Origin: an uncultured Clostridia bacterium
GTDB taxonomy: Bacteria > Bacillota > Clostridia > Christensenellales > UBA1242
Direction: 5' to 3'
DNA: 64,000 nt
NCBI GenBank assembly: GCA_947630745.1
Contig: CANRIT010000001.1
Location: 94,732-158,731 of the forward strand
Part shown: one piece after another, positions 1-64,000 of the stretch
How the letters are laid out: every line of letters begins with the position of its first letter
Position numbering within the stretch: position 1 is the stretch's first letter
Program-made: the position numbers and the translations under genes
The notes under the pieces: generated by a model
Told to the model about the DNA's origin: nothing
Database searches by the model: none
The model's input: only the letters and a program-made list of their open reading frames with translations

Positions 1-971
1 AGCAAGCCAGCATAAAACACCACTTTTGACAAAATCCCTTCTATATCCCTTATGTTTGTGCCTGTTTTTTGTGCAATAAATTCCACTACGTCATCGTCAA
101 CAAAATACCCTTCTTGGCTGCACTTCTTTTTAATAATAGCAACCTTTGTTTCGTAATCTGGCTCTTGAATATCTTGAATAAGCCCCATACTAAATCTGCT
201 ACGCAACCTATCTTCAAGCGCGCTCATCTCTTTTGGTGGGCGGTCAGATGCTAAAATAATTTGTTTGTTGTTTTGATATAAATCGTTAAAAGTGTGGAAA
301 AATTCTTCTTGTATGCCCGTGCGGTTGCTAATAAATTGAATATCATCAATCATAAGCACATCCGCCGTGCGATATTTGTCCCTAAATTCGCTTTTAAGTT
401 TATCTTTACTATTCCTTAAATAATCCACATAGTCATTGGTAAAATTTTCACATGTTACATACAAAACATTAAGTTCTGGCCTATTTTTCCACAAATAATT
501 GCCAACCGCGTGCAATAAATGTGTTTTTCCAAGCCCAACTCCGCCATAAATAAAAAGTGGATTGAATTTTTGGCTTGGGTGCTCGGCAACATTTTCCATT
601 GCAGCAAAAACCACTTGGTTAGACTTGCCCACAACAAAATTTTCAAACGTGTACTTTTTGTTAAAAGGGCATTCCCTACCACTATCTTTTTGTTCAATTT
701 CGTCTTGCTGACGGATATTTTCTTCATATTCCTTGGTTTCGGTCACCCTAATATAGGCATATTTATCAAACTCTTCCCTAACAATGCGGGTAAGCTTATC
801 AAAAATAGCAGGTTGACAAACCTGATTTTTTGCAGTAACGCTTGGTGCCATAAGTAATAACTCATCATTTGCGTATTTTATTGGTTTTAATGAACTTATC
901 CACAAATCATAAGTAACGGCAGTTACCTCATTTTCCATTTTATTTAAAACTTTTTTCCACTGTTCCAACAT
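1..971 (-). CDS. dnaA: Chromosomal replication initiator DnaA, first ~323 codons; the 3' end runs off the window start
   Basis: Own minus-strand translation from ATG 971..969: MLEQWKKVLNKMENEV...FNPLFIYGGVGLGKTHLLHAVGNY (Walker A)...DVLMIDDIQF (Walker B)...ILASDRPPKEM...RSRF. It is absent from the ORF track because the frame is open at position 1. Confidence 0.95.
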   Translation of the reverse strand, partial: MLEQWKKVLNKMENEVTAVTYDLWISSLKPIKYANDELLLMAPSVTAKNQVCQPAIFDKLTRIVREEFDKYAYIRVTETKEYEENIRQQDEIEQKDSGRECPFNKKYTFENFVVGKSNQVVFAAMENVAEHPSQKFNPLFIYGGVGLGKTHLLHAVGNYLWKNRPELNVLYVTCENFTNDYVDYLRNSKDKLKSEFRDKYRTADVLMIDDIQFISNRTGIQEEFFHTFNDLYQNNKQIILASDRPPKEMSALEDRLRSRFSMGLIQDIQEPDYETKVAIIKKKCSQEGYFVDDDVVEFIAQKTGTNIRDIEGILSKVVFYAGL

Positions 972-977
972 ACCTTT

Positions 978-1006
978 ATTATAATTCTTTTGCTTTTTTA
1001 TGTCAA
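978..1006 (-). promoter_or_regulatory. dnaA promoter: TTGACA-17-TATAAT placed 6 nt before the ATG (leaderless geometry)
   Basis: Minus strand: TTGACA (1006..1001), 17-nt spacer, TATAAT (983..978), 6 nt (aaaggt), ATG (971..969). No room for an SD. Confidence 0.65.
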
Positions 1007-1117
1007 ATTTTTTTAATGTGTTTTGTTTGCTTTTTATTATATTAGTTAAGTATATAAATACATATATTCCAATTTGTTTTGATTAATAAACAAACACAAA
1101 AATTTCATTTTACAAAC

Positions 1118-1450
1118 TTATACACATCAAAATTGTTGTTATACACAAAAAATATACATAGTTGTGCACATTAAATGTGGATAATTATTGTTATAATTTG
1201 TCAAAATTTGTAAAAACCACCACAATATATAGTATTAAAAAAAGTTATCCACAATTGCACACACAATAATAAAAAAACTAATATAAAAAAATAATTTAAA
1301 AAATATAAATAAATGCGCGCGCGAAATACGAAAAACATCTATAAAATAGAGTTTCTTTTGATTTTTACACTATTTTTTTATAATAAATCCAACAAAAAAT
1401 AAAACAAAAAAACTTTTTGTAAATTTTTTGATATTTTATGACATTTTTAT
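1118..1450. other. oriC-type region: DnaA-box cluster followed by an A/T-only candidate unwinding stretch
   Basis: TTATACACA at 1118..1126 and 1139..1147 (1 mismatch each). TTGTGCACA at 1162..1170 (2 mismatches). TGTGGATAA at 1176..1184 (perfect, inverted). TTATCCACA at 1245..1253 (perfect). Then 1264..1450 is almost pure A/T apart from one GCGCGCGCG run at ~1315. Confidence 0.7.
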
Positions 1451-1479
1451 TTGACATATCCTACCCTATATGGTATTAT
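1451..1479 (+). promoter_or_regulatory. dnaN promoter (TTGACA-17-TATTAT), followed by a normal leader with GGAGG
   Basis: TTGACA 1451..1456, TATTAT 1474..1479; SD aggagg lies ~8 nt before ATG 1531. Confidence 0.55.
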
Positions 1480-1530
1480 AGTAGTGTTAGTAAAAAAATT
1501 CGATTTTAGGTTTTAAACACAGGAGGAATT

Positions 1531-2634
1531 ATGAAATTTAGTTGTGATGGATTGGAATTAAGCGATGCAATTTCGGTTGTAAGCAAGGCAATTGGCAGCA
1601 AAACCACATCCCAAATTTTGGAAGGAATTAAGCTTGTTTGTGAAGATAACAAACTTGTGCTAACCGCAACCGACCTTGAAATGAGTGTGGAAAAGACCAT
1701 TCGAGCTGAGGTTGAATCGGGCGGGGAAACGGTTGTTCCGGGCAGATTGTTTGGTGAATATATCCGCAAACTTACCAATGAGCAGATTACTTGTGAACTT
1801 AACGAGAAAAATCAACTTAACATAAGTTATGCCGACAGCCAAGGTTGTTTGCAATGTATGGATGTTATTGAATTTCCAACCATTAAAGAAGTGGAAAGAA
1901 ACGATTATTTTGAAATTTTAAAGTCGGATTTTAAAACACTTATAAATTGCGTTAACTATGCGGTTGCTTTGGATGAAAGCCGCCCAGTTTTAAAGGGTAT
2001 TTTGCTTGAAATAAGCAAGGCAAACAACACAATTAAATCGGTTGCTGTGGATGGTTGCAGATTAAGTTTGGCAAACAAAAAACTTAATATGGCTACCAAT
2101 GACTTTAAAATTATTGTTCCGGGCAAAAACCTTACTGAAATTGTTAAAATGATGGATGGGGATGATACGGTTAAAGTTTATGTTCACTCAAACAACATTA
2201 TGGTTGACCTTGGTGACACCGTTATCATAAACAGATTGATTGACGGGCAATTTATTAATTACAAACAGATTATTCCACACGATTTTGCCACTTCGGTTAC
2301 AATTAATAAAGAGCAGCTTGAAAATGCAATTGACCGCGCAAGCGTTTTGTCTAGGATTGATAAAAACAACCTTGTTAAGTTTGATATTAAAGAAAAGACC
2401 TTAACCTTAACATCTAACAGTGAAATTGGTAACACTAAGGAAAATATTACAGTTGGCTTAAAGGGTAACGATTTATCAATTTCGTTTAACAGCAAATATT
2501 TTACCGACTGCCTGCGCACAATTGAAAACAGTTATGTTAAACTTAATATGAATAGTGCCATTCAACCATGTGTTATAACTCCGTGTGAGGGGGATGATTA
2601 CACTTTCTTAATTTTGCCAGTTAAGGCCAGATAA
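1531..2634 (+). CDS. dnaN: DNA polymerase III beta sliding clamp
   Basis: 367 aa. N-terminus MKFSCDGLELSDAISVVSKAI...ILEGIKL is typical of DnaN, with the length of a three-domain clamp and a position next to dnaA/oriC. Confidence 0.93.
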   Translation: MKFSCDGLELSDAISVVSKAIGSKTTSQILEGIKLVCEDNKLVLTATDLEMSVEKTIRAEVESGGETVVPGRLFGEYIRKLTNEQITCELNEKNQLNISYADSQGCLQCMDVIEFPTIKEVERNDYFEILKSDFKTLINCVNYAVALDESRPVLKGILLEISKANNTIKSVAVDGCRLSLANKKLNMATNDFKIIVPGKNLTEIVKMMDGDDTVKVYVHSNNIMVDLGDTVIINRLIDGQFINYKQIIPHDFATSVTINKEQLENAIDRASVLSRIDKNNLVKFDIKEKTLTLTSNSEIGNTKENITVGLKGNDLSISFNSKYFTDCLRTIENSYVKLNMNSAIQPCVITPCEGDDYTFLILPVKAR

Positions 2635-2657
2635 ACTGCTTAATGCAGTTTTTTTTG
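2633..2657 (+). terminator. Intrinsic terminator after dnaN
   Basis: Stem aaactgc (2633..2639) / gcagttt (2645..2651), 5-nt loop, then a T-run. Confidence 0.6.
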
Positions 2658-2686
2658 TTGACATAAAATTGGCAAATTTATATAAT
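2658..2686 (+). promoter_or_regulatory. rsmG promoter TTGACA-17-TATAAT, 6 nt before the ATG (leaderless geometry)
   Basis: TTGACA 2658..2663, TATAAT 2681..2686, ATG 2693. The TTG start at 2669 in the ORF track lies inside this promoter. Confidence 0.6.
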
Positions 2687-2692
2687 GTTTTT

Positions 2693-3370
2693 ATGGATAT
2701 AGAAAAGTTAAACAGCCTTTTAAATAAAAACAATTTGCAGTTTGAAAACTATTATAATTTTTTAATTGAATATAATAAAAAAGTTAATTTAACCGCAATA
2801 ACAGAAAGGCAAGAAGTTTTTATAAAACACTTTTTGGATAGCATCTTGCCAGTTGATGAAATTAAAAATAACGCAAGTGTAATTGATGTTGGTGCGGGGG
2901 CGGGTTTTCCTGGTTTGCCACTAAAAATTGTGCGAAATGATATAAAATTAACCATGGTGGATTCGCTTGACAAACGCGTTAAATTTTTAAAAGATTTGTC
3001 TAATTTATTAGATTTAAAAGTTGAATGTGTGCATGCGCGGGCGGAAGATTTTTGCAAACTAAAACGGGAAAAATTTGATGTTGCAGTTGCGCGCGCGGTT
3101 GCCCCACTTAACACGCTTGTTGAATATCTGTTACCACTTACAAAAATTGGTGGAATTGTGCTTGCATATAAAGGGAGTAATTTTGAAGAAGAATTAAATG
3201 TTTCACAAAACGCAATAAAGATTTTGGGCGGAAAATATTTAAAAACCATAAAGTTTGATTTGCCAAACAATATGGGGGAAAGAAACATTATTGTAATAGA
3301 AAAAATATCCGCCACCCCAGCACAATTTCCGCGCGGACAAAACAAACCCAAACTTCAACCAATAAAATAA
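2693..3370 (+). CDS. rsmG: 16S rRNA (guanine527-N7)-methyltransferase RsmG/GidB
   Basis: EYNKKVNLTAITERQEVFIKHFLDS and the SAM motif VIDVGAGAGFPGLPLKI. Start moved to ATG 2693 (MDIEKLN...). Confidence 0.9.
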   Translation: MDIEKLNSLLNKNNLQFENYYNFLIEYNKKVNLTAITERQEVFIKHFLDSILPVDEIKNNASVIDVGAGAGFPGLPLKIVRNDIKLTMVDSLDKRVKFLKDLSNLLDLKVECVHARAEDFCKLKREKFDVAVARAVAPLNTLVEYLLPLTKIGGIVLAYKGSNFEEELNVSQNAIKILGGKYLKTIKFDLPNNMGERNIIVIEKISATPAQFPRGQNKPKLQPIK

Positions 3371-3396
3371 AAAATTAGGTTTGCCCTAATTTTTTT
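3370..3396. terminator. Bidirectional hairpin terminator between the convergent rsmG and 3400..4011 genes
   Basis: aaaaattagg / cctaattttt stem with A-run and T-run flanks. Confidence 0.5.
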
Positions 3397-3399
3397 GAT

Positions 3400-4011
3400 T
3401 TAATTTTGACTTTCTTTTGTTTTGTTTTCATCTTTAGATAATTTTAAAACATAACTTTCAATTTTGGATATCTTTCCACTTTCTATAAGTTGTTCCCTAA
3501 GCGCGTGCCAAAGCGAAAGGATAATATATCTATATCTATGTTCGGTGCACAGACCATTCCATAATTCTAAATTAATAAGCGGACGAAGGACAATGTAAGT
3601 GTTTTCTTTATCTATCGGCTCTACAGCATTTTTTACATACTCCATATGATAGTATAAATCGCCAAAGCCGTCAGTTGAAGGTTTTTTAAGCCTAACATCA
3701 GCAAAAGGTTTGTAATCAACAAAGTTTTCCTTGGCGGACTTATATATAATTTCATAAACCAAATCGGTATTTTCAATTGATGGCAAAAGATGTTTTTCCA
3801 AAATAGAAAGTTTAACCTTCAAAAAATTTTCCAAGCGCAATTCGCCCGTCATATCAAACAAAATATCGTCGTAATTTTTTATAATTTTTTTTAACCTATC
3901 ACACGCTTGCTGTTCATAAATTGTTTTGTCCGACTTTTGTTCCAAATCAGCAAGGAGTGTTGATTTTTGATACAAAGTTTCTAAAAGTCCTTTAAATTCT
4001 TTAAACTTCAT
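3400..4011 (-). CDS. Hypothetical protein (203 aa), no recognisable motif
   Basis: Long ORF with GGAAGGTGG upstream of ATG 4011 and a TTGACA/TATAAT promoter at ~4030-4060 on the minus strand. Weak resemblance to ORF 19959..20612. Confidence 0.6.
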   Translation of the reverse strand: MKFKEFKGLLETLYQKSTLLADLEQKSDKTIYEQQACDRLKKIIKNYDDILFDMTGELRLENFLKVKLSILEKHLLPSIENTDLVYEIIYKSAKENFVDYKPFADVRLKKPSTDGFGDLYYHMEYVKNAVEPIDKENTYIVLRPLINLELWNGLCTEHRYRYIILSLWHALREQLIESGKISKIESYVLKLSKDENKTKESQN

Positions 4012-4074
4012 AACCCACCTTCCGTTAAAATTATAACATAAATTAAAATTTTGTCAATACTTTTTGATTTTTTA

Positions 4075-4085
4075 TGTGGTATAAT
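4075..4085 (+). promoter_or_regulatory. Extended -10 (TGTGGTATAAT), 6 nt before the xth ATG (leaderless geometry)
   Basis: tgtggtataat 4075..4085, then tatttt, then ATG 4092. No SD. Confidence 0.5.
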
Positions 4086-4091
4086 TATTTT

Positions 4092-4883
4092 ATGAAGATT
4101 ATAAGTTACAACATAAACGGAATAAGGGCAAGCAGCAAACTTGGCTTAATTGATTTTATTTTAAACAGCGATTTTGATGTGTGGTGTTTGCAAGAAGTGC
4201 GCGCAAGTGAAGATATTGCAAGACAGATTTTGGCGGGAGAAAATCAAATCAATTTGTTTGACAACGCGGGTGGGATTTTGGATAAATTTTATGTTAGTTA
4301 CAATTGTGGCAAGGTGGCAGGATATGCTGGCACGCTTGTTTTAAGTAGGTTTAAGTTTGATAAGGTTTTGTTTGATATGCAACCTTTTTGGATGGATGAT
4401 GAGGGGCGCACCACCACGGTGATTATAAACAAACTTGCAATTGTAAATACATACATTCCAAACGGAAACAGCAGGCTTGAATTTAAACTTAAATATTTGG
4501 ATGCGCTTACAAAATATTTAAACATGCTTAAAAAAGATTACTACGTGGTTTGTGTGGGCGATTTTAACATTGCTCACAACGAAATTGATTTAACCAATCC
4601 AAAAGAATGCAAAAATAAATCGGTGTTTTTGCCAGTTGAACGCGCCGCTTTTGATAAGATTTTAGATGTGGGATATTTGGATAGTTTTAGATTTTTATAC
4701 CCAGACAAGATTGAATATTCGTGGCGAAGTTACCGCTCGCTTTATGATATGCAGTACAACAGTTGGAAATATAGGATTGATTATTGTTTAATTAGCAACA
4801 ACTTAAAACCGCACCTAAAACAAGCGGATATTTTAGATGTAAATTATTCCGACCATCTGCCAGTTTGTGTGGAGATTGAATAA
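4092..4883 (+). CDS. xth: Exodeoxyribonuclease III (EEP-family AP endonuclease)
   Basis: MKIISYNINGIRA...WCLQEV...GDFNIAH...DYCL...SDHLPV are classic ExoIII/Xth motifs. Confidence 0.9.
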   Translation: MKIISYNINGIRASSKLGLIDFILNSDFDVWCLQEVRASEDIARQILAGENQINLFDNAGGILDKFYVSYNCGKVAGYAGTLVLSRFKFDKVLFDMQPFWMDDEGRTTTVIINKLAIVNTYIPNGNSRLEFKLKYLDALTKYLNMLKKDYYVVCVGDFNIAHNEIDLTNPKECKNKSVFLPVERAAFDKILDVGYLDSFRFLYPDKIEYSWRSYRSLYDMQYNSWKYRIDYCLISNNLKPHLKQADILDVNYSDHLPVCVEIE

Positions 4884-4919
4884 AAAAGGGAAGAAAAATT
4901 TTCTACCCATTTTTTTTAT

Positions 4920-5495
4920 TTAAGCCTTTTTGCTAGTTTTTGTTTTGGTTACACTTTTGCTTGTAGTTTTTGTGGTTTTGCTTTTTGCGGATTTTGTTGC
5001 GGACGATTTTTTATCCGTTTTATTTGTTTTGCATGCAGCAGATTTTGCTTGTTTAGATTTTGCATTTTTATGTTCAATTACACAAGCGCATTCGCTTGCA
5101 GCATATTCTTTTTTATTGTAAGAAATGTTGTGTTTATCGTAATAATCTTTAACCGCAGCCTTAACCGCCTCTTCCGCCAAAACCGAGCAGTGAAGTTTGT
5201 GTGTTGGCAATCCGCCAAGCGCCTCAACCACCGCCTTGTTTGAAAGTTTAACCGCGTCTTCAATTGGTTTGCCCTTTATAAGTTCGGTTGCCATAGAGCT
5301 TGTGGCAATTGCACTTCCGCAGCCAAAGGTCATAAATTTAACATCGGTGATAATGTTGTTTTTAACCTTTATATACATGCGCATAATGTCGCCACATTTT
5401 GCGTTGCCAACTTCACCAATTCCGTCCGCATCGGGCATTTCACCCACATTGCGCGGATTTCTAAAATGGTCCATAACCTTTTCACTATATAACAT
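4920..5495 (-). CDS. nifU: Fe-S cluster scaffold NifU/IscU-type with a ~55-aa Lys/Ser/Thr-rich C-terminal tail
   Basis: MLYSEKVMDHFRNPRNVG...GNAKCGD...TFGCGSAIATSS...LHCSVLA (three conserved Cys). Start set at ATG 5495, overlapping the nifS stop. The tail reads ...KSKQAKSAACKTNKTDKKSSATKSAKSKTTKTTSKSVTKTKTSKKA. Confidence 0.88.
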   Translation of the reverse strand: MLYSEKVMDHFRNPRNVGEMPDADGIGEVGNAKCGDIMRMYIKVKNNIITDVKFMTFGCGSAIATSSMATELIKGKPIEDAVKLSNKAVVEALGGLPTHKLHCSVLAEEAVKAAVKDYYDKHNISYNKKEYAASECACVIEHKNAKSKQAKSAACKTNKTDKKSSATKSAKSKTTKTTSKSVTKTKTSKKA

Positions 5496-6669
5496 GTTTT
5501 CTACCTCCTTTTTCAAGCTCGTCCCAAACAGGTGACATCTTGCGCAGATAGTCAACAATTTTTGGTACGATTTTTATAACTTTATTAATTTCCGCCATGG
5601 TGTTGTATTTAGAAAGGGTAAGCCGTAGCGAGCCGTGCGCCACCTCGTGCGGTCTGCCAATTGCAAGCAACACATGTGATGGGTCAAGCGAACCCGAAGT
5701 GCATGCACTGCCCGAAGATGCGCAAATGTCGTGGTCGCTTAACAGCAGCAACAGACTTTCGCCCTCAATCCCTTCAAAGCAAATGTTTACATTGTTGCTA
5801 AGCCTATTTTTTTTGTCGCCGTTTAAAATACTGTGCGGAATTTTGGTTAGCTCGTTAATCAGTTTATCCCGCATAAGCACAAGTTTTGCATTGGTTTTAT
5901 CCATTTCGCTAACCGCTTTTTTAAGCGCAACCGCCATGCCAACTATGCCCGCCAAATTTTCCGTACCCGCGCGCCTATTATTTTCCTGCCCGCCGCCCTC
6001 AATAAGGCTGAAAATTGGTGTGCCGCGCCTTACATACAACGCGCCCACCCCTTTTGGTCCATGAAATTTGTGCGCCGACATGCTTAACATATCTATCTTG
6101 CTTTTTTGCACATCAACCTTTAAATGCCCAACCGCTTGAACGGCATCGGTAAAGAATGTCACCCCGCTTTGCTTGCAAATTTTGCCAATTTGGTCAACGG
6201 GCTGAATTGTGCCAATTTCGTTGTTGGCATACATAATTGCCACCAAAATTGTGTCTTTACGAATGGCTTTTTTTAAGTCTTGCAACTTGATTATCCCGTT
6301 TGGTTGAACATCTAAATAGGTCACTTCAAAACCTTCATCTTCCAATTTTTGCAAGGTGTGCAGCACGGCATGGTGTTCAATTTTGGTTGAAATAATATGC
6401 TTTTTGTTGTTTATTTTACCCATGCGCGCAAGCGACATAATTGCTTGGTTATCGCTTTCACTCCCGCCCGAAGTGAAATAGATTTCGTTAGGCTGTGCGT
6501 TTATACATTTTGCAATATCCGCGCGCGCACGCTCCAACTCCTCTTTGGCACGCTGACCAAGTGCATGCAAACTTGACGCGTTGCCATACTCTTCATCAAA
6601 ATATTTAAGCATTGCGTTTTTTACATTTGCATCCATTTTGGTTGTGCCAGCATTGTCTAAATAAATCAT
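5485..6669 (-). CDS. nifS: Cysteine desulfurase (NifS/IscS class, PLP-dependent)
   Basis: MIYLDNAGTT..., SAHKFHGPKG (PLP lysine), SSGSACTSG (active-site Cys). Confidence 0.93.
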   Translation of the reverse strand: MIYLDNAGTTKMDANVKNAMLKYFDEEYGNASSLHALGQRAKEELERARADIAKCINAQPNEIYFTSGGSESDNQAIMSLARMGKINNKKHIISTKIEHHAVLHTLQKLEDEGFEVTYLDVQPNGIIKLQDLKKAIRKDTILVAIMYANNEIGTIQPVDQIGKICKQSGVTFFTDAVQAVGHLKVDVQKSKIDMLSMSAHKFHGPKGVGALYVRRGTPIFSLIEGGGQENNRRAGTENLAGIVGMAVALKKAVSEMDKTNAKLVLMRDKLINELTKIPHSILNGDKKNRLSNNVNICFEGIEGESLLLLLSDHDICASSGSACTSGSLDPSHVLLAIGRPHEVAHGSLRLTLSKYNTMAEINKVIKIVPKIVDYLRKMSPVWDELEKGGRKHVI

Positions 6670-6714
6670 ATGTTTACGCTAAGTTTAAAAAACTTGGCTT
6701 GCCTCCTTTTTAAT

Positions 6715-6733
6715 TCCTACCAATTTGGTAGGA
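6715..6733. promoter_or_regulatory. Perfect 9-1-9 palindrome TCCTACCAA-T-TTGGTAGGA just downstream of the nifS promoter: candidate operator
   Basis: Minus-strand promoter TTGACA (6769..6764)-17-TATTAT (6746..6741). The palindrome starts ~8 nt after the -10. Confidence 0.45.
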
Positions 6734-6787
6734 TATTTTTATAATATCACTAATATGCGCGCTTGTCAATTGAATTATTGAAAATTT

Positions 6788-7885
6788 TTAAACTATTTTT
6801 CCATTTGATATTGAAATTTTGTTGTAGTTGATGTCGGTTTGCGGCAAGGCGGTGCATGTGATAAGCGTTTGGTAGTTTGTGCAAAAATTTAACAGCCTGT
6901 TTTGGCGCGAATCGTCAAGCTCGCTTAACACATCATCAAGCAAAAGAATTGGATATTCTTTAATCTCTTTTTTGATGACTTCCATAAGCGAAAGTTTTAG
7001 CACAAGTGCCACCGTGCGCTGCTGACCTTGGCTGCAAAATTGGCGGCAATCAAGGTTGTTAATTTTAAAAATTAAATCATCTCTATGTGGACCAAGGCAG
7101 GTGTAGCCTAATTCAATTTCCTTATCCAAAATGGATGCAAATTGTTTGGTTAAATCGTCAACCACAAGCTGCTTTAAATTGGATGTTTCGCTGGTGTTAG
7201 GAAGAGTGTAACTGTAACTTATATCAAGCGTCTCGGTTTGGGTGATTTGGGTGTGAATATCTTTTGCAATTGGGGTCAACTTTTCAACAAATTTAAGGCG
7301 GGTTAAAATTATGTCGGCAGCGGTGGAAATAAGTTGCGGGGTGAAAAGTGAAAGTTGCTCAACCTTGCTGTTATAAGAAAAATTGCCCTTTAAAATTGTG
7401 TTGCGCTGCTTTAAAATTTTGTTGTATTTAATAAGGTTGTACAAATACACCTTGTCAAATTGGCTTATTGAAATGTCCAAAAAATTTCGCCTATCTTCGG
7501 GCACTTCTTTAACCAGTTTAAGCTCGTCCGGGCTGAAATACACAACGGACAGATTGCCCACAAGTTCGGTAAGTTTAAGGATGTTAAGGTTGTTGATTTT
7601 TATAAACTTTTTGTTTTGCTTGTCCAAAATTATTGATATGTTTTTTCTGCCCGCAAGCGTGTTAAACACAATTTCAACGCGCGCTCTTTCTTCACCAAAT
7701 TTTATAATCTGCTTATCCTTGCTGTTTTTTGGACTTTTGCCCACACTTACTAAATATATACTTTCCAACAAATTGGTTTTGCCCTGCGCATTTTGACCCA
7801 CAATAAAATTTACACCCGGCAAAAAATTGATTTCGCCCGCTGCATAATTTCTAAAATTGTTAAGTTTAACCGAATTTATTTCCAT
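6788..7885 (-). CDS. recF: DNA replication/repair protein RecF
   Basis: LKLNNFRNY...GQNAQGKTNLLE (Walker A)...SQGQQRT (signature)...LLLDDVLSELD (Walker B). Confidence 0.93.
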   Translation of the reverse strand: MEINSVKLNNFRNYAAGEINFLPGVNFIVGQNAQGKTNLLESIYLVSVGKSPKNSKDKQIIKFGEERARVEIVFNTLAGRKNISIILDKQNKKFIKINNLNILKLTELVGNLSVVYFSPDELKLVKEVPEDRRNFLDISISQFDKVYLYNLIKYNKILKQRNTILKGNFSYNSKVEQLSLFTPQLISTAADIILTRLKFVEKLTPIAKDIHTQITQTETLDISYSYTLPNTSETSNLKQLVVDDLTKQFASILDKEIELGYTCLGPHRDDLIFKINNLDCRQFCSQGQQRTVALVLKLSLMEVIKKEIKEYPILLLDDVLSELDDSRQNRLLNFCTNYQTLITCTALPQTDINYNKISISNGKIV

Positions 7886-7892
7886 TTTTTAT

Positions 7893-7921
7893 ATTATATC
7901 CAAAACAAAAAAACTTGTCAA
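7893..7921 (-). promoter_or_regulatory. recF promoter TTGACA-17-TATAAT, 7 nt before the ATG (leaderless geometry)
   Basis: Minus strand: TTGACA 7921..7916, TATAAT 7898..7893, ataaaaa, ATG 7885. Confidence 0.6.
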
Positions 7922-7960
7922 CTTTTATTACATTTTGCGCGCATAAATATGCGGATTTGT

Positions 7961-7989
7961 TTGACTTAATTTTTTGCGTATGATAAAAT
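7961..7989 (+). promoter_or_regulatory. Promoter TTGACT-17-TAAAAT, 6 nt before ATG 7996 (leaderless geometry)
   Basis: TTGACT 7961..7966, TAAAAT 7984..7989, cttagc, ATG 7996. Confidence 0.55.
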
Positions 7990-7995
7990 CTTAGC

Positions 7996-8592
7996 ATGAA
8001 TTTTGTTTTTGATTTGGACGACACTTTGTGTAATACTGCGGGGTTAAGTTTTAAATATATAAAACAATTTTTTTCAACACACAATTTGCCATATAAACAG
8101 ATTAAAGATGTAAGTCGTTTTGCGGAAGGGTATTTTGATTGGGATATAGAAACAGCAAAAAACTGGTACAAAAAATATGGCGATGAGATGATGCTGAATT
8201 TTGACATAGATAAAAATGTTAAGCCGTTTTTTGACAAGCTTTTAAAACTAAACCATAAGGTTATAATTTGTACCGCGCGCGCACGCGACTGGCACAGCGC
8301 ACCCAAAACCATAACAAAAGCATGGCTAAAAAAACATGATATAAAATTTTCCAAAATATACATTGGCAGATATGATAAAGAAAATGTTTGTTTAGACGAA
8401 AACGCGGATTTTTTTATTGATGACGATGTAAACATTTTAAACAATGTGCAGAATAAAACACACGGCAAAATTAAAACCTTTTTGATGACCACCGATTACA
8501 ACAAAAATTTGCCCGTGCCAAGCGGAGTAACGCGAGTTAAAAATTTTGCAGATTTTGTAAGGCGGATTAGTGATGAATTAAATATACGCTAA
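7996..8592 (+). CDS. HAD-superfamily hydrolase (possibly 5'(3')-deoxyribonucleotidase-like)
   Basis: N-terminal DxDxT motif (FVFDLDDTL); late FIDDD motif; 198 aa. Confidence 0.65.
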   Translation: MNFVFDLDDTLCNTAGLSFKYIKQFFSTHNLPYKQIKDVSRFAEGYFDWDIETAKNWYKKYGDEMMLNFDIDKNVKPFFDKLLKLNHKVIICTARARDWHSAPKTITKAWLKKHDIKFSKIYIGRYDKENVCLDENADFFIDDDVNILNNVQNKTHGKIKTFLMTTDYNKNLPVPSGVTRVKNFADFVRRISDELNIR

Positions 8593-8597
8593 AAATG

Positions 8598-8626
8598 TTG
8601 ACATTTTAAAATTTTAATTTTATAAT
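8598..8626 (+). promoter_or_regulatory. tRNA-Leu promoter, perfect TTGACA-17-TATAAT
   Basis: TTGACA 8598..8603, TATAAT 8621..8626; the tRNA begins at 8638. Confidence 0.65.
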
Positions 8627-8637
8627 AATCATGCCTT

Positions 8638-8724
8638 GCGGATATGGCGGAATTGGCAGACGCGCTAGATTCAGGTTCTAGTGGGGGCAACTCCTTGCAA
8701 GTTCAAATCTTGTTATCCGCACCA
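8638..8724 (+). tRNA. tRNA-Leu (anticodon CAG), long variable arm, encoded CCA
   Basis: Acceptor GCGGATA/TATCCGC; D-arm GGCGGAATTGGCAGACGCGC; anticodon stem CTAGA/TCTAG with loop TTCAGGT; T-loop GTTCAAATC; 3' ACCA. Confidence 0.92.
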
Positions 8725-8735
8725 CGGCGTGCAAC

Positions 8736-8800
8736 TTGCCCGATTTAATCATTTCCACTGTTGTGATATGCGATAGCTAAGCAGTGGAAATTTCATTTTT
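8736..8800 (+). repeat. Direct repeat A, copy 1 (65 bp) containing a 10-bp hairpin
   Basis: ttgcccgatttaatcatttccactgttgtgatatgcgatagctaagcagtggaaatttcattttt. It recurs at 9310..9375 with a single extra T. Inner stem atttccactg (8751..8760) / cagtggaaat (8782..8791). Outer stem ggcgtgcaacttgccc (8726..8741) / gggcaaattgcacgcc (8801..8816). Confidence 0.9.
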
Positions 8801-8844
8801 GGGCAAATTGCACGCCATCTATCAAGAGACACGCGAAGTCAATT

Positions 8845-8939
8845 AATTAAGCAAAGCGCGTTTCCCTTGATAATCCCTTCATTTCGTAAGTAAATATGTA
8901 AGCAATTTAGAATGTAATTTCTTCGAAGTGTTTTGCCCG
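8845..8939 (+). repeat. Direct repeat B, copy 1 (~95 bp)
   Basis: aattaagcaaagcgcgtttcccttgataatcccttcatttcgtaagtaa...gcaatttagaatgtaatttcttcgaagtgttttgcccg. It recurs at 9219..9316 with scattered substitutions and small indels. Confidence 0.85.
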
Positions 8940-9218
8940 TATTTGTCATTTTTGCAAAGAATGAAAATGGAAGAGATGCGAAAATTTCACTTTTGGGCTA
9001 ATTGCCCGCTTTATAAAGGGACACACATCGTCACAAACTGCACATTTGCTAAATTAATTTGTGGGACAAATTAATTGTAAGCCTATGTTTGTTTGTTCCT
9101 CTATAAAGGGACACACGAAGTTAGATAATCAAGGTAAAGCGCGTTTCCCTTTATAATCTCTTCATTTTGGGGTAGAACAAGTAAGTCATTTTGAAGGTTG
9201 TTCCGATGCGGGCAAATA

Positions 9219-9316
9219 AATTAAGCAAAGCGCGTTTCCCTTTATAATCTCTTCGTTTCGTAAGTAATCCTATGTGAGCAATTTAGAATGTAATTGCTTC
9301 GAAATATTTTTGCCCG
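9219..9316 (+). repeat. Direct repeat B, copy 2
   Basis: aattaagcaaagcgcgtttccctttataatctcttcgtttcgtaagtaa...gcaatttagaatgtaattgcttcgaaatatttttgcccg. It contains the small palindrome gcaatt-N8-aattgc. Confidence 0.85.
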
Positions 9317-9375
9317 ATTTAATCATTTCCACTGTTGTGATATGCGATAGCTAAGCAGTGGAAATTTCATTTTTT
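9310..9375 (+). repeat. Direct repeat A, copy 2
   Basis: Identical to 8736..8800 except for one extra T in the terminal T-run. Confidence 0.9.
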
Positions 9376-9565
9376 GGCAATTGCCCCGCGCGTTAAGGAA
9401 GTGAACCCACTTTCTTTTTGAAAATGTAATTTTTAATAAGTTTATCTTTTTTGTTGCTATTTGGCGATATTGGGTGAAAATTGCTTGTTTAAAAAATTTA
9501 TTTAAGGTAAAATAGAATGTTTCGACACCAATTGATTAGTCTAAAAATTGATTAAAGGAGGTGTT

Positions 9566-10549
9566 ATGGCAAAGATTATTGAATTTAACAACATTTGTAA
9601 AGACTTTAAAATTCCACTTAAAAGCAAGGGAGTGTGGGGAACAATAAAAAGTTTGTTTCACCGCAAATACAAGGTGATTAATGCGCTTAAAGATGTCAGC
9701 TTTTCAATTGAAGAGGGTGACATTGTTGGCTACATTGGTCCAAACGGCGCTGGCAAATCCACCACAATAAAAATCATGTCTGGCATTTTAACCCCCACTT
9801 CGGGCAGCTGCCTTATTGACGGATTTGTGCCATGGAAAAACCGCAAAAAATATGTTAAAAACATTGGCGTGGTGTTTGGTCAGCGTTCGCAACTTTGGTG
9901 GGATGTGCCAATACGCGACAGCTTTATTTTGCTAAAAGACATTTACAAAATTTCAAACGAAGAGTATTTTGAAACGCTAGACATGCTTACCAAAACACTT
10001 AATTTGGAAGATTTGTTGGACCGCCCATTAAGGCAACTTTCGCTTGGTCAAAAAATGAAGTGTGAGTTGGCGGGCGCGCTTTTGCACAAACCAAAAATTT
10101 TGTTTTTGGACGAGCCTACAATTGGCTTGGATGCAGTAACTAAACTTGCCGTACGGGACTTTATAAAATTTATAAACAAACAATGGCACACAACCGTAAT
10201 TTTAACCACGCACGACATGAATGATGTGGACGCGCTTACAAACAAAATAATTTTGATTGGTAAAGGCCAGATTTTGTACAACGGCAGTTTTGCTGAAATT
10301 AAGCACAAATATGCCTCGGCAAAAACCATTACTGTTGAATTTGCAAAAGAATACAGCAAGGTGGAACTTGAAAATTACACCGTGGTTGAACACAACAAAA
10401 ACACCGCGGTTTTTAAAACCGAAAGCGATTTTAACACAAAGGATTTTATTAACGAAATAAGCAAGAAATATGAAATTGTTGACTTTTCTGTTGATATGGT
10501 TGGTGTGGATGAAATTTTGGCAAAACTCTACACTGAATACCAAATTTAG
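9566..10549 (+). CDS. ABC transporter ATP-binding protein (COG4586-like)
   Basis: GPNGAGKST (Walker A), LSLGQKMK (signature), ILFLDEPT (Walker B). Start set at ATG 9566 after AAAGGAGG. Confidence 0.88.
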   Translation: MAKIIEFNNICKDFKIPLKSKGVWGTIKSLFHRKYKVINALKDVSFSIEEGDIVGYIGPNGAGKSTTIKIMSGILTPTSGSCLIDGFVPWKNRKKYVKNIGVVFGQRSQLWWDVPIRDSFILLKDIYKISNEEYFETLDMLTKTLNLEDLLDRPLRQLSLGQKMKCELAGALLHKPKILFLDEPTIGLDAVTKLAVRDFIKFINKQWHTTVILTTHDMNDVDALTNKIILIGKGQILYNGSFAEIKHKYASAKTITVEFAKEYSKVELENYTVVEHNKNTAVFKTESDFNTKDFINEISKKYEIVDFSVDMVGVDEILAKLYTEYQI

Positions 10550-10558
10550 GAGGAAAAC

Positions 10559-11356
10559 ATGTCTTCTTATTTTGGAATTTTTAAAATGCAATTTAAGGGC
10601 GAATTGCAGTATCGTGCAAAAGCCATTTCGGGTGTGCTGACGCAATTCTTTTGGGGGCTGATGTACATATATTTGTACAGCGCTTTTATGGGAGAACGCG
10701 GGTTGAACGGGTTTTCCATTGGGCAAATGGTCACCTATGTTTGGCTTGGGCAGGCGTTTTTTGCAATGAGATATATCAACACGCCAAAGCAAGTTTGCTC
10801 GCAAATAGAAACGGGCGATGTGTGCTACAATTTTGTGCGGCCGCTTAATTTATACAATCAATGGTATTTTAGTTACATTGGCTCAACTCTTGCCAGCACG
10901 CTGCTTAGATTTATCCCTATTTTGGTGGTTGCATCCGTGCTGCCAGCCAGCATGAGATTGTCGTTGCCAGTAAGCCTTGCTGCTTTTGTGCTGTTTTTGA
11001 TTTCGCTTGTTTTGGGCGCACTTATTAACGGCGCACTTTCTATGTTTGCCGTGTATTTAACCTTTATTACCCAATCGCAACGCGGGGCTGCCACCTTTGT
11101 TAATACAATAACTGGTTTGCTTGGTGGGGTGTTTGTGCCATTGCCAATGCTTCCGCAAGCGATGCAAAATGTGCTAAACTGGCTGCCTTTTAGATGTGTA
11201 AGCGACTTACCTTTTAGGATTTATGTTGGCAATATGGATATTAAAACCGCGCTTATTCAAATTGCAATTTCGTTTGTTTGGCTGCTGATTTTGCTTGGGA
11301 TTGGTAAGTTGCTTTTAAGCCGCTCGCTTAAAAAGACAATAATTCAAGGGGGTTAA
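10559..11356 (+). CDS. ABC-2-type permease subunit
   Basis: 265 aa with multiple hydrophobic spans; it follows the ATPase by 9 nt after GGAGG. Confidence 0.75.
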   Translation: MSSYFGIFKMQFKGELQYRAKAISGVLTQFFWGLMYIYLYSAFMGERGLNGFSIGQMVTYVWLGQAFFAMRYINTPKQVCSQIETGDVCYNFVRPLNLYNQWYFSYIGSTLASTLLRFIPILVVASVLPASMRLSLPVSLAAFVLFLISLVLGALINGALSMFAVYLTFITQSQRGAATFVNTITGLLGGVFVPLPMLPQAMQNVLNWLPFRCVSDLPFRIYVGNMDIKTALIQIAISFVWLLILLGIGKLLLSRSLKKTIIQGG

Positions 11357-11357
11357 A

Positions 11358-12137
11358 ATGCTGTACAACAAATATTTTAAAATGCACTTTAAATCCAACA
11401 TGCAGTATCGGCTTAACACCTTGCTTATAACCTTTACACAAACGATTGTTTCGCTTGGCGAACTGCTTGTGGTGTGGGTTATGTTTCAGCAATTTAAGTC
11501 GGTTGGATATTGGGGATTTTACGAAACACTTTTGATGTTTGGCGTGATTACCACCGTGTTTGCCTTTACTGAATGTTTCGCGCGCGGATATGATGAATTT
11601 AGCAACCTTATACGGAAAGGCGATTTGGATAGACTGCTGGTTAGACCAGTGAATTTGCACTTTCAAATTTTTGCGCAGAAGATTGAATTTTGCAAACTTG
11701 GCAGAGTTGTGCTTGGCATAATTATCAGCATTATTGCAATTGTAAATTTGGGCGTAAAATGGACGGTTGCAAAGGTGTTGGTGCTTATATCGGTGTATGT
11801 GTGCGGGGTGGTGATTATTACTGGCATATTTATGCTAAGCGCGGGAATAAATGTGTTTACTGTGGATAATAACGAATTTTTAAACATTATAACAAACGGC
11901 GGAAAAGAACTTTCTTACTACCCTATTAATGTTTACAAAAAATGGCTTACCCGCTTGTTTACCTTTGTTTTCCCATTTGCTTGCTTTAACTATTTGCCTA
12001 TATCTTACATTATGGGTTACGGAAGTTTGCCACCAATAATTTACGCGCTTTCACCCCTACTTGGAAGTTTGTTTATTATTCCATGTATATTGTTCTTTAA
12101 TTTTGCAATTAAAAGATATCAGAGCACAGGTACATAA
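11358..12137 (+). CDS. ABC-2-type permease subunit (second)
   Basis: 259 aa, polytopic; starts 1 nt after the previous stop. Confidence 0.75.
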   Translation: MLYNKYFKMHFKSNMQYRLNTLLITFTQTIVSLGELLVVWVMFQQFKSVGYWGFYETLLMFGVITTVFAFTECFARGYDEFSNLIRKGDLDRLLVRPVNLHFQIFAQKIEFCKLGRVVLGIIISIIAIVNLGVKWTVAKVLVLISVYVCGVVIITGIFMLSAGINVFTVDNNEFLNIITNGGKELSYYPINVYKKWLTRLFTFVFPFACFNYLPISYIMGYGSLPPIIYALSPLLGSLFIIPCILFFNFAIKRYQSTGT

Positions 12138-12740
12138 AAAATTGGCTTTTTGTCAATTTTTTTAATTATTTATTAAATTTTGTTAATAATTTATGATTTT
12201 TTTTATTATATTTTTTAAAATTTTTTATTAAATAATCTAATTTTTACATCAAACAAAATAATTAATTGAATAAAATTTTTTTTATTAATAAACCACAAAA
12301 TAACCAATCAAAATATTCAATAATTTTATAAATTTTATTGATAAATATAATTATTTTTTTAAAATCCAAATAAATAAAATATGCCTATTTTATAGTATTT
12401 CTAATAATTATTTAATATAGTTTTTTTAATAAATATTTGTTTTTTGATTTGGAAATATTCTTAAATATCTTTTAATTAAATTGATTAAATATAATTAGTT
12501 TTTTAATAGCAATTTTATTTTTTAATTTAAATGTGATATTTAATATTTCACACCTTAAAATAATTCCAAATTTTTTATTTTATATTTTATTATCATAATC
12601 ACAAAAGCCAATTATTTTTTAATTTTAAAAATAATTTATATTATTCAATTAAAACAATTTTTTATTAAATTTTTAAAAATATTATAAATTTTTATTAAAT
12701 TTACATAATTTTTTATTATTTTTTGTGATTTTTAATTAAT
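12138..12740. other. ~600-bp ORF-free, almost pure A/T spacer between convergent genes
   Basis: No ORF of 60 aa or more in any frame. G/C occur only sporadically. Imperfect inverted 13/14-mers aattggctttttgt (12140..12153) and acaaaagccaatt (12601..12613). Confidence 0.8.
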
Positions 12741-14792
12741 TTATTTATTTTTTTGCTTTTTATTTGGATTATATTTTAATGCGCGCATGCTGTTTAAAAT
12801 TGCAAGTACGGTAACTCCCACATCGGCAAACACGGCTGCTAGCATTCCAGTTACTCCAAGCGCACCCAGTGTTAAAAATGTTATTTTTATAACCGCGGAC
12901 AAAATTATATTTTCCCAAACAATTTTGCGAGTGTAGCGCGAAATTTTTATTGCCGTGGTGATTTTTTGTGGATTGTCGTCAACTATTACCACATCGCTTG
13001 CTTCAATGCTTGCGGGCGCGCCATTTATTCCCATAGAAAATCCAACATCCGCCACCGCCAAAGACGGCGCATCATTAATTCCGTCACCCACATAGCCAAT
13101 TTTTATATTCTTTTCCTTGCACGCTTTTAAATATTCATATTTTTGTTTTGGCAAAAGATTGTGTTGCACTTCTGTTATGTCTAGTTGTTTTGCGACCTTT
13201 TCTGCCGTCTGTTTGTTGTCACCCGACAGAAGCGCGGTTTTTATCCCCATAAGTTTTAATTGTTTGCAAGCATCGAGCGAAGTGTGTTTTAATGTGTCGC
13301 AAAGTTCAATTGTGCCAATTGGCGAGTTGTTTTTGTACACTTCCACAATTGTGGATTTTTGTTCGGCGGACATTCTGCCCACAAAATAATTGTCTTTATT
13401 AAGCACATATTCCACCCCTTTGCCCGCAACTTCTTTTACATTTTTAATTGTCTTAATCGGCTTTTTGTTTGCTGCTACAATCGCCTTTGCCAGCGGGTGA
13501 AGTGAATGCTGTTCGCCCAGCGCGGCGTAGTATAAAACATCTTGTTTGCTAAAATTTTGTGACGGCGTAATTTTGGTGATTTCAAATTCGCCAGTTGTAA
13601 GCGTACCCGTTTTGTCAAACGCCACCATATTTAAGCCCGAGCAAACATCCAAAAAGTTTGAACCCTTAATAAGCACCCCATTTTTGCTTGCGTTGCCCAA
13701 GCCCGAGAAATACGACAGCGGCACACTTATTGCAAACGCGCACGGGCAGGACACAACAAGGAAAATCAGCCCGCGATAAAAAGCATCTTCCAAATTTTTT
13801 GTTGCCGCCCAAACAATGCCCCAAATAAGCACTGCCAGCACAACCACACCCAGCGTGTACCAGCGGGTAAGTTTTGAAATAAAGGTTTCGGTTTTGCTTT
13901 TGTTTTCTGTGGCGTTTTCCACCAAATTCATAATTTTGCTTATTGCGCTGTCTTTATAAAGGCTGGTGGTTTTTATTTCCAGCGTGCCGTCAAGCACAAT
14001 GCCGCCCGACAAAATTTCATCCCCCACAACCTTTGTAACTGGCACGCTTTCGCCCGTTAAACTTTTGTTGTCGATTGACGATTGCCCGCTTACAATAACG
14101 CCATCAATAGGCACTTTTTCACCCGCATGCACAACAATTATGCTGCCCTTTTTTACCTCAGCGGGGTTAACGCGCGTTTCTTTTTTGCGGACAAGCAGAT
14201 TGGCGTATTCTGGCTGCATCTGTGCCAATTTTTCAATGCTTCTGCGGCTGCGATTTACCGCCAAACTTTCAAACAATTTGCCAATTGAATACAGCGCGAT
14301 AACCATGAGCCCTTCCATGTGTTCGCTTATTATTGACGCGCCCACAACCGAAATTGTTATAAGTAGATTTTCGTTTACCTTGCCCTTGAACAGCATGCGG
14401 ATTGCCTTGATGTAAGTTTTGTATCCAAGCAGCAGCGCGCTTACAACATACAGCGTCCAATACAGCCAGCGGGCAAGCGGACAAAAGAATATAAAAACGC
14501 CCAGTGCAATGCCCAAAAGCAAACAAGTTAGGTCAACAATCCACTTTTTGCTTTGTTTTTGCGCTTGTTTTGATTGGTGCGGCAGGCTTATTTGCGCATC
14601 GGGTTCAAGCTGTTTGGTTAGGCTTATGATTTTTTCAATTGCCAGTTGCGGTTGGTCGCTTTCAAATGTAAGCGCATTTTTTACAAACTCTATTGATGCG
14701 TTTTTCACCCCATCAAGTTTGTTGATTGCTTCTTCCAGCTTTTTTGCACAATTTGGACAATCCAGCCCAGTAATTTTAAGTTTAGTCTTCAT
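12741..14792 (-). CDS. cadA: Heavy-metal (Cd/Zn/Co-type) translocating P1B-type ATPase
   Basis: HMA domain GLDCPNCAKKLE, CPC transmembrane motif (VSCPCAF), DKTGTLT, GDGINDAP. Start set at MKTKLKITG (14792). Confidence 0.88.
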   Translation of the reverse strand: MKTKLKITGLDCPNCAKKLEEAINKLDGVKNASIEFVKNALTFESDQPQLAIEKIISLTKQLEPDAQISLPHQSKQAQKQSKKWIVDLTCLLLGIALGVFIFFCPLARWLYWTLYVVSALLLGYKTYIKAIRMLFKGKVNENLLITISVVGASIISEHMEGLMVIALYSIGKLFESLAVNRSRRSIEKLAQMQPEYANLLVRKKETRVNPAEVKKGSIIVVHAGEKVPIDGVIVSGQSSIDNKSLTGESVPVTKVVGDEILSGGIVLDGTLEIKTTSLYKDSAISKIMNLVENATENKSKTETFISKLTRWYTLGVVVLAVLIWGIVWAATKNLEDAFYRGLIFLVVSCPCAFAISVPLSYFSGLGNASKNGVLIKGSNFLDVCSGLNMVAFDKTGTLTTGEFEITKITPSQNFSKQDVLYYAALGEQHSLHPLAKAIVAANKKPIKTIKNVKEVAGKGVEYVLNKDNYFVGRMSAEQKSTIVEVYKNNSPIGTIELCDTLKHTSLDACKQLKLMGIKTALLSGDNKQTAEKVAKQLDITEVQHNLLPKQKYEYLKACKEKNIKIGYVGDGINDAPSLAVADVGFSMGINGAPASIEASDVVIVDDNPQKITTAIKISRYTRKIVWENIILSAVIKITFLTLGALGVTGMLAAVFADVGVTVLAILNSMRALKYNPNKKQKNK

Positions 14793-15156
14793 TTGCTTCC
14801 TCCTTAACATGCGCCAAACTTATTTCAAACACTTCGCGCACATGCTGGTCGGCAAGCGAGTAAAACACCTCTTTGCCCTGCTTTCTGCTTTTTATTAAAT
14901 TCATCTCTTTAAGGTTTTGCAGTTGGTGTGACACCGCTGATTTTGTCATGTTTAATATGGACGAAATATCGCACACGCACAGTTCGCCATCATCAAGCGC
15001 GTTGATGATTTTTATTCGCGTGCTGTCAGACAACGCTTTGAAAAAATCCGCCATATCAAGCAGCGTTTCATCGTCAAGCATGCGCGATTTTGCACTTGAC
15101 ACATGGTCGGCATGAATTGTGTTGCAATCACACATTGCACATCTACATTTGGTCAT
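14782..15156 (-). CDS. ArsR/SmtB-family metalloregulator (CadC-like)
   Basis: Cys-rich N-terminus MTKCRCAMCDC, the ELCVCD metal site, and the wHTH SAVSHQLQNLKEMNLI. It overlaps the ATPase start. Confidence 0.85.
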   Translation of the reverse strand: MTKCRCAMCDCNTIHADHVSSAKSRMLDDETLLDMADFFKALSDSTRIKIINALDDGELCVCDISSILNMTKSAVSHQLQNLKEMNLIKSRKQGKEVFYSLADQHVREVFEISLAHVKEEANED

Positions 15157-15169
15157 TTTGTCTCCTTAG

Positions 15170-15219
15170 TTGAATAAACATTCAACCATATTATAATTGA
15201 ATATATGTTCAACTGTCAA
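15170..15219 (-). promoter_or_regulatory. cadC-cadA promoter with two 16-bp palindromic operators
   Basis: TTGAATAAACATTCAA at 15170..15185 (5' UTR) and TTGAATATATGTTCAA at 15197..15212, which sits exactly in the spacer between TTGACA (15219..15214) and TATAAT (15195..15190). Confidence 0.7.
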
Positions 15220-15498
15220 CTATTTTAATCGATTTTTTAAATTTTTTTTAAAAATATGAATTTTAAATAAAAAGGATTTAAAATAACCAAATTGTGATTA
15301 CACGATATATGAATAGAATTTATTTAAACAAGGAATTTAATGAATTTTAAGTTTATAAAATAAAAAAAACATTCGCCACTCTAATTTTAAACAAGTGGCT
15401 TTTGCCATAGTTTTGATTTACTTTGATAATCTATGTGACAAAATATTGCAACAAAGACAAAATAAATTTAAAAATTGAAACTAAACTGGATTTTGTTG

Positions 15499-15527
15499 TT
15501 GCAAAATTAAAATTTTTGTGATATAAT
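15499..15527 (+). promoter_or_regulatory. Promoter TTGCAA-17-(TGn)TATAAT upstream of tRNA-Ser
   Basis: TTGCAA 15499..15504, TATAAT 15522..15527. The tRNA begins ~135 nt downstream, so a long leader or a separate small transcript is implied. Confidence 0.45.
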
Positions 15528-15662
15528 ACAACCGCAAGTGTTTTGTGTAGCGCAAAAACAATTTGCAAAATTATCTTCCGCTGCGAACAACACATTTGTA
15601 AACCAAACTAAAACATTTTTATCTAACAAATTAAGATTTACCAAGCACAGAACACACTTTAT

Positions 15663-15750
15663 GGAGAGTTGTCAGAGTGGTCGAATGTGCCGCTCTCGAA
15701 AAGCGGTAAGGTGCAAGCCTTCGGCGGTTCGAATCCGCCACTCTCCGCCA
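15663..15750 (+). tRNA. tRNA-Ser (anticodon CGA), long variable arm, encoded CCA
   Basis: Acceptor GGAGAGT/ACTCTCC; anticodon stem CCGCT/AGCGG with loop CTCGAAA; T-loop GGTTCGAATCC. Confidence 0.92.
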
Positions 15751-15759
15751 GAGTCAAAT

Positions 15760-15795
15760 AAAACGAACCACTATAAGTTCGTTTTATTTTTTTAT
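15760..15795 (+). terminator. Intrinsic terminator, stem AAAACGAAC/GTTCGTTTT (family member 1)
   Basis: 15760..15768 pairs with 15777..15785; 8-nt loop; T-run follows. Confidence 0.7.
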
Positions 15796-15851
15796 GTTGG
15801 ATTGTTTTGGAATTTGGTTTATGATGTGATATAATATAGCAAGGAGTAGAT

Positions 15852-16271
15852 ATGAAAACTGTAAAGGCGGGATGTTTTTTAATAAATAAAGAAAAGGGAA
15901 CTATTGCAATAGTCTATAGGGAAAATAAAAAAGATTATTCATTCCCAAAAGGGCATTTGGAAGATGGTGAAGACATAAAAACATGTGCCTTGCGAGAGAC
16001 GGCGGAAGAAACAAAGAGGGAAGCTGAAATTGTTAAAGAATTTGATCCCTACATAGAAAGATACACAACACCAAGTGGAGAAGATTGCGTTTGCTATATG
16101 TATTTTGCATTGGATAAGGGGAAAAGCGACAACAAAAGCACAGACACTCATGAGGTGCACTGGATTCCGTTTAATGAGGTTGAAAATATATTATCTTACC
16201 CTAGTTTGAAAGAAACTTGGAATAATGTAAAAGGCAATATCCAAAAAATTTTACAATCAAAAGATTTGTAA
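15852..16271 (+). CDS. NUDIX hydrolase
   Basis: Nudix box GHLEDGEDIKTCALRETAEETKRE; AAGGAG before the ATG. Confidence 0.85.
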   Translation: MKTVKAGCFLINKEKGTIAIVYRENKKDYSFPKGHLEDGEDIKTCALRETAEETKREAEIVKEFDPYIERYTTPSGEDCVCYMYFALDKGKSDNKSTDTHEVHWIPFNEVENILSYPSLKETWNNVKGNIQKILQSKDL

Positions 16272-16396
16272 GAGATATCCATCTTTGACCAAGTCGGCAT
16301 TTCAAGCAACCCAGCCAATTTTTTTAGCTTAACATTTTCGCTTGCATCATGTTTTTTTAAATATTGTTTTTATATGTTATAATAGATTAATGATTA

Positions 16397-16636
16397 GTGG
16401 GTGTCTTAGTGGGAAGAAGAAGTCTAATTTCTATGACAACTATAAATAGACTAATTTCCGCATCAAATAGAATTAAAAGAGAAAATCACAATAAGGAATT
16501 AATAAATTTACAGGGCGGAAATGATAAGGAAAGAGATCCAATATATAAGTTGGGTAAAGTGGAAACAGAGAAGCAGTTGATTTATGAATATAATTCGCGA
16601 GATAATGGATATAATGGCACAAGCGGAAATACATAA
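16397..16636 (+). CDS. Doubtful small ORF (79 aa from GTG; 67 aa from the internal ATG)
   Basis: ORF only. Weak initiation signals and no motif. Confidence 0.2.
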   Translation: MGVLVGRRSLISMTTINRLISASNRIKRENHNKELINLQGGNDKERDPIYKLGKVETEKQLIYEYNSRDNGYNGTSGNT

Positions 16637-16642
16637 AATTGG

Positions 16643-17614
16643 CTAGTTTTGCAGGAAGAAGTGGTTTTGGGATAGAAGTGGGTAAGATTTTAGTGTGGAA
16701 GAATTTAGGTTTTCCTTAAACATGTCCACGCCAACTATTTGGCGATTGTTATATGTTGAGTAATAATAAATCCCTTTGTCTACATTGCAGCATGAAGAAT
16801 ATATTGTATGTTCAAACCCTTTTTCAACCTTACAGCAGCCTTTTTGCTGTTCAACTGCGGTTAAGATGTGGAAAAATTGATTGACGCTTTCGCATTCGTT
16901 TTCGCCACAAATTGAATTAAGCTTTGTAAATGTCGCCTTAACAAATCGAGATGCGGATGACAAATCGCCGGGCAGCCCAATTCCGCCCATTCCGCGGCTG
17001 TATGGAGTAAGGTTAAAATCTTGTGCAAACCTATTTAGCGGTTCTTCGCGCGAGGTGTTGATATAGTTGCACAAATTGGTTAGATGATAGTCAAAAGTTG
17101 GGTTGTTTGTTAGCACGCCAACTGGATTGTCGTAAATTTTTAATCCTTCTTTTACTGGCTCAACCACTATGCTTTCTTTATCGTCCGCAACAAGCCAATG
17201 CAATGGTGAATGTGGAAGCTGTGCGGAAAAATTTTCATCATAAATATTCAATTTTTCAATTGCCCTTTTTGCTTCCTTCACATTTTTGCAGGTTGTAAGA
17301 ATGAAAGGGATAAATTCAAATGGCGCAACATTATTCTTGCCCTTAATCTTTTTTGGATAGAATGCGTTGTTGGGGAAATTCAAGCCCGCCATGCTTAGCC
17401 CTTTTTCGTTTGTTGCGTCGTAATAAAGCGGATAATTGTTTTGCACAAAAGCCATGCCTATCATGGCATAATGTTTTAAATTTTTGCCCGCGCTGCGGAA
17501 ATTAAATGGATAATTTCGCGGAGTGATTGTAACTGTTTCGTTATAAGAAAATTCATAATCCAAGTTGCGCCCAAAATAATGATGCTTTGTTTTAAAAGTT
17601 AATGCTGTACACAT
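16643..17614 (-). CDS. Choloylglycine hydrolase family (bile-salt hydrolase / penicillin V acylase, Ntn hydrolase)
   Basis: Start set at MCTALTFKTKHHYFGRNLD, which puts the nucleophile Cys at position 2. GGGAGG lies 6 nt upstream. Confidence 0.85.
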   Translation of the reverse strand: MCTALTFKTKHHYFGRNLDYEFSYNETVTITPRNYPFNFRSAGKNLKHYAMIGMAFVQNNYPLYYDATNEKGLSMAGLNFPNNAFYPKKIKGKNNVAPFEFIPFILTTCKNVKEAKRAIEKLNIYDENFSAQLPHSPLHWLVADDKESIVVEPVKEGLKIYDNPVGVLTNNPTFDYHLTNLCNYINTSREEPLNRFAQDFNLTPYSRGMGGIGLPGDLSSASRFVKATFTKLNSICGENECESVNQFFHILTAVEQQKGCCKVEKGFEHTIYSSCCNVDKGIYYYSTYNNRQIVGVDMFKENLNSSTLKSYPLLSQNHFFLQN

Positions 17615-17730
17615 AGCCCCTCCCGTTTTTATCATTATATCAAATATTAATAATTTAGCAAACCAAACTCGCCTTTTTGCCAAAAATTTAACAACTTTTG
17701 CATAATGTTTTTATAAGTCTGTGTTAAAAT

Positions 17731-17760
17731 AAAACGAACCGCAACAAGTTCGTTTTATTT
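17731..17760. terminator. Intrinsic terminator, stem AAAACGAAC/GTTCGTTTT (family member 2)
   Basis: 17731..17739 pairs with 17748..17756; 8-nt loop; A-run and T-run flanks. Confidence 0.65.
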
Positions 17761-17824
17761 GATAAGGTAGTGGGTTCATGTTGGAATTATTTTGTAAATG
17801 ACATTATAATGAAGTGTCAAAATA

Positions 17825-19006
17825 TTATTTTATTTTGCGGGATTCGATGTAGTAGCGCTTTTCGTTTGCCTCGCCCATTGAAAAGGTTTTTCTTGGCAAG
17901 ACGCCGTTTTTGATTATGTAGTCAAACAACGCGCTTTTTTCCATTGCTTTAAGCACAATGCCCACACCGCCAGTTTTTGCGCAGAGTTGTTTTAAGTCTT
18001 CTTCACCGTGGATATAGTCAATTTCGCCGCCATTTGCTTTTAAATACTCGTCAATAAATTTTTGGGTTTTTGCCACAGCTTCAATTGAATTTTTTGGCAG
18101 ATTTAATTCAACCGTTTTGTTGCCAATAAACATTTTGCTTTTTGCGCTGCCCTTGACTTGTTTTGTAAATTCTGCAACAAATTTTTTGGTGTCAACATTT
18201 TTAACAATTCTGTGAATAGGCTCAAACAAAATGCCCTCGTCATAAATGTTTGCAACTTCAACAAGCGCATATTGGCTAAGTGGATTTTTCTTATCATAGC
18301 AAGCCTTTGCAGTGGCAAGCGAATGGTTGCCGTCACCAACCGCAAACAACAATGGCTCGCCATATTTTTTGGTTGAATTATCCAGCAATTTTTGCAGCGC
18401 GTTTTCCACTTTTTTACTGTCCTTAACCGCCCAACCAGTTATGTGCCCGCCGTTCATGTTAAGGTCGGTATCGTACAACAATTCGTTTTTATCCTTCAAC
18501 AAAGGCTCGATAACAGTTTTGTTTGGGTCATCAATTAAAAGCATAATGTGTGGTAATTCAAGTGGGCAATTTTCCCTAATTTTAACGCGCGGCGGAATGC
18601 GCTCAATAACCGTGCCTTCGGTTGCCCTAATCAGCGCCTTGTCTTCTGGCTTAAAGCTGTATTCAGTAAGGTCAACAATCATAGTAAGCCCGTGCCTAAC
18701 ATTGCCAAGCGGGGTTTTGCGTTCAAGCAAAACAAGCCCGTTGTCCACCGTGCGGAAAATGTCTTCCTTTAAATACTTGTTCATGTTTTCAATGATGTTT
18801 TTAATGCGCTTTTCTGGCTGGTCATTCAAATAACATTCTGGAAAAATCAAATTAAGCGCGCTGTAATCTTTTCCAACAAATTTTTTAAGCTCTTCCCAAT
18901 ATTCAGTCTGCGAAGTGTACTGGTCGCACGCAACAACCGCCCACTTTTTCATGTCGATAGATTTTTTAGGCAACAAAATTTGGTCAAATTTAACTGGTAA
19001 TTTCAT
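17825..19006 (-). CDS. DUF1015-family protein (COG4198)
   Basis: 393 aa. N-terminus ...ILLPKK...KWAVVACDQYTSQ and overall length are typical of DUF1015. AGGAGG before the ATG. Confidence 0.6.
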   Translation of the reverse strand: MKLPVKFDQILLPKKSIDMKKWAVVACDQYTSQTEYWEELKKFVGKDYSALNLIFPECYLNDQPEKRIKNIIENMNKYLKEDIFRTVDNGLVLLERKTPLGNVRHGLTMIVDLTEYSFKPEDKALIRATEGTVIERIPPRVKIRENCPLELPHIMLLIDDPNKTVIEPLLKDKNELLYDTDLNMNGGHITGWAVKDSKKVENALQKLLDNSTKKYGEPLLFAVGDGNHSLATAKACYDKKNPLSQYALVEVANIYDEGILFEPIHRIVKNVDTKKFVAEFTKQVKGSAKSKMFIGNKTVELNLPKNSIEAVAKTQKFIDEYLKANGGEIDYIHGEEDLKQLCAKTGGVGIVLKAMEKSALFDYIIKNGVLPRKTFSMGEANEKRYYIESRKIK

Positions 19007-19222
19007 AAGATAATCCTCCTAAAAGCAGCATTAAATTTCAATTTACAAAGTATCGTGCAATATTTAATGTTAATAAATTAAATTTTAACTGCATCAATTT
19101 GATTATAACTCAAATATATTTATTTTGCAAAGGAATTTTAAGTAAACCCTTAAAACAAATTTTTTGTTGCTGAATGTTTTGGAGTTGTTTTAAAATGTGG
19201 TAAAATGTTTTTAGGAGAGAAA

Positions 19223-19762
19223 ATGATTGAAACCAAGCGGCTTGTTTTAAGAGAAATGACGGACGATGACCTTGAAGATTTTTACGAAATTTTTTCCGCT
19301 GACGAAGTTGGCAGATTTATAAGAAAGATGTCGCACGCGGACGTTGAACGATATTTTTTAAAGAAAAAGCAAAAACCAAAAAATCCGCATAGCTTTGCCG
19401 TGGCGTTAAAACAAAACAACAAAATGATTGGCACATGCGGAATTAAACTTAATGCGGAAACAAATGTTGGAACACTTTCTTATGTTTTTAATCCGCGCTA
19501 TTGGAACAATGGTTTTTGCACAGAAGCGTGCAAGGCGGTTATTAAATACGCCTTTGAAGTTGTGGGGATGGATAGAATTGAAGCCGATTGTTTTGAAAAC
19601 AATTTTGGGCCAATCCACATTTTGCAAGACAAATTAAACATGCGCCTAGACATCACCAAAACGCGGGAAGAATTAAACATTTTCACCCACAAAATTACGC
19701 CTTTTAAATTTTTTGCCATTGACAAGCAAGATTATTTAAAAAATAATTTTTTAGTAAAATAA
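19223..19762 (+). CDS. GNAT-family N-acetyltransferase (RimJ/RimL-like)
   Basis: IETKRLVLREMTDDD...; NNGFCTEACKAVIKYAF. Start set at ATG 19223 after AGGAGAG. Confidence 0.8.
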   Translation: MIETKRLVLREMTDDDLEDFYEIFSADEVGRFIRKMSHADVERYFLKKKQKPKNPHSFAVALKQNNKMIGTCGIKLNAETNVGTLSYVFNPRYWNNGFCTEACKAVIKYAFEVVGMDRIEADCFENNFGPIHILQDKLNMRLDITKTREELNIFTHKITPFKFFAIDKQDYLKNNFLVK

Positions 19763-19958
19763 TAAAAATCTCATAGTTTATAAAAGTTATAACATAGGTT
19801 TAATATGTTTTCAGTAGTGATTTTTTTAATGCAAAATTTACAGCGGATTTTTTGTTTGGTGGCGGGATTTAAATTTTTTAAAATTTCAAAAAGGGTATTG
19901 ACAAACCCACTATTATATGTTAAACTTTGGTTGGTTTTAAACCATTACGGAGGATTTT

Positions 19959-20612
19959 ATGAAGTTTGAAGAATTTAAAAAAATAATTAAAAGGCGCGAG
20001 GAATTGGTTAGGTTGTGGGAGAGCACTAGGAAGGATGATGACCGCAAAATAGTCAACGAAGTGGAAGAAATCAACAAGCAAATATGGGCAGTCCGTGCAT
20101 TAAATCCAGACGTGTTTAATGTGCCAGTAAACCCTTTAACATCGGCGCTTAACGCTCTTATTGACCGTTCAGAAAAAGAGGTCGATGTTGAATTTAAGAC
20201 AATGGGTGAATTTTCAAATTTAGAGTTTGTTATGGATATAATTGAACCCAATCCAAAATGCCACAGGGCGCCTTATCATCGCTATTACAAATTGGGCCCT
20301 ACTCGTATTGATGAACAAGGTAGAATCTGTGTAAATTTGGAGGCAATGTTAATTTTAAACACAATTAACTACAGACCCGATGCTGTGTACAGAATCCCTG
20401 GATTTGAAGACACTGTGTGGGAAGTTTTTGAAGAACACTTTAAATCATGCACAGAGGAACGGATCAGTTTGCTGAAAAAGATTTGTGAAAGGAACGAGGA
20501 ACAAAAACGAATTTTGTTAAACCCAGAAGCTGCAAAAAATGCCGCAAAGGAATTGGATGAAGAATCTGACGCATGCCTAGAAAAAATCCACAAACTTGAC
20601 GACCAATTATAA
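19959..20612 (+). CDS. Hypothetical protein (217 aa)
   Basis: ORF with GGAGG and an upstream TTGACA promoter (~19896). No motif recognised. Confidence 0.6.
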   Translation: MKFEEFKKIIKRREELVRLWESTRKDDDRKIVNEVEEINKQIWAVRALNPDVFNVPVNPLTSALNALIDRSEKEVDVEFKTMGEFSNLEFVMDIIEPNPKCHRAPYHRYYKLGPTRIDEQGRICVNLEAMLILNTINYRPDAVYRIPGFEDTVWEVFEEHFKSCTEERISLLKKICERNEEQKRILLNPEAAKNAAKELDEESDACLEKIHKLDDQL

Positions 20613-20614
20613 AC

Positions 20615-20646
20615 AAAAAAACGAACACCCTCTGTTCGTTTTTTGT
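20615..20646. terminator. Intrinsic terminator, stem AAAACGAAC/GTTCGTTTT (family member 3)
   Basis: 20618..20626 pairs with 20634..20642; 7-nt loop. Confidence 0.65.
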
Positions 20647-20763
20647 TTGCTTGTTTTGTTAAACTTACAACTTGCGTATAAATGCCGCGTTTAATTAGGA
20701 TATGAATGTAAAAAAACTTATCATTTTTCCTGACGAAGTTGCAGATTTTGTAATATAAAAAAT

Positions 20764-21642
20764 TTATAAGATAACTTCGTAATTTATATTAGCCAAATCA
20801 ACAACATAATTCATAGAAATTATCCCATCAGGTATCTTGTTATTTTTAAATTGCTTTTCCGTTATTTTAGGGAAAGTATCATCTATAGAATATTTAAAAA
20901 TATTTCTTACGATATATTTAATATATCTTTCTTTTTTCCCTTCGCTATAGCCCTTTTCATTGAGATACTCTTCCATTTGAGAAGTATCAACACCCAATTG
21001 TTTAATTATTTTCATTAGGTCGTCAATTGAATGACCGTTTTCACTTTTCTCAACCCTAGTAAATAGCAAAAACAAATTGTTGTTATTATCACTATCTAAT
21101 TGTTTTGCACTAGAAATAGTTATTTGGTTTGCTGATTTATTCAACGTTGTTTTAACTTCGTACGCCATACCATTGGCCTCTAGGTCATGTGTCCCAAAAT
21201 GCATGGCGCTCCATGTGACTTGCCCATAATTTAAATATAATTGTACGAAGCATTCTAATTCACCTATAACATCATATACCATTAATTCTTTATTATAATT
21301 TCCAATAGTTTCTTTCCATCTTTCAAACCAATTATAAGGATTATGTAATATATCTACCCTATTATCAATATTAATAAAATCAAAGGCTATGCTTAAGAAG
21401 GTATTCATTAATTTAAAATTATTACATGATAGAATTAAAACATTTTTTCCCTCTACACTCGCAGAATATAATTTGATTGAGTTAAATTTTTCATCTATTA
21501 AAATTCCACCATCATACTGCAAATAAACACCATATTCCTTCGTGCTTTTAAAAGCATAAGAATCCTTGCATTGCCTAATATGGATACTTCTCTTATTGCC
21601 ATCAATTAATTCCAAGAATATTTCTTTTAATCTATTAATCAT
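20764..21642 (-). CDS. PD-(D/E)XK-motif protein (putative nuclease), last gene of the island operon
   Basis: 292 aa. ...HFGTHDLEANGMAYEVKTTL... fits D-x(n)-E-x-K. Its context with Z1 and GHKL ATPase genes matches the recurrent neighbourhood of this family. Confidence 0.5.
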   Translation of the reverse strand: MINRLKEIFLELIDGNKRSIHIRQCKDSYAFKSTKEYGVYLQYDGGILIDEKFNSIKLYSASVEGKNVLILSCNNFKLMNTFLSIAFDFINIDNRVDILHNPYNWFERWKETIGNYNKELMVYDVIGELECFVQLYLNYGQVTWSAMHFGTHDLEANGMAYEVKTTLNKSANQITISSAKQLDSDNNNNLFLLFTRVEKSENGHSIDDLMKIIKQLGVDTSQMEEYLNEKGYSEGKKERYIKYIVRNIFKYSIDDTFPKITEKQFKNNKIPDGIISMNYVVDLANINYEVIL

Positions 21643-21655
21643 TTTATACTCCCGC

Positions 21656-22339
21656 TTAAATAGAATTTATAAGCATTGCGACATACCCTTTTATTCCGCC
21701 CTCATAAAATTCCGGTACTATTACTAAACTTCTAGCCATATGCTGAACTAATATTTTGCGAAGATATATATTTGCTTTGAGATGAGAATCTTTTCCTATT
21801 TTATTAAAATTTAAACTTGAATATTGATCTAAAATTTCTCTAAAAACATTAACATTTGTTTCATTTCCAGTTCTTTCGATGGTTTGCAAGATGGTATCGG
21901 TTGAAAAACAAGGTAGAGACAAAAATTCTAGTGTACTTTTTTTGTTTCCTTTGTTAAAAAGCTCAATATACCAAAATAATGTACTAGGATATATTCTTAC
22001 ATTCTTTTCGTAAAAATGCGACGGGTTATCGCCGTATCTATCAAAAATTATCTCAGGAATAACGCAAAGTGAAAAATATCTCCAAAAATCGTAGTTTGAT
22101 GCTAACGATTTTGTAAACGACGGAGTTTCTTTTAATAGACTCCATAATTCTATACCAAAACTTATATCTAGGTCATATAATTGTTTATTATCTTTTTTTG
22201 ACTTTTGATATTCCGCCAATAATTTAATGCGCAAATCATTTAAATCTTTAGGCAAACTCGAACTATTATTAAAATTATTGGCGCGCAATTCTTCATACTT
22301 GTTTTTTGCTTCTAACCTTGACATATATAAATTAATCAT
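21656..22339 (-). CDS. Orphan protein (~227 aa) in the island operon
   Basis: Start set at ATG 22339 (MINLYMSRLE...), with AGAGGTG ~11 nt upstream and 1 nt after the preceding stop. No motif recognised. Confidence 0.6.
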   Translation of the reverse strand: MINLYMSRLEAKNKYEELRANNFNNSSSLPKDLNDLRIKLLAEYQKSKKDNKQLYDLDISFGIELWSLLKETPSFTKSLASNYDFWRYFSLCVIPEIIFDRYGDNPSHFYEKNVRIYPSTLFWYIELFNKGNKKSTLEFLSLPCFSTDTILQTIERTGNETNVNVFREILDQYSSLNFNKIGKDSHLKANIYLRKILVQHMARSLVIVPEFYEGGIKGYVAMLINSI

Positions 22340-22340
22340 T

Positions 22341-23267
22341 CTACCAAACACCTCTTTTATCAAAATATCTCGAAACGCTATCAATTATCGATTCAATAGA
22401 ACTAACATCAAATTCTTTTGTGTCAATCATGTACTTTGCAACCTGTAAAACGCTACCCTCTTGGTAGTCAATATTTTCTAAGTTAATTAAATAATTTTCA
22501 TTTAGAAGTTTTGAAAGCAATGCGATAATCGATTGTTGAATTATCTCAATAATAAGTCTATTACAACATTTTTCATTATTAGATAAATCAATAAAAACAT
22601 AGTCTTTATGTGCGGTGTTTAAAATAATTTTAAAGGTATCTACAAACAAATCTTGTGTGGGATCGGCGAAATCCATTTTAATTTGCCACAACGGCTTTTC
22701 TTTATCGTTAATATTTATTATTGGGAACAAAGAACCTGATCCATCTACATTTATAAACAACTTTTCAATGTCACCGATAATTACACCCTGCGTGTTATTC
22801 AATGTTATTTCTGAGGGCGTTCCTGGCTTTGTTAAAACTAACTGAACATTTAACTCGATTACCCCATGAAAGGTATTTCTTGCAAATTCATTAGAGAAGG
22901 ACATAACTTGAGCGTCATTTATATTTTTAATGCTTTGAGGATTAAAAACCCCTCTTTCTTTTGATGATGAAGATTTCCATGTAACAACCATAGAAATTTC
23001 TGAATCTCCATTTGCAATTCCGTCCGAACCATACAAAATGCATGCATTGGTTAATGATAATCCCAAGTCTACATTTAAACCATATTCTTCCATATTCCAT
23101 AGCCCATCACTAGAATCTAAAGAATATTGATTCCCTTCCTTTTTAAGACTCAATTCTTTGATTTTGCCTTGATCATTATATTTGGCATTTAATGCTAATT
23201 CAATATTTAACAGTTCTTTTTGTTTGTTAGATAATACTTTAAATAAACTTAATCTATAAGGTCTCAT
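22341..23267 (-). CDS. Orphan protein (~308 aa) in the island operon
   Basis: Start set at ATG 23267 (MRPYRLSL...) after GAGGAGG; it overlaps the upstream stop by 14 nt. No motif recognised. Confidence 0.6.
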   Translation of the reverse strand: MRPYRLSLFKVLSNKQKELLNIELALNAKYNDQGKIKELSLKKEGNQYSLDSSDGLWNMEEYGLNVDLGLSLTNACILYGSDGIANGDSEISMVVTWKSSSSKERGVFNPQSIKNINDAQVMSFSNEFARNTFHGVIELNVQLVLTKPGTPSEITLNNTQGVIIGDIEKLFINVDGSGSLFPIININDKEKPLWQIKMDFADPTQDLFVDTFKIILNTAHKDYVFIDLSNNEKCCNRLIIEIIQQSIIALLSKLLNENYLINLENIDYQEGSVLQVAKYMIDTKEFDVSSIESIIDSVSRYFDKRGVW

Positions 23268-25296
23268 TTTCAATAACCTCCTCAATATAAGTTTCTAAGC
23301 CCGCTTGATATTTATTATCATTTATGGAAATGAATAACGAAATATTAAGTTTGCATTTACTAAACCCATTGTTTATAATTTTATATTTATAAATTTTATT
23401 TGATTTAGTTGCTTCATATTCAATTTTACAAGCGCCATTTGTGTTTTGTAGATTTTTATCTAAAGTTATCTTATAATTGTTCAATGCGGTATTATCGCAG
23501 TCGGTAAAAATAATAAACCCTTTTTTAATTTCAAACATTGCGGGTAGGCCATTCTTTTCTTCCCATTCAGGTATCGGCATATTTCTTTCCGAGGTCGGAA
23601 CAACCAAGCTAAAGCTAATTGATGAAAATTTTCTAAAACAGTTCACATCAAATACAACCCTCATTCCATCTTTTTCGTAAGTGGGTTCTCCAACTAAACT
23701 TATTGTTGTTGATTTGCTTTTAGAAATTGTGTTGTGGGTTCTTCCTCTTTCGTCAATAGAGCTTTCCTTGCCATAATTGTATGTCGGCAAAAGATCTGCA
23801 AATTTTTTGCCTAGACATCTATTTGTAACAATTTCATCAATCGTAGAATTTTTTTCAAGATAGGTTTCTTTTAAGGTCATTCCAACTTCGTTCATTATTT
23901 GACCCACTAATAGTTTTGGCTTTTTATTTTCCATGAGCGGGTCTGCCCACGATGTGTGATCGGCTTTTTCACTTCTTCTAACATAATCTTCGAGGGACAT
24001 GTCATATTCTTTAATCTTATTTTTTGAATTTAGAACAAACAATCCGAGTATAAAATCGCTCCCTCCAGAAACCCCCGAGCCTACCCAATTACCTGAGATT
24101 TCATATGAAACTATCATGCCGGGTTTTCTACAATATGCCACTATTGGGGGATTGGAGCTATCCGCGTCACGTTTTAAGTTTAAATATGAAAATGGCGACG
24201 GTAGATTATCATAGCTAAAATCACCACTCATTTTTAACTGGCTACGGCTCAATTTAACAAATGCAAACTTGCCCAATTCTTTATCTTCTAAATCTCTAGT
24301 CCGCTCAATGCTTTTTAACTGTATACCATTTTGGATGTCACCCGTTATTGCGCATTCATATAATTTGCTAAACCATTCAAATATAGGGGAGGAAGATGAA
24401 AGATCTATTCGTTTGTCATTTACATATACTTCGAGTTTGGGCCCAAGATTGTATTTGCTGTTTATTCTAGGGAAATACCACCTAAGGAGTGACATACTAA
24501 TTGAGTCAGGTACGGTTTTATCCCAAAATAGATTGTCGCGATATTCAAATCCATTAGACATTAATATTTGTTCTTCTTCTATAAAAGGTATAATAATGAC
24601 AGTACCGGTTTCGGCGTCCTTGTATGGTGCTATATTGAAAATTTTTAGAACTTTACGTATAAAGTTCACATCGCAAACGACATTCGGCTTACCATTTATT
24701 ATTTCTCCAAAATATGTAATTCCCAAATAGCCGTCTTTGGTTATTAACCTATCTTCTTTTTCATCGTCTTCAACAAGAGAAGAAATTATCCTTTCTTCAT
24801 AAGTTCCATCGCCGTTTTTAATTCTAGAATAGTATATGACTAGGCCCTGTCCTAATCTATAATATACAGTTTTTCCAATACCCCAACAACCGCCAGCTCC
24901 TTCTCTAGTTTGTGCATGCATAATTTGGAAAACCAGCTTGCCGAGGTTTTGATTTTCTTCTTTGGCAGAGAATAATCCGTTTTTATTACCTATTAAACCG
25001 GTTGTGTTTTTATCTGATACACTTATAAATTTATTTTTATTAAAATATTTACTCTTAATTGGTGCTTCTATTTCGTTATAGCATTCAGCAAGTTTGTTTA
25101 TATCAAAAGTGTTATATATAAAATCTACTCGTACTAGGTTAGAATCAGGCAATGCGGCGTCGAGACTATTTTGTATTGATTCCCTCACAAAGAGATCAAG
25201 AACAGGCGTTTCATTGTTTTGCATTAACTTTAACAGAGCGCCCCCAGAGGTTTGCATATAATCTTGCTCTAATGATTTTGAATCAAATTTATTCAT
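23254..25296 (-). CDS. GHKL-superfamily ATPase (HATPase_c_3 / prokaryotic MORC-like)
   Basis: N-box ...FVRESIQNSLDAA...; glycine-rich GGCWGIGKTVYY. ~680 aa with a large uncharacterised C-terminal half. ATG 25296 follows GGAGG. Confidence 0.7.
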   Translation of the reverse strand: MNKFDSKSLEQDYMQTSGGALLKLMQNNETPVLDLFVRESIQNSLDAALPDSNLVRVDFIYNTFDINKLAECYNEIEAPIKSKYFNKNKFISVSDKNTTGLIGNKNGLFSAKEENQNLGKLVFQIMHAQTREGAGGCWGIGKTVYYRLGQGLVIYYSRIKNGDGTYEERIISSLVEDDEKEDRLITKDGYLGITYFGEIINGKPNVVCDVNFIRKVLKIFNIAPYKDAETGTVIIIPFIEEEQILMSNGFEYRDNLFWDKTVPDSISMSLLRWYFPRINSKYNLGPKLEVYVNDKRIDLSSSSPIFEWFSKLYECAITGDIQNGIQLKSIERTRDLEDKELGKFAFVKLSRSQLKMSGDFSYDNLPSPFSYLNLKRDADSSNPPIVAYCRKPGMIVSYEISGNWVGSGVSGGSDFILGLFVLNSKNKIKEYDMSLEDYVRRSEKADHTSWADPLMENKKPKLLVGQIMNEVGMTLKETYLEKNSTIDEIVTNRCLGKKFADLLPTYNYGKESSIDERGRTHNTISKSKSTTISLVGEPTYEKDGMRVVFDVNCFRKFSSISFSLVVPTSERNMPIPEWEEKNGLPAMFEIKKGFIIFTDCDNTALNNYKITLDKNLQNTNGACKIEYEATKSNKIYKYKIINNGFSKCKLNISLFISINDNKYQAGLETYIEEVIENETL

Positions 25297-28045
25297 AATC
25301 ACCCTCCTCTTCAGGCTCGATAACAGGTTTAACCATCAAGGCCTCAGAATAGCTATTTCCAACTTTCCCGCCAGGAATGTTTATAGCAATTCCCACAATG
25401 TTAATAGGAGAATTTAAGTTCGTTGTTGTTTTGCTATCAGGCTCGGCCTTAGAGTCTTTATCAACTATGTAGATTATTAATTCGGAGATCATGGATAAAC
25501 CTAAGCTGTCTCTTATTTTGGATATTTCTTCAGTATTAGAGATTTTTAGTTTTTCTAATGTTTCGTCTGTTAATTTTGATTTTTCAATATCTGCGTAAAG
25601 ATCTGCTGGATTTCTTAATGCCCCTATTCGAATAATTCCATCGTCATCATCTTTCTTTCTAGCACGGTTAACCGTTCCTATAATATGTCCATTTAAATCT
25701 TGCATGTTATGTGAATTGTTTTTTCCGGATATCACAACATTCCATGTTTTAAGCTTGTCATCTGAAACGACTTTATTAAACCATGCCTCCATTGTTTCGA
25801 TATCAATAAAAGTTGAGCATGGAGGTAATTCAAGTTTTTTCATATATTGAAAGATAATGCTATGATTAATATTCCTCCAAATAAATTTATCATTACCAAT
25901 TTCTACGCTTCTGATATTATCAAGTTGTTTGATGAAATCATTAGTTTCTTTTAAATTGTTTTTAAGTTTTTCTTTATCGTCATAAAATGTTGTAGTTTGA
26001 TTTTTTGCTCCAGTATAGTTCAGATCCACTTCGATAGCTCGTTGCATTTTCTTTTTTGCAGTCAACAACATCCAGCTTGGCTTTGGTGTGTTTTTAACTT
26101 TAATACCATAATACTTTGGCTTTAAGTTTGCACCATCTAAATTTTGCATTGATTTTTTTAATTGCAAATCTAGACTTGATAAAAATTTAAACTTATCTTC
26201 AGTGTCATAACTCATCCATACTCTTGGTAATAACTCATATTGTTTTCTAAATCCGAACCATCTACCCATTTGCATTAGGGTATCTGCTTGTTTTACCGTT
26301 CTTAAAAAATACGTGCTCACCAATCCTTCAATCGTTAAACCTCTAGAAAGAGTGGCTCCCCCGATAACTATAAATGCTGTTGCAAAATCGATACCGGAAT
26401 CTTTGTCAGGGTATGCCAATCTTAAAAAATATTTATCTTTTGTCCCAACATTATTGTGGCCATTATCCACACACAAATGAACGCCTTTTGTATATGTTAA
26501 AGTTTTATCCTCATCCATCAATATTTTTTGCATTGGTGAACCAATAAGCGTTTTGATAATATCTTTTATTTCATTAAAATTAGGATAATCTTTTATGTTT
26601 TCGCCGCCATAATTTTTATAGCTTTTATAAAATGACTCTATGTCCAGTTTAGAAGTTTGCTCTTCCCAAACTTTCTTGCATTGTGCAATAAAATGATTTT
26701 TGTTAACCGTACTTAAATAATCTTCTATAATACTGCTCATAACTTCGTGTGAAGCGACTAGTTGGCTGGTGTGAATTAATAAACTGATCGGTTTGTTAAA
26801 CTTCCACAATCTAAAACATGCGACACAACAATAGAACCAATATATGGAATCAAGTAACGATTTAGGAAGGTCTCCTGCTTCGCCCTTTTCAATACTTCTA
26901 ATTTTTTTAATTTCGTTTTTTGTAATGTGATTAATAATATTTAAAGGCTCTATGTCTTCAGATCCAAATATTTGTTGAGGTCCGAAATACTCATTTGGGG
27001 ATTTTAAAACAGCAACAAAATCATCCGGAAACATTGTATAGGGATTGTTTTCATCGCCTGGGTTTTCGTTTAGAATATTCGCATAAGGAGTCGCGGTATA
27101 GCCTATGTAATTCATACATCGATAGTTTATTTCTTGTCGTTCGCCGTCAATAGATAAATCATAGATTAAGTTTGTAACTGCTTTATTTATTGCCGTCTTT
27201 TCTTTGCTTTCAAGGTTTGCTGAATTTATCCCTGCTTGATCCGCCTCATCATCTATTAACAAAATTTTCATTTGTTTCTTTTTATTCTTGTCTCTATTAA
27301 GCCATTTAATTAGATTTTTTAAACGAGTAGAATTTTTTAAACAAACAGTAAAATATCTAGTATTTGACTCATCATTCAAGTACAATTGATCAGGTTGGGT
27401 TCCTCCGCCGCCGACCTTAACATTATCTAAACATTGCCAATTAATATTGGCAGTTTCGTTGTGCAAATCTTTTAAAAACCTTTTTTGAGTTTGTATGCGC
27501 AAATTTTCAATAGTACCCGATAAAACTATAAAAAAATTCCAACCAACATCTGCAGCCATTGACATGAGCGCTGCCATATTTGCAGTTTTCCCCGATTGCA
27601 CATTACCAATAACTAAACCCTTAATCGGCTGTCCTGGTAAAGTTGAGATTTTCAGCCTGTTTAAAATTCTATGAGTAGTACTTTCAATGGTTTCAACAGA
27701 ATCCTCTTTGAATCCGCTTTTGAGTAATTTATCCTTATATGCAACCCACATATTTGATGGAGATGTTGGGATCTTAAAATAGTCCCCGCCATCATTTTTG
27801 GGAATTATATATGGACCAATATTAAGAATAGAACTCTCTTTCTCGTTCTCTTTTTGTCTATCACAAAGAAAGAGCCATTCTTCACTGCTAATATCCCAAA
27901 AATCATTCACGCGGTGGCTTTGAAGAAAAGACTCTAATCCATTTGAATTATTTCCATTACAAATATCATCCCACGATAATCCTTTACATCTTGCATTTTT
28001 TATCCATTCTCTAGCTTGATTATACTTACTAAGCGAAAAATTCAT
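25289..28045 (-). CDS. Z1-domain protein (P-loop / SF2-helicase-like NTPase)
   Basis: GNVQSGKTANMAAL (Walker A), LLIDDEADQAG (DEAD-like), GYTATPYANIL, GATLSRGLTIEGL, DTLMQMGRWFGFR (Z1 hallmark). 918 aa. Confidence 0.75.
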   Translation of the reverse strand: MNFSLSKYNQAREWIKNARCKGLSWDDICNGNNSNGLESFLQSHRVNDFWDISSEEWLFLCDRQKENEKESSILNIGPYIIPKNDGGDYFKIPTSPSNMWVAYKDKLLKSGFKEDSVETIESTTHRILNRLKISTLPGQPIKGLVIGNVQSGKTANMAALMSMAADVGWNFFIVLSGTIENLRIQTQKRFLKDLHNETANINWQCLDNVKVGGGGTQPDQLYLNDESNTRYFTVCLKNSTRLKNLIKWLNRDKNKKKQMKILLIDDEADQAGINSANLESKEKTAINKAVTNLIYDLSIDGERQEINYRCMNYIGYTATPYANILNENPGDENNPYTMFPDDFVAVLKSPNEYFGPQQIFGSEDIEPLNIINHITKNEIKKIRSIEKGEAGDLPKSLLDSIYWFYCCVACFRLWKFNKPISLLIHTSQLVASHEVMSSIIEDYLSTVNKNHFIAQCKKVWEEQTSKLDIESFYKSYKNYGGENIKDYPNFNEIKDIIKTLIGSPMQKILMDEDKTLTYTKGVHLCVDNGHNNVGTKDKYFLRLAYPDKDSGIDFATAFIVIGGATLSRGLTIEGLVSTYFLRTVKQADTLMQMGRWFGFRKQYELLPRVWMSYDTEDKFKFLSSLDLQLKKSMQNLDGANLKPKYYGIKVKNTPKPSWMLLTAKKKMQRAIEVDLNYTGAKNQTTTFYDDKEKLKNNLKETNDFIKQLDNIRSVEIGNDKFIWRNINHSIIFQYMKKLELPPCSTFIDIETMEAWFNKVVSDDKLKTWNVVISGKNNSHNMQDLNGHIIGTVNRARKKDDDDGIIRIGALRNPADLYADIEKSKLTDETLEKLKISNTEEISKIRDSLGLSMISELIIYIVDKDSKAEPDSKTTTNLNSPINIVGIAINIPGGKVGNSYSEALMVKPVIEPEEEGDYE

Positions 28046-28055
28046 AATTAACTCC

Positions 28056-29180
28056 TTACTCTAAAGCACCCAATTGTATAAGCTGTTTTATTATTTCCAT
28101 TAAGACATCAACCACAATAGAGTTTCCTGCCTGTTGATAAGCCATGTTTTTTGAAACGACAATTTCATAATCGTCAGTAAACCCCATTAACCGGTGAGCT
28201 TCTCTTTCCGTTAGCTGTCTATATTTTTTTGCGGACTCATCAACCGTTATATAATTATCAATGCCAGCTCTATGATGATTTCCCATTGTTTTTAATAGTG
28301 TTCTAGCTATGCGCAGGTCCATTTCCGGCTTTTGATAAAAATCTTTTGTGCCTCCTTGCAATACGTAATTTAAGACACCTGGCGTGAGTTCATATTTTGT
28401 AGAAACTTCCCCGCCATTCTTTTTAATGACTAAATCTCCATTGGCATTAAATGTAAAACATCCTTCTTTCGAGTTGTTTATTAAAAAGTCCTGTAATGAA
28501 TATTTTAATTCTTTTTTCCCCAATTTTTGAAAATCGAAAGTTATATTTTTTTTTATTCCAACAACAAACAACCTTCTTCTATTTTGCGGGATGCCGAAAT
28601 CGGCGGCATTAATAATTTCTGAAGATATATTATAACCCAAAGATTTAAAAGCGGCTTCAACAATTTTCCAAGTATTCCCTTTGTTGTGCCTTTTTAAATG
28701 ACGGACATTTTCGTAAATAAATACTTTTGGTTGAATTTCTTTAACAAGTCTTAAATATTCAAAGAATAAATTTCCACGCGGATCATCTAATCCGACCTGG
28801 AGGCCTATAGATGAAAAACTTTGACAAGGGCTTCCACCGACGAACAAATCTACTTTATCACGAAAGTCAGTGCCATCTAGCAGGGAAATATCTTGGAAAA
28901 AATAGCCATTTTTAAGTTCTTTTTTATAATTGTGCTCATAACTTTTTTGCATAAAATTGGCTTTTCGTGTCTTTTGACGATAGAGTTCATCAACATAATT
29001 TTTCTTTTCTAGAGGATTTGATAATTTTTTTACAATTTTAAATTCTTTTTTTGTCTCTATATCAATATCTCTTTCTCCATTATCACAAGCAAAGACAACT
29101 TCATAGTCAATGTGCAATCGTCTCAAAGCGAACTCAATCGCTCCAATTCCACTAAAAACTGTGGCTAATTTCAATTTCAT
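28056..29180 (-). CDS. DNA (cytosine-5)-methyltransferase, second of a tandem pair
   Basis: FSGIGAIE (motif I), GGSPCQSFS (IV), ENVRHL (VI), QNRRRLF (VIII), QAGNSIVV (X). Confidence 0.9.
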   Translation of the reverse strand: MKLKLATVFSGIGAIEFALRRLHIDYEVVFACDNGERDIDIETKKEFKIVKKLSNPLEKKNYVDELYRQKTRKANFMQKSYEHNYKKELKNGYFFQDISLLDGTDFRDKVDLFVGGSPCQSFSSIGLQVGLDDPRGNLFFEYLRLVKEIQPKVFIYENVRHLKRHNKGNTWKIVEAAFKSLGYNISSEIINAADFGIPQNRRRLFVVGIKKNITFDFQKLGKKELKYSLQDFLINNSKEGCFTFNANGDLVIKKNGGEVSTKYELTPGVLNYVLQGGTKDFYQKPEMDLRIARTLLKTMGNHHRAGIDNYITVDESAKKYRQLTEREAHRLMGFTDDYEIVVSKNMAYQQAGNSIVVDVLMEIIKQLIQLGALE

Positions 29181-30248
29181 TTATAAGACCTCATTAATTT
29201 TTTTTAATATTTCAACTAGAACATCAACGACAATAGAATTTCCTGCTTGTCTATAAGCCTGCATGTCGGGAACAACATTTTTAAAATGCTTAAACCCCAT
29301 TAATTTAAAACATTCATTTGGCGTCAACTTTCTTACCAAACCCATATCGCCATTATAATTACCAACATAAGCTCCGTCTTGTATTGCTTTGTCGTGTTTA
29401 TGTTTGTCTAGATGTTCGAAAACAAAGTCCCCATTCCAATTATATTGTTGATTTGCTTTTTGAGTTTGTATAATTTTTCTATTTATTCTAGCCCTATGCG
29501 GATTGGTGGTAACAAATTCAAATCCTTTTTCTTTTAGGTAATATTTAGCGTCAACTTCTTCATCCAAAAAATCTTTTAGGGATGTGGTTAGTTTTTTCGG
29601 CTTCGGGAATTCAAAATTAGTTTTTTTGTTTTTGAAACCCACGACATACAATCTTTTTCTATTTTGCGGAATGCCAAAATCAGCAGCGTTAAGTAGTGCT
29701 TTAAAAATCTTATATCCCAAAGAATCGAAAATGTCTTGTATATGCTTCCATGTTTTTCCATCGTCATGGCTTAACATGCCCGGAACATTTTCATACAAAA
29801 AAACTTTTGGTTTAATTTCCGTAATTAATCTTGCAAAATCATAAAACAATGTTCCTCTAGCATCCTCTAGGCCGGCTCTTTTACCTATAACAGAAAAACT
29901 TTGACAGGGGCTTCCGCCAACAAATAAATCTACTTTGTTTTTAAAAAGATTTCCATTTATAAACCTAATATCTTCAAACCAATTATCATCGCTGATGTTA
30001 TAGTTTGCAAAGTAAGACTCCTTCACAAAATTTCTTTTACCCTTACCAAAGTATAGCGTACTAATGTATTTTTGTTTTTCTTTTTCATTCATTCCCCTAG
30101 TTTCATTTTCAACGTCCTCTTTTGTTTTATTAATTTCTCTTTCGCCAGTGTCGCATGCAAAAACAATTTCTTGATTTTTTTCCCCATAAACTTTGGAAAC
30201 GGCTGTCTCTATAGAACCAATACCGCTAAAAACAGTTGCAATTCTCAT
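29181..30248 (-). CDS. DNA (cytosine-5)-methyltransferase, first of a tandem pair
   Basis: FSGIGSIE, GGSPCQSFS, ENVPGML, QNRKRLY, QAGNSIVV. The target-recognition region differs from the downstream paralog. Confidence 0.9.
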   Translation of the reverse strand: MRIATVFSGIGSIETAVSKVYGEKNQEIVFACDTGEREINKTKEDVENETRGMNEKEKQKYISTLYFGKGKRNFVKESYFANYNISDDNWFEDIRFINGNLFKNKVDLFVGGSPCQSFSVIGKRAGLEDARGTLFYDFARLITEIKPKVFLYENVPGMLSHDDGKTWKHIQDIFDSLGYKIFKALLNAADFGIPQNRKRLYVVGFKNKKTNFEFPKPKKLTTSLKDFLDEEVDAKYYLKEKGFEFVTTNPHRARINRKIIQTQKANQQYNWNGDFVFEHLDKHKHDKAIQDGAYVGNYNGDMGLVRKLTPNECFKLMGFKHFKNVVPDMQAYRQAGNSIVVDVLVEILKKINEVL

Positions 30249-30249
30249 T

Positions 30250-30681
30250 TTATAACTCCATTTCTTTGATTTTTTTAAATCTTATATTTTTATTTGGAAT
30301 GTCTAGCACCAACAAAACGTCTTCGTTGGTCAATGACTCCATTTGTTCTAATAAAAATGCGTTAAATAAATCATACATTACAGGATCATCTCCTATTTTA
30401 ATTTGCAACTGTTGCTGCTTGGATATTTTTAAATAAACTTTGCAAGTTATTCCATAACCAGACATGGTAAAAATTTTCCCATCGAATTGGGAAATGTTTT
30501 TTAGCTTAAATATAGAGCATAGCATTTTTTCGCTTTCTTTATTTCCAACAATACCACAATATAAGCTATTATCAGAAGATATTTTTAATAAATTTGATTT
30601 GGAAGGTTTTCTAGCAATTACACATTTTTCGACATCATAATACCATACCAATTTTGAATTTAAACTGATACTTTCTATCAT
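30250..30681 (-). CDS. Orphan protein (143 aa), first gene of the island operon
   Basis: ATG 30681 follows AAGGGGA. The stop abuts the first methyltransferase start (1-nt gap). No HTH or other motif recognised. Confidence 0.55.
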   Translation of the reverse strand: MIESISLNSKLVWYYDVEKCVIARKPSKSNLLKISSDNSLYCGIVGNKESEKMLCSIFKLKNISQFDGKIFTMSGYGITCKVYLKISKQQQLQIKIGDDPVMYDLFNAFLLEQMESLTNEDVLLVLDIPNKNIRFKKIKEMEL

Positions 30682-30754
30682 TTGTTAATCCCCTTGTTTT
30701 TTAATATAATTTCTATCCATAAATAAAAAGCTGATTATACTTTCTAACCAAAAT

Positions 30755-30783
30755 ATTATAGTATAATATTTTAAAAATGTAAA
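30755..30783 (-). promoter_or_regulatory. Candidate island-operon promoter TTTACA-17-TATAAT
   Basis: Minus strand: TTTACA 30783..30778, TATAAT 30760..30755, ~70-nt leader to ATG 30681. Confidence 0.45.
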
Positions 30784-31017
30784 ATATATTTAGCCTTTAT
30801 TAAATAAAATAAATCTTTATAATGCTTAAAATTATTAGAATCTTGTTTTTTAATTATCTAGAAAGTCCACGTTGCATCTCTAACATAAATTATATCTATT
30901 ATCTGTAATAAAGTCAATTGATTTTTATAACAACATTGCCGTTATCGGAAATGTTGTTGTACGTAGTCTTTAGGTCTTTATTTTGGAAATATATAAACGA
31001 ATGCGGGATAAGGGTGT

Positions 31018-31046
31018 TTGCAAAATGGGGGAAGATGTGGTATAAT
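31018..31046 (+). promoter_or_regulatory. Promoter TTGCAA-17-(TGn)TATAAT, 6 nt before ATG 31053 (leaderless geometry)
   Basis: TTGCAA 31018..31023, TATAAT 31041..31046, ggcggt, ATG 31053. Confidence 0.55.
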
Positions 31047-31052
31047 GGCGGT

Positions 31053-32432
31053 ATGGTGGCGGGGATGAAGAAGATTATTATATTTGTGGTGGTGATTGTG
31101 GCGATTGTTGCCAGCGTGGGCGGTGCTGTGGGATTGTATTTTTCCGACCTGAAAACGGTGGCTTTTGCCGACACGGATGAAGTGCTGTTAAATCCCGGAA
31201 AAGGGTTTGTGGACTACGGCAACGCGCTTTTTAATGGCGGCAGAGATTACATTACGGTGGGCTATCATCGGTTTAATTGGGCGGATTTGGAAGAGGTTGA
31301 AGGCGAAATTAACTTTGCCAAAATTGACGATTGGCTGGATACATATGTTAAGCGCGGCAAAAAATTTGCTTTTGGGGTTATGTGTGTAAACACATCTTCC
31401 AGCAAGGAATATATTACGCCTAAATATGTTTTTGATAAGGGCGCAAAAAGTTACGATGCTCTACTTGACGGCGGAACATATCAAAAAGTGCCAGATTGGA
31501 AAGACGAGATATATTTAAGTTGCGTAAACAAATTTGTTGCTGCGTTGGGCGCGCGATATAACGGCAACAAAAACATTGCTTTTGTGGATATTTTGTCGTA
31601 CGGAAATTGGGGCGAGCAGCATTTGTTCCATTTGGATGTTGACGACCCAGACTATATGAAAAACCAAAAAATTACCCCCGGGTTTTTGAAAGAAAAATAT
31701 GTAAAACCATACATGGAAGCCTTCCCCGACACGCTGTTGTTTAACCCGTGGGGAGAAAAGGATTTTAATGATGTCTACCTTGAACTTGTTGACGAGGGGG
31801 TAAGTTTAAGGCGCGATGGCATTGTAAGTTACACAAACGGCTTAGATATACTTGCAAAATGTTATGGCAAACTTCCCGTTGTGTTTGAATATGCAGGCAA
31901 CTATGACGACTATATCCCCGACCGCGAGCAGTATTTCAACCAAAGGCTGCAAGAGGCGATAAACATTGCCAAGCCTTCTTACATCGAACTTGATTTGGAT
32001 TGGTTTAACAACAACAAAGACTATTGCGCCGAACTTGCAAACAAAATGGGGTATTATTTTAGGCTGAAAAAGGCACAATATCGCAAAAATATCAGCCGCA
32101 GCAAAAAATCCACCATAAAGCTAACTTTTGCAAATGACGGCATTGCCCCTATTTATGAAAACTGCTTGGTTTATATTGGTTTGCTTGACAAGGATGGCAA
32201 TTTGGTTGAAAAATATCTAACCGACCTAAACCCAAAAACATGGCTACCAAATAGGCAAGTCACCCAATCTGTGTCCGTGTTGTTTGGCAAAAAAATTAAG
32301 ACAGGCAATTACACTTTGGCGGTTGGTTTGTTTGAAAATGCAACGGATGAAAAACCTACCTATTTGTTGGGTAGCGAAGGCAAAAATGCGGACAATTGGT
32401 ATTTGCTTGGCGATGTAAAAATTAAAAAATAA
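31053..32432 (+). CDS. Membrane-anchored or secreted glycoside-hydrolase-like protein (DUF4832/DUF4874-like; tentative)
   Basis: MVAGMKKIIIFVVVIVAIVASVGG signal/anchor, then LLNPGKGFVDYGN...RFNWADLEEVEGEINF. Start is 31053, or alternatively 31065. The TTG at 30918 in the track is rejected. Confidence 0.5.
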   Translation: MVAGMKKIIIFVVVIVAIVASVGGAVGLYFSDLKTVAFADTDEVLLNPGKGFVDYGNALFNGGRDYITVGYHRFNWADLEEVEGEINFAKIDDWLDTYVKRGKKFAFGVMCVNTSSSKEYITPKYVFDKGAKSYDALLDGGTYQKVPDWKDEIYLSCVNKFVAALGARYNGNKNIAFVDILSYGNWGEQHLFHLDVDDPDYMKNQKITPGFLKEKYVKPYMEAFPDTLLFNPWGEKDFNDVYLELVDEGVSLRRDGIVSYTNGLDILAKCYGKLPVVFEYAGNYDDYIPDREQYFNQRLQEAINIAKPSYIELDLDWFNNNKDYCAELANKMGYYFRLKKAQYRKNISRSKKSTIKLTFANDGIAPIYENCLVYIGLLDKDGNLVEKYLTDLNPKTWLPNRQVTQSVSVLFGKKIKTGNYTLAVGLFENATDEKPTYLLGSEGKNADNWYLLGDVKIKK

Positions 32433-32517
32433 AGCTACAAAAATCTAAGCCAAAATAAAAAAATAACAAATAAAAAAACAAAAAAATAATAACCATACAA
32501 CAAAAAAGCACGGTGAA

Positions 32518-34374
32518 TTAAATTTTGCCGTGCAATTTTAAATATACTAGCAGCACATTTATGTCGCTTGGGCTTACCCCATCAATCCGCCTTGCCTGCC
32601 CTATGGTGGACGGGCGGATATCGTTTAATTTTTGGCGGGCTTCCTTTCTAAGCCCGGCAAGCGTGTTATAATCCAAATTGGGCATTGAAATGTTGTCCAA
32701 TTTTTTGTTTTTGTTAATAAGGTCTTGCTCATTTTTAATATACCCTTCGTATTTAATTTCAGTGTTGACATATTCCAAAACAGAAGGTGAAATATCTTTA
32801 AACAAATTAAAATGTTTTGCAATGTCAAAAATGGTTATGTTGTTGCGCTTGATGCACTCTTTTAAAGTCAAGCCAGATTTTGGCAGACTTTCACTTTTTT
32901 GTTTAAACAAACTTTCCAACTGCTGCGGATTTTTCATGCAAGATAGCGCATCCGTAACCTTTTTGATTTGCAACAATTTTTGTTTGTAAAGTTTGTAGCG
33001 CTTGTTTGTTACCAGCCCAATGTCGTGGCCAAGTTCGGTAAGGCGGATGTCGCAATTGTCCTGCCTAAGGGTAAGGCGATATTCCGCGCGGCTGGTCATC
33101 ATGCGATAAGGTTCGGTTATATTTTTTGTAACCAAATCATCAATAAGTACGCCAATATACGCTTGGTCGCGCCCCAACACCACGGCAGGCAAATTATTTA
33201 AATACCTTGCCGCATTTATCCCCGCCATAATGCCTTGCGCGGCTGCTTCTTCGTACCCGCTTGTGCCGTTTATCTGTCCGGCAAAGAATAGCCCGTTAAC
33301 CGACTTGCTTTCCAAACTGCTTTTAAGTGCGGTAGCATTTATGCAGTCGTATTCAATTGCGTAGGCAAAGCGCATAATTTTAACATTTTCAAACCCCGGA
33401 ATAAGGCGATACATGTTTCGCTGAACATTTGCGGGCATGCTGCTTGAAATGCCTTGAACATACACTTCGTCCGTGCTTGTGCTTTCTGGCTCTAAAAACA
33501 GCTGGTGGCGTTCTTTGTCCGCAAAGCGCATAATCTTGTCTTCAATGCTTGGGCAATAGCGCGGACCAATCCCTTCAATTTTGCCCGAATAAAGCGGGGC
33601 GAGATGAATGTTTTGGCGAATGTAATCGTGCATGGCAGTGCTTGTGTAGCCCAAATGGCAAGGAAGTTTGCTTTTTTTAGGCTTGTCGAGATAGGAAAAA
33701 CTGTAATTGTTTTCACCCGGCTGTAATTCAAATTTTGAATAGTCGATTGTCTTACCGTCAACGCGCGCAGGCGTGCCAGTTTTAAAACGCCTAAGCGGAA
33801 TGCCAAGTTTTTTAAGCGAGCTGGTTAAAAGCGTGCTTGGCTCGTACCCATTTGGACCAGATGATTTTTTAAAATCGCCAATTATAACCGAACTGTTTAA
33901 ATAAACGCCGGTTGCAACCACCACCACTTTACATGCAAAACATTCGTTAAGCGCGGTTTTTATACCAATAACTTTGCCGTTTTTTGTTAATATTTCGGCA
34001 ACTTCACCTTGCAAAATTTCCAAATTTTTTTGATGTTCCAAGGTCTGTTTCATCTTGGTGTGGTAGACAATTTTGTCCACTTGTGCGCGCAGCGATTGAA
34101 CGGCTGGACCTTTACCCGAGTTTAACATGCGAAGTTGCAAAACCGATTTGTCTGTATTGACCCCCATTTCACCACCAAGCGCGTCCACTTCTTGCGCAAG
34201 TTGACCTTTTGCCGTACCGCCAATGCTTGGATTGCATGCTAAAAAAGCAATGCTATCCAAATTAAGCGTGGTAAGCAACGTTTTTTTATTAAGGCGCGAA
34301 AGAGCAAGGCATGCTTCACACCCCGCATGTCCGCTGCCAATAACAACCGCATCGTAACTTGCCACAAATTCCAT
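32518..34374 (-). CDS. mnmG: tRNA uridine-5-carboxymethylaminomethyl synthesis enzyme MnmG (GidA)
   Basis: [14 protein letters not shown] (FAD), ...[19 protein letters not shown]..., 618 aa. Confidence 0.95.
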
Positions 34375-34380
34375 GCACTA

Positions 34381-34408
34381 ATTATATCACAAAAATGGCA
34401 TTTTTCAA
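34381..34408 (-). promoter_or_regulatory. mnmG promoter TTGAAA-16-(TGn)TATAAT, 6 nt before the ATG (leaderless geometry)
   Basis: Minus strand: TATAAT 34386..34381, tagtgc, ATG 34374. Confidence 0.5.
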
Positions 34409-34479
34409 TTGTTTTTATAAAAAAATATAAAAAAACAATGCAAACCACATTGTTTTAACTTAAAATTAAATTGATTTTT

Positions 34480-35835
34480 TTATTTTCCCAAGCAAAATTT
34501 GCTAAAAATGCGGTCAATAATTGCTTCATCGCTAGTTACACCCGTGATTTCGCCAAGCGATTGCCAAGCCGATTTTAAAAGATTTGCAGTTATATCCAAA
34601 GTGGTGGTTGCAAATGTTTGCTTGGCTTGAAGCAATAATTCAATTGCCTTGCTTACGCATTGGATGTGGCGAGCGTTGGTTAGATAAAAAGCATTGCCGT
34701 CAATTTGCTTGTTGACGGTTAAATCAAAAATCTGCTGCTTTAATTTATCCAAATTTTCACCAGTAAGCGCACTTACATAAATATACCCGTCTAGGGTATT
34801 GTGCAATGCTACATTTTTGTTGGTAGTTTTTGTTTTATTGGTTGTGTCAGCATGCTGTGTGGGGGTATATAAATCGCTTTTATTAAATACTTTTATTATA
34901 GGCTTTGGGGTATTTAGCGTGCAGATATTATCACTATCACTAATCAACAGCACAATATCCGCATCGTTAAGCGTTTGTTTGGCGCGTTCTATGCCAATTT
35001 GTTCCACTTTATCTGCGCTTTCGTGTATGCCAGCCGTGTCAAACAGCCTAAAAATTATCCCATTAAATTGATATTCCGCATCGATAACATCGCGCGTTGT
35101 GCCAGCAATTTCGGTTACAATCGCCTTGTTTGTGTTGGTAAGCGCGTTTAACAGACTGCTTTTGCCCACATTTGGCGCGCCAACAAGTGCCACTTTAACC
35201 CCGTTTTTTATTATTTGCCCGTTTTTGCTTGTGTTTAAAAGCGCGCGCAAATCGTCAATAATAAAGGCGAGATTTTGTTGCACATTGCTGGTTTCTTGCG
35301 CAGAAAATTCGTATTCTGGATAGTCTAATTTTGCTTCTATTTCTGCAATAATGTCGGTTAACTTGTTGGCTTGATTGGCTATAATTTCAACAAGTTGACC
35401 ATTTAAAAGTTTGCTACCCATGCTTATTTGCATGTCGCTCTCCGCATTAATTATATCCATTATCCCTTCCGCTTGGTCAAGGGTAAGTTTGCCGTTTAAA
35501 AATGCGCGTTTGCTAAATTCTCCCGCCCCCGCCATGGTTGCGCCAAATTGCAAACAAGCATCAATAATCATTTGTGCTAAGTGATACCCTCCATGGGCAT
35601 GTATTTCAACCACATCTTCGCCCGTGTAACTGTTGGGCGCGGCAAAAAACACAACAAGTGCATCATCGCTTGCGTTTTTAAAATATATCTTTTTTAGATA
35701 CATATATCGTGGGATAAATTTTTGCTTGGATTTGGTAAGTTTTTGCAAAATACTATATGCCCCCTCCCCCGATATGCGGATAATTGCCACCCCACTATTT
35801 CCGGGCGGGGTTGCAAGTGCAACTACTGTGTCCAT
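34480..35835 (-). CDS. mnmE: tRNA modification GTPase MnmE (TrmE)
   Basis: DTVVALATPPG..., GAPNVGKSSLLNAL (G1), DTAG (G3), C-terminal FCLGK. Start set at ATG 35835 after AAGGTG. Confidence 0.93.
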   Translation of the reverse strand: MDTVVALATPPGNSGVAIIRISGEGAYSILQKLTKSKQKFIPRYMYLKKIYFKNASDDALVVFFAAPNSYTGEDVVEIHAHGGYHLAQMIIDACLQFGATMAGAGEFSKRAFLNGKLTLDQAEGIMDIINAESDMQISMGSKLLNGQLVEIIANQANKLTDIIAEIEAKLDYPEYEFSAQETSNVQQNLAFIIDDLRALLNTSKNGQIIKNGVKVALVGAPNVGKSSLLNALTNTNKAIVTEIAGTTRDVIDAEYQFNGIIFRLFDTAGIHESADKVEQIGIERAKQTLNDADIVLLISDSDNICTLNTPKPIIKVFNKSDLYTPTQHADTTNKTKTTNKNVALHNTLDGYIYVSALTGENLDKLKQQIFDLTVNKQIDGNAFYLTNARHIQCVSKAIELLLQAKQTFATTTLDITANLLKSAWQSLGEITGVTSDEAIIDRIFSKFCLGK

Positions 35836-35842
35836 ATTCACC

Positions 35843-36865
35843 TTATTTTTGCTTTTTACATTCAAAATTATAGCCTGTTTTACACATATTTTCTAGGTCG
35901 CGCTCAGCATGCCAGCCAAGTTCTTTTTCTGCCTTTTCTGGGCTTGCGTAACAGATGTCAATATCCCCGGGGCGGCGTGGAGCAAATTTATATTTAACCT
36001 TGCCACCACACACTTTGTTGTATGCGTTTACAATATCTAACACCGAATACCCCTTACCCGTGCCCAAGTTGTAGATTTGCAGTCCGCAATTTTGTTCTAA
36101 TTTTTTTATTGCGCACAGATGTCCTTTTGCCAAATCTACCACATGGATATAGTCGCGCACACCGGTACCGTCTGGGGTATTATAATCGTTGCCAAAAATG
36201 CTTAAACAATCAAGTTTGCCAGTTGCCACGCGCGAAATGTATGGGAAAAGGTTGTTTGGTATGCCGTTTGGGTCTTCGCCAATAAGTCCGCTGTCGTGCG
36301 CGCCAATTGGATTGAAATAGCGCAAAATGGCAATATTAAACGAATTGTCGGCAGCGTAAAGGTCTTTTAAAATCTCTTCTATAAACAACTTTGTACGGCC
36401 GTATGGGTTGGTTGCGCCAACTGGAAAATCTTCGTAAATAGGCATAGATTTTGCTTGCCCGTACACGGTTGCGGACGAACTAAACACAAAATTTTTAACA
36501 TTAAATTTGCGCATTACTTCCAAAAGTTTTAGTGTGGAAATAAGGTTGTTGTCGTAATATTCAATTGGCTTTTTTGTGGATTCCCCAACCGCTTTAAGCC
36601 CAGCAAAATGCACCACTGCGTCAATTTTGTTTTGACTAAACACCTTGTTAAGCAAATTTTCGTCCCTAACATCGCCCACATAGACCTTAAAATTGTCTTC
36701 CCCTATTTTGCGCGTTGACGAAACGATTTGCGCAATCCTATCTTTTACCGACAGGTCGCTGTTTGACAGATTATCCACAACAACCACATCATATCCCGCG
36801 CTTAAAAGTTCAACCGCGGTGTGCGAGCCGATATATCCCAGCCCGCCAGTTAATAAAATACTCAT
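35843..36865 (-). CDS. galE: UDP-glucose 4-epimerase
   Basis: ILLTGGLGYIGSH (Rossmann), YGRTK (YxxxK), 340 aa. Confidence 0.9.
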   Translation of the reverse strand: MSILLTGGLGYIGSHTAVELLSAGYDVVVVDNLSNSDLSVKDRIAQIVSSTRKIGEDNFKVYVGDVRDENLLNKVFSQNKIDAVVHFAGLKAVGESTKKPIEYYDNNLISTLKLLEVMRKFNVKNFVFSSSATVYGQAKSMPIYEDFPVGATNPYGRTKLFIEEILKDLYAADNSFNIAILRYFNPIGAHDSGLIGEDPNGIPNNLFPYISRVATGKLDCLSIFGNDYNTPDGTGVRDYIHVVDLAKGHLCAIKKLEQNCGLQIYNLGTGKGYSVLDIVNAYNKVCGGKVKYKFAPRRPGDIDICYASPEKAEKELGWHAERDLENMCKTGYNFECKKQK

Positions 36866-36956
36866 ACATATCTCCTTAAAAGCATTTTAGCACAAATGCG
36901 AATGTTTGTAAACTTTTTGGGCGAACAATCATATTTTTTATTAAAATGGAGGAAAT

Positions 36957-37613
36957 ATGAAAGTTTTGGTTGTGGGTGCGTGTGGAAAAATGGGGCAAAT
37001 GTTATGCGCGCGCCTAAACGAATTGAAGATTGAAAACTGTGGCATAGACAAACATAATCGCACGCTTGCAGACGATTTTGATGCCGATGTTGTGGTGGAT
37101 TTTTCGTCAAGCGAATGTTTAAAGGAAAATTTGATTTTGGCAAAACAGAAGCGCATTCCAATTGTTATTGCCACAACAAATCACAGCGCGCAAAACTTGC
37201 AACTTATTGACGAATTTAAGCGAGATATTCCAATTTTTATGTCGGCAAATTTCAGCATTATGTTTAATGTGATGTTGAAGTTGATGTCAAATTTAGGCGC
37301 GCTTAAAAATTGCGATTTTGTGCTTACTGAAATCCACCACAAACACAAAAAAGACAGTCCAAGTGGTTCGTGCCTAAAAATAAAAACCGCGCTTAACAAA
37401 CAAGGCATTCAACCCACAATAACAGCACACCGCGTGGGCGAAGTGGTTGGCGAACACATGCTGCAAATTTTTGGCGAAAGCGAAAGTTTAACCATAAGCC
37501 ATAGCGCGCAAAGCCGCCGCGTTTTTTGCGATGGCGCAATTTTGGCGTGTAAATTTATTGAAAATAAATCGCCCGCGCTTTATGGCATGTCTGATTTGTT
37601 AAATTTAGATTGA
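36957..37613 (+). CDS. dapB: 4-hydroxy-tetrahydrodipicolinate reductase (short form, 218 aa)
   Basis: MKVLVVGACGKMGQ (NAD(P) fold) and the signature EIHHKHKKDSPSGS. Confidence 0.8.
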   Translation: MKVLVVGACGKMGQMLCARLNELKIENCGIDKHNRTLADDFDADVVVDFSSSECLKENLILAKQKRIPIVIATTNHSAQNLQLIDEFKRDIPIFMSANFSIMFNVMLKLMSNLGALKNCDFVLTEIHHKHKKDSPSGSCLKIKTALNKQGIQPTITAHRVGEVVGEHMLQIFGESESLTISHSAQSRRVFCDGAILACKFIENKSPALYGMSDLLNLD

Positions 37614-37746
37614 CCCTTTTAATGCAAAACAAATTTAGGTTGATATTCTATATAATAAACCATATAACTTTTAATTATTTTAAAAACGCAAAACAATAAG
37701 TTGATTTTTATTTTTGTTTGGGTTAATATATTGTTAGGGGGAAAAG

Positions 37747-40083
37747 ATGGATAAATTTTCATCGTCAAGTTATTTAGAAAAATTAAACAAGTATTGGTGC
37801 GCAGCAAACTACCTATCTGTGGCGCAGTTATATTTAAAGGACAATCCGCTTTTGCGCGACCACGAATTGAGCAAAGACGACATTAAACAAAAACTGGTTG
37901 GACATTGGGGAACAGTGCCCGGGCAGAATTTTGTTTACGCGCATTGCAATAGGATAATTCAAAAATACAACCAAGATTTAATTCTGCTGTCCGGACCGGG
38001 ACATGGCGGCAATTTTTTGACAGCAAACAGCTATTTGGAAGGTGTTTACAGCGAATACTATCCAAACATTTCACGCGACCATGACGGGATGGCGCGCTTT
38101 TGCAAGCAGTTTTCTTTCCCGGGCGGAATAGGCTCGCATGCAGTGCCAGAAACGCCGGGTTCAATCCATGAAGGGGGCGAACTTGGCTATGTGCTTGCGC
38201 ACGCGTTTGGTGCGGTTTTGGATAATCCAAATCTTGTGGCAGTGGCGATTGTTGGCGATGGCGAGGCGGAGACTGGCCCGCTTGCAACAAGTTGGCATTC
38301 CAACAAATTTTTACACCCACAAAATGACGGCGCGGTGCTGCCAATTTTGCATCTTAATGGATATAAAATAAACAACCCGACCATACTTTCACGCATGGAT
38401 AAAAGCACGCTTAAAAAACTTATGGAAGGTTACGGCTACTCCCCAATTTTTGTTGAAGGCAGCGAGCCCATGACCATGCACAAAAAAATGGCAGCGGCGA
38501 TGGATAGTTGCATGTCGACATTAAGGCAGATTAAGGCGGGCAAAAAACAAAACTATCCTATGATTATTTTGCGCACACCAAAGGGTTGGACTGGTCCAAA
38601 ACAGGTGGACGGCAAAATTGTTGAAGGCAGTTTCCGTGCGCATCAAATTCCGCTGGATATGTCAAAAGATGAGCATTTAATTCAGCTTAAAAATTGGCTG
38701 TTAAGCTACCACCCCGACCAACTTTTTGACAGCAACTACAAACTTAAAAGCGAAATTGCGTCCGTTATTCCAACTGGCAACAAGCGCATAACAGCCAGCC
38801 CATATGCAAACGGCGGGCGATTGCTTAAAGAACTTAAATTGCCAGCCATTGAAAAGTATGCGGTTAAATTTGACGGGTACGGCACAGCACGCGCGCAAGA
38901 TATGTTGGTGTTAAGCTCGTACATAAGGGACATTTTTAAACTTAACAAAGCAAACAAAAACTATCGCATTTTCAGCCCAGACGAGGCGGCAAGCAATCGG
39001 CTTTATCATGTTTTTGAAAGCGAAAATCGCGCGTTTGGTGAGCGCATTTTGCCAACCGATGAAAACTTGGCTGCTGACGGGCGGGTTATGGATAGTTACC
39101 TTTCCGAACACATGTGCGAAGGCTGGCTTGAAGGTTATCTACTCACTGGCCGGCATGGGCTGTTTGATAGTTACGAGGCGTTTATCCGTGTGGTTGACAG
39201 CATGGTTAGCCAGCACGCAAAATGGCTTAAATGCTGCAACGAAATTGAATGGCGCAAACCTATATCTTCGCTAAACTTGATTTTGACCAGCAATGTTTGG
39301 CAGCAAGACCACAACGGGTTTACTCATCAAGACCCAGGCATGCTTGACCATATTGTAAATAAAAAGGCGGATGTTGTGCGCATATATCTGCCTGCCGATG
39401 CAAACTGCTTGCTGTCGTGCTACAACCACTGTGCACAAAGCAAAAATTATGTAAATGTAATTGTGGCAAGCAAACACCCATCCTATCAGTGGCTGAATAT
39501 GGAAGACGCCAAAAAACACTGCGCGCGCGGGGTTGGTGAATGGACTTGGGCGGGCGCAAACAACACAAAAAATCCCGACCTTGTTGTGGTTGGATGTGGC
39601 GACACTGCTACGCTTGAAGCGCTTGGAACTGTACAGCTTTTAAAAACATATTTGCCTACACTTAATGTTAAGTTTGTTAATGTGGTGGATTTGATGAAGC
39701 TGGTTTCAAGCAAGGCGCATCCGCATGGACTGACCGATGCCGAGTACGATAAAATTTTTACCGCCGACAAGCCAATTATTTTCAACTTCCACGGCTATCC
39801 ACAACTTGTTCACCAACTCACCTACAATCGACACAACCAAAATTTGCACGTGTCTGGCTATATGGAAGAAGGCACAATTACCACCCCATTTGACATGCGG
39901 GTTAAAAATGGAATTGACCGCTATCATTTGATGATTAAGTCGCTGAAATATTTAAACATTGACCCACAAGTTAAGGCTAAAATTGAAAAGGAAATGAAAC
40001 AAAAATTGTCAAAACACGCCGCTTACATTCGCGAGCATGGAGTTGATATGCCCGAAATTGCCAACTGGCAGTGGAAAGCTTAG
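37747..40083 (+). CDS. xfp: Xylulose-5-phosphate/fructose-6-phosphate phosphoketolase
   Basis: 778 aa. ...LKDNPLL...GHWGTVPGQNF...GPGHGG...EGGELGY...GDGEAETGP are the conserved XFP blocks. Confidence 0.93.
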   Translation: MDKFSSSSYLEKLNKYWCAANYLSVAQLYLKDNPLLRDHELSKDDIKQKLVGHWGTVPGQNFVYAHCNRIIQKYNQDLILLSGPGHGGNFLTANSYLEGVYSEYYPNISRDHDGMARFCKQFSFPGGIGSHAVPETPGSIHEGGELGYVLAHAFGAVLDNPNLVAVAIVGDGEAETGPLATSWHSNKFLHPQNDGAVLPILHLNGYKINNPTILSRMDKSTLKKLMEGYGYSPIFVEGSEPMTMHKKMAAAMDSCMSTLRQIKAGKKQNYPMIILRTPKGWTGPKQVDGKIVEGSFRAHQIPLDMSKDEHLIQLKNWLLSYHPDQLFDSNYKLKSEIASVIPTGNKRITASPYANGGRLLKELKLPAIEKYAVKFDGYGTARAQDMLVLSSYIRDIFKLNKANKNYRIFSPDEAASNRLYHVFESENRAFGERILPTDENLAADGRVMDSYLSEHMCEGWLEGYLLTGRHGLFDSYEAFIRVVDSMVSQHAKWLKCCNEIEWRKPISSLNLILTSNVWQQDHNGFTHQDPGMLDHIVNKKADVVRIYLPADANCLLSCYNHCAQSKNYVNVIVASKHPSYQWLNMEDAKKHCARGVGEWTWAGANNTKNPDLVVVGCGDTATLEALGTVQLLKTYLPTLNVKFVNVVDLMKLVSSKAHPHGLTDAEYDKIFTADKPIIFNFHGYPQLVHQLTYNRHNQNLHVSGYMEEGTITTPFDMRVKNGIDRYHLMIKSLKYLNIDPQVKAKIEKEMKQKLSKHAAYIREHGVDMPEIANWQWKA

Positions 40084-40148
40084 TATTTAATATCAACCAA
40101 ATGCGTTTACCTTGTTTGTAAAAAAAATAAAGCACAAATGTGCTTTTT

Positions 40149-40225
<77 letters not shown>

Positions 40226-40442
40226 ATGCTGATTTGTAAGCGTTGATATTATATCAAATATTTTTTGAAAAGTAAACAGTTTTTTGAAAAATTTTTAAAA
40301 TTTAAACAAAATTGTGTGGTTTTATTTTTATATCCATATGTAAATTTTTTGTCGGGATTAATACAGATGGCTTTTGCGCGCGGTTTTTATATATGATAGG
40401 TTTATTATTTTAATTGTTGGCAAACATTTATTTGGAGGGTTT

Positions 40443-40655
40443 ATGAAAAAAATGATTACAACCAAAGATTTGATGTCGCTAAACGAAATGATGACCTACG
40501 AAAATTGGATGGCTACAAAAATGAAGTTTTGCGAACAAGCAGTAAGCGAGAAGCCGCTTAAAACCATGTTTAAAAGCATGGCGGATGAGCATAAGGCCAA
40601 CCATGCAAAACTTTTAAACTATTTAAAAGCCAATGCTGAAGGAGGGGATAAATAA
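40443..40655 (+). CDS. Small CotF-like (spore coat F domain) protein
   Basis: 70 aa from ATG 40443 after GGAGGG. Helical, with ...MFKSMADEHKANHAKLLNYLK. Paired with the next ORF. Confidence 0.45.
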   Translation: MKKMITTKDLMSLNEMMTYENWMATKMKFCEQAVSEKPLKTMFKSMADEHKANHAKLLNYLKANAEGGDK

Positions 40656-40939
40656 TGGAATTCAACACGCAGAACACTTTGCAAGACGCACTGATTGCAC
40701 ACAAATTTTTAATTCATGCGTATGGGCAGTATTCAATTGAATGTTCAAACGAACAGTTGCGAGCATTGTTTGCTGAAAATCAAGCATGTGCAATGCAACA
40801 CGATTTAAAAATCTTTAAAATAATGAATGAAAAAGGTTTTTATCCAGCCACGCCAGCAGCCGCAAAAGAAGTTAAACAAGCATTAAAATTGCACACCGAC
40901 ATGCAAAAGATGTTAGAACAAAATTTAAAAGCAAAATAA
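40655..40939 (+). CDS. CotF-like spore coat protein
   Basis: 94 aa. ...DALIAHKFLIHAYGQYSIECSNEQLRALF...IMNEKGFYPA. The start overlaps the previous stop (ATAATG). Confidence 0.5.
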   Translation: MEFNTQNTLQDALIAHKFLIHAYGQYSIECSNEQLRALFAENQACAMQHDLKIFKIMNEKGFYPATPAAAKEVKQALKLHTDMQKMLEQNLKAK

Positions 40940-41097
40940 AGCAAGCGTAATGCTTGTTTTTTATATACCCCACCCCACTATTTTTATATTTGAAAATAAC
41001 GATGTTTTGTTGTTGATGATTTGTGGTTGACTATACCCCATCACCCATAAAAGATTTAGGAAAACAAAAAAGGTAAGATATACCCCTACCCTGCATG

Positions 41098-41748
41098 TTA
41101 ATTTTGAATGTTGTTGTTTTTGTGCTTATTTGCAAAATGGCGAATGATTTCGTAGATTATAACTATTGCAACAATTGCTAAGAATACATATAGCAAATAG
41201 TCGTTAAGTGCGGGGAAGAATTGTAGAATTAGGGTTATCAAAAGTCCAGCAACCACATTGCCAGATATTACGGTTATGCAAGTTGATGCAAAATCCAATC
41301 CTAAAAATACTGCAACACAACTGCCAGTCCAAACACCAGTAAGCGGTAAAGGGACAGCAACAAACACAAACACTGCCAAAATCTTTTTCCAGTATGTGCG
41401 GCTAAACCTTGCGCTTTTTTCGTTCGCGCCGTCTATTTTCTCTGTTTTACCTTTTATTCGGTTTTCTATGGCGCTAGCAAGTTTACCAAATAATTTTGTG
41501 CGCTTTAACCAGTTGATTATTGGGATGAAAATTAGTGCGATTATTGGTACTATCAGCGAACTGCCCAAAAGACTCCAACCAAAGGCTTGCCAATTGTTCA
41601 TGGCGATTGTTTGCCAAATTCCCGAATTGGTGGCAAAAGGAATTGCTCCCCTAAGTTCGATTATTGGGACCATGGAAATCAATATTGTGGCAAGTATTAT
41701 GTTGTCGCCAAACACACTGCCGAAAAAATTGCTTAAAACATTTGTCAT
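41098..41748 (-). CDS. Polytopic membrane protein (COG2426 'small multidrug export'-like)
   Basis: 216 aa. MVPIIELRGAIPFA motif and several TM spans. Promoter TTGACA (41785..41780)-17-TAGAAT (41762..41757), 8 nt before the ATG. Confidence 0.6.
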   Translation of the reverse strand: MTNVLSNFFGSVFGDNIILATILISMVPIIELRGAIPFATNSGIWQTIAMNNWQAFGWSLLGSSLIVPIIALIFIPIINWLKRTKLFGKLASAIENRIKGKTEKIDGANEKSARFSRTYWKKILAVFVFVAVPLPLTGVWTGSCVAVFLGLDFASTCITVISGNVVAGLLITLILQFFPALNDYLLYVFLAIVAIVIIYEIIRHFANKHKNNNIQN

Positions 41749-41973
41749 TGTTATTTATTCTACCTAATTATTAGACGATTGTCAACATTTTTGTTATGGT
41801 TAGTTTGTGTAGGGCTTTGTATTTTATAATTTGCTGTATTATATCTTATTAAAATCAATACAAAATTTTAACAAATAAGCAAAAATATTGAAAATTTTAA
41901 TATAATTTTTGCGTTTTTAAGAAATTTATTGCAAAAATTAAAAAAATGATATATTATTATTGTGGAGAAAGAT

Positions 41974-42741
41974 ATGGGAAAAGTAATTTCAGTAACAAAT
42001 CAAAAAGGTGGAGTTGGCAAAACCACCACTTGCGTTAACTTGGCTGCATATTTGGCAGACGCGGGTAAAAAGGTGCTGCTTATAGATATGGACCCGCAAG
42101 GTAATGCTTGCCAAAGTGTCGGCGTAGAAGTTGATAAAGAAAAGGATACAATATACGAAGTTCTGCTTGGTGAATGCGATATCAAGTCTGTTGCTTATCC
42201 AAGTGTACAAAAAAATTTAACTATTGTGCCTTCTACCGTGGATTTAGCGGGCGCAGAAGTAGATTTGGTGTATTTGGACAACCGCGAAAAGATTTTAAAG
42301 CAAGCCGTGGACGACATTAAAAACCAATATGATTACATATTTATTGACTGTCCACCTTCACTTGGCTTGCTTACGGTAAATGCTCTTACAGCAAGTGATA
42401 CAATTTTAATTCCTATTCAATGTGAGTATTTTGCTTTGGTCGGGCTTGGTCAGCTTATGAACACTGTTCGCCTTATTAAAAAACATTTAAATCCAGCAAT
42501 TGAAATTGAAGGGGTTTTGCTCACCATGAAGGACAATAGAAGCAACCTAGTTGCTCAAGTGTCGGAAGAAATTAAAAAACACTTTGGTACTACTGTTTAC
42601 GAGACAACTATTCCAAGAAATATTCGCCTTGCAGAAAGTCCAAGCCACGGAATGCCAATATTGATGTATGACGGGAAAAGTAAAGGGGCGGCTGCTTACC
42701 TAGCCTTATCGCAAGAGTTTATAAAAAGGCAAAAGAAATAA
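41974..42741 (+). CDS. parA: Chromosome partitioning ATPase ParA/Soj
   Basis: MGKVISVTNQKGGVGKTT (deviant Walker A), DMDPQGN, IDCPPSLG. Confidence 0.92.
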   Translation: MGKVISVTNQKGGVGKTTTCVNLAAYLADAGKKVLLIDMDPQGNACQSVGVEVDKEKDTIYEVLLGECDIKSVAYPSVQKNLTIVPSTVDLAGAEVDLVYLDNREKILKQAVDDIKNQYDYIFIDCPPSLGLLTVNALTASDTILIPIQCEYFALVGLGQLMNTVRLIKKHLNPAIEIEGVLLTMKDNRSNLVAQVSEEIKKHFGTTVYETTIPRNIRLAESPSHGMPILMYDGKSKGAAAYLALSQEFIKRQKK

Positions 42742-42746
42742 AGTCG

Positions 42747-42760
42747 GTTCTATGTAGAAC
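42747..42760. promoter_or_regulatory. 14-bp palindrome GTTCTATGTAGAAC, copy 1 (just after the parA stop)
   Basis: 6-bp perfect inverted arms with a 2-bp centre. An identical copy lies at 42933..42946. Confidence 0.6.
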
Positions 42761-42932
42761 AAGATTGGAAAGGATATATGATTTATATCCTTTTTTATTT
42801 TGCTTTATGTTCAGCTTAAAATTTGCAATATTATCCATTTTTCAATAAAAATTCACTATAAATTTAGAATTTTTGCGTTTTTTATCAAAAAATCGTTGAC
42901 TTTTGGGTTTTGTTTTTTTATTATAATAGTGA

Positions 42933-42946
42933 GTTCTATGTAGAAC
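42933..42946. promoter_or_regulatory. 14-bp palindrome GTTCTATGTAGAAC, copy 2 (between the parB -10 and SD)
   Basis: It lies ~6 nt after ttataat (42920..42926) and directly before AAGGAGA and ATG 42959. Confidence 0.6.
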
Positions 42947-42958
42947 CAAGGAGAAAGT

Positions 42959-43849
42959 ATGAAAAAAGGATTAGGTAGGGGGCTGGATAGTCTTTTAAAA
43001 GTCTACGATGATGAAGTTGATGTAAAAAAAGAAGATAAGCCAAGCCAAAATGTTACACAATTTGAAATGAGACATGGTGATGTACAAAAAATTAGAATGG
43101 ATAAAATATATCCAAATCCAAATCAGCCAAGAAAGAACTTTGATAAGGATAGTTTAAACGAATTGGCTGAGAGTATTAGAATTCACGGGCTTATTCAACC
43201 TATTATAGTCAACAAAATGCCAGACGGGTATATGATTATTGCGGGCGAACGAAGATTTAAGGCTGCAAAAATCGCAGGATTGGATGAAATTGATGCAATA
43301 GTAAAGAATTATAACGAAAAACAAGTGGCTGAAATTTCGATTATTGAGAATTTGCAACGTGAAGATTTAAACCCAGTTGAGCTTGCAAAAGGTATTAAAC
43401 GGCTTATGGAAGAGTTTGGTTTGACACAAGAAAAAGTGGCTGAAAGATTGAGTATGAGCCGTCCATCGGTAACCAATACTGTTAGAATATTAACCCTTTA
43501 TCCAGAAGTGTTGGAGTTGGTTGAAAAGGGTAAAATATCGTTTGGGCATGCCAAAATCTTGGTTGTGGTAACCGATTATGCCTCACAATTAGCCTTGGCA
43601 AAGAAGGTGGCAAAAGATAAATTAACGGTAAGGGATTTGGAACGTGAAGTTGAAGCCGTTTTAGGTAAATCCAAAAAGAAAAAGATTGCCCAAATGGCAA
43701 GCAGTGAATTGCAAGAATTTATAAACAATCTACAACGGAAACTGGGGACAAAGGTTTCGTTAATTGGTAACGACAAAAAGGGTAGGATTTATATCGACTA
43801 TTATTCACAAGATGATTTGGATAGAATTTATGACATTATGTTTAGATAA
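42959..43849 (+). CDS. parB: Chromosome partitioning protein ParB/Spo0J
   Basis: NPNQPRKNFD, GLIQPIIV, IIAGERRFKAAKIAG (ParB box), HTH LTQEKVAERLSMSRPSVTN. Confidence 0.92.
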   Translation: MKKGLGRGLDSLLKVYDDEVDVKKEDKPSQNVTQFEMRHGDVQKIRMDKIYPNPNQPRKNFDKDSLNELAESIRIHGLIQPIIVNKMPDGYMIIAGERRFKAAKIAGLDEIDAIVKNYNEKQVAEISIIENLQREDLNPVELAKGIKRLMEEFGLTQEKVAERLSMSRPSVTNTVRILTLYPEVLELVEKGKISFGHAKILVVVTDYASQLALAKKVAKDKLTVRDLEREVEAVLGKSKKKKIAQMASSELQEFINNLQRKLGTKVSLIGNDKKGRIYIDYYSQDDLDRIYDIMFR

Positions 43850-43867
43850 AAAAAGGATAGTTTTAAA

Positions 43868-44833
43868 CTATCTTTTTTGTTTGCTTTTAAGTATCTTTTT
43901 AAGCTTGGGTAGAAGTTCGGTTTTAATATCGGTATAAGATAAATCTGTTATAAAAGCTGCCGCTCCGGGATGCCCTCCACCCCCATATGATTTTGCCAAT
44001 TTGGATATATCGTAATCGTCTTTTGTACGGAAACTTACGTAGTTGGCGCTACCACGATTTGAGTAGACGCATATGATTTTTGCATCTTCTATTCCATTTA
44101 ATTGATTGGATATTCCATACAATTCGTCATTGCTGGCGTGATACTTTTGCATGTCACTATTTAATATTTTTGTAAAGACAATTTTGTTGTTTTCAAATTG
44201 TTCAACATTTAAAATTGCCACAGCAAGCATCTGCATGTTGGCAAGCGATTTATTGACTAAACTTTGCTTATAACATTTTTTTACATTAACATGTTTTGAA
44301 CATTCGGCAGCAATTTTAAAAGTCTGCTCATCAAAATTGCCAACAGCGAATCCGTTTGTATCTGCAAGTATCCCACAATAAAGTTTTTCATATTCGTCAT
44401 CGGTTGGGGTGTATTTAAACTGCCGCATAATTTTAAATATAATTTCGCAGGTTGAACTTATATTTTCTACAATATTTATATCGCCGCAAAAATCGTTTGT
44501 TGCATGATGGTCGATAACAATTTTGTATGGCGCATTAACAAATAGGTCTTTAAACTTGCCCAATCGCTCAGTGTTAGGGCAATCCATCATAACTGCACAA
44601 TCATACTGTTTTGGTGTTGGATTAATTTTAGTATTGCTTATTATAGCCTGCAAACTGTTTGAAACTTTGTTATATTCAGCAAAAATATCCACATTCGCTA
44701 GTTTAAACTTGCTTTCTAAAAAATGTTTGAAACAAACTAAGCTTGCAAAATCATCAGTATCTGGCGAAAGATGCCCAATAAGGCAGACTGATTTAAATTT
44801 TTTAAGTTGTTTAAGTGGTTTATAATTATTCAT
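43868..44833 (-). CDS. nrnA: DHH/DHHA1 phosphoesterase (NrnA-like nanoRNase/pAp phosphatase)
   Basis: GHLSPDTDDF, VIDHHATN (DHH), GGGGHPGAAAF (DHHA1). TATAAT (44845..44840) lies 6 nt before ATG 44833. Confidence 0.8.
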   Translation of the reverse strand: MNNYKPLKQLKKFKSVCLIGHLSPDTDDFASLVCFKHFLESKFKLANVDIFAEYNKVSNSLQAIISNTKINPTPKQYDCAVMMDCPNTERLGKFKDLFVNAPYKIVIDHHATNDFCGDINIVENISSTCEIIFKIMRQFKYTPTDDEYEKLYCGILADTNGFAVGNFDEQTFKIAAECSKHVNVKKCYKQSLVNKSLANMQMLAVAILNVEQFENNKIVFTKILNSDMQKYHASNDELYGISNQLNGIEDAKIICVYSNRGSANYVSFRTKDDYDISKLAKSYGGGGHPGAAAFITDLSYTDIKTELLPKLKKILKSKQKR

Positions 44834-44878
44834 ATATTTATTATATCAAAAACGAAACAAAAAGTAAAACGATATTGA

Positions 44879-45011
44879 TGTGGATAAATATTTAAAAATT
44901 AATAAAAAAATGCAAAAAATTATTAAAAAACATTAAAAAATGCTTAAAAATTGATGTTGTCCACAAAAAGTGGATAAAAATGTGGATAACTTGTGTATAA
45001 AATGTGGAAAA
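44879..45011. promoter_or_regulatory. Second DnaA-box cluster (6 boxes in 133 bp) inside an A/T-rich intergenic region
   Basis: TGTGGATAA at 44879..44887 (perfect). TTGTCCACA at 44957..44965 (1 mismatch). AGTGGATAA at 44969..44977 (1 mismatch). TGTGGATAA at 44981..44989 (perfect). TGTGTATAA at 44992..45000 (1 mismatch). TGTGGAAAA at 45003..45011 (1 mismatch). Confidence 0.7.
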
Positions 45012-45138
45012 CTACAATATACCCCATTATTCGACATGTGAACTAAAATAACTAAAAAATTACAAAAAATTAATAAAAAATATTAAAAAAATCAACACGA
45101 ATGCTGATTTTTTTTAATATAATGAATTAATTTTGATT

Positions 45139-45636
45139 TTATTTTAGATTTTCCAACTCTTTTTCCAACTTTTCAAGGCGGGCTGGGTTTTCCAAATCAT
45201 TTAACAAAAATTTGCCCAAACCGTTCAACTCTTGAATATCCTTTTTGGCGGTGCGATATTGCAGCTCAACATCTTTTGGGTCAACAAATATAGCTGCTTG
45301 ACTTATTTCCGCCATGCTTTTGCCAATAACATTTGAACCAAATTGCGTTTCAATCGCAAAAGTGCCAGAGTATGCGTTGCCAGTTTTGTGCAATTTAAAC
45401 GAAGTGGTGTCGAACTTCTTTTCAGTTGAAATTTTTGTAATTACAATCCCTTTGTCGTGAACAAACGAGCCAACAATCAAAAAACACTTGCTTGAATTGT
45501 CGTTTGTTTCGTACGCCACGCCAAAAATTTTGTTATCCTTACAGATGAATTGACCAACCCATTTGCCGTCAAGCGGAACTGAGGTGGGTTTTGTGTCCAA
45601 TTGCCAAGAGCAAGAAATGTTGTAAACCTTGTCCAT
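45139..45636 (-). CDS. Hypothetical protein (165 aa)
   Basis: ORF with AAAGGAG before ATG 45636. C-terminal coiled-coil-like LEKLEKELENLK. Confidence 0.55.
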   Translation of the reverse strand: MDKVYNISCSWQLDTKPTSVPLDGKWVGQFICKDNKIFGVAYETNDNSSKCFLIVGSFVHDKGIVITKISTEKKFDTTSFKLHKTGNAYSGTFAIETQFGSNVIGKSMAEISQAAIFVDPKDVELQYRTAKKDIQELNGLGKFLLNDLENPARLEKLEKELENLK

Positions 45637-45769
45637 ATTTTGCTCCTTTTACCTACTAAATTAATTATAATACAAAAAAATCGCGCTGTCAATACCAAAT
45701 TTGAAAATTTTTTCCATATTTAGTTAAAATTTTATGGATTTTATCAATATATAGTTATAAAATAGGGTA

Positions 45770-45798
45770 TTGACAAAACTATCGTAGTGTGGTAAAAT
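45770..45798 (+). promoter_or_regulatory. Promoter TTGACA-17-TAAAAT, 6 nt before ATG 45805 (leaderless geometry)
   Basis: TTGACA 45770..45775, TAAAAT 45793..45798, gaaagt, ATG 45805. Confidence 0.55.
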
Positions 45799-45804
45799 GA
45801 AAGT

Positions 45805-46692
45805 ATGAAGAATGTTAAAGTAAAATTAGTTAAAAAAGGGAGAAGGCTAAGGCGACTTAGAAGGATACTTGCTGGACTTGGAATTGGTTTTGTTGGCTTG
45901 GTTGGCACACTTGTAATTTATAACTCAGCCAGGTCGTGCGCAGTAAAAAATGAAGATTTAACCATTGACCCATTCTCTCCCCAAAATGTGTTTGACGAAG
46001 ATTTGGAATTTGACGACAACGGGCAAATTGTGTTTGACACCTTTTCTGATGAAGAAAAAGAAGTGCTAGACAAACAAATTAAAGGTTTTGTTTTGCAAGA
46101 TGCAAACAATTTGCTTAATAACAAAAAGATTGAAAGGGTTGACAACATTTTGTCAATCAACTATTTTCCATCCAATTCGTACAGCGAAAGTCCACAAAAA
46201 TACTACCTTTCAATTTTGTTTTCGGACGGAGATAAAAACTATACTATAAATTATTTTACAAGCGAAAAATTTACAAGCACAGAAGAGATTACCAAAAATT
46301 ATTTTACTGATTTTATTGACTATTTAAGTTACGATTGCGCGCTGTATAGGTGCGAAGAGATGACCGAGCTTGGGCAAGAAATTGCAACCAAAATGGGCGA
46401 TGATGTATGCTTTGTTGGAAATACCTATGGGGGGTATACAACAAGCGATGCGGTATACTGTATACCGGTATATTATGCAGACGGAAATTGCTCGCTTTAT
46501 TACGCAACAAAATCGCTTATTGATATGGACGACTTAAATCCAATGCAGCAACTTAGTGACGAACTTACCCAAGATGTTGAAAATATATTGTTTGAAAGCT
46601 CACCTTGTGAAAAGGATGAAGAGATTGAAAAGATTTTAGAAATTTACAACAACATTTCAAAGATAGAAAAGGGCGAAGACTTGTCAAAATAA
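45805..46692 (+). CDS. Hypothetical N-terminally membrane-anchored protein (295 aa)
   Basis: Arg-rich KKGRRLRRLRR followed by the TM span ILAGLGIGFVGLVGTLVIY. The remainder is acidic and unrecognised. Confidence 0.6.
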   Translation: MKNVKVKLVKKGRRLRRLRRILAGLGIGFVGLVGTLVIYNSARSCAVKNEDLTIDPFSPQNVFDEDLEFDDNGQIVFDTFSDEEKEVLDKQIKGFVLQDANNLLNNKKIERVDNILSINYFPSNSYSESPQKYYLSILFSDGDKNYTINYFTSEKFTSTEEITKNYFTDFIDYLSYDCALYRCEEMTELGQEIATKMGDDVCFVGNTYGGYTTSDAVYCIPVYYADGNCSLYYATKSLIDMDDLNPMQQLSDELTQDVENILFESSPCEKDEEIEKILEIYNNISKIEKGEDLSK

Positions 46693-46784
46693 GGGCAGCA
46701 AATTTACTGCTCTTTTTTTAATTTTTAAGAAAAAAATAGAAAGTTTTTGAAAATTTTTTAAAATGCAAAACAAAAAAGGCGGGA

Positions 46785-49700
46785 TTAATTTTTACCGCTC
46801 TTTTTCTTATGCTTAAATATTGCAACGCCAATTAGGCAGATGGCAACTATAATAATTGCAGATGACACATAGGTTGAATAGTCAATCCAGCTGTCGTTTG
46901 AAGTGGTGATGTAAAATTCGCCCAATTGCGAACTAGAAATCAGCAAACTGCCGTTTTCAACTTTGCGGCTGGATATTAGTTGCACTTCGCCGTCCGCCAT
47001 GCGCTGATACACATATATATTGCTGCTGTTGTAAATTTTGTCAGAAAGTTTTAGTGTGATTGAAAATTGTCCGTTTAAGTCAACTTGTTCATCGCCATTT
47101 TCAACCCAAATGTCAAGCAGCATACACGATTGTTGATTTTTCATTTTAAATGTGCGGCTGCTTAAATTTGATGTTGTTACATTAAGCGAATAATCTTCAT
47201 ACAGATTTGCCTTGTTTGTTGACAAAACCACACCGTTGCTTGCAATCTGCTTGTTTGTTATGTTTGCACTAAGCCCAACTGGAATAATCAAATTGTAATT
47301 TTCCGCCTTGCTGCCAGCCAAAGTTATGTCATGCAATTTTACACCTATGTTTGTGCCAACTTGACTTGAAGCAAACTCAGCACAATTTTCACTGTCGTAC
47401 ATCAAACTTACATCATTGTCTATCAAGCCAGACACATATGGATTTCGCAAAATTGCGCGCGTTGTTCCGTCATACACCTTGTCAAAAATTGTGGTTATTA
47501 AATAGGCGTCTTTTTTGGCAATCGTCAATTTCGCGTCCAACATGGTCACGCTGTAATTAGGGTGATAAACCCCACAAACAAGTGGATATTCGCCAACATC
47601 ATCGCCCAACATGCGGGTGATGTTTCCGTACAGCACATCGCCGTTGATAAGCTTTTGCTCGCTTATAATTTGATAGTCAAACTTAGGGTCGTTCTGCCCA
47701 TAAATTTTTGTGTAGTCTTTGCTTGCAATCGTAATTTCAAGTGGCAGAATTTCCACAGTGCTGGCAATGAATGTTATCCTATAATTTTTGTTGATTGTAA
47801 GCGCGCTTATTATATTGTACACGCGCACATTATTGCCCGATTCGCGATAGATTTCGCCCTTAATTGTGTCGCCATCCAAAAGTTCGCCCGACTTGATGTG
47901 GTAGGTGAGTTCGGGTTCTGGGTCGCCATAATGTATTGCAATTGGACCATCCGCCTCCACAACAATTTCGCGCGGAAGAATGGTGAAATAATAATCGCCA
48001 AATATAATTGAATAGTTGTCGTTTGTTGGGTTTGATGGCACATAACAGCTCATTTTATATTTGCCAACTTCTTCACCCGCAACACGGCTAAGCGAAATTG
48101 TAAGGCTGTCTTCGCCCACCAATTGTTCGCCAACATCAAAGGTTAATTCGCCATCCAAATATCCATATTGTTTGGATAAATTGTTTGGCACAATTTCAAT
48201 TTCTCGCGGGGTGATAACCAAACTGTTTGCCACATAGCTTACAATATAATTTTCGTTTAAAGTCAGCTGGTTGTCAATTAGGTAACTTCCAACCGATTCG
48301 CCTTCCGCTCTAACAAGTTTGCCGCTTGCAGTGTCGCCAAATGGAAGTTCATCACAACTGAAACTATATTTAAGTTCTGGGTCGCTATCCCCATAATTTT
48401 TGCTTGCCGACAAGGCGTAAATGGTAACTTCTTTCTTTTTAATTTCCATTTTGCCCGCTTCAAATGTAAGGTCGTAATTTTTGCCAAGCGAGAAGCTGCC
48501 TTGTTCAATATCGTAAAAACCAATTGTTTCGCCTTCGTCTCTTTTCATTTCGCCCGTGATAATATCTTCAAGCCGGTCGTTGTTTTTTAAATAGCCAGAG
48601 GTGATAATAAAATCAAAAGTTGGGTCGGCGTTGCCATAAACCTTTTCTATATCGTCATACACCTTTATGCTGATTGGTGCAGGTGAAATTGTAAGGTTGG
48701 CCGGCACAAAGCTGATTGTGTAGCGCGAATCGTTTGTGGTGGTGCAAATCAATTCGTAACTACCAACATCTTCGCTGTACTCACTGCGGCGGATTTGAAC
48801 ATACAATTTTTCGTTTTCCACCTCGCCTTCAACATCATATTTAAACTCTGGGTCGTCATCGCCATAAACTTTTGTTGCGTCACGGCAAATTACATTAACT
48901 GGTCGTTTGTTGATAATAAAGTTTTGGTCGTCATCCAACACAAGCACGTAGTTGTCGCCAACTGATAGGGTGGATAAATCGTATGGGTAAACCCCAACAT
49001 ATTCTCCGCTTTGGCGAGATATATAACCCGTAAACACATCTTGTTGTTTTTCGTTGAATGCAAGTTCGGTTAACAAGTTGTAATCAAAAGTTTCTGGTTC
49101 GGCATCGCCAAAATATTTTTCTTTGTGCGGAATTTGAATGTGCAGCCGTTTTGGTTTAATTTCAAAATAGCCGCTTGTTAGTGTGATGTTGTAATTTGGA
49201 TTTGTTTGGTTGTTAAGCGTGTCAAGATAGTAGGCGAAGTTGCCAACATTTTCACCTTCTTCACGCCCAATTTCGCCCACCAATTGTTCGCCAGCCACAA
49301 TGTTTTTAACCGTATATGTAATGTCTGGGTCTGGGCTGCCATAAAACTTGCTTAAATAATCAACCGTTATAACAACATCCCTTTTTGAAACAACAATTTC
49401 TGTGTTTTTATAGTTGTAGACAAAGGTGTAATTTTTATCTTCGCCCAACACGCCGCATCTAACAACTTTAACAGACGAATTGCCACAATTTAAATTGGTT
49501 AAATTTGCATCAAGTTGAAGTTTGAAGTCAACATTTTTTATATTGTTGGTGTAACTAACCGTGTAGTCCGCATGCGCGGTGCCGTCATATTGTTTATCCA
49601 AAAATTGAATGTCAACTGTAATTTCGCGCTTAACAATTTCAAACAGATTGCCAGTGAAAACCACTTCATAATCTGGATTAGATACATCGCCTTGCAAAAT

Positions 49701-51974
49701 ACTATATAGCGCAGCATCTTCGCCCGCAACGCGCGTTAGTTTGCCAGTCAAGCTGTCGCCATTAACAAGGTTGGAAACAGAATAACTAAGTTCTGGGTCG
49801 TCATCGCCATATGTTTTTGATTTGCTGTCTGCGGTTACATAGACTGGGCGTTTAACAATTTCGCAATTTGCGCCCACAAAGCTGATTTGATAGTTAGGGT
49901 TGTTTAAACTGCCAAGCAGAATTTGTCGCGTGCCAACATGATAGTTGTCAACTGCAAGTTCGCCCGTAAGGTTATCAAAGCTTAACAGCCCGTCAACCTT
50001 GTAATCCAAATTTAATTTTTCGCCATACATCCTAACGCTGTCAATTGCGGTTACGGTAAGCTGCCGTTTAAGAATGTCACCATAAATAGGTAGGGCGTAA
50101 TCTTGTATTGTGTAATTATCTTTGTCCGCGCCGCTTAGTTCAATGTTAGTGACATATGCTTCCACACTAAAACCAGCATTGCTTGTTACAAATCGCCCGC
50201 TTATGCTTGCCGACACATCTTCGCCGTTATAAATGTTTGCTAGCCGCGCGCTTATTGTTGCATTTGAATTGCCGTCATAAATCTTTTCGTTTACGTTCAA
50301 GCCTTCCAAGCGCAGCACGCGTTGAGTAATTTCAAACAATTCGATGTTGTTAAATATGATGTTGTAATTTGGATTGCTTTCAACTAAGTCGCCAATTGTA
50401 AAGGCGTATGTTCCAATTTCTTCGCCTTGTTCGCGCTGCAAATGGCCTTCCAGTCTACTTTGTCCGTCAGCCAAATTGGATGCAACAAAGCTTAGTTCTG
50501 GGTCAACATCGCCGTACTGCTTTTGCGTTTTGTTTGGCGTAACAATTGTGTCGCGCTTAATAATTTCGCCATACGAAATTGGGATTGCATTTGTTTTTAA
50601 ACTATCCAAGCCCTTAACAACATAAATATCGCTGTTTTTGCCGTCAAGCGCAATGTCGTCACCAGTAACAATAATGGTTTTGCCTTTCCCCACATTTGCA
50701 TCCGCGAACGAATAGGTAACATTTTTAAGTCCAACTTCATGCCCTTCCTCCACATCGCCATCAGCAAACAAAACTTTTATATTGTCGCTATTGATTTCGG
50801 TTTTGCCGTCATAGATGCGGTTTCGCACTTCCAGACCAGTTATGGTTATCTCTTTTGTAAACTTGGCAAATATGTAGTCGCCGCGATGAATCCTTGTAAG
50901 CAATGTTGGCTCGGTTGAAACTGGTTCTTCGCTGCCATTTACATACCAGCCCAAAAAGTTATATCCTTTGTTTGGCATTACCGATAGGGTGATATATCTA
51001 TTTTCTGTATAAACGCCTTCGCCTGTAAACACGGCTGGGTTTTTAAAGTCGCTATGCACCTGCACCCTTATGCCGTCAGTTATTGTAAGGGTAACATAGT
51101 TAGATGATTGAATTATTTCTTGCGAATAGGTGTTTTTGTTTGAATACACTCTAAACACAATAGTTTCGCCAATTGGCGCATCGTCTTTAATAACAAAGCT
51201 GTCACCAATAATTTTAACATAATCTTCACCAGAAACAAACTCATAGTTTATTTGGTGATGCTTTTTTGCGTAGTACATAAAGTTGCCAGATGATTGCCCA
51301 GTAAGGTGGGTGATGTCGTTGTACGCGTTTATTTTTAAGGTTTGGCCCGGCGACACTTCTTGGTCGGCTTGGTCAAGCGTAATTGAATTTATTTCGGTGT
51401 GAATATAAATGGTTGGCTCATCCATTTGGAATTGCACCTTTCCATCTTGCAGGGTTGAAAAGCGGAATTCTATATCATCATTAATGTTGGTAATTGGCAG
51501 CAGTGGGGAGACAAGCAAACAACTTCCGCCATCATCAAATTCGCTTTGCACTTCGCACGAAGATTCGCCCGCGGAAAGCGTAATTTTTAAATTTGTGTTT
51601 TTGTTTACCGTCACTTTTGCTGTGGCTTGTGCGTAAAGCAAGCCGTTTGCAATAAATGGCTCCATATCCATTGATGCGTGATATGTGCTGCTGCCGCTTG
51701 CTGGTTGTGAGCCGTCGTTTACAATAGAATAATATTCGCCGCCGCAATCTTTATAGGTTGCGTTTACAAGCGTGCTGTTTTCGCTGTCGTCAACAAAATA
51801 GTGTCTTGGCTTGCTATTTACAAAGCCAGTAAGGGTGATTTTTTTACCCGACACATTCACAATGGATGCAGCGTCAACTTTGTTAATTCTGTTAAAATAG
51901 CTAGGCATAGGAAAAAGTACGCAGGCAATTGCCAGCAACAAAATTATTATTACAAATTTTAGTTGTTTTTTCAT
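46785..51974 (-). CDS. Giant surface protein (1729 aa): signal peptide, Listeria-Bacteroides (InlB B-type) repeat, YDG/MBG-type repeats, C-terminal TM anchor
   Basis: N-terminus MKKQLKFVIIILLLAIACVL. GYNFLGWYVNG motif. At least 11 repeats of the type xYGDxDPELxY...G.L.R..GE.VG.Y and at least 4 of the type K(I/V)YDG. C-terminus SSAIIIVAICLIGVAIFKHKKKSGKN with no LPXTG. Confidence 0.8.
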   Translation of the reverse strand: MKKQLKFVIIILLLAIACVLFPMPSYFNRINKVDAASIVNVSGKKITLTGFVNSKPRHYFVDDSENSTLVNATYKDCGGEYYSIVNDGSQPASGSSTYHASMDMEPFIANGLLYAQATAKVTVNKNTNLKITLSAGESSCEVQSEFDDGGSCLLVSPLLPITNINDDIEFRFSTLQDGKVQFQMDEPTIYIHTEINSITLDQADQEVSPGQTLKINAYNDITHLTGQSSGNFMYYAKKHHQINYEFVSGEDYVKIIGDSFVIKDDAPIGETIVFRVYSNKNTYSQEIIQSSNYVTLTITDGIRVQVHSDFKNPAVFTGEGVYTENRYITLSVMPNKGYNFLGWYVNGSEEPVSTEPTLLTRIHRGDYIFAKFTKEITITGLEVRNRIYDGKTEINSDNIKVLFADGDVEEGHEVGLKNVTYSFADANVGKGKTIIVTGDDIALDGKNSDIYVVKGLDSLKTNAIPISYGEIIKRDTIVTPNKTQKQYGDVDPELSFVASNLADGQSRLEGHLQREQGEEIGTYAFTIGDLVESNPNYNIIFNNIELFEITQRVLRLEGLNVNEKIYDGNSNATISARLANIYNGEDVSASISGRFVTSNAGFSVEAYVTNIELSGADKDNYTIQDYALPIYGDILKRQLTVTAIDSVRMYGEKLNLDYKVDGLLSFDNLTGELAVDNYHVGTRQILLGSLNNPNYQISFVGANCEIVKRPVYVTADSKSKTYGDDDPELSYSVSNLVNGDSLTGKLTRVAGEDAALYSILQGDVSNPDYEVVFTGNLFEIVKREITVDIQFLDKQYDGTAHADYTVSYTNNIKNVDFKLQLDANLTNLNCGNSSVKVVRCGVLGEDKNYTFVYNYKNTEIVVSKRDVVITVDYLSKFYGSPDPDITYTVKNIVAGEQLVGEIGREEGENVGNFAYYLDTLNNQTNPNYNITLTSGYFEIKPKRLHIQIPHKEKYFGDAEPETFDYNLLTELAFNEKQQDVFTGYISRQSGEYVGVYPYDLSTLSVGDNYVLVLDDDQNFIINKRPVNVICRDATKVYGDDDPEFKYDVEGEVENEKLYVQIRRSEYSEDVGSYELICTTTNDSRYTISFVPANLTISPAPISIKVYDDIEKVYGNADPTFDFIITSGYLKNNDRLEDIITGEMKRDEGETIGFYDIEQGSFSLGKNYDLTFEAGKMEIKKKEVTIYALSASKNYGDSDPELKYSFSCDELPFGDTASGKLVRAEGESVGSYLIDNQLTLNENYIVSYVANSLVITPREIEIVPNNLSKQYGYLDGELTFDVGEQLVGEDSLTISLSRVAGEEVGKYKMSCYVPSNPTNDNYSIIFGDYYFTILPREIVVEADGPIAIHYGDPEPELTYHIKSGELLDGDTIKGEIYRESGNNVRVYNIISALTINKNYRITFIASTVEILPLEITIASKDYTKIYGQNDPKFDYQIISEQKLINGDVLYGNITRMLGDDVGEYPLVCGVYHPNYSVTMLDAKLTIAKKDAYLITTIFDKVYDGTTRAILRNPYVSGLIDNDVSLMYDSENCAEFASSQVGTNIGVKLHDITLAGSKAENYNLIIPVGLSANITNKQIASNGVVLSTNKANLYEDYSLNVTTSNLSSRTFKMKNQQSCMLLDIWVENGDEQVDLNGQFSITLKLSDKIYNSSNIYVYQRMADGEVQLISSRKVENGSLLISSSQLGEFYITTSNDSWIDYSTYVSSAIIIVAICLIGVAIFKHKKKSGKN

Positions 51975-51989
51975 ACCTTTTCCTTTTTG

Positions 51990-54900
51990 TTACAACCTTG
52001 ATGGTTGCCTAATGCCAAGCAAGATGCCTTGATTGTCCGTATATTTTTCCCATGGCTTAATAAATGGGGTGTTGTTGGTAAAGGTTATGCCACGCACTTC
52101 AAGTTTGCAGCTTACCACACCAAGCGAAATTATCCCGCTTACATATGCGTCGTTGTAGTTACATTTTGGATCTAGTTCGGTTCGGTCATATGATGCACTG
52201 CTGCCCCATTTTAAATCTTCAATATTGATTTTTGCCACGCCAAGGTGATAGTAATTTACATCATTATAAACAAACGACATGTTGGCTTGCCTTGATAAAA
52301 TGTCTTTAACTTGCCTTATAAGTGTTGGCATCAACACATCAAAGCCAAGCGCTTTTAACAGCTTTTCTATATCCTCGGTAAAGCCTTCAACCGCATCGTC
52401 AAGTGTAATCCAGTTGTAGAAGCGCACCGTGCCTTTTAAAATTAAGGTGTCTTCCTGACCAGAAACATTTTTCTTTGGATTTAATATTATGCCCGCCAAA
52501 AGGCTGTTTGAGAAAATGCAATCTTCCACAGTAAGCACGCTTGCCGGACCATCGTTGTTGTGTTCAAGTCGTATACCAGTCAGCGCATTGTTTAAGAACA
52601 AGCAGCCCTTAATTTCAACAACCGAGCGGTCAACAATAACGTTGATGTGGCCGTTTTCAATCCTTGAATTGTACAACAGCACACCAGTGGATGCAGTTAT
52701 GCCAAGCGTCGTGCCTTTTTCTTTTAATGTGCTAAGCGAATCTTTTTCGCCAAGGCCGTATCCCCTTAACACCACATTGTCCACAACCAGATTGTTTCTG
52801 TTAATTTCAAAGTGATATAGTAGCCCGCCAACTGCCACTTTTGAGTGGTCTAGCATGTAGCCATTGCCGTATAGGTTGGATAAAATAACTACTGTTTTGG
52901 TGTCGTCTGTATCTTCAATTATTATGTCGTTTTGAAGCACAAGCGCGGTGTAATTTTCATTTTTGCCTTTGTTTTCTTCTGAAAGCTGTGCGTATGCGAC
53001 CACGTACTGGTCAAAATTTTCCACATTAATGCCGTTTACAAAGGTGAATGTATAACTATTGCTTGTAACCAGCGCATCTTCATAAGGTGCAATTTGGCTA
53101 ACCGTTATTGTAACCTTGCCCGGCGACAATACTGTTACCAAACCATTTTGGTCAACCGTTGCAACTTGGCTGTTGTTTGATGTCCAAACCAGCAAGTTTT
53201 TAAGGTCGTTAGAAGGATTTGTTTTTGCTTCCATTTGATAGGTGTTGATAAACTTATTTGAACTGTCAAGGAAGCGGTTGCCAAACACTCTATATCCACC
53301 CATACCAAAATTGTCTTTGGATGTGGATGGAGTTAATTCTATATCCTTAATTTTGTCGTAGAAAGTAAATTCCTTTTCAATAGACATATCTTTGCCAATA
53401 ACTTTTGCAACAACTTTAACCGTGCCGCCTTGTTTGTTTAAGCCTTTAAGTCGATAGCCTTCATCGCGCTTTTCAAGTTTTGCAATGTCGTTATCTTCAA
53501 GGAAAAGTTCGTATTCAAAGTCTTCCGCATCAAAAGGTTGTGGAATAACAACTAGGTCAACATATTCGTTTACAAACATCTTGTCACGCGTTGCGCTAAA
53601 TTGAATGGATTTTAATTCTTTAGTATATTGTATAGTTATTGTTTTAGATATGGCTGGGTTGCTTACAACATAAACGGTAATTTTAACCGTGCCAAATTCT
53701 TTAAACACAACCACACCATTTGCGCCCACTTCGGCAATTTCACTTCCGTTGGCAGAATATCCAAGTTTGTTCTGGGTTGAATCACTTGGGTAAACAGTGG
53801 CGTCAATTGCGTACCGCTGTTGAGAGATGTAAATCTCAGTGTCGCCCCAAATAGTTATATCGGTTGCATCTTGTGTTACAACAAGGGAAATTTCTCTAAG
53901 CATAAGGTTGTTGACATATAGGTCAAAGATTGCGTTTCCGCCATGGTCAGCATAGATGGTGTCGGAGTCAAAGTGCGCAACCGATTTGTTTACATCCACC
54001 TTTGCTTCAAACATGTTTTTGATTGAGAAGGTTAAATTGTCGTTATCGCTAGGCAGCGTGCGAGACAAATTAAATTTAAAGTTTTCGCCCGCTTTTAATT
54101 TTATAACGCCATTTTCAATGCCAAGTTCGTTCAAACTTGCTTCAATCAAATTGTTGCCCGCGTAGTAGAAGGTGTAGGTCTTTGATATTTCGCCGTTTGA
54201 CTTGTCGTCACTGGTTATTTTTACCGTCACCCTGCCAATTTGATTAAACACAATTTTGTTGCCTTCCACTTTTGCAATGTCGCTTGAAAGTTCAAATTTA
54301 AGTGTGCGGATAAGCGCATCTTCTGGCACAAAGCGGGTGGTGAAACCAATTTCATTTTTGCTTGTTGTGTACGCGCTTTGATAGTAGTCAATTTTGTGGT
54401 CAAAGGTAAGGTCAAAACTTTCCACTGGGCTTAAAACTGTAATTTCGCAGTCGGCAAAAATTTCTTCCCCGCCATAATTATGGCTAAACACGCGCACTTT
54501 TGCCTTGCCGCCATAAATTGCTTCAATTGTGCCGTCAGCGGACAAACGAATAACTTCTTTATCGCTTCCGTCCGCCGCTTGGCTTGATAGAATTTTATAT
54601 TGAATATCTTTTGCTTGCGTGTCGGTTGGATATGCTTTAACATTTAAGGTTGTTGATTGATTTTTGTTTAAGGTTAAACTGCTGTTTTCAAGTTCAATTT
54701 TGTTTAGATAACCCATTGTGCTGGTAACTGAAATTGTCTTTTTAACATCGCTGCCGTCAGTTGAACTTACCACAACTTTAACCGTGCCTGGCTTTTTAAA
54801 CACAAGCACATTATCTTCAATTGTTGCAATGTCGTTAGGCAGTAATTCAAATGCCAAAGTTGCGTTTGTGGCATCGGCAGGAATTGCGCTTGCAACAATA

Positions 54901-57900
54901 GTGTATCTTTCGTTTGAAGTAAGCGCATCTTCTGCCACATCAATGTCTGTTACCTTTTTGCTTACCCTAACCACAATCTCTTTTGTTATGCCGTTGGAAA
55001 GTTCAACAATAAGTTTTGTTTCCCCACTAGACAGCGCGGTTATGGTCTTGGTTTTGTTGTTTACGCTTATAACCTTGTTTGGAGTAATGGAATCTTCCAT
55101 AAGCACAAATGCGGTGTTGGTTGTGTCTTTCGGCAACCAGCGTACAGGTTCAATCTGCTTTTGTTCGCCCACTTCCAAAACAAGGGTATCTTCAACATTA
55201 AGTGTGGCGTCAATTGCGTCTCCCGCAGTGTAGCGCAGGTGATAGATTGCAGTTGCGTTTCCGTCAAGCGAGTCAACTTGAATAACTGCGCTGCCCGCCT
55301 TGGTAAAGTAAATGCGCTTGCCAACTAGATATACCCAGTTGTTGCCCATGCCGTCAGTTGATGTCTGTTTAATAATTGAAATTTTAACATCAAGGTTTAT
55401 GGCAAAGTCTGGCTTAACTTCAAATTCTAGGTCAACATAATTGTTTGCGAATATATATTCGTTATCCACAAAATCCAAATCGCTTATTAGGTTAATCGAT
55501 TCAACAAGTTGGTTTACTGTTATCTGCATGCTGTAAGTTAAGGTTGCAGTTGAAATTTGAATGTTAACTTTGCCCGCGCCAGTTGTTTTTAAATATTTGC
55601 CATCAACCATTGCAACTTCTTGCCCGTCAACAATTGGACTGCTGTCTAATATTGAAATTGAATATTCTTCGCTTATATCAAACACCAAAATGTCGCCCTT
55701 GTTAACTGATATATTTTGCTCATTAGGCGAGATGCGTTTTGCGCTAGTTTCAATCTTTTCAATTGTAAAGTCAAGTTTAACATCTGGTTTTGCCAAGCAG
55801 TATGCAGTAATCTTTGCCACGCCGTTTTGTTTAAAGGTAAGCGTTGCGCCGTCAACTTCGGCAATATCTGTGTTGTTAACAACAAATTTAACCGCTTTGT
55901 TTGACGCATCTTCTGGCAAAACTGAGTACAAAAGTTCAATCGACTGTGTGGTGATTTGCGCGCCGTCTTGATTTACCACAATGCTTTCTGGCAACTTTTC
56001 CACCACTATGTTTACGCTGTATCTTAACCAGTGGCAGACATATATAACCACGGTTGCGCTTCCGCTTGTAAGTGCGGTAACTTTGTTGTTGTTAACTTCA
56101 ATAACATTTCCGTTTACAGTGGCGCGCTGGTTGGTGGTTTGCAGCGAAATTGTTGGGTCGGCTAAGTTAGATGGTATAATTTTATTTACCACAATTTCAA
56201 AACTTTCGCCCGCCATAATCTTTTGCGGAATGTCGCAAGTTGTTTGGTCTTTTATCGCTTTAAGTTCAGCATAAATTGGTTTTGAGCCAGTGTAGTAAAT
56301 TTCCACACTATTTTCAACATCATCTATGGTTGCGCTAAGTTTTATCACACCAACCTGCCTAAACACAATTTTGTTGCCAACAATTGATGCAAGGTTGTGG
56401 TCATCAATCGACCATACAATGGTTTGATTTGTTGCATCTGTTGGATAGATTTCGCCCGCAAATTCAACCTCTTTTTCCGCGGTGACATACTGGTTGTTGA
56501 AATAATCTAGTTTAAGGTTTATATCGATTTTTGTTACATCAACCTTAACATTAATGTTGCAAACTTCTTCCACCACATTGCCGTCATATAAGGTCATTTC
56601 CAATTTAACAGCGGCTTTTCCGCCACCAACTGCAACGATTTTGTTGTTTAAAATTTGAACAACTTCACCCTTGTGCATCCAAGGTGTGCTAGATAAAAGC
56701 GTAATTGTAAGCGGCAACACAGTTGCATTTTTTGGCGTGTAGGAGTAGTTTAAATTTATAACTTCACCAATTTTTACATCAACATCATGGTCAATCAAAT
56801 TAAAACTGCTTGCCATGTTGGCAGTGTATGTAACCTTGGTTGTGGTAAACACATTGCTGTTGTCTTCGTTTGCATAAATTTTTATTTCAACCGTGCAAGG
56901 CTGGTCGGTAGTAAATGTTACCAAGCCTGTTTCGTCAACCGTGGCAAGTGAAGAATATTGCTCATCTATATGGTAGAAATATTCTTCGTTAGTGGAATCT
57001 TCTGGCAGACTTGTTGGCTTTAATTGATAGGTGTTGGTTGCAGTAATTCCGTCTTCAATCTGCACACCAGTTGCCGGACTTTTTATCATAACAGGGATTG
57101 GAATTTCAATAACTTCATCCGCATTTTTGTGTACCCGTGCGCGAATGGTTGTTCCGCCACCCATATTAGCGTGTAGATATCGTTCGCTTACTATATAGGC
57201 AACATCTTCGTCATCCGACACAAATTCAACCTTGGTTTTGCTTATGTTGGTTGGGGTAAGGGTGTATTCCAAATACATATCCGCATCGCCAACCGTCATG
57301 CTTATATATGCAAAATTTACATCAAGCGAGTAGGCGTATCCGTCCGTGTAAATATATTTTATAACCTTACTAAATCCGCCGTCAACCGTGGTTATTGTAA
57401 CATTAACTTCGCCCGCTTGTTTAAAGGTGATTTGACCAGTTTGGCTAACAGAGGCTACAGACAAATTGTCCACTTCAAAATTAACCATGCGGTTTGTGGC
57501 ATTTTCTGGCTGAATCTGATAGTAAATCTGTTCGGTCGTCTGCGAGGTTACAATCGTGTCTTCTTCAACCGACAGCCCAGTAACCGGATTCCACACTTCC
57601 AAATCAAGCACGCCTTGCAGCCCGCCGTCTTCCGAGGTGGCGGTTATGGTTGCGTATCCTTCGCTTATGCCAGTTACCTTGCCGTTAGAATCCACTTCGG
57701 CAACGCTTGGGTTGTTGCTTACAAAGTTTACATGGTTGTTAACTGCTTCGTATGGCAACACGGTGGCGGTAAGTTGCAATGTTTTGTTTACATATACAAA
57801 ATTTTGTTTTGCGGTAAGCACCACTTGATGCACTTTGGTGTCGGTTACATAAAACGAGCATTCCGCATTTCTGTTGTTGTCTAAGGTGGTTACAGTAATG

Positions 57901-58187
57901 CGAACCTTGCCAATGCCAACAAAGTCCACACGGCCAGTATTGTCAACTGTGGCAACTTGTTCGTTATCGCTTGCCCAAACAACATCTTTGTTTGTGGCGG
58001 TTTCTGGCTGAATGTGGTAGGTTAAATATTCACTATCGCCCACATTTGCAATTTCGTAGTCCTGACTTAAAGTTATTTTATCAACTGCGATATTAACATC
58101 ACCGCGCACAGCAGTTGTTGTAAGGTTTACAATTATAACAACCACAAGCGGAATGGCGATCATTAAAAACATCATCAACTTTTTCAT
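51990..58187 (-). CDS. Giant surface protein (2065 aa): N-terminal signal/anchor, more than a dozen Big_2-type Ig-like repeats, C-terminal right-handed beta-helix (pectin-lyase-fold-like) region
   Basis: N-terminus MKKLMMFLMIAIPLVVVIIVNL. Recurrent ...P..ATN..V.W.S.N..VATVD..G.VT... units. The C-terminal ~350 aa carry repeated N/G-rich turns (VVDNVVLRGYG, LYNSRIENGHINV, CLFLNNALTGIRL, CIFSNSLLAGIIL). Confidence 0.8.
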   Translation of the reverse strand: MKKLMMFLMIAIPLVVVIIVNLTTTAVRGDVNIAVDKITLSQDYEIANVGDSEYLTYHIQPETATNKDVVWASDNEQVATVDNTGRVDFVGIGKVRITVTTLDNNRNAECSFYVTDTKVHQVVLTAKQNFVYVNKTLQLTATVLPYEAVNNHVNFVSNNPSVAEVDSNGKVTGISEGYATITATSEDGGLQGVLDLEVWNPVTGLSVEEDTIVTSQTTEQIYYQIQPENATNRMVNFEVDNLSVASVSQTGQITFKQAGEVNVTITTVDGGFSKVIKYIYTDGYAYSLDVNFAYISMTVGDADMYLEYTLTPTNISKTKVEFVSDDEDVAYIVSERYLHANMGGGTTIRARVHKNADEVIEIPIPVMIKSPATGVQIEDGITATNTYQLKPTSLPEDSTNEEYFYHIDEQYSSLATVDETGLVTFTTDQPCTVEIKIYANEDNSNVFTTTKVTYTANMASSFNLIDHDVDVKIGEVINLNYSYTPKNATVLPLTITLLSSTPWMHKGEVVQILNNKIVAVGGGKAAVKLEMTLYDGNVVEEVCNINVKVDVTKIDINLKLDYFNNQYVTAEKEVEFAGEIYPTDATNQTIVWSIDDHNLASIVGNKIVFRQVGVIKLSATIDDVENSVEIYYTGSKPIYAELKAIKDQTTCDIPQKIMAGESFEIVVNKIIPSNLADPTISLQTTNQRATVNGNVIEVNNNKVTALTSGSATVVIYVCHWLRYSVNIVVEKLPESIVVNQDGAQITTQSIELLYSVLPEDASNKAVKFVVNNTDIAEVDGATLTFKQNGVAKITAYCLAKPDVKLDFTIEKIETSAKRISPNEQNISVNKGDILVFDISEEYSISILDSSPIVDGQEVAMVDGKYLKTTGAGKVNIQISTATLTYSMQITVNQLVESINLISDLDFVDNEYIFANNYVDLEFEVKPDFAINLDVKISIIKQTSTDGMGNNWVYLVGKRIYFTKAGSAVIQVDSLDGNATAIYHLRYTAGDAIDATLNVEDTLVLEVGEQKQIEPVRWLPKDTTNTAFVLMEDSITPNKVISVNNKTKTITALSSGETKLIVELSNGITKEIVVRVSKKVTDIDVAEDALTSNERYTIVASAIPADATNATLAFELLPNDIATIEDNVLVFKKPGTVKVVVSSTDGSDVKKTISVTSTMGYLNKIELENSSLTLNKNQSTTLNVKAYPTDTQAKDIQYKILSSQAADGSDKEVIRLSADGTIEAIYGGKAKVRVFSHNYGGEEIFADCEITVLSPVESFDLTFDHKIDYYQSAYTTSKNEIGFTTRFVPEDALIRTLKFELSSDIAKVEGNKIVFNQIGRVTVKITSDDKSNGEISKTYTFYYAGNNLIEASLNELGIENGVIKLKAGENFKFNLSRTLPSDNDNLTFSIKNMFEAKVDVNKSVAHFDSDTIYADHGGNAIFDLYVNNLMLREISLVVTQDATDITIWGDTEIYISQQRYAIDATVYPSDSTQNKLGYSANGSEIAEVGANGVVVFKEFGTVKITVYVVSNPAISKTITIQYTKELKSIQFSATRDKMFVNEYVDLVVIPQPFDAEDFEYELFLEDNDIAKLEKRDEGYRLKGLNKQGGTVKVVAKVIGKDMSIEKEFTFYDKIKDIELTPSTSKDNFGMGGYRVFGNRFLDSSNKFINTYQMEAKTNPSNDLKNLLVWTSNNSQVATVDQNGLVTVLSPGKVTITVSQIAPYEDALVTSNSYTFTFVNGINVENFDQYVVAYAQLSEENKGKNENYTALVLQNDIIIEDTDDTKTVVILSNLYGNGYMLDHSKVAVGGLLYHFEINRNNLVVDNVVLRGYGLGEKDSLSTLKEKGTTLGITASTGVLLYNSRIENGHINVIVDRSVVEIKGCLFLNNALTGIRLEHNNDGPASVLTVEDCIFSNSLLAGIILNPKKNVSGQEDTLILKGTVRFYNWITLDDAVEGFTEDIEKLLKALGFDVLMPTLIRQVKDILSRQANMSFVYNDVNYYHLGVAKINIEDLKWGSSASYDRTELDPKCNYNDAYVSGIISLGVVSCKLEVRGITFTNNTPFIKPWEKYTDNQGILLGIRQPSRL

Positions 58188-58188
58188 A

Positions 58189-59796
58189 CTACACCTCTAT
58201 TGCCGCATAGCGTTTTTCCAGCTTGCGGAACAAGAACAAGGTTTCTAGCAGCACATATGGTACACCAAAGCCGAACAGCACCAAATACATGGCTGGCACG
58301 CCAACAAAGAATGACACAACAATTGAGCCAACCCCCATCAAAACCGAAATCACAAAGCCAATGCTTAGTGAAGAGGCGATGTTTTTGTTTGTGGTAACTT
58401 CGCCATTTTCCAAATAGTGGAACTGTGGGCGTTTTATGTCAATTGAAATTGATTTTGCAATGTTGCCAACTGCAATAAGGCTTACCGATATTGAAATCAG
58501 CAATGCTTGAAGGTAGGTTATAAACTGGGCAAACGCAAGCACAAAGCAAGATAAGAACACGGCTGGAATAGACACCAAAATGTGGATGAAAAATTTTACC
58601 CTTACTTGATTTGTAAATCGAACTGGCACAATTTTGGAAAGGTAAAAATTGTCACCCTCGCGCGTGATTGAGGTGGCGGAAAACGATGTCCCCATGCTTA
58701 AAAACATAATTATAACCAGCACAGCAATGCCGGGCAGAACAGCCGCTCCCATTGCCGACACCCCAATGTTGGATGCAATTTCACTTGAAAAGTACACCAT
58801 AAGCGGGGTGGTTAGCACCATGGTTAGATATTGGAACGAGTAGTTTGGTGAGCGGAATATGTTTTTAAATTCCTTAATCATCAGCGCGGTTTCTGGCTTT
58901 CTAAACACAACTTTGGTGGACTTTTTAAAGCTATGCTCATTCATTTCCACCGAAGACAAAATAATTTTAAGGTACGATTTGCTTGCAAAAAGATAAACGC
59001 ATCCGCCAAGCACAAGCGCAATGGCAAGGTTGTTTATTAAACTTTGCAAAAAGTGGTAGAATATTATGCAATTTTTTATTAGTTGTGGCAGATATAAATA
59101 ACTTGCAAACTGCTTTATTTTAAACATGGTTGCGTCAGAAAACACATCGTAAACTTGGCTGCTGTTAAGCGTGTTTAAAACAAATTTAAGCACAAATATG
59201 TACGCCATAAACGCAGCAGTAAGCACAACCAAATAAAAGGTAAGTATAATTAAATATTTATTTTTAAACAACCTTACCACAAACAGCACTGGGGCGGAAA
59301 GCAAAATTGCCACAAGGTAAGGGATTATTGGCATAAACAAAATGTTTGGCAAAATCATAACAAAGTACAGTGCGGATTGCATGGTTTTAACCCCAAACAT
59401 AATCAAAATTGGGGCGGCGATAACCAAAGTGAATGCAAACTCTTTAACATACAAATACAAAAATTTTGCACCAAATATCATGTTGCCGCTAACTGGCATT
59501 TTTAAAATTGAATGGTCGGTTTGAAGGTAAAGCGTTTTGATTGACGCGGTAAGCCCGTAAACCAACTGCACCGCCATAAGCAGCAAAACAAAATAGGTCA
59601 AAAATTCATGCTCCATGTTGCCTTGAATAAATATGTCAAGTATGCTGCTTAGTGCGTAAAGGAAAAAGGCAACAATAAGCCCAATGCCCAAAACCGAAAC
59701 AGCAATTTTTCTAAGTTGTGAAAAAAACCCATCATCTTTAGCACGTGGTGTGTTTGACAAAAATTCAAATTTAACTAGGGTTAAAAATTTTTTCAC
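58189..59796 (-). CDS. Large polytopic permease (putative ABC exporter membrane component, 535 aa)
   Basis: Many hydrophobic spans. It starts 1 nt after the ATPase stop and ends 1 nt before the giant gene's start. Confidence 0.65.
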   Translation of the reverse strand: MKKFLTLVKFEFLSNTPRAKDDGFFSQLRKIAVSVLGIGLIVAFFLYALSSILDIFIQGNMEHEFLTYFVLLLMAVQLVYGLTASIKTLYLQTDHSILKMPVSGNMIFGAKFLYLYVKEFAFTLVIAAPILIMFGVKTMQSALYFVMILPNILFMPIIPYLVAILLSAPVLFVVRLFKNKYLIILTFYLVVLTAAFMAYIFVLKFVLNTLNSSQVYDVFSDATMFKIKQFASYLYLPQLIKNCIIFYHFLQSLINNLAIALVLGGCVYLFASKSYLKIILSSVEMNEHSFKKSTKVVFRKPETALMIKEFKNIFRSPNYSFQYLTMVLTTPLMVYFSSEIASNIGVSAMGAAVLPGIAVLVIIMFLSMGTSFSATSITREGDNFYLSKIVPVRFTNQVRVKFFIHILVSIPAVFLSCFVLAFAQFITYLQALLISISVSLIAVGNIAKSISIDIKRPQFHYLENGEVTTNKNIASSLSIGFVISVLMGVGSIVVSFFVGVPAMYLVLFGFGVPYVLLETLFLFRKLEKRYAAIEV

Positions 59797-59797
59797 A

Positions 59798-60670
59798 CTA
59801 ATCCTTTTGTTTTCTATTTTTCTTTTTTGCCGGCTTAATTTCTTGCTCAGGTTCTACATCTTCTTGCAAATTTTTATCTATATCCAAATCGGTTGCCTTT
59901 TGCATGGCTTCAAATTTTTGGTCAGCCTCTTCATACTGGCTTGATTTGTTTTCTTTTAAATAAGTTAGGGTAAAAAAGTATTTTTCAAGCGATTTGCCCG
60001 TCTTTTTAAACTCGTTTAAATCAATAACTTCCAACAACTCACCCTTGCACATAATGCCAACGCGGTCGCACAACTTTTCCACCATATCGATGTTGTGTGA
60101 AGAGAAGAAAACTGAATTACCCAATTTTTTATGTTCAATCATGTAGTTTTTAATTTCGCCAATACTTTGCGGGTCAAGCCCAACAAGTGGTTCATCCAAC
60201 ACCCAAAAGCGTGGGTTATGGATAAGTGCCGCCATAATACAAATTTTTTGCTTCATCCCGTGCGAATATGACCGTATCTGTTTGTCAAGCGCGTGCGCCA
60301 TCGAGAATAGTTTAGAAAATTTTTCCATCCTTTCCTGTATCGTCTTTTTGTCTACGCCATAGATGTTGCCCATAAACACCACATATTCTCTACCCGTCAA
60401 ATTTTCGTACACGGCATGGTTGTCTGGCACATAGCCAATGTTAAGCTTTGCTTGCATGGGTTGCTTTTGAATGTCGTATCCGCAAACCGAAATTTCACCC
60501 TTTTCAAAAGGCAAAATTCCAGTTAAGCATTTAATGGTGGTGGATTTGCCCGCCCCGTTTTTGCCAATAAAACCAAAAATTTCACCATCTCTAATGGCTA
60601 AATTTACGTTTTGCACGCTGTATTTATCACTATTTTTGTATTTTTTGTATAAATTTTTTATTGTAAGCAT
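59798..60670 (-). CDS. ABC transporter ATP-binding protein with a ~50-aa charged C-terminal tail
   Basis: GKNGAGKSTT (Walker A), YSHGMKQK (signature), FWVLDEPL (Walker B). Confidence 0.88.
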   Translation of the reverse strand: MLTIKNLYKKYKNSDKYSVQNVNLAIRDGEIFGFIGKNGAGKSTTIKCLTGILPFEKGEISVCGYDIQKQPMQAKLNIGYVPDNHAVYENLTGREYVVFMGNIYGVDKKTIQERMEKFSKLFSMAHALDKQIRSYSHGMKQKICIMAALIHNPRFWVLDEPLVGLDPQSIGEIKNYMIEHKKLGNSVFFSSHNIDMVEKLCDRVGIMCKGELLEVIDLNEFKKTGKSLEKYFFTLTYLKENKSSQYEEADQKFEAMQKATDLDIDKNLQEDVEPEQEIKPAKKKNRKQKD

Positions 60671-60884
60671 CTAAACAACCTTTCAAGTTAGATATATTAT
60701 AACAAAGTATAATATAATTGTCAATAGCAAAAAGCAAATTTTTATTTTAATTTTATTAATAAAATTAATTTGCGTTTTAAACTAGCCCGTTTTGTGCATT
60801 TTGTCGAAATTTAATAGATTTGCGTTTTGCCGCTTTTTTGTTGCTTGCTGTTATTATTTTTGTGCGGTTTTAATACAATTAAAT

Positions 60885-61562
60885 ATGAATTTATCCAAAA
60901 AATGTAAAATAGGGATTGTGCTTTTTTGTCTGTTTGTTGCGGTGTGTGCTGGCATTTGTGTTACAAGCGTGGTGCAAACTTCATCCGCGCCAAAAAATGG
61001 GCAGGTAATTGTTATTGACTGCGGACATGGTGGAAGGGATGGCGGAAGTGTAGGGGTAGGGGGTACAATTGAAAGCGATATAAATTTGCGTTATGGCAAG
61101 GCGTTGGCGGACAAACTTAGCGCAAGTGGATTTAGGGTTGTTATGACGCGCAAGGATGAAAATGGATTGTATGATGTAAATGCAAAAAACAAAAAATTAA
61201 GCGACATGCAAAAGCGGATGGAGATAATAAAACAAGCCAATCCTGCGCTTGTTGTAAGCATACATATGAACAGTTTCCCGCTTAAAACAGCCAGCGGGGC
61301 GAACTGCTATTTTAGAAAGGGAGACAAGCAAGGCGAGCAGTGTGCAAACCTTATTCAGCATACCCTTAACGCCTATTGCGGCGCGCCAAACAAAGATGCC
61401 CGGGTGGGGGATTATTACATATTAAATTGCAGTTACTACACATCGGTGCTGGTGGAATGCGGATTTTTATCCAATCCAGAAGAAGAAAAGCTGCTAAATT
61501 CGCCCGAATATCAGCAAAAGGTGGTGTATTCAATCTACGCGGGAATAATGCTTTATTGCTAA
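60885..61562 (+). CDS. N-acetylmuramoyl-L-alanine amidase (Amidase_3, CwlD-like)
   Basis: TM anchor, then VIVIDCGHGGRDGGSVG...VSIHMNS...ECGFLSNPEE. Start set at ATG 60885. Confidence 0.82.
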   Translation: MNLSKKCKIGIVLFCLFVAVCAGICVTSVVQTSSAPKNGQVIVIDCGHGGRDGGSVGVGGTIESDINLRYGKALADKLSASGFRVVMTRKDENGLYDVNAKNKKLSDMQKRMEIIKQANPALVVSIHMNSFPLKTASGANCYFRKGDKQGEQCANLIQHTLNAYCGAPNKDARVGDYYILNCSYYTSVLVECGFLSNPEEEKLLNSPEYQQKVVYSIYAGIMLYC

Positions 61563-61763
61563 TTTTGATGTTGATTTATTGGCGTCTTGTTGTTAATTGT
61601 CTGGCAATTGTTTGACGATTTGATATTGATAAAAATTAAATAAAATTTTTTAAAATCACACAAAAATAAAAAAATTGATAAAAATTCATTAAACGTTTTT
61701 GCTTTAAAGTTGGTTTGCTGTTTTTTGCTTTTTAATTTTAGGTTGTAAATGCGCGTTAAACAT

Positions 61764-61792
61764 TTGCAATTTTTGTTTGGTTTGGGTATAAT
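61764..61792 (+). promoter_or_regulatory. Promoter TTGCAA-17-TATAAT, 6 nt before ATG 61799 (leaderless geometry)
   Basis: TTGCAA 61764..61769, TATAAT 61787..61792, ttagtt, ATG 61799. Confidence 0.55.
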
Positions 61793-61798
61793 TTAGTT

Positions 61799-62362
61799 AT
61801 GATTAAATTAGCGTTTGCTTTTATGCTTGTTAATGCGGTGTTTTATGCACTTAGTTTTTTTGCAAAAAGCAAGGTTGTGCTGCTGTTGTTGCAAATTGTG
61901 TCAAACATCTTTTTTGGCTTGCAATATCTTGTGCTAAAAGCCTACACTGGCGCAATTGTAATCGCGGTGGATACAGTGCGCATTTTGGCGTTTTTCTTTG
62001 TGGAAAAATTTAAAAACACAAACCTAACACGCACTGTGGTCGGCTTGTTCTTTATTATCGCGTGCATAATTTCCGCCGCCCTCACTTGGGATAGGTGGTT
62101 TAGCATACTCCCACTTTTGGCAACCACGCTGGCAATAGTTTCGCTTATGACTAACAACCTGCTGCTTATAAAAATTTTTGGACTAATTTCTTGCCCATTC
62201 CAAATGATTTATATGATTTTTATAAAAAGTTACTTCAACCTTATTGTTGAAATTTTCATCATAATTATGGAAACAATCGCAGTAACCATTGACATTGTAA
62301 AAATGAAAAAACAAAAGCGACAGTCCGCCTTACAAAATTTAAACCCCAAGAACCAAACCTAA
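61799..62362 (+). CDS. Small polytopic membrane protein (YgjV-like; tentative)
   Basis: 187 aa with ~5 hydrophobic spans. No catalytic motif. Confidence 0.5.
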   Translation: MIKLAFAFMLVNAVFYALSFFAKSKVVLLLLQIVSNIFFGLQYLVLKAYTGAIVIAVDTVRILAFFFVEKFKNTNLTRTVVGLFFIIACIISAALTWDRWFSILPLLATTLAIVSLMTNNLLLIKIFGLISCPFQMIYMIFIKSYFNLIVEIFIIIMETIAVTIDIVKMKKQKRQSALQNLNPKNQT

Positions 62363-62435
62363 TTTCGCTAAATTTTTGCCCAACCACTTGATTTATTGCA
62401 TCAAATCTGCTAAAATGATGCAAAAAGGAGATATA

Positions 62436-63479
62436 ATGAAGCAATTTAACTATGCCAAGTATAAGGATTTTCATTGGGATAACGAAATTTTAGGATACAT
62501 TTCACAAATCCACGAATATAAAGGGCAGTTATCCAACATAAAAATTAATTCTAACGCAAAAATTGGCAGACTTGTGGAAAGCGCAAAAATTCAAAGCGTG
62601 GTTTCGTCCAACAAAATTGAAGGAATTATTACAACTTCAACAAGGTTTTCACAAATTTTAACAAACGGAGCAGCCCCAAAAAATAGGGATGAAAAAGAAA
62701 TTCTTGGTTATCGTGATGTGTTAAATATGATAAACGAAAGTTATAACTACATTCCTGTTAAAAGCTCTTATATACTGCAACTGCACAGAGAATTGTTTAA
62801 ATACTCGCCAACATCAATTGGTGGCAAGTTTAAAAATGTGCAAAACTATATTTCGGAAACAAAAGCGGACGGCAACTCGGTTGTTAGGTTTCAGCCATTA
62901 GACCCGTTTGAAACGCCTGACGCGGTGGATAGATTGTGTGAAGAATTTAATATATTTTCAAGCAAGTTTTATGTTGAACCTTTAATTTTAATTCCTATTT
63001 TTATTTTGGATTTTTTATGCATTCACCCGTTTAATGACGGCAACGGCCGTTTAAGTAGATTGTTAACTTTGTTGCTGCTGTATAAATTTGATTACAATGT
63101 TGGCAAGTTTGTTTCTATAGAAAAAATTATTGAAGAAACAAAAACCGATTATTACAACGCCTTGCAATCCAGCTCGGTCAATTGGTTTGAAAACAAAAAC
63201 GACCCAACAAATTTTATAAAATATATGTTGCAAGTAATTTTAAAAGCGTATAAAGATTTTGCTTTAAAATCTAAAACTCTAACTGAAAACAAATCTGCTT
63301 TGTCCGCCGTGCAAGAAATTGTAAAAACTCAAATTGGCAAATTTACCAAAGCAAATATTTGCGAATTATGCCCAACTCTATCCGAAACAACAATTGAAAG
63401 GTGTTTAAAACAACTTTTGGATAAGGGTATAATAAAAAAACACGGTGAAAAAAGGTCAACTTATTACACAAGAAATTAA
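62436..63479 (+). CDS. Fic-family protein (AMPylase-type) with an N-terminal inhibitory motif and a C-terminal wHTH
   Basis: Fic motif HPFNDGNGRLSR. Upstream SNKIEG fits the (S/T)xxxE(G/N) autoinhibition motif. Start set at ATG 62436 after AAAGGAG. Confidence 0.85.
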   Translation: MKQFNYAKYKDFHWDNEILGYISQIHEYKGQLSNIKINSNAKIGRLVESAKIQSVVSSNKIEGIITTSTRFSQILTNGAAPKNRDEKEILGYRDVLNMINESYNYIPVKSSYILQLHRELFKYSPTSIGGKFKNVQNYISETKADGNSVVRFQPLDPFETPDAVDRLCEEFNIFSSKFYVEPLILIPIFILDFLCIHPFNDGNGRLSRLLTLLLLYKFDYNVGKFVSIEKIIEETKTDYYNALQSSSVNWFENKNDPTNFIKYMLQVILKAYKDFALKSKTLTENKSALSAVQEIVKTQIGKFTKANICELCPTLSETTIERCLKQLLDKGIIKKHGEKRSTYYTRN

Positions 63480-63493
63480 AAAATGGGGAGAAA

Positions 63494-63943
63494 ATGGATT
63501 TAACTTTTAATAAATATGGCATAACTTTCACTTTGCCAGAAAATTGTATTTATTACAACAAAAACGATGTGTGCAAAATCATAAATTTTACACCCGAGCA
63601 AAAGCGTAGATGCCTTTTTGTGGCAAGCGAGCCGCTGGATAAAAATTTTGTTATTGTTTCCGCGCTTGCAAAAAATGTTGACATGGCCGATTATGCAGAA
63701 ATGTTGCAAGAATTTAGCGCAGGTTTAACTTCTGGCGGCGCAACGATTGTTAAAACAGAAAAACTTGTTTCAAACGATAATAGGATTATTGATTATTTTA
63801 TTTCCACCTCAAACGGAACAAATTTAATCAACATATTTATTTTGGTAGACGGCTATCTTTTCAGCTGCAACGCAATGGCAGACAAAAACTATTATAACAC
63901 CTTTAATTTTGCGCTAAATTTGATGAAATCCGCAACCTTCTAA
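63494..63943 (+). CDS. Hypothetical protein (149 aa) immediately downstream of fic
   Basis: ORF with GGGGAG before the ATG, 14 nt after the fic stop. No motif recognised. Confidence 0.5.
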   Translation: MDLTFNKYGITFTLPENCIYYNKNDVCKIINFTPEQKRRCLFVASEPLDKNFVIVSALAKNVDMADYAEMLQEFSAGLTSGGATIVKTEKLVSNDNRIIDYFISTSNGTNLINIFILVDGYLFSCNAMADKNYYNTFNFALNLMKSATF

Positions 63944-64000
63944 AATTTTTAAAAAGGGTATTGACAACCGCAAAACTTGTGGTATAATTATATCAAATGG

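Follow-up and report, generated by a model that had tools for sequence, protein, structure and literature searches.

An eight-gene operon from an uncultured Clostridia bacterium as a probable restriction-modification system of the paraMORC2/Z1 class

Gene content and layout of the operon

The minus strand of the window (the whole 64,000-nucleotide stretch of DNA that was analysed) carries eight tightly packed genes, named g1 to g8, between positions 20764 and 30681. The ORF listing of the window places them where a first-pass annotation, made from the sequence alone, had placed them, and every motif call of that annotation was found. The genes and the flanking transcription signals are as follows.

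30889..30917, minus strand: promoter-like site TTGACT-17-TATAAT, distal candidate operon promoter (11/12 match, joint best in the region)
30755..30783, minus strand: promoter-like site TTTACA-17-TATAAT, proximal candidate operon promoter (11/12 match)
30250..30681, minus strand: g1, conserved small protein of 143 aa with nine homologues, accompanying the methylase module
29181..30248, minus strand: g2, C5-cytosine DNA methyltransferase M1, 355 aa (DNA_methylase, PF00145, 7.5e-70; TIGR00675, 235 bits)
28056..29180, minus strand: g3, C5-cytosine DNA methyltransferase M2, 374 aa, paralogue of M1 (PF00145, 8.8e-68)
25289..28045, minus strand: g4, DEAD-Z1 SF2 helicase-like ATPase, 918 aa, predicted dsDNA translocase (Z1, PF10593, 4e-51)
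23254..25296, minus strand: g5, GHKL ATPase with a transducer domain and a C-terminal beta-sandwich, 680 aa, paraMORC2-like (motifs, AlphaFold2, Foldseek)
22341..23267, minus strand: g6, 308-aa core subunit, beta-sandwich at the N-terminus and helical bundle at the C-terminus (AlphaFold2, pLDDT 91.1)
21656..22339, minus strand: g7, 227-aa core subunit of the DUF6339 family (homologues carry PF19866)
20764..21642, minus strand: g8, DUF4420 PD-(D/E)XK protein, 292 aa, predicted effector nuclease (PF14390, 1e-29)
20616..20644, both strands: bidirectional terminator-like hairpin (12-bp stem, T-runs on both strands)

At the junctions, g2 and g3 abut, g4 and g5 overlap by 8 nt and g5 and g6 by 14 nt, and the remaining gaps measure 1 nt (g1/g2), 10 nt (g3/g4, from the end of M2 to Z1), 1 nt (g6/g7) and 13 nt (g7/g8). 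A Shine-Dalgarno-like purine run precedes the ATG of each of the eight genes, most of which had earlier been credited with one, and the ATG starts, including those of g5 (25296), g6 (23267) and g7 (22339), were therefore preferred over the longer TTG or GTG starts of the ORF caller. The two best promoter-like matches of the region both lie upstream of g1, the distal one within a 230-bp AT-rich gap. As the scan returned 58 such sites in the real and 55 in the shuffled sequence, i.e. no excess, the promoter argument is one of position and not of count. Some 120 nt after g8, the terminator-like hairpin closes both the operon and a convergent ORF (19959-20612). The GC content of the operon is 0.319 compared to 0.374 in the rest of the window, and its surroundings are housekeeping genes. 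The genes g1 to g8 form one translationally packed, transcription-unit-like block and are probably co-transcribed.

M1 contains the motifs FSGIG (at 7), PCQ (114), ENV (153), QNRKR (195) and GNS (336), and its best solved relative is M.HhaI (5e-44). M2 keeps all five catalytic motifs (FxGxG, PCQ, ENV, QxRxR and GNS) and is 39% identical to M1, with an alignment that fails at residues ~225-320. Judged by these features, M1 and M2 are shown to be two catalytically complete M.HhaI-like m5C methyltransferases with target-recognition regions that differ. The preceding gene, g1, gave no match above cut-off in Pfam, PADLOC, NCBIfam or PDB, and the motif R..P.KSNL....SDNSLY.G is invariant across its nine homologues. 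Unlike g6 and g7, g1 is rare; it travels with the methylase module and, from its position, may be part of a methylase/control module.

The product of g4 matches the PADLOC Helicase_II model (3e-31) and contains GNVQSGKT (at 147), DEAD (266), TATP (317) and DTLMQMGRWFG (588), the last being the Z1 motif described by Iyer et al. 2008 (Biol Direct 3:8). Neither g5 nor 41 aligned members of its family, which has at least 924 members, matched any Pfam model. Nevertheless, the GHKL motifs ESIQNSLDA (39), DKNTTG (95) and GGCWGIGK (135) are invariant in the family alignment, and Foldseek searches with the AlphaFold2 model (pLDDT 81.7) returned Hsp90, topoisomerase VI-B and the SMCHD1 ATPase module as top matches (E 3e-8 to 1e-6), so that the GHKL fold is confirmed at the level of the predicted structure. 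The hallmark of paraMORC2 according to Iyer et al. 2008, an ExxxH motif, is present as EKADH at 443.

The g6 family counts 512 representatives (50% clustering, E<=1e-3), and among the matches listed the lengths are about 300-320 aa, except for three fragments. No Pfam family was found in 45 of its members, and fold searches gave generic beta-sandwich matches and no known analogue. The window g7 itself scores under the Pfam threshold. PF19866 is present in its homologues of three related loci (L001, 51% identical to the window g7, L085 and L088), and a DUF6339 match was obtained for 8 of 30 family members; by these matches the g7 family is DUF6339. The earlier reading of g6 and g7 as orphans does not hold. 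No solved structure related in sequence to g1, g4, g5, g7 or g8 was found.

In g8 the residues E128, D153 and E162-x-K164 are present; across 23 homologues E128, D153 and K164 do not vary and E162 hardly does, by which the E-D-ExK site is shown to be intact. The initial identification of two C5-cytosine methyltransferases, a Z1 SF2-like NTPase, a GHKL/MORC-like ATPase and a PD-(D/E)XK nuclease-like protein is therefore borne out by the domain matches, motifs and predicted fold given above.

Conserved core and exchangeable parts in related loci

The survey covered 80 related loci from about 80 species, mostly Bacillota together with a Bacteroidota genome and a Methanobrevibacter MAG. The order Z1, g5 (GHKL), g6, g7 is colinear in 72 of them, g6 sitting between g5 and g7; the remaining eight, several of which are short contigs, miss at least one of these genes. 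Because it recurs across dozens of species, this gene order is beyond chance. The g8 gene is present in 63/80 loci. In 40/80 the effector block itself contains a Dcm gene, placed between g7 and g8, and 73/80 have at least one same-strand Dcm gene no further than about 4 kb from the core, the position of the methylases varying between upstream, inside and downstream. Five non-truncated loci (L040, L044, L045, L066 and L073) lack a Dcm gene on the same strand over about 4 kb, and in two of these (L045 and L066) neither strand has one within 5 kb. Dcm genes sampled from the two main types retain the PCQ cysteine, this sample not including the weaker Dcm-like ORFs, which are in the minority.

Same-strand neighbours of the related loci include Vsr (17), AIPR (5), EcoRII, HNH and FokI-cleavage domains. 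Vsr, whose repair activity makes up for m5C deamination, is the most frequent of them, and Dcm-Vsr fusions also occur; in the window, neither the operon nor its immediate flanks contain Vsr. It had been proposed that two orphans replace AIPR and Vsr in this operon, and a survey of homologous neighbourhoods had been suggested. This proposal is not sustained, as g6 and g7 are the conserved core of a widespread family and the related loci have AIPR or Vsr besides them.

The nuclease slot is exchangeable. In a clade of Lactobacillales and Staphylococcus it is occupied by fourteen in-cluster ORFs of ~300-350 aa; the five scanned were all NgoFVII-type PLD proteins, two of them with an additional B3-like domain, which makes them of the R-subunit type of CglI/NgoAVII, for which Z1-motor-dependent site-specific cleavage has been demonstrated biochemically. 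The PLD+B3 nuclease in the DUF4420 slot of relatives therefore ties the family to characterised Z1-motor restriction enzymes. As g6 and g7 both remain beside Z1 and GHKL in loci with another type of nuclease, their position suggests that they belong to the motor or regulatory complex and not with the nuclease.

Restriction-modification and competing interpretations

The operon is probably a multi-subunit NTP-dependent restriction-modification system of the paraMORC2/Z1 class, corresponding to the 'Type I' candidate of Miller et al. 2022, and the earlier idea of a co-operonic, m5C-linked, ATP-dependent, restriction-like system is supported. Most likely, the intact operon would mark host DNA by cytosine methylation and cut unmarked foreign DNA via two different ATP-driven motors. 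M1 and M2 would mark the host DNA, perhaps on the two strands of one asymmetric site or at two different sites. The Z1 motor would translocate along unmethylated dsDNA, by analogy with H.CglI, in which ATP-driven translocation and collision license cleavage, and the GHKL dimer may work like those of MutL, MORC and topoisomerase VI-B, as a clamp or switch gated by ATP. The DUF4420 protein would cleave the DNA and probably help in sequence recognition; in the window's version, none of the subunits showed a recognisable domain for reading the sequence.

It is unlikely that the operon is instead a methylation-independent, Mza-like defence, in which the Z1/GHKL/g6/g7/DUF4420 machine would sense infection, or a feature of foreign DNA other than missing m5C, and the Dcm pair would merely be adjacent, as orphan methylases, as the remnant of another R-M system or in an anti-restriction or epigenetic function. 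MzaABCDE, a name that reportedly comes from Gao et al. 2020, shares three hallmark domains with the window, is phage-validated without growth arrest and, to our knowledge, works without a methylase of its own, consistent with its described domain layout; methylation may thus not be the sole self/non-self signal. Such a reading also agrees with the few related loci that miss a nearby Dcm, with the variable position of the methylases and with two loci (L086 and L087) in which g1 and a Dcm gene, with no Z1 machine, accompany an unrelated 369-aa gene, which makes the methylase module portable. It is, however, at odds with the Dcm genes inside the effector block and close to the core in most loci, with the end of M2 10 nt before Z1, with an m5C-deamination repair enzyme as the commonest neighbour and with swapped-in nucleases whose type is known from restriction enzymes that are paired with a methylase.

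In close relatives, a 72-aa HTH gene and palindromic operator-like repeats head the methylase/control module. Both this gene and the TTTACAnnTGTAAA repeats are absent upstream of the window's g1, and homology to the relatives begins only at the g1 ribosome-binding site, from which it appears that this copy has lost the HTH controller and has a different AT-rich promoter region instead. The operon could consequently be a decaying or domesticated copy, misregulated, silent or kept only for its methylases. We give this little credence, because all eight ORFs are full length compared to their homologues, the catalytic motifs are all intact, the replacement upstream region has the two 11/12 promoter-like sites, and most of the distant relatives of the family likewise show no such HTH gene.

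Least probable of all is a repair module for m5C-related damage, acting with a MutL-like GHKL protein, a UvrD-like helicase and a MutH/Vsr-like nuclease on T:G mismatches or other lesions from the linked methylases: the parallel between MutL/UvrD/MutH-Vsr and GHKL/helicase/nuclease operons is stressed by Iyer et al. 2008, and Vsr is often adjacent or fused to Dcm, but the patchy, island-like, low-GC distribution over distant taxa including an archaeal MAG, the nuclease slot exchangeable for a restriction-type PLD+B3 nuclease, the AIPR, EcoRII, HNH and FokI-cleavage neighbours, the restriction or defence function of the nearest tested relatives and the lack of Vsr in and beside the window operon all speak against it.

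Comparison with known systems

By its gene families, the architecture is not new, having already been catalogued by comparative genomics, and the novel variant first proposed is not upheld. Families and sizes, rather than direct sequence comparison, match the five non-methylase genes to a system that is a prediction only, the 'Type I' candidate of Miller, Stern & Burstein 2022 (Nat Commun 13:5731, Suppl. Table 11): Z1 (925 aa against 918 in the window), the MORC-like protein (704, HHpred non-significant, against 680), DUF4420 (298 against 292), DUF6339 (231 against 227) and an unannotated protein (310 against 308 for g6). Both have a cytosine methyltransferase and both are called widespread across bacteria. 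The window differs in having two tandem HhaI-like methylases upstream of Z1 instead of one, in the extra 143-aa g1 and in the lack of an adjacent repair endonuclease (Vsr). The first-pass annotation had considered that the orphans might belong to well-characterised families of a named system; g6 and g7 do belong to catalogued families of a described candidate system, although these families are poorly characterised. Its statement that no biochemical or phage work exists is right for this exact architecture, for which no experimental test or study was found in the literature, but not for the wider class, which includes the DEAD-Z1 biochemistry of CglI/NgoAVII and the phage-tested MzaABCDE.

The window also fits the operons of paraMORC2, Z1 helicase, novel RE-fold nuclease and Dcm of Iyer, Abhiman & Aravind 2008 (Biol Direct 3:8). 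These share with it a GHKL domain with an S5-type transducer and ExxxH, the helicase motif DThhQXuRhFG, an E-D-ExK nuclease with cytosine methylases, and a Gram-positive distribution, with Vsr near the window's relatives; in the text consulted, g6 and DUF6339 are not picked out as core subunits. The probable paraMORC2 membership of g5 is based on motif and distribution rather than on direct alignment to the sequences of Iyer et al.

The 'usual' layout meant by the first-pass annotation is that of Rhizobium etli plasmid p42f (Miller 'Type II', GHKL-Z1-DUF4420-AIPR with Dcm and Vsr). It resembles the window operon in its Z1, PD-(D/E)XK motif protein, ATP-binding GHKL protein and divergent Dcm with Vsr, but its Z1 is only about 29% identical, a 496-aa GHKL protein lies upstream of Z1 and a 691-aa AIPR protein downstream, and g6 and g7 are lacking.

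MzaABCDE likewise combines a Z1 protein, a DUF4420 PD-(D/E)XK nuclease and a GHKL-type ATPase in one operon; the E. coli system protects against T4 without growth arrest, and MzaD cuts DNA in vitro (bioRxiv 10.1101/2022.06.16.496414). The window operon was rejected as a MzaABCDE system, since scores were far below the NCBIfam cut-offs (MzaC model against g4, 221 bits for a cut-off of 1500; MzaD model against g8, 62 bits for 420), g5 did not match the PADLOC MzaB model, and MzaA, MzaB and AIPR were unmatched. Gene order differs, the window lacks MzaA and AIPR (MzaE), and Mza lacks g6, DUF6339 and a built-in methylase, all present in the window. The two are distantly related.

CglI and NgoAVII, with which BceSIV is grouped as another ATP-dependent restriction enzyme, have a DEAD-Z1 helicase-like subunit and an m5C methylase, as the window does, and R.CglI/R.NgoAVII are of the PLD + B3-like nuclease type of its Lactobacillales and Staphylococcus relatives. 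CglI differs in having three genes (M, R, H) and an R2H2 complex, without GHKL ATPase, g6, DUF6339 or DUF4420, in the smaller H.CglI (632 aa, against 918 for the window Z1 protein) and in a PLD instead of a PD-(D/E)XK nuclease. The system works by site recognition, translocation with about 170 ATP/s and cleavage upon collision, and by analogy CglI/NgoAVII would provide the best mechanistic template for the window operon.

Operon layout and genomic setting

The operon at 20764-30681 of the window is probably an NTP-dependent restriction-modification (R-M) system. Domain identities, intact catalytic motifs, operon packing, and conservation and modularity across species were observed directly, and they support well the proposal of the first-pass annotation, that of methylation-linked restriction by a multi-subunit machine. 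The eight packed minus-strand ORFs that it had listed were all found at their coordinates and are named here from the first (g1) to the last (g8) transcribed.

Genes of the operon
g1: 30250-30681, minus strand, 143 aa, leading gene
g2: 29181-30248, minus strand, 355 aa, C5-cytosine DNA methyltransferase (Dcm), M1
g3: 28056-29180, minus strand, 374 aa, C5-cytosine DNA methyltransferase, M2
g4: 25289-28045, minus strand, 918 aa, Z1-domain protein
g5: 23254-25296, minus strand, 680 aa from ATG, GHKL ATPase
g6: 22341-23267, minus strand, 308 aa from ATG, core subunit
g7: 21656-22339, minus strand, 227 aa from ATG, core subunit
g8: 20764-21642, minus strand, 292 aa, DUF4420 protein

Neighbouring genes overlap by up to 14 nt or are spaced by up to 13 nt, and a Shine-Dalgarno-like motif lies 5' of every ATG start. 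Both best promoter-like matches of the region (11/12) lie ahead of g1 in an AT-rich gap of 230 bp, and g8 is followed by a 12-bp bidirectional terminator-like hairpin (20616-20644), which it has in common with a convergent 217-aa ORF without Pfam match (19959-20612, plus strand). At the other end, the longest-ORF TTG start of a 504-aa DUF4832 ORF (30918-32432, plus strand) adjoins the distal promoter-like site. The G+C content of the operon block is 31.9%, compared to 37.4% in the remaining window. Housekeeping genes flank it: mnmG and mnmE at one end, and at the other end genes for a GNAT acetyltransferase, a DUF1015 protein and a choloylglycine hydrolase. With its low G+C content and housekeeping neighbours, the operon resembles a chromosomal island, in a Bacillota genome of the gut type. 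No RNA family was detected in or near it using Rfam, and a tblastn search with g5 of 72,556 plasmids and 50,697 phage records yielded no match.

Elsewhere in the window, the G+C content dips to 19.8% at 12001-13000, around a gap of ~600 bp without Rfam match between ORFs 11358-12137 (plus strand) and 12741-14810 (minus strand, heavy-metal P-type ATPase). ARAGORN predicted a tRNA-Ser(cga) at 15663-15750 (plus strand), where the Rfam tRNA model was silent at the gathering threshold. Two adjacent giant ORFs at 46785-58187 (minus strand), of 1729 aa (10 MBG_2 and 3 YDG repeats) and 2065 aa (Big_2 repeats), likely encode surface or adhesin proteins; on their higher-coordinate side, which is upstream on this strand, lie a 535-aa ORF without Pfam match and an ABC ATPase gene.

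ATPases, nuclease and core subunits

The g4 product contains a Z1 domain (PF10593, 4e-51), matches the PADLOC Helicase_II model at 3e-31 and carries a Walker A motif (GNVQSGKT), a DEAD box, TATP and the motif-VI-like DTLMQMGRWFG, the latter being the form taken in g4 by a helicase-family signature motif given by Iyer et al. (2008, Biol Direct 3:8). By these motifs it is a DEAD-Z1 protein. The g8 product belongs to DUF4420 (PF14390, 1e-29), and across 23 homologues its residues E128, D153 and K164 never vary, E162 almost never.

Pfam returned no family for g5 and 41 aligned members of its family, which comprises at least 924 clusters. In the family alignment the GHKL residues E39, N43, D46, A47, D95 and G135-K142 are invariant, as are E443 and H447 of an ExxxH motif (EKADH, 443-447). 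The AlphaFold2 model (pLDDT 81.7) shows the fold with a transducer domain and an added C-terminal beta-sandwich, and Foldseek matched it to Hsp90, topoisomerase VI-B and the SMCHD1 ATPase module (E 3e-8 to 1e-6). The paraMORC2 group of Iyer et al. (2008) combines GHKL motifs with an S5-type domain bearing a conserved ExxxH and occurs mainly in Gram-positives and cyanobacteria; g5 was assigned to it by motifs, predicted fold and mostly Bacillota relatives. Among PADLOC models, g5 gave only a weak N-terminal match to PDC-M33A (38 bits, residues 36-195), shared, again weakly, by 40 of the 41 aligned family members; M33 models were matched by no other operon gene, no literature on M33 was found, and there was no model for g6 or g7. 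Searches of PDB sequences with g1, g4, g5 (single sequence and profile), g7 and g8 returned nothing significant.

The first-pass annotation had regarded g1, g6 and g7 as orphans, which does not hold for the latter two. By exhaustive HMMER search, g6 has 512 cluster representatives, and all matches listed are of ~300-320 aa except three fragments; the gene for the 308-aa protein consistently lies between those for the GHKL and DUF6339 proteins. No Pfam family was found in 45 members of the g6 family. Its confident AlphaFold2 model (pLDDT 91.1) has a beta-sandwich N-terminal to a helical bundle, for which a fold search of the PDB and viral models gave no specific structural analogue; the generic beta-sandwich matches returned, such as PDE6D and UNC119, with TM below ~0.5, were discarded as functional leads. 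The window g7 scores under the DUF6339 (PF19866) threshold, but this domain is carried by its homologues in the related loci L001 (51% identical), L085 and L088, and it is matched by 8 of 30 g7-family members. Since the domain is matched by homologues while the window protein stays under threshold, g7 is a DUF6339 member by transitive homology.

Another candidate identity, that of an AIPR protein split between g6 and g7, was rejected. PF10592/AIPR_N was matched by none of the 45 g6-family and none of the 30 g7-family members, and in five related loci a pooled Pfam scan detected AIPR besides g6 and g7. Alignment with hhalign of the g6 and g7 profiles to the AIPR of Rhizobium etli p42f, whose operon has the layout that the first-pass annotation had in mind (GHKL, Z1, DUF4420 and AIPR, with Dcm and Vsr), was negative and of low power, the positive control (g5 profile against the GHKL protein of the p42f operon) being negative too; the rejection therefore rests on the Pfam scans and on AIPR co-occurrence.

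Conserved core, exchangeable modules and the operon head

Relatives were sought with the g5 alignment, one genome per species; 135 were confirmed and 80 loci kept, whose gene content was determined by phmmer searches of all their ORFs with the products of g1-g8. The loci are mostly from Bacillota (Lachnospiraceae, Bacillaceae, Paenibacillus, Planococcus, Streptococcus, Staphylococcus and lactobacilli), and the relatives outside this phylum include one Xylanibacter genome and one Methanobrevibacter MAG. In 72 of the 80 loci, the colinear order Z1, g5, g6, g7 is kept. The remaining eight miss one or more of these genes; among them are several short contigs, and the sequences of L009 and L027 stop in or just after g5.

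DUF4420 was detected in 63 of the 80 loci. In a Lactobacillales/Staphylococcus clade its slot is occupied by proteins of ~300-350 aa; all five of those scanned contained an NgoFVII-type PLD nuclease domain, accompanied in two of them by a B3-like DNA-binding domain. These relatives belong to Streptococcus, Staphylococcus and Lactobacillales. By domain content, the slot proteins are of the R-subunit type of CglI/NgoAVII. In L046 the PLD nuclease (15989-16990) is additional, and both nuclease types are present.

NgoFVII-type PLD proteins in the DUF4420 slot (coordinates local to each locus)
L053: 13544-14452
L072: 13645-14610
L074: 13643-14689
L075: 13678-14697
L083: 13575-14555

A Dcm gene lies between g7 and g8 in half of the loci (40/80), many of which have a second one, of another subfamily, after g8; the PCQ cysteine is kept in the examples read by eye. 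The subclade of the window (L001, L003/L005, L085, L088 and L089, contig reach permitting, and the more distant L015, L020 and L078) is distinguished by two tandem HhaI-like Dcm genes, usually upstream of Z1, plus g1, which in L015 is fused to an extra N-terminal domain and in L078 follows g8. Across the family, Vsr was counted 17 times among the same-strand neighbours, besides Dcm-Vsr fusions, and AIPR five times; HNH, EcoRII and FokI-cleavage domains also occur there. ORFs of ~720-770 aa directly upstream of Z1 (L038:2270-4576, L009:3129-5294, L017:4936-7134, L037:4976-7144 and L069:1403-3616) are probably the five AIPR/AIPR_N matches of the pooled scan. Dcm proteins of ~560-600 aa were noted in L029 (7917-9605), L030, L051, L059, L063 and L070; in L029, the one inspected, the C-terminal extension reads as Vsr-like, a methylase-repair fusion.

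From the core order, the nuclease slot and the neighbours, the comparison of loci therefore identifies Z1, paraMORC2, g6 and DUF6339 as the invariant unit, and the nuclease and methylases as exchangeable modules. The view of the operon as an unusual, orphan-bearing variant was thus not borne out: g6 and g7 lie within the invariant unit, and AIPR and Vsr are, on the gene content of the family, optional additions that g6 and g7 have not replaced.

Four loci (L040, L044, L045 and L066) have the g4-g8 core without a same-strand Dcm within ~4-5 kb and may be methylase-less or rearranged versions; a Vsr-like gene is still near the core in L040 and L044, and L044 has IS-like ORFs. The existence of a few related loci without nearby Dcm speaks for a methylation-independent sensor of the Mza type, to which the methylases would be merely adjacent, an explanation that we regard as unlikely for the window operon.

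Both window methylases, g2 and g3, are complete (PF00145, ~1e-69), with FxGxG, PCQ, ENV, QxRxR and GNS motifs, and their closest solved relative is M.HhaI. They are 39% identical to each other and diverge in the target-recognition region. The small g1 is, by its homologues, the sole rare protein among the three presumed orphans: nine were found, with the conserved motif R..P.KSNL....SDNSLY.G. It was considered as a divergent Vsr because of its similar size, and this was rejected, as it has neither a Vsr match nor a Vsr-like motif. In L086 (18-2983) and L087 (115-3080) a 142-aa g1 homologue is followed by a Dcm split into ORFs of 167 and 231 aa and then by unknown genes of 369 aa (unrelated) and 79 aa, the Z1 machine being absent. 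Judged by these arrangements, g1 travels with the methylase module, and since both loci carry g1 and Dcm without the Z1 machine it may be a portable partner of that module or of another restriction enzyme.

In the close relatives L001, L003, L088 and L090 the first gene of the operon, which overlaps the g1 start, encodes a 72-aa HTH_3/HTH_26 protein; upstream of this gene are two TTTACAnnTGTAAA palindromes and a TATAAT box. An HTH gene with palindromic operators and a TATAAT box is the classic layout of R-M controller proteins.

Operon heads compared
L088: 9650-10007, HTH controller region
L001: 580-937, HTH controller region
L003: 2235-2592, HTH controller region
Window: 30682-30920, AT-rich region unrelated to that of the relatives, with two strong promoter-like sites

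Neither a small HTH controller gene nor palindromic operator boxes were found at the head of the window operon, and its similarity to the close relatives starts only at the g1 ribosome-binding site. On this comparison, the controller and its operators are gone from the window copy. That controller loss has left a misregulated or decaying copy is highly improbable, as every ORF and motif in the window is intact and new promoter-like sites are present.

Proposed mechanism and comparison with known systems

In the R-M system that we consider probable, host DNA would be methylated by M1 and M2; because the site read by CglI-type enzymes is asymmetric, and M1 and M2 differ in their recognition regions, each strand may have its own methylase. 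Translocation along unmethylated DNA would be the task of the Z1 motor, the GHKL dimer would be an ATP-gated clamp or switch, and g6 and g7, which are retained when the nuclease changes and are for this reason placed here, may be parts of the motor or regulatory assembly. Cleavage is predicted to be carried out by the DUF4420 protein (g8). That the operon is instead a repair module linked to m5C seems a shade less probable even than decay.

A bolder reading, which we put forward with considerable doubt, is that Z1, paraMORC2, g6 and DUF6339 form a four-protein chassis with two ATPases and a distinct class of NTP-dependent restriction machinery, in which a plugged-in nuclease would be licensed by an SF2 translocase acting jointly with a GHKL clamp. 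The two might, for example, trap or compact loops of unmethylated DNA. Eukaryotic MORCs trap or compact DNA loops. The site-specific nuclease plugged in would be DUF4420 or the NgoFVII-type PLD and B3 protein, and in the subclade of the window g1 would add a further methylase-linked layer of control. If true, MORC function would here be seen in a prokaryotic setting that resembles its ancestral one, and the chassis would be an R-M type beyond the present Type I-IV scheme.

The system brings together a nuclease, two cytosine methylases and two ATP-driven DNA machines that are unrelated to each other, one a Z1 helicase-like motor and the other a MORC-like GHKL clamp. Many Bacillota of gut and soil have it, species of Streptococcus, Staphylococcus and Bacillus among them. 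No experimental test of the architecture was found in the literature searched, to which most subscription-journal papers did not belong. A working example would reveal the role of bacterial MORC-like ATPases, with implications for how the MORC silencing factors of eukaryotes arose. It would put to the test whether larger assemblies, too, use the translocation-collision mechanism of CglI, and would add a recurrent transformation and phage barrier of gut Firmicutes to defence catalogues.

Among known systems, MzaABCDE gives E. coli protection from T4, and its MzaD component cleaves DNA in vitro (bioRxiv 10.1101/2022.06.16.496414). The Z1, DUF4420 and GHKL themes are common to it and the window operon. 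Three gene identities were rejected: g4 reached 221 bits with the MzaC model NF041933 (cut-off 1500), g8 reached 62 bits with the MzaD model NF041934 (cut-off 420), and for MzaB, a MutL-like ATPase, PADLOC gave only PDC-M33A with g5 and its 41 family members. The eight window proteins had no match to AIPR, MzaA or MzaE. Judged by these scores, the window operon is not MzaABCDE.

In the biochemically characterised CglI/NgoAVII systems, the H subunit H.CglI is a DEAD-Z1 dsDNA translocase, whose ATP hydrolysis is needed for cleavage by the PLD and B3 R subunit at the asymmetric site GCCGC. The counterpart of the H subunit in the window is g4; the R subunit, with PLD and B3-like domains, is absent from the window and found in the same slot of related loci. 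Compared to R-M operons under C-protein control, the HTH controller is present in L001, L003, L088 and L090 and missing in the window.

Iyer et al. (2008) described operons joining paraMORC GHKL ATPases, the Z1-type helicase family, an E-D-ExK nuclease, Dcm and Vsr, and proposed that they are restriction-modification systems. Miller et al. (2022, Nat Commun 13:5731, Supplementary Table 11) predicted a 'Type I' defence system of five proteins and a cytosine methyltransferase, often near repair endonucleases.

Components of the Miller Type I system and their window counterparts
Z1, 925 aa: g4, 918 aa; domain and size agree
MORC-like (non-significant), 704 aa: g5, 680 aa, no Pfam match, GHKL motifs and fold
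DUF4420, 298 aa: g8, 292 aa; agree
DUF6339, 231 aa: g7, 227 aa; agree, homology transitive
Unannotated (hypo.clst.8286106), 310 aa: candidate counterpart g6, 308 aa, unannotated; likened by size and lack of annotation
Cytosine methyltransferase: two, g2 and g3

By domains and sizes, the window operon corresponds to the Miller Type I system plus a second methylase and g1. The architecture was already predicted in 2008 and 2022, and its discovery here is incremental; on its gene content the window operon is a minor sub-variant, with tandem upstream HhaI-like methylases and g1 and without controller, Vsr and AIPR. What may go beyond the literature consulted is the exchange of the nuclease slot with CglI-type R subunits, the constant four-gene core and the g1/controller module.
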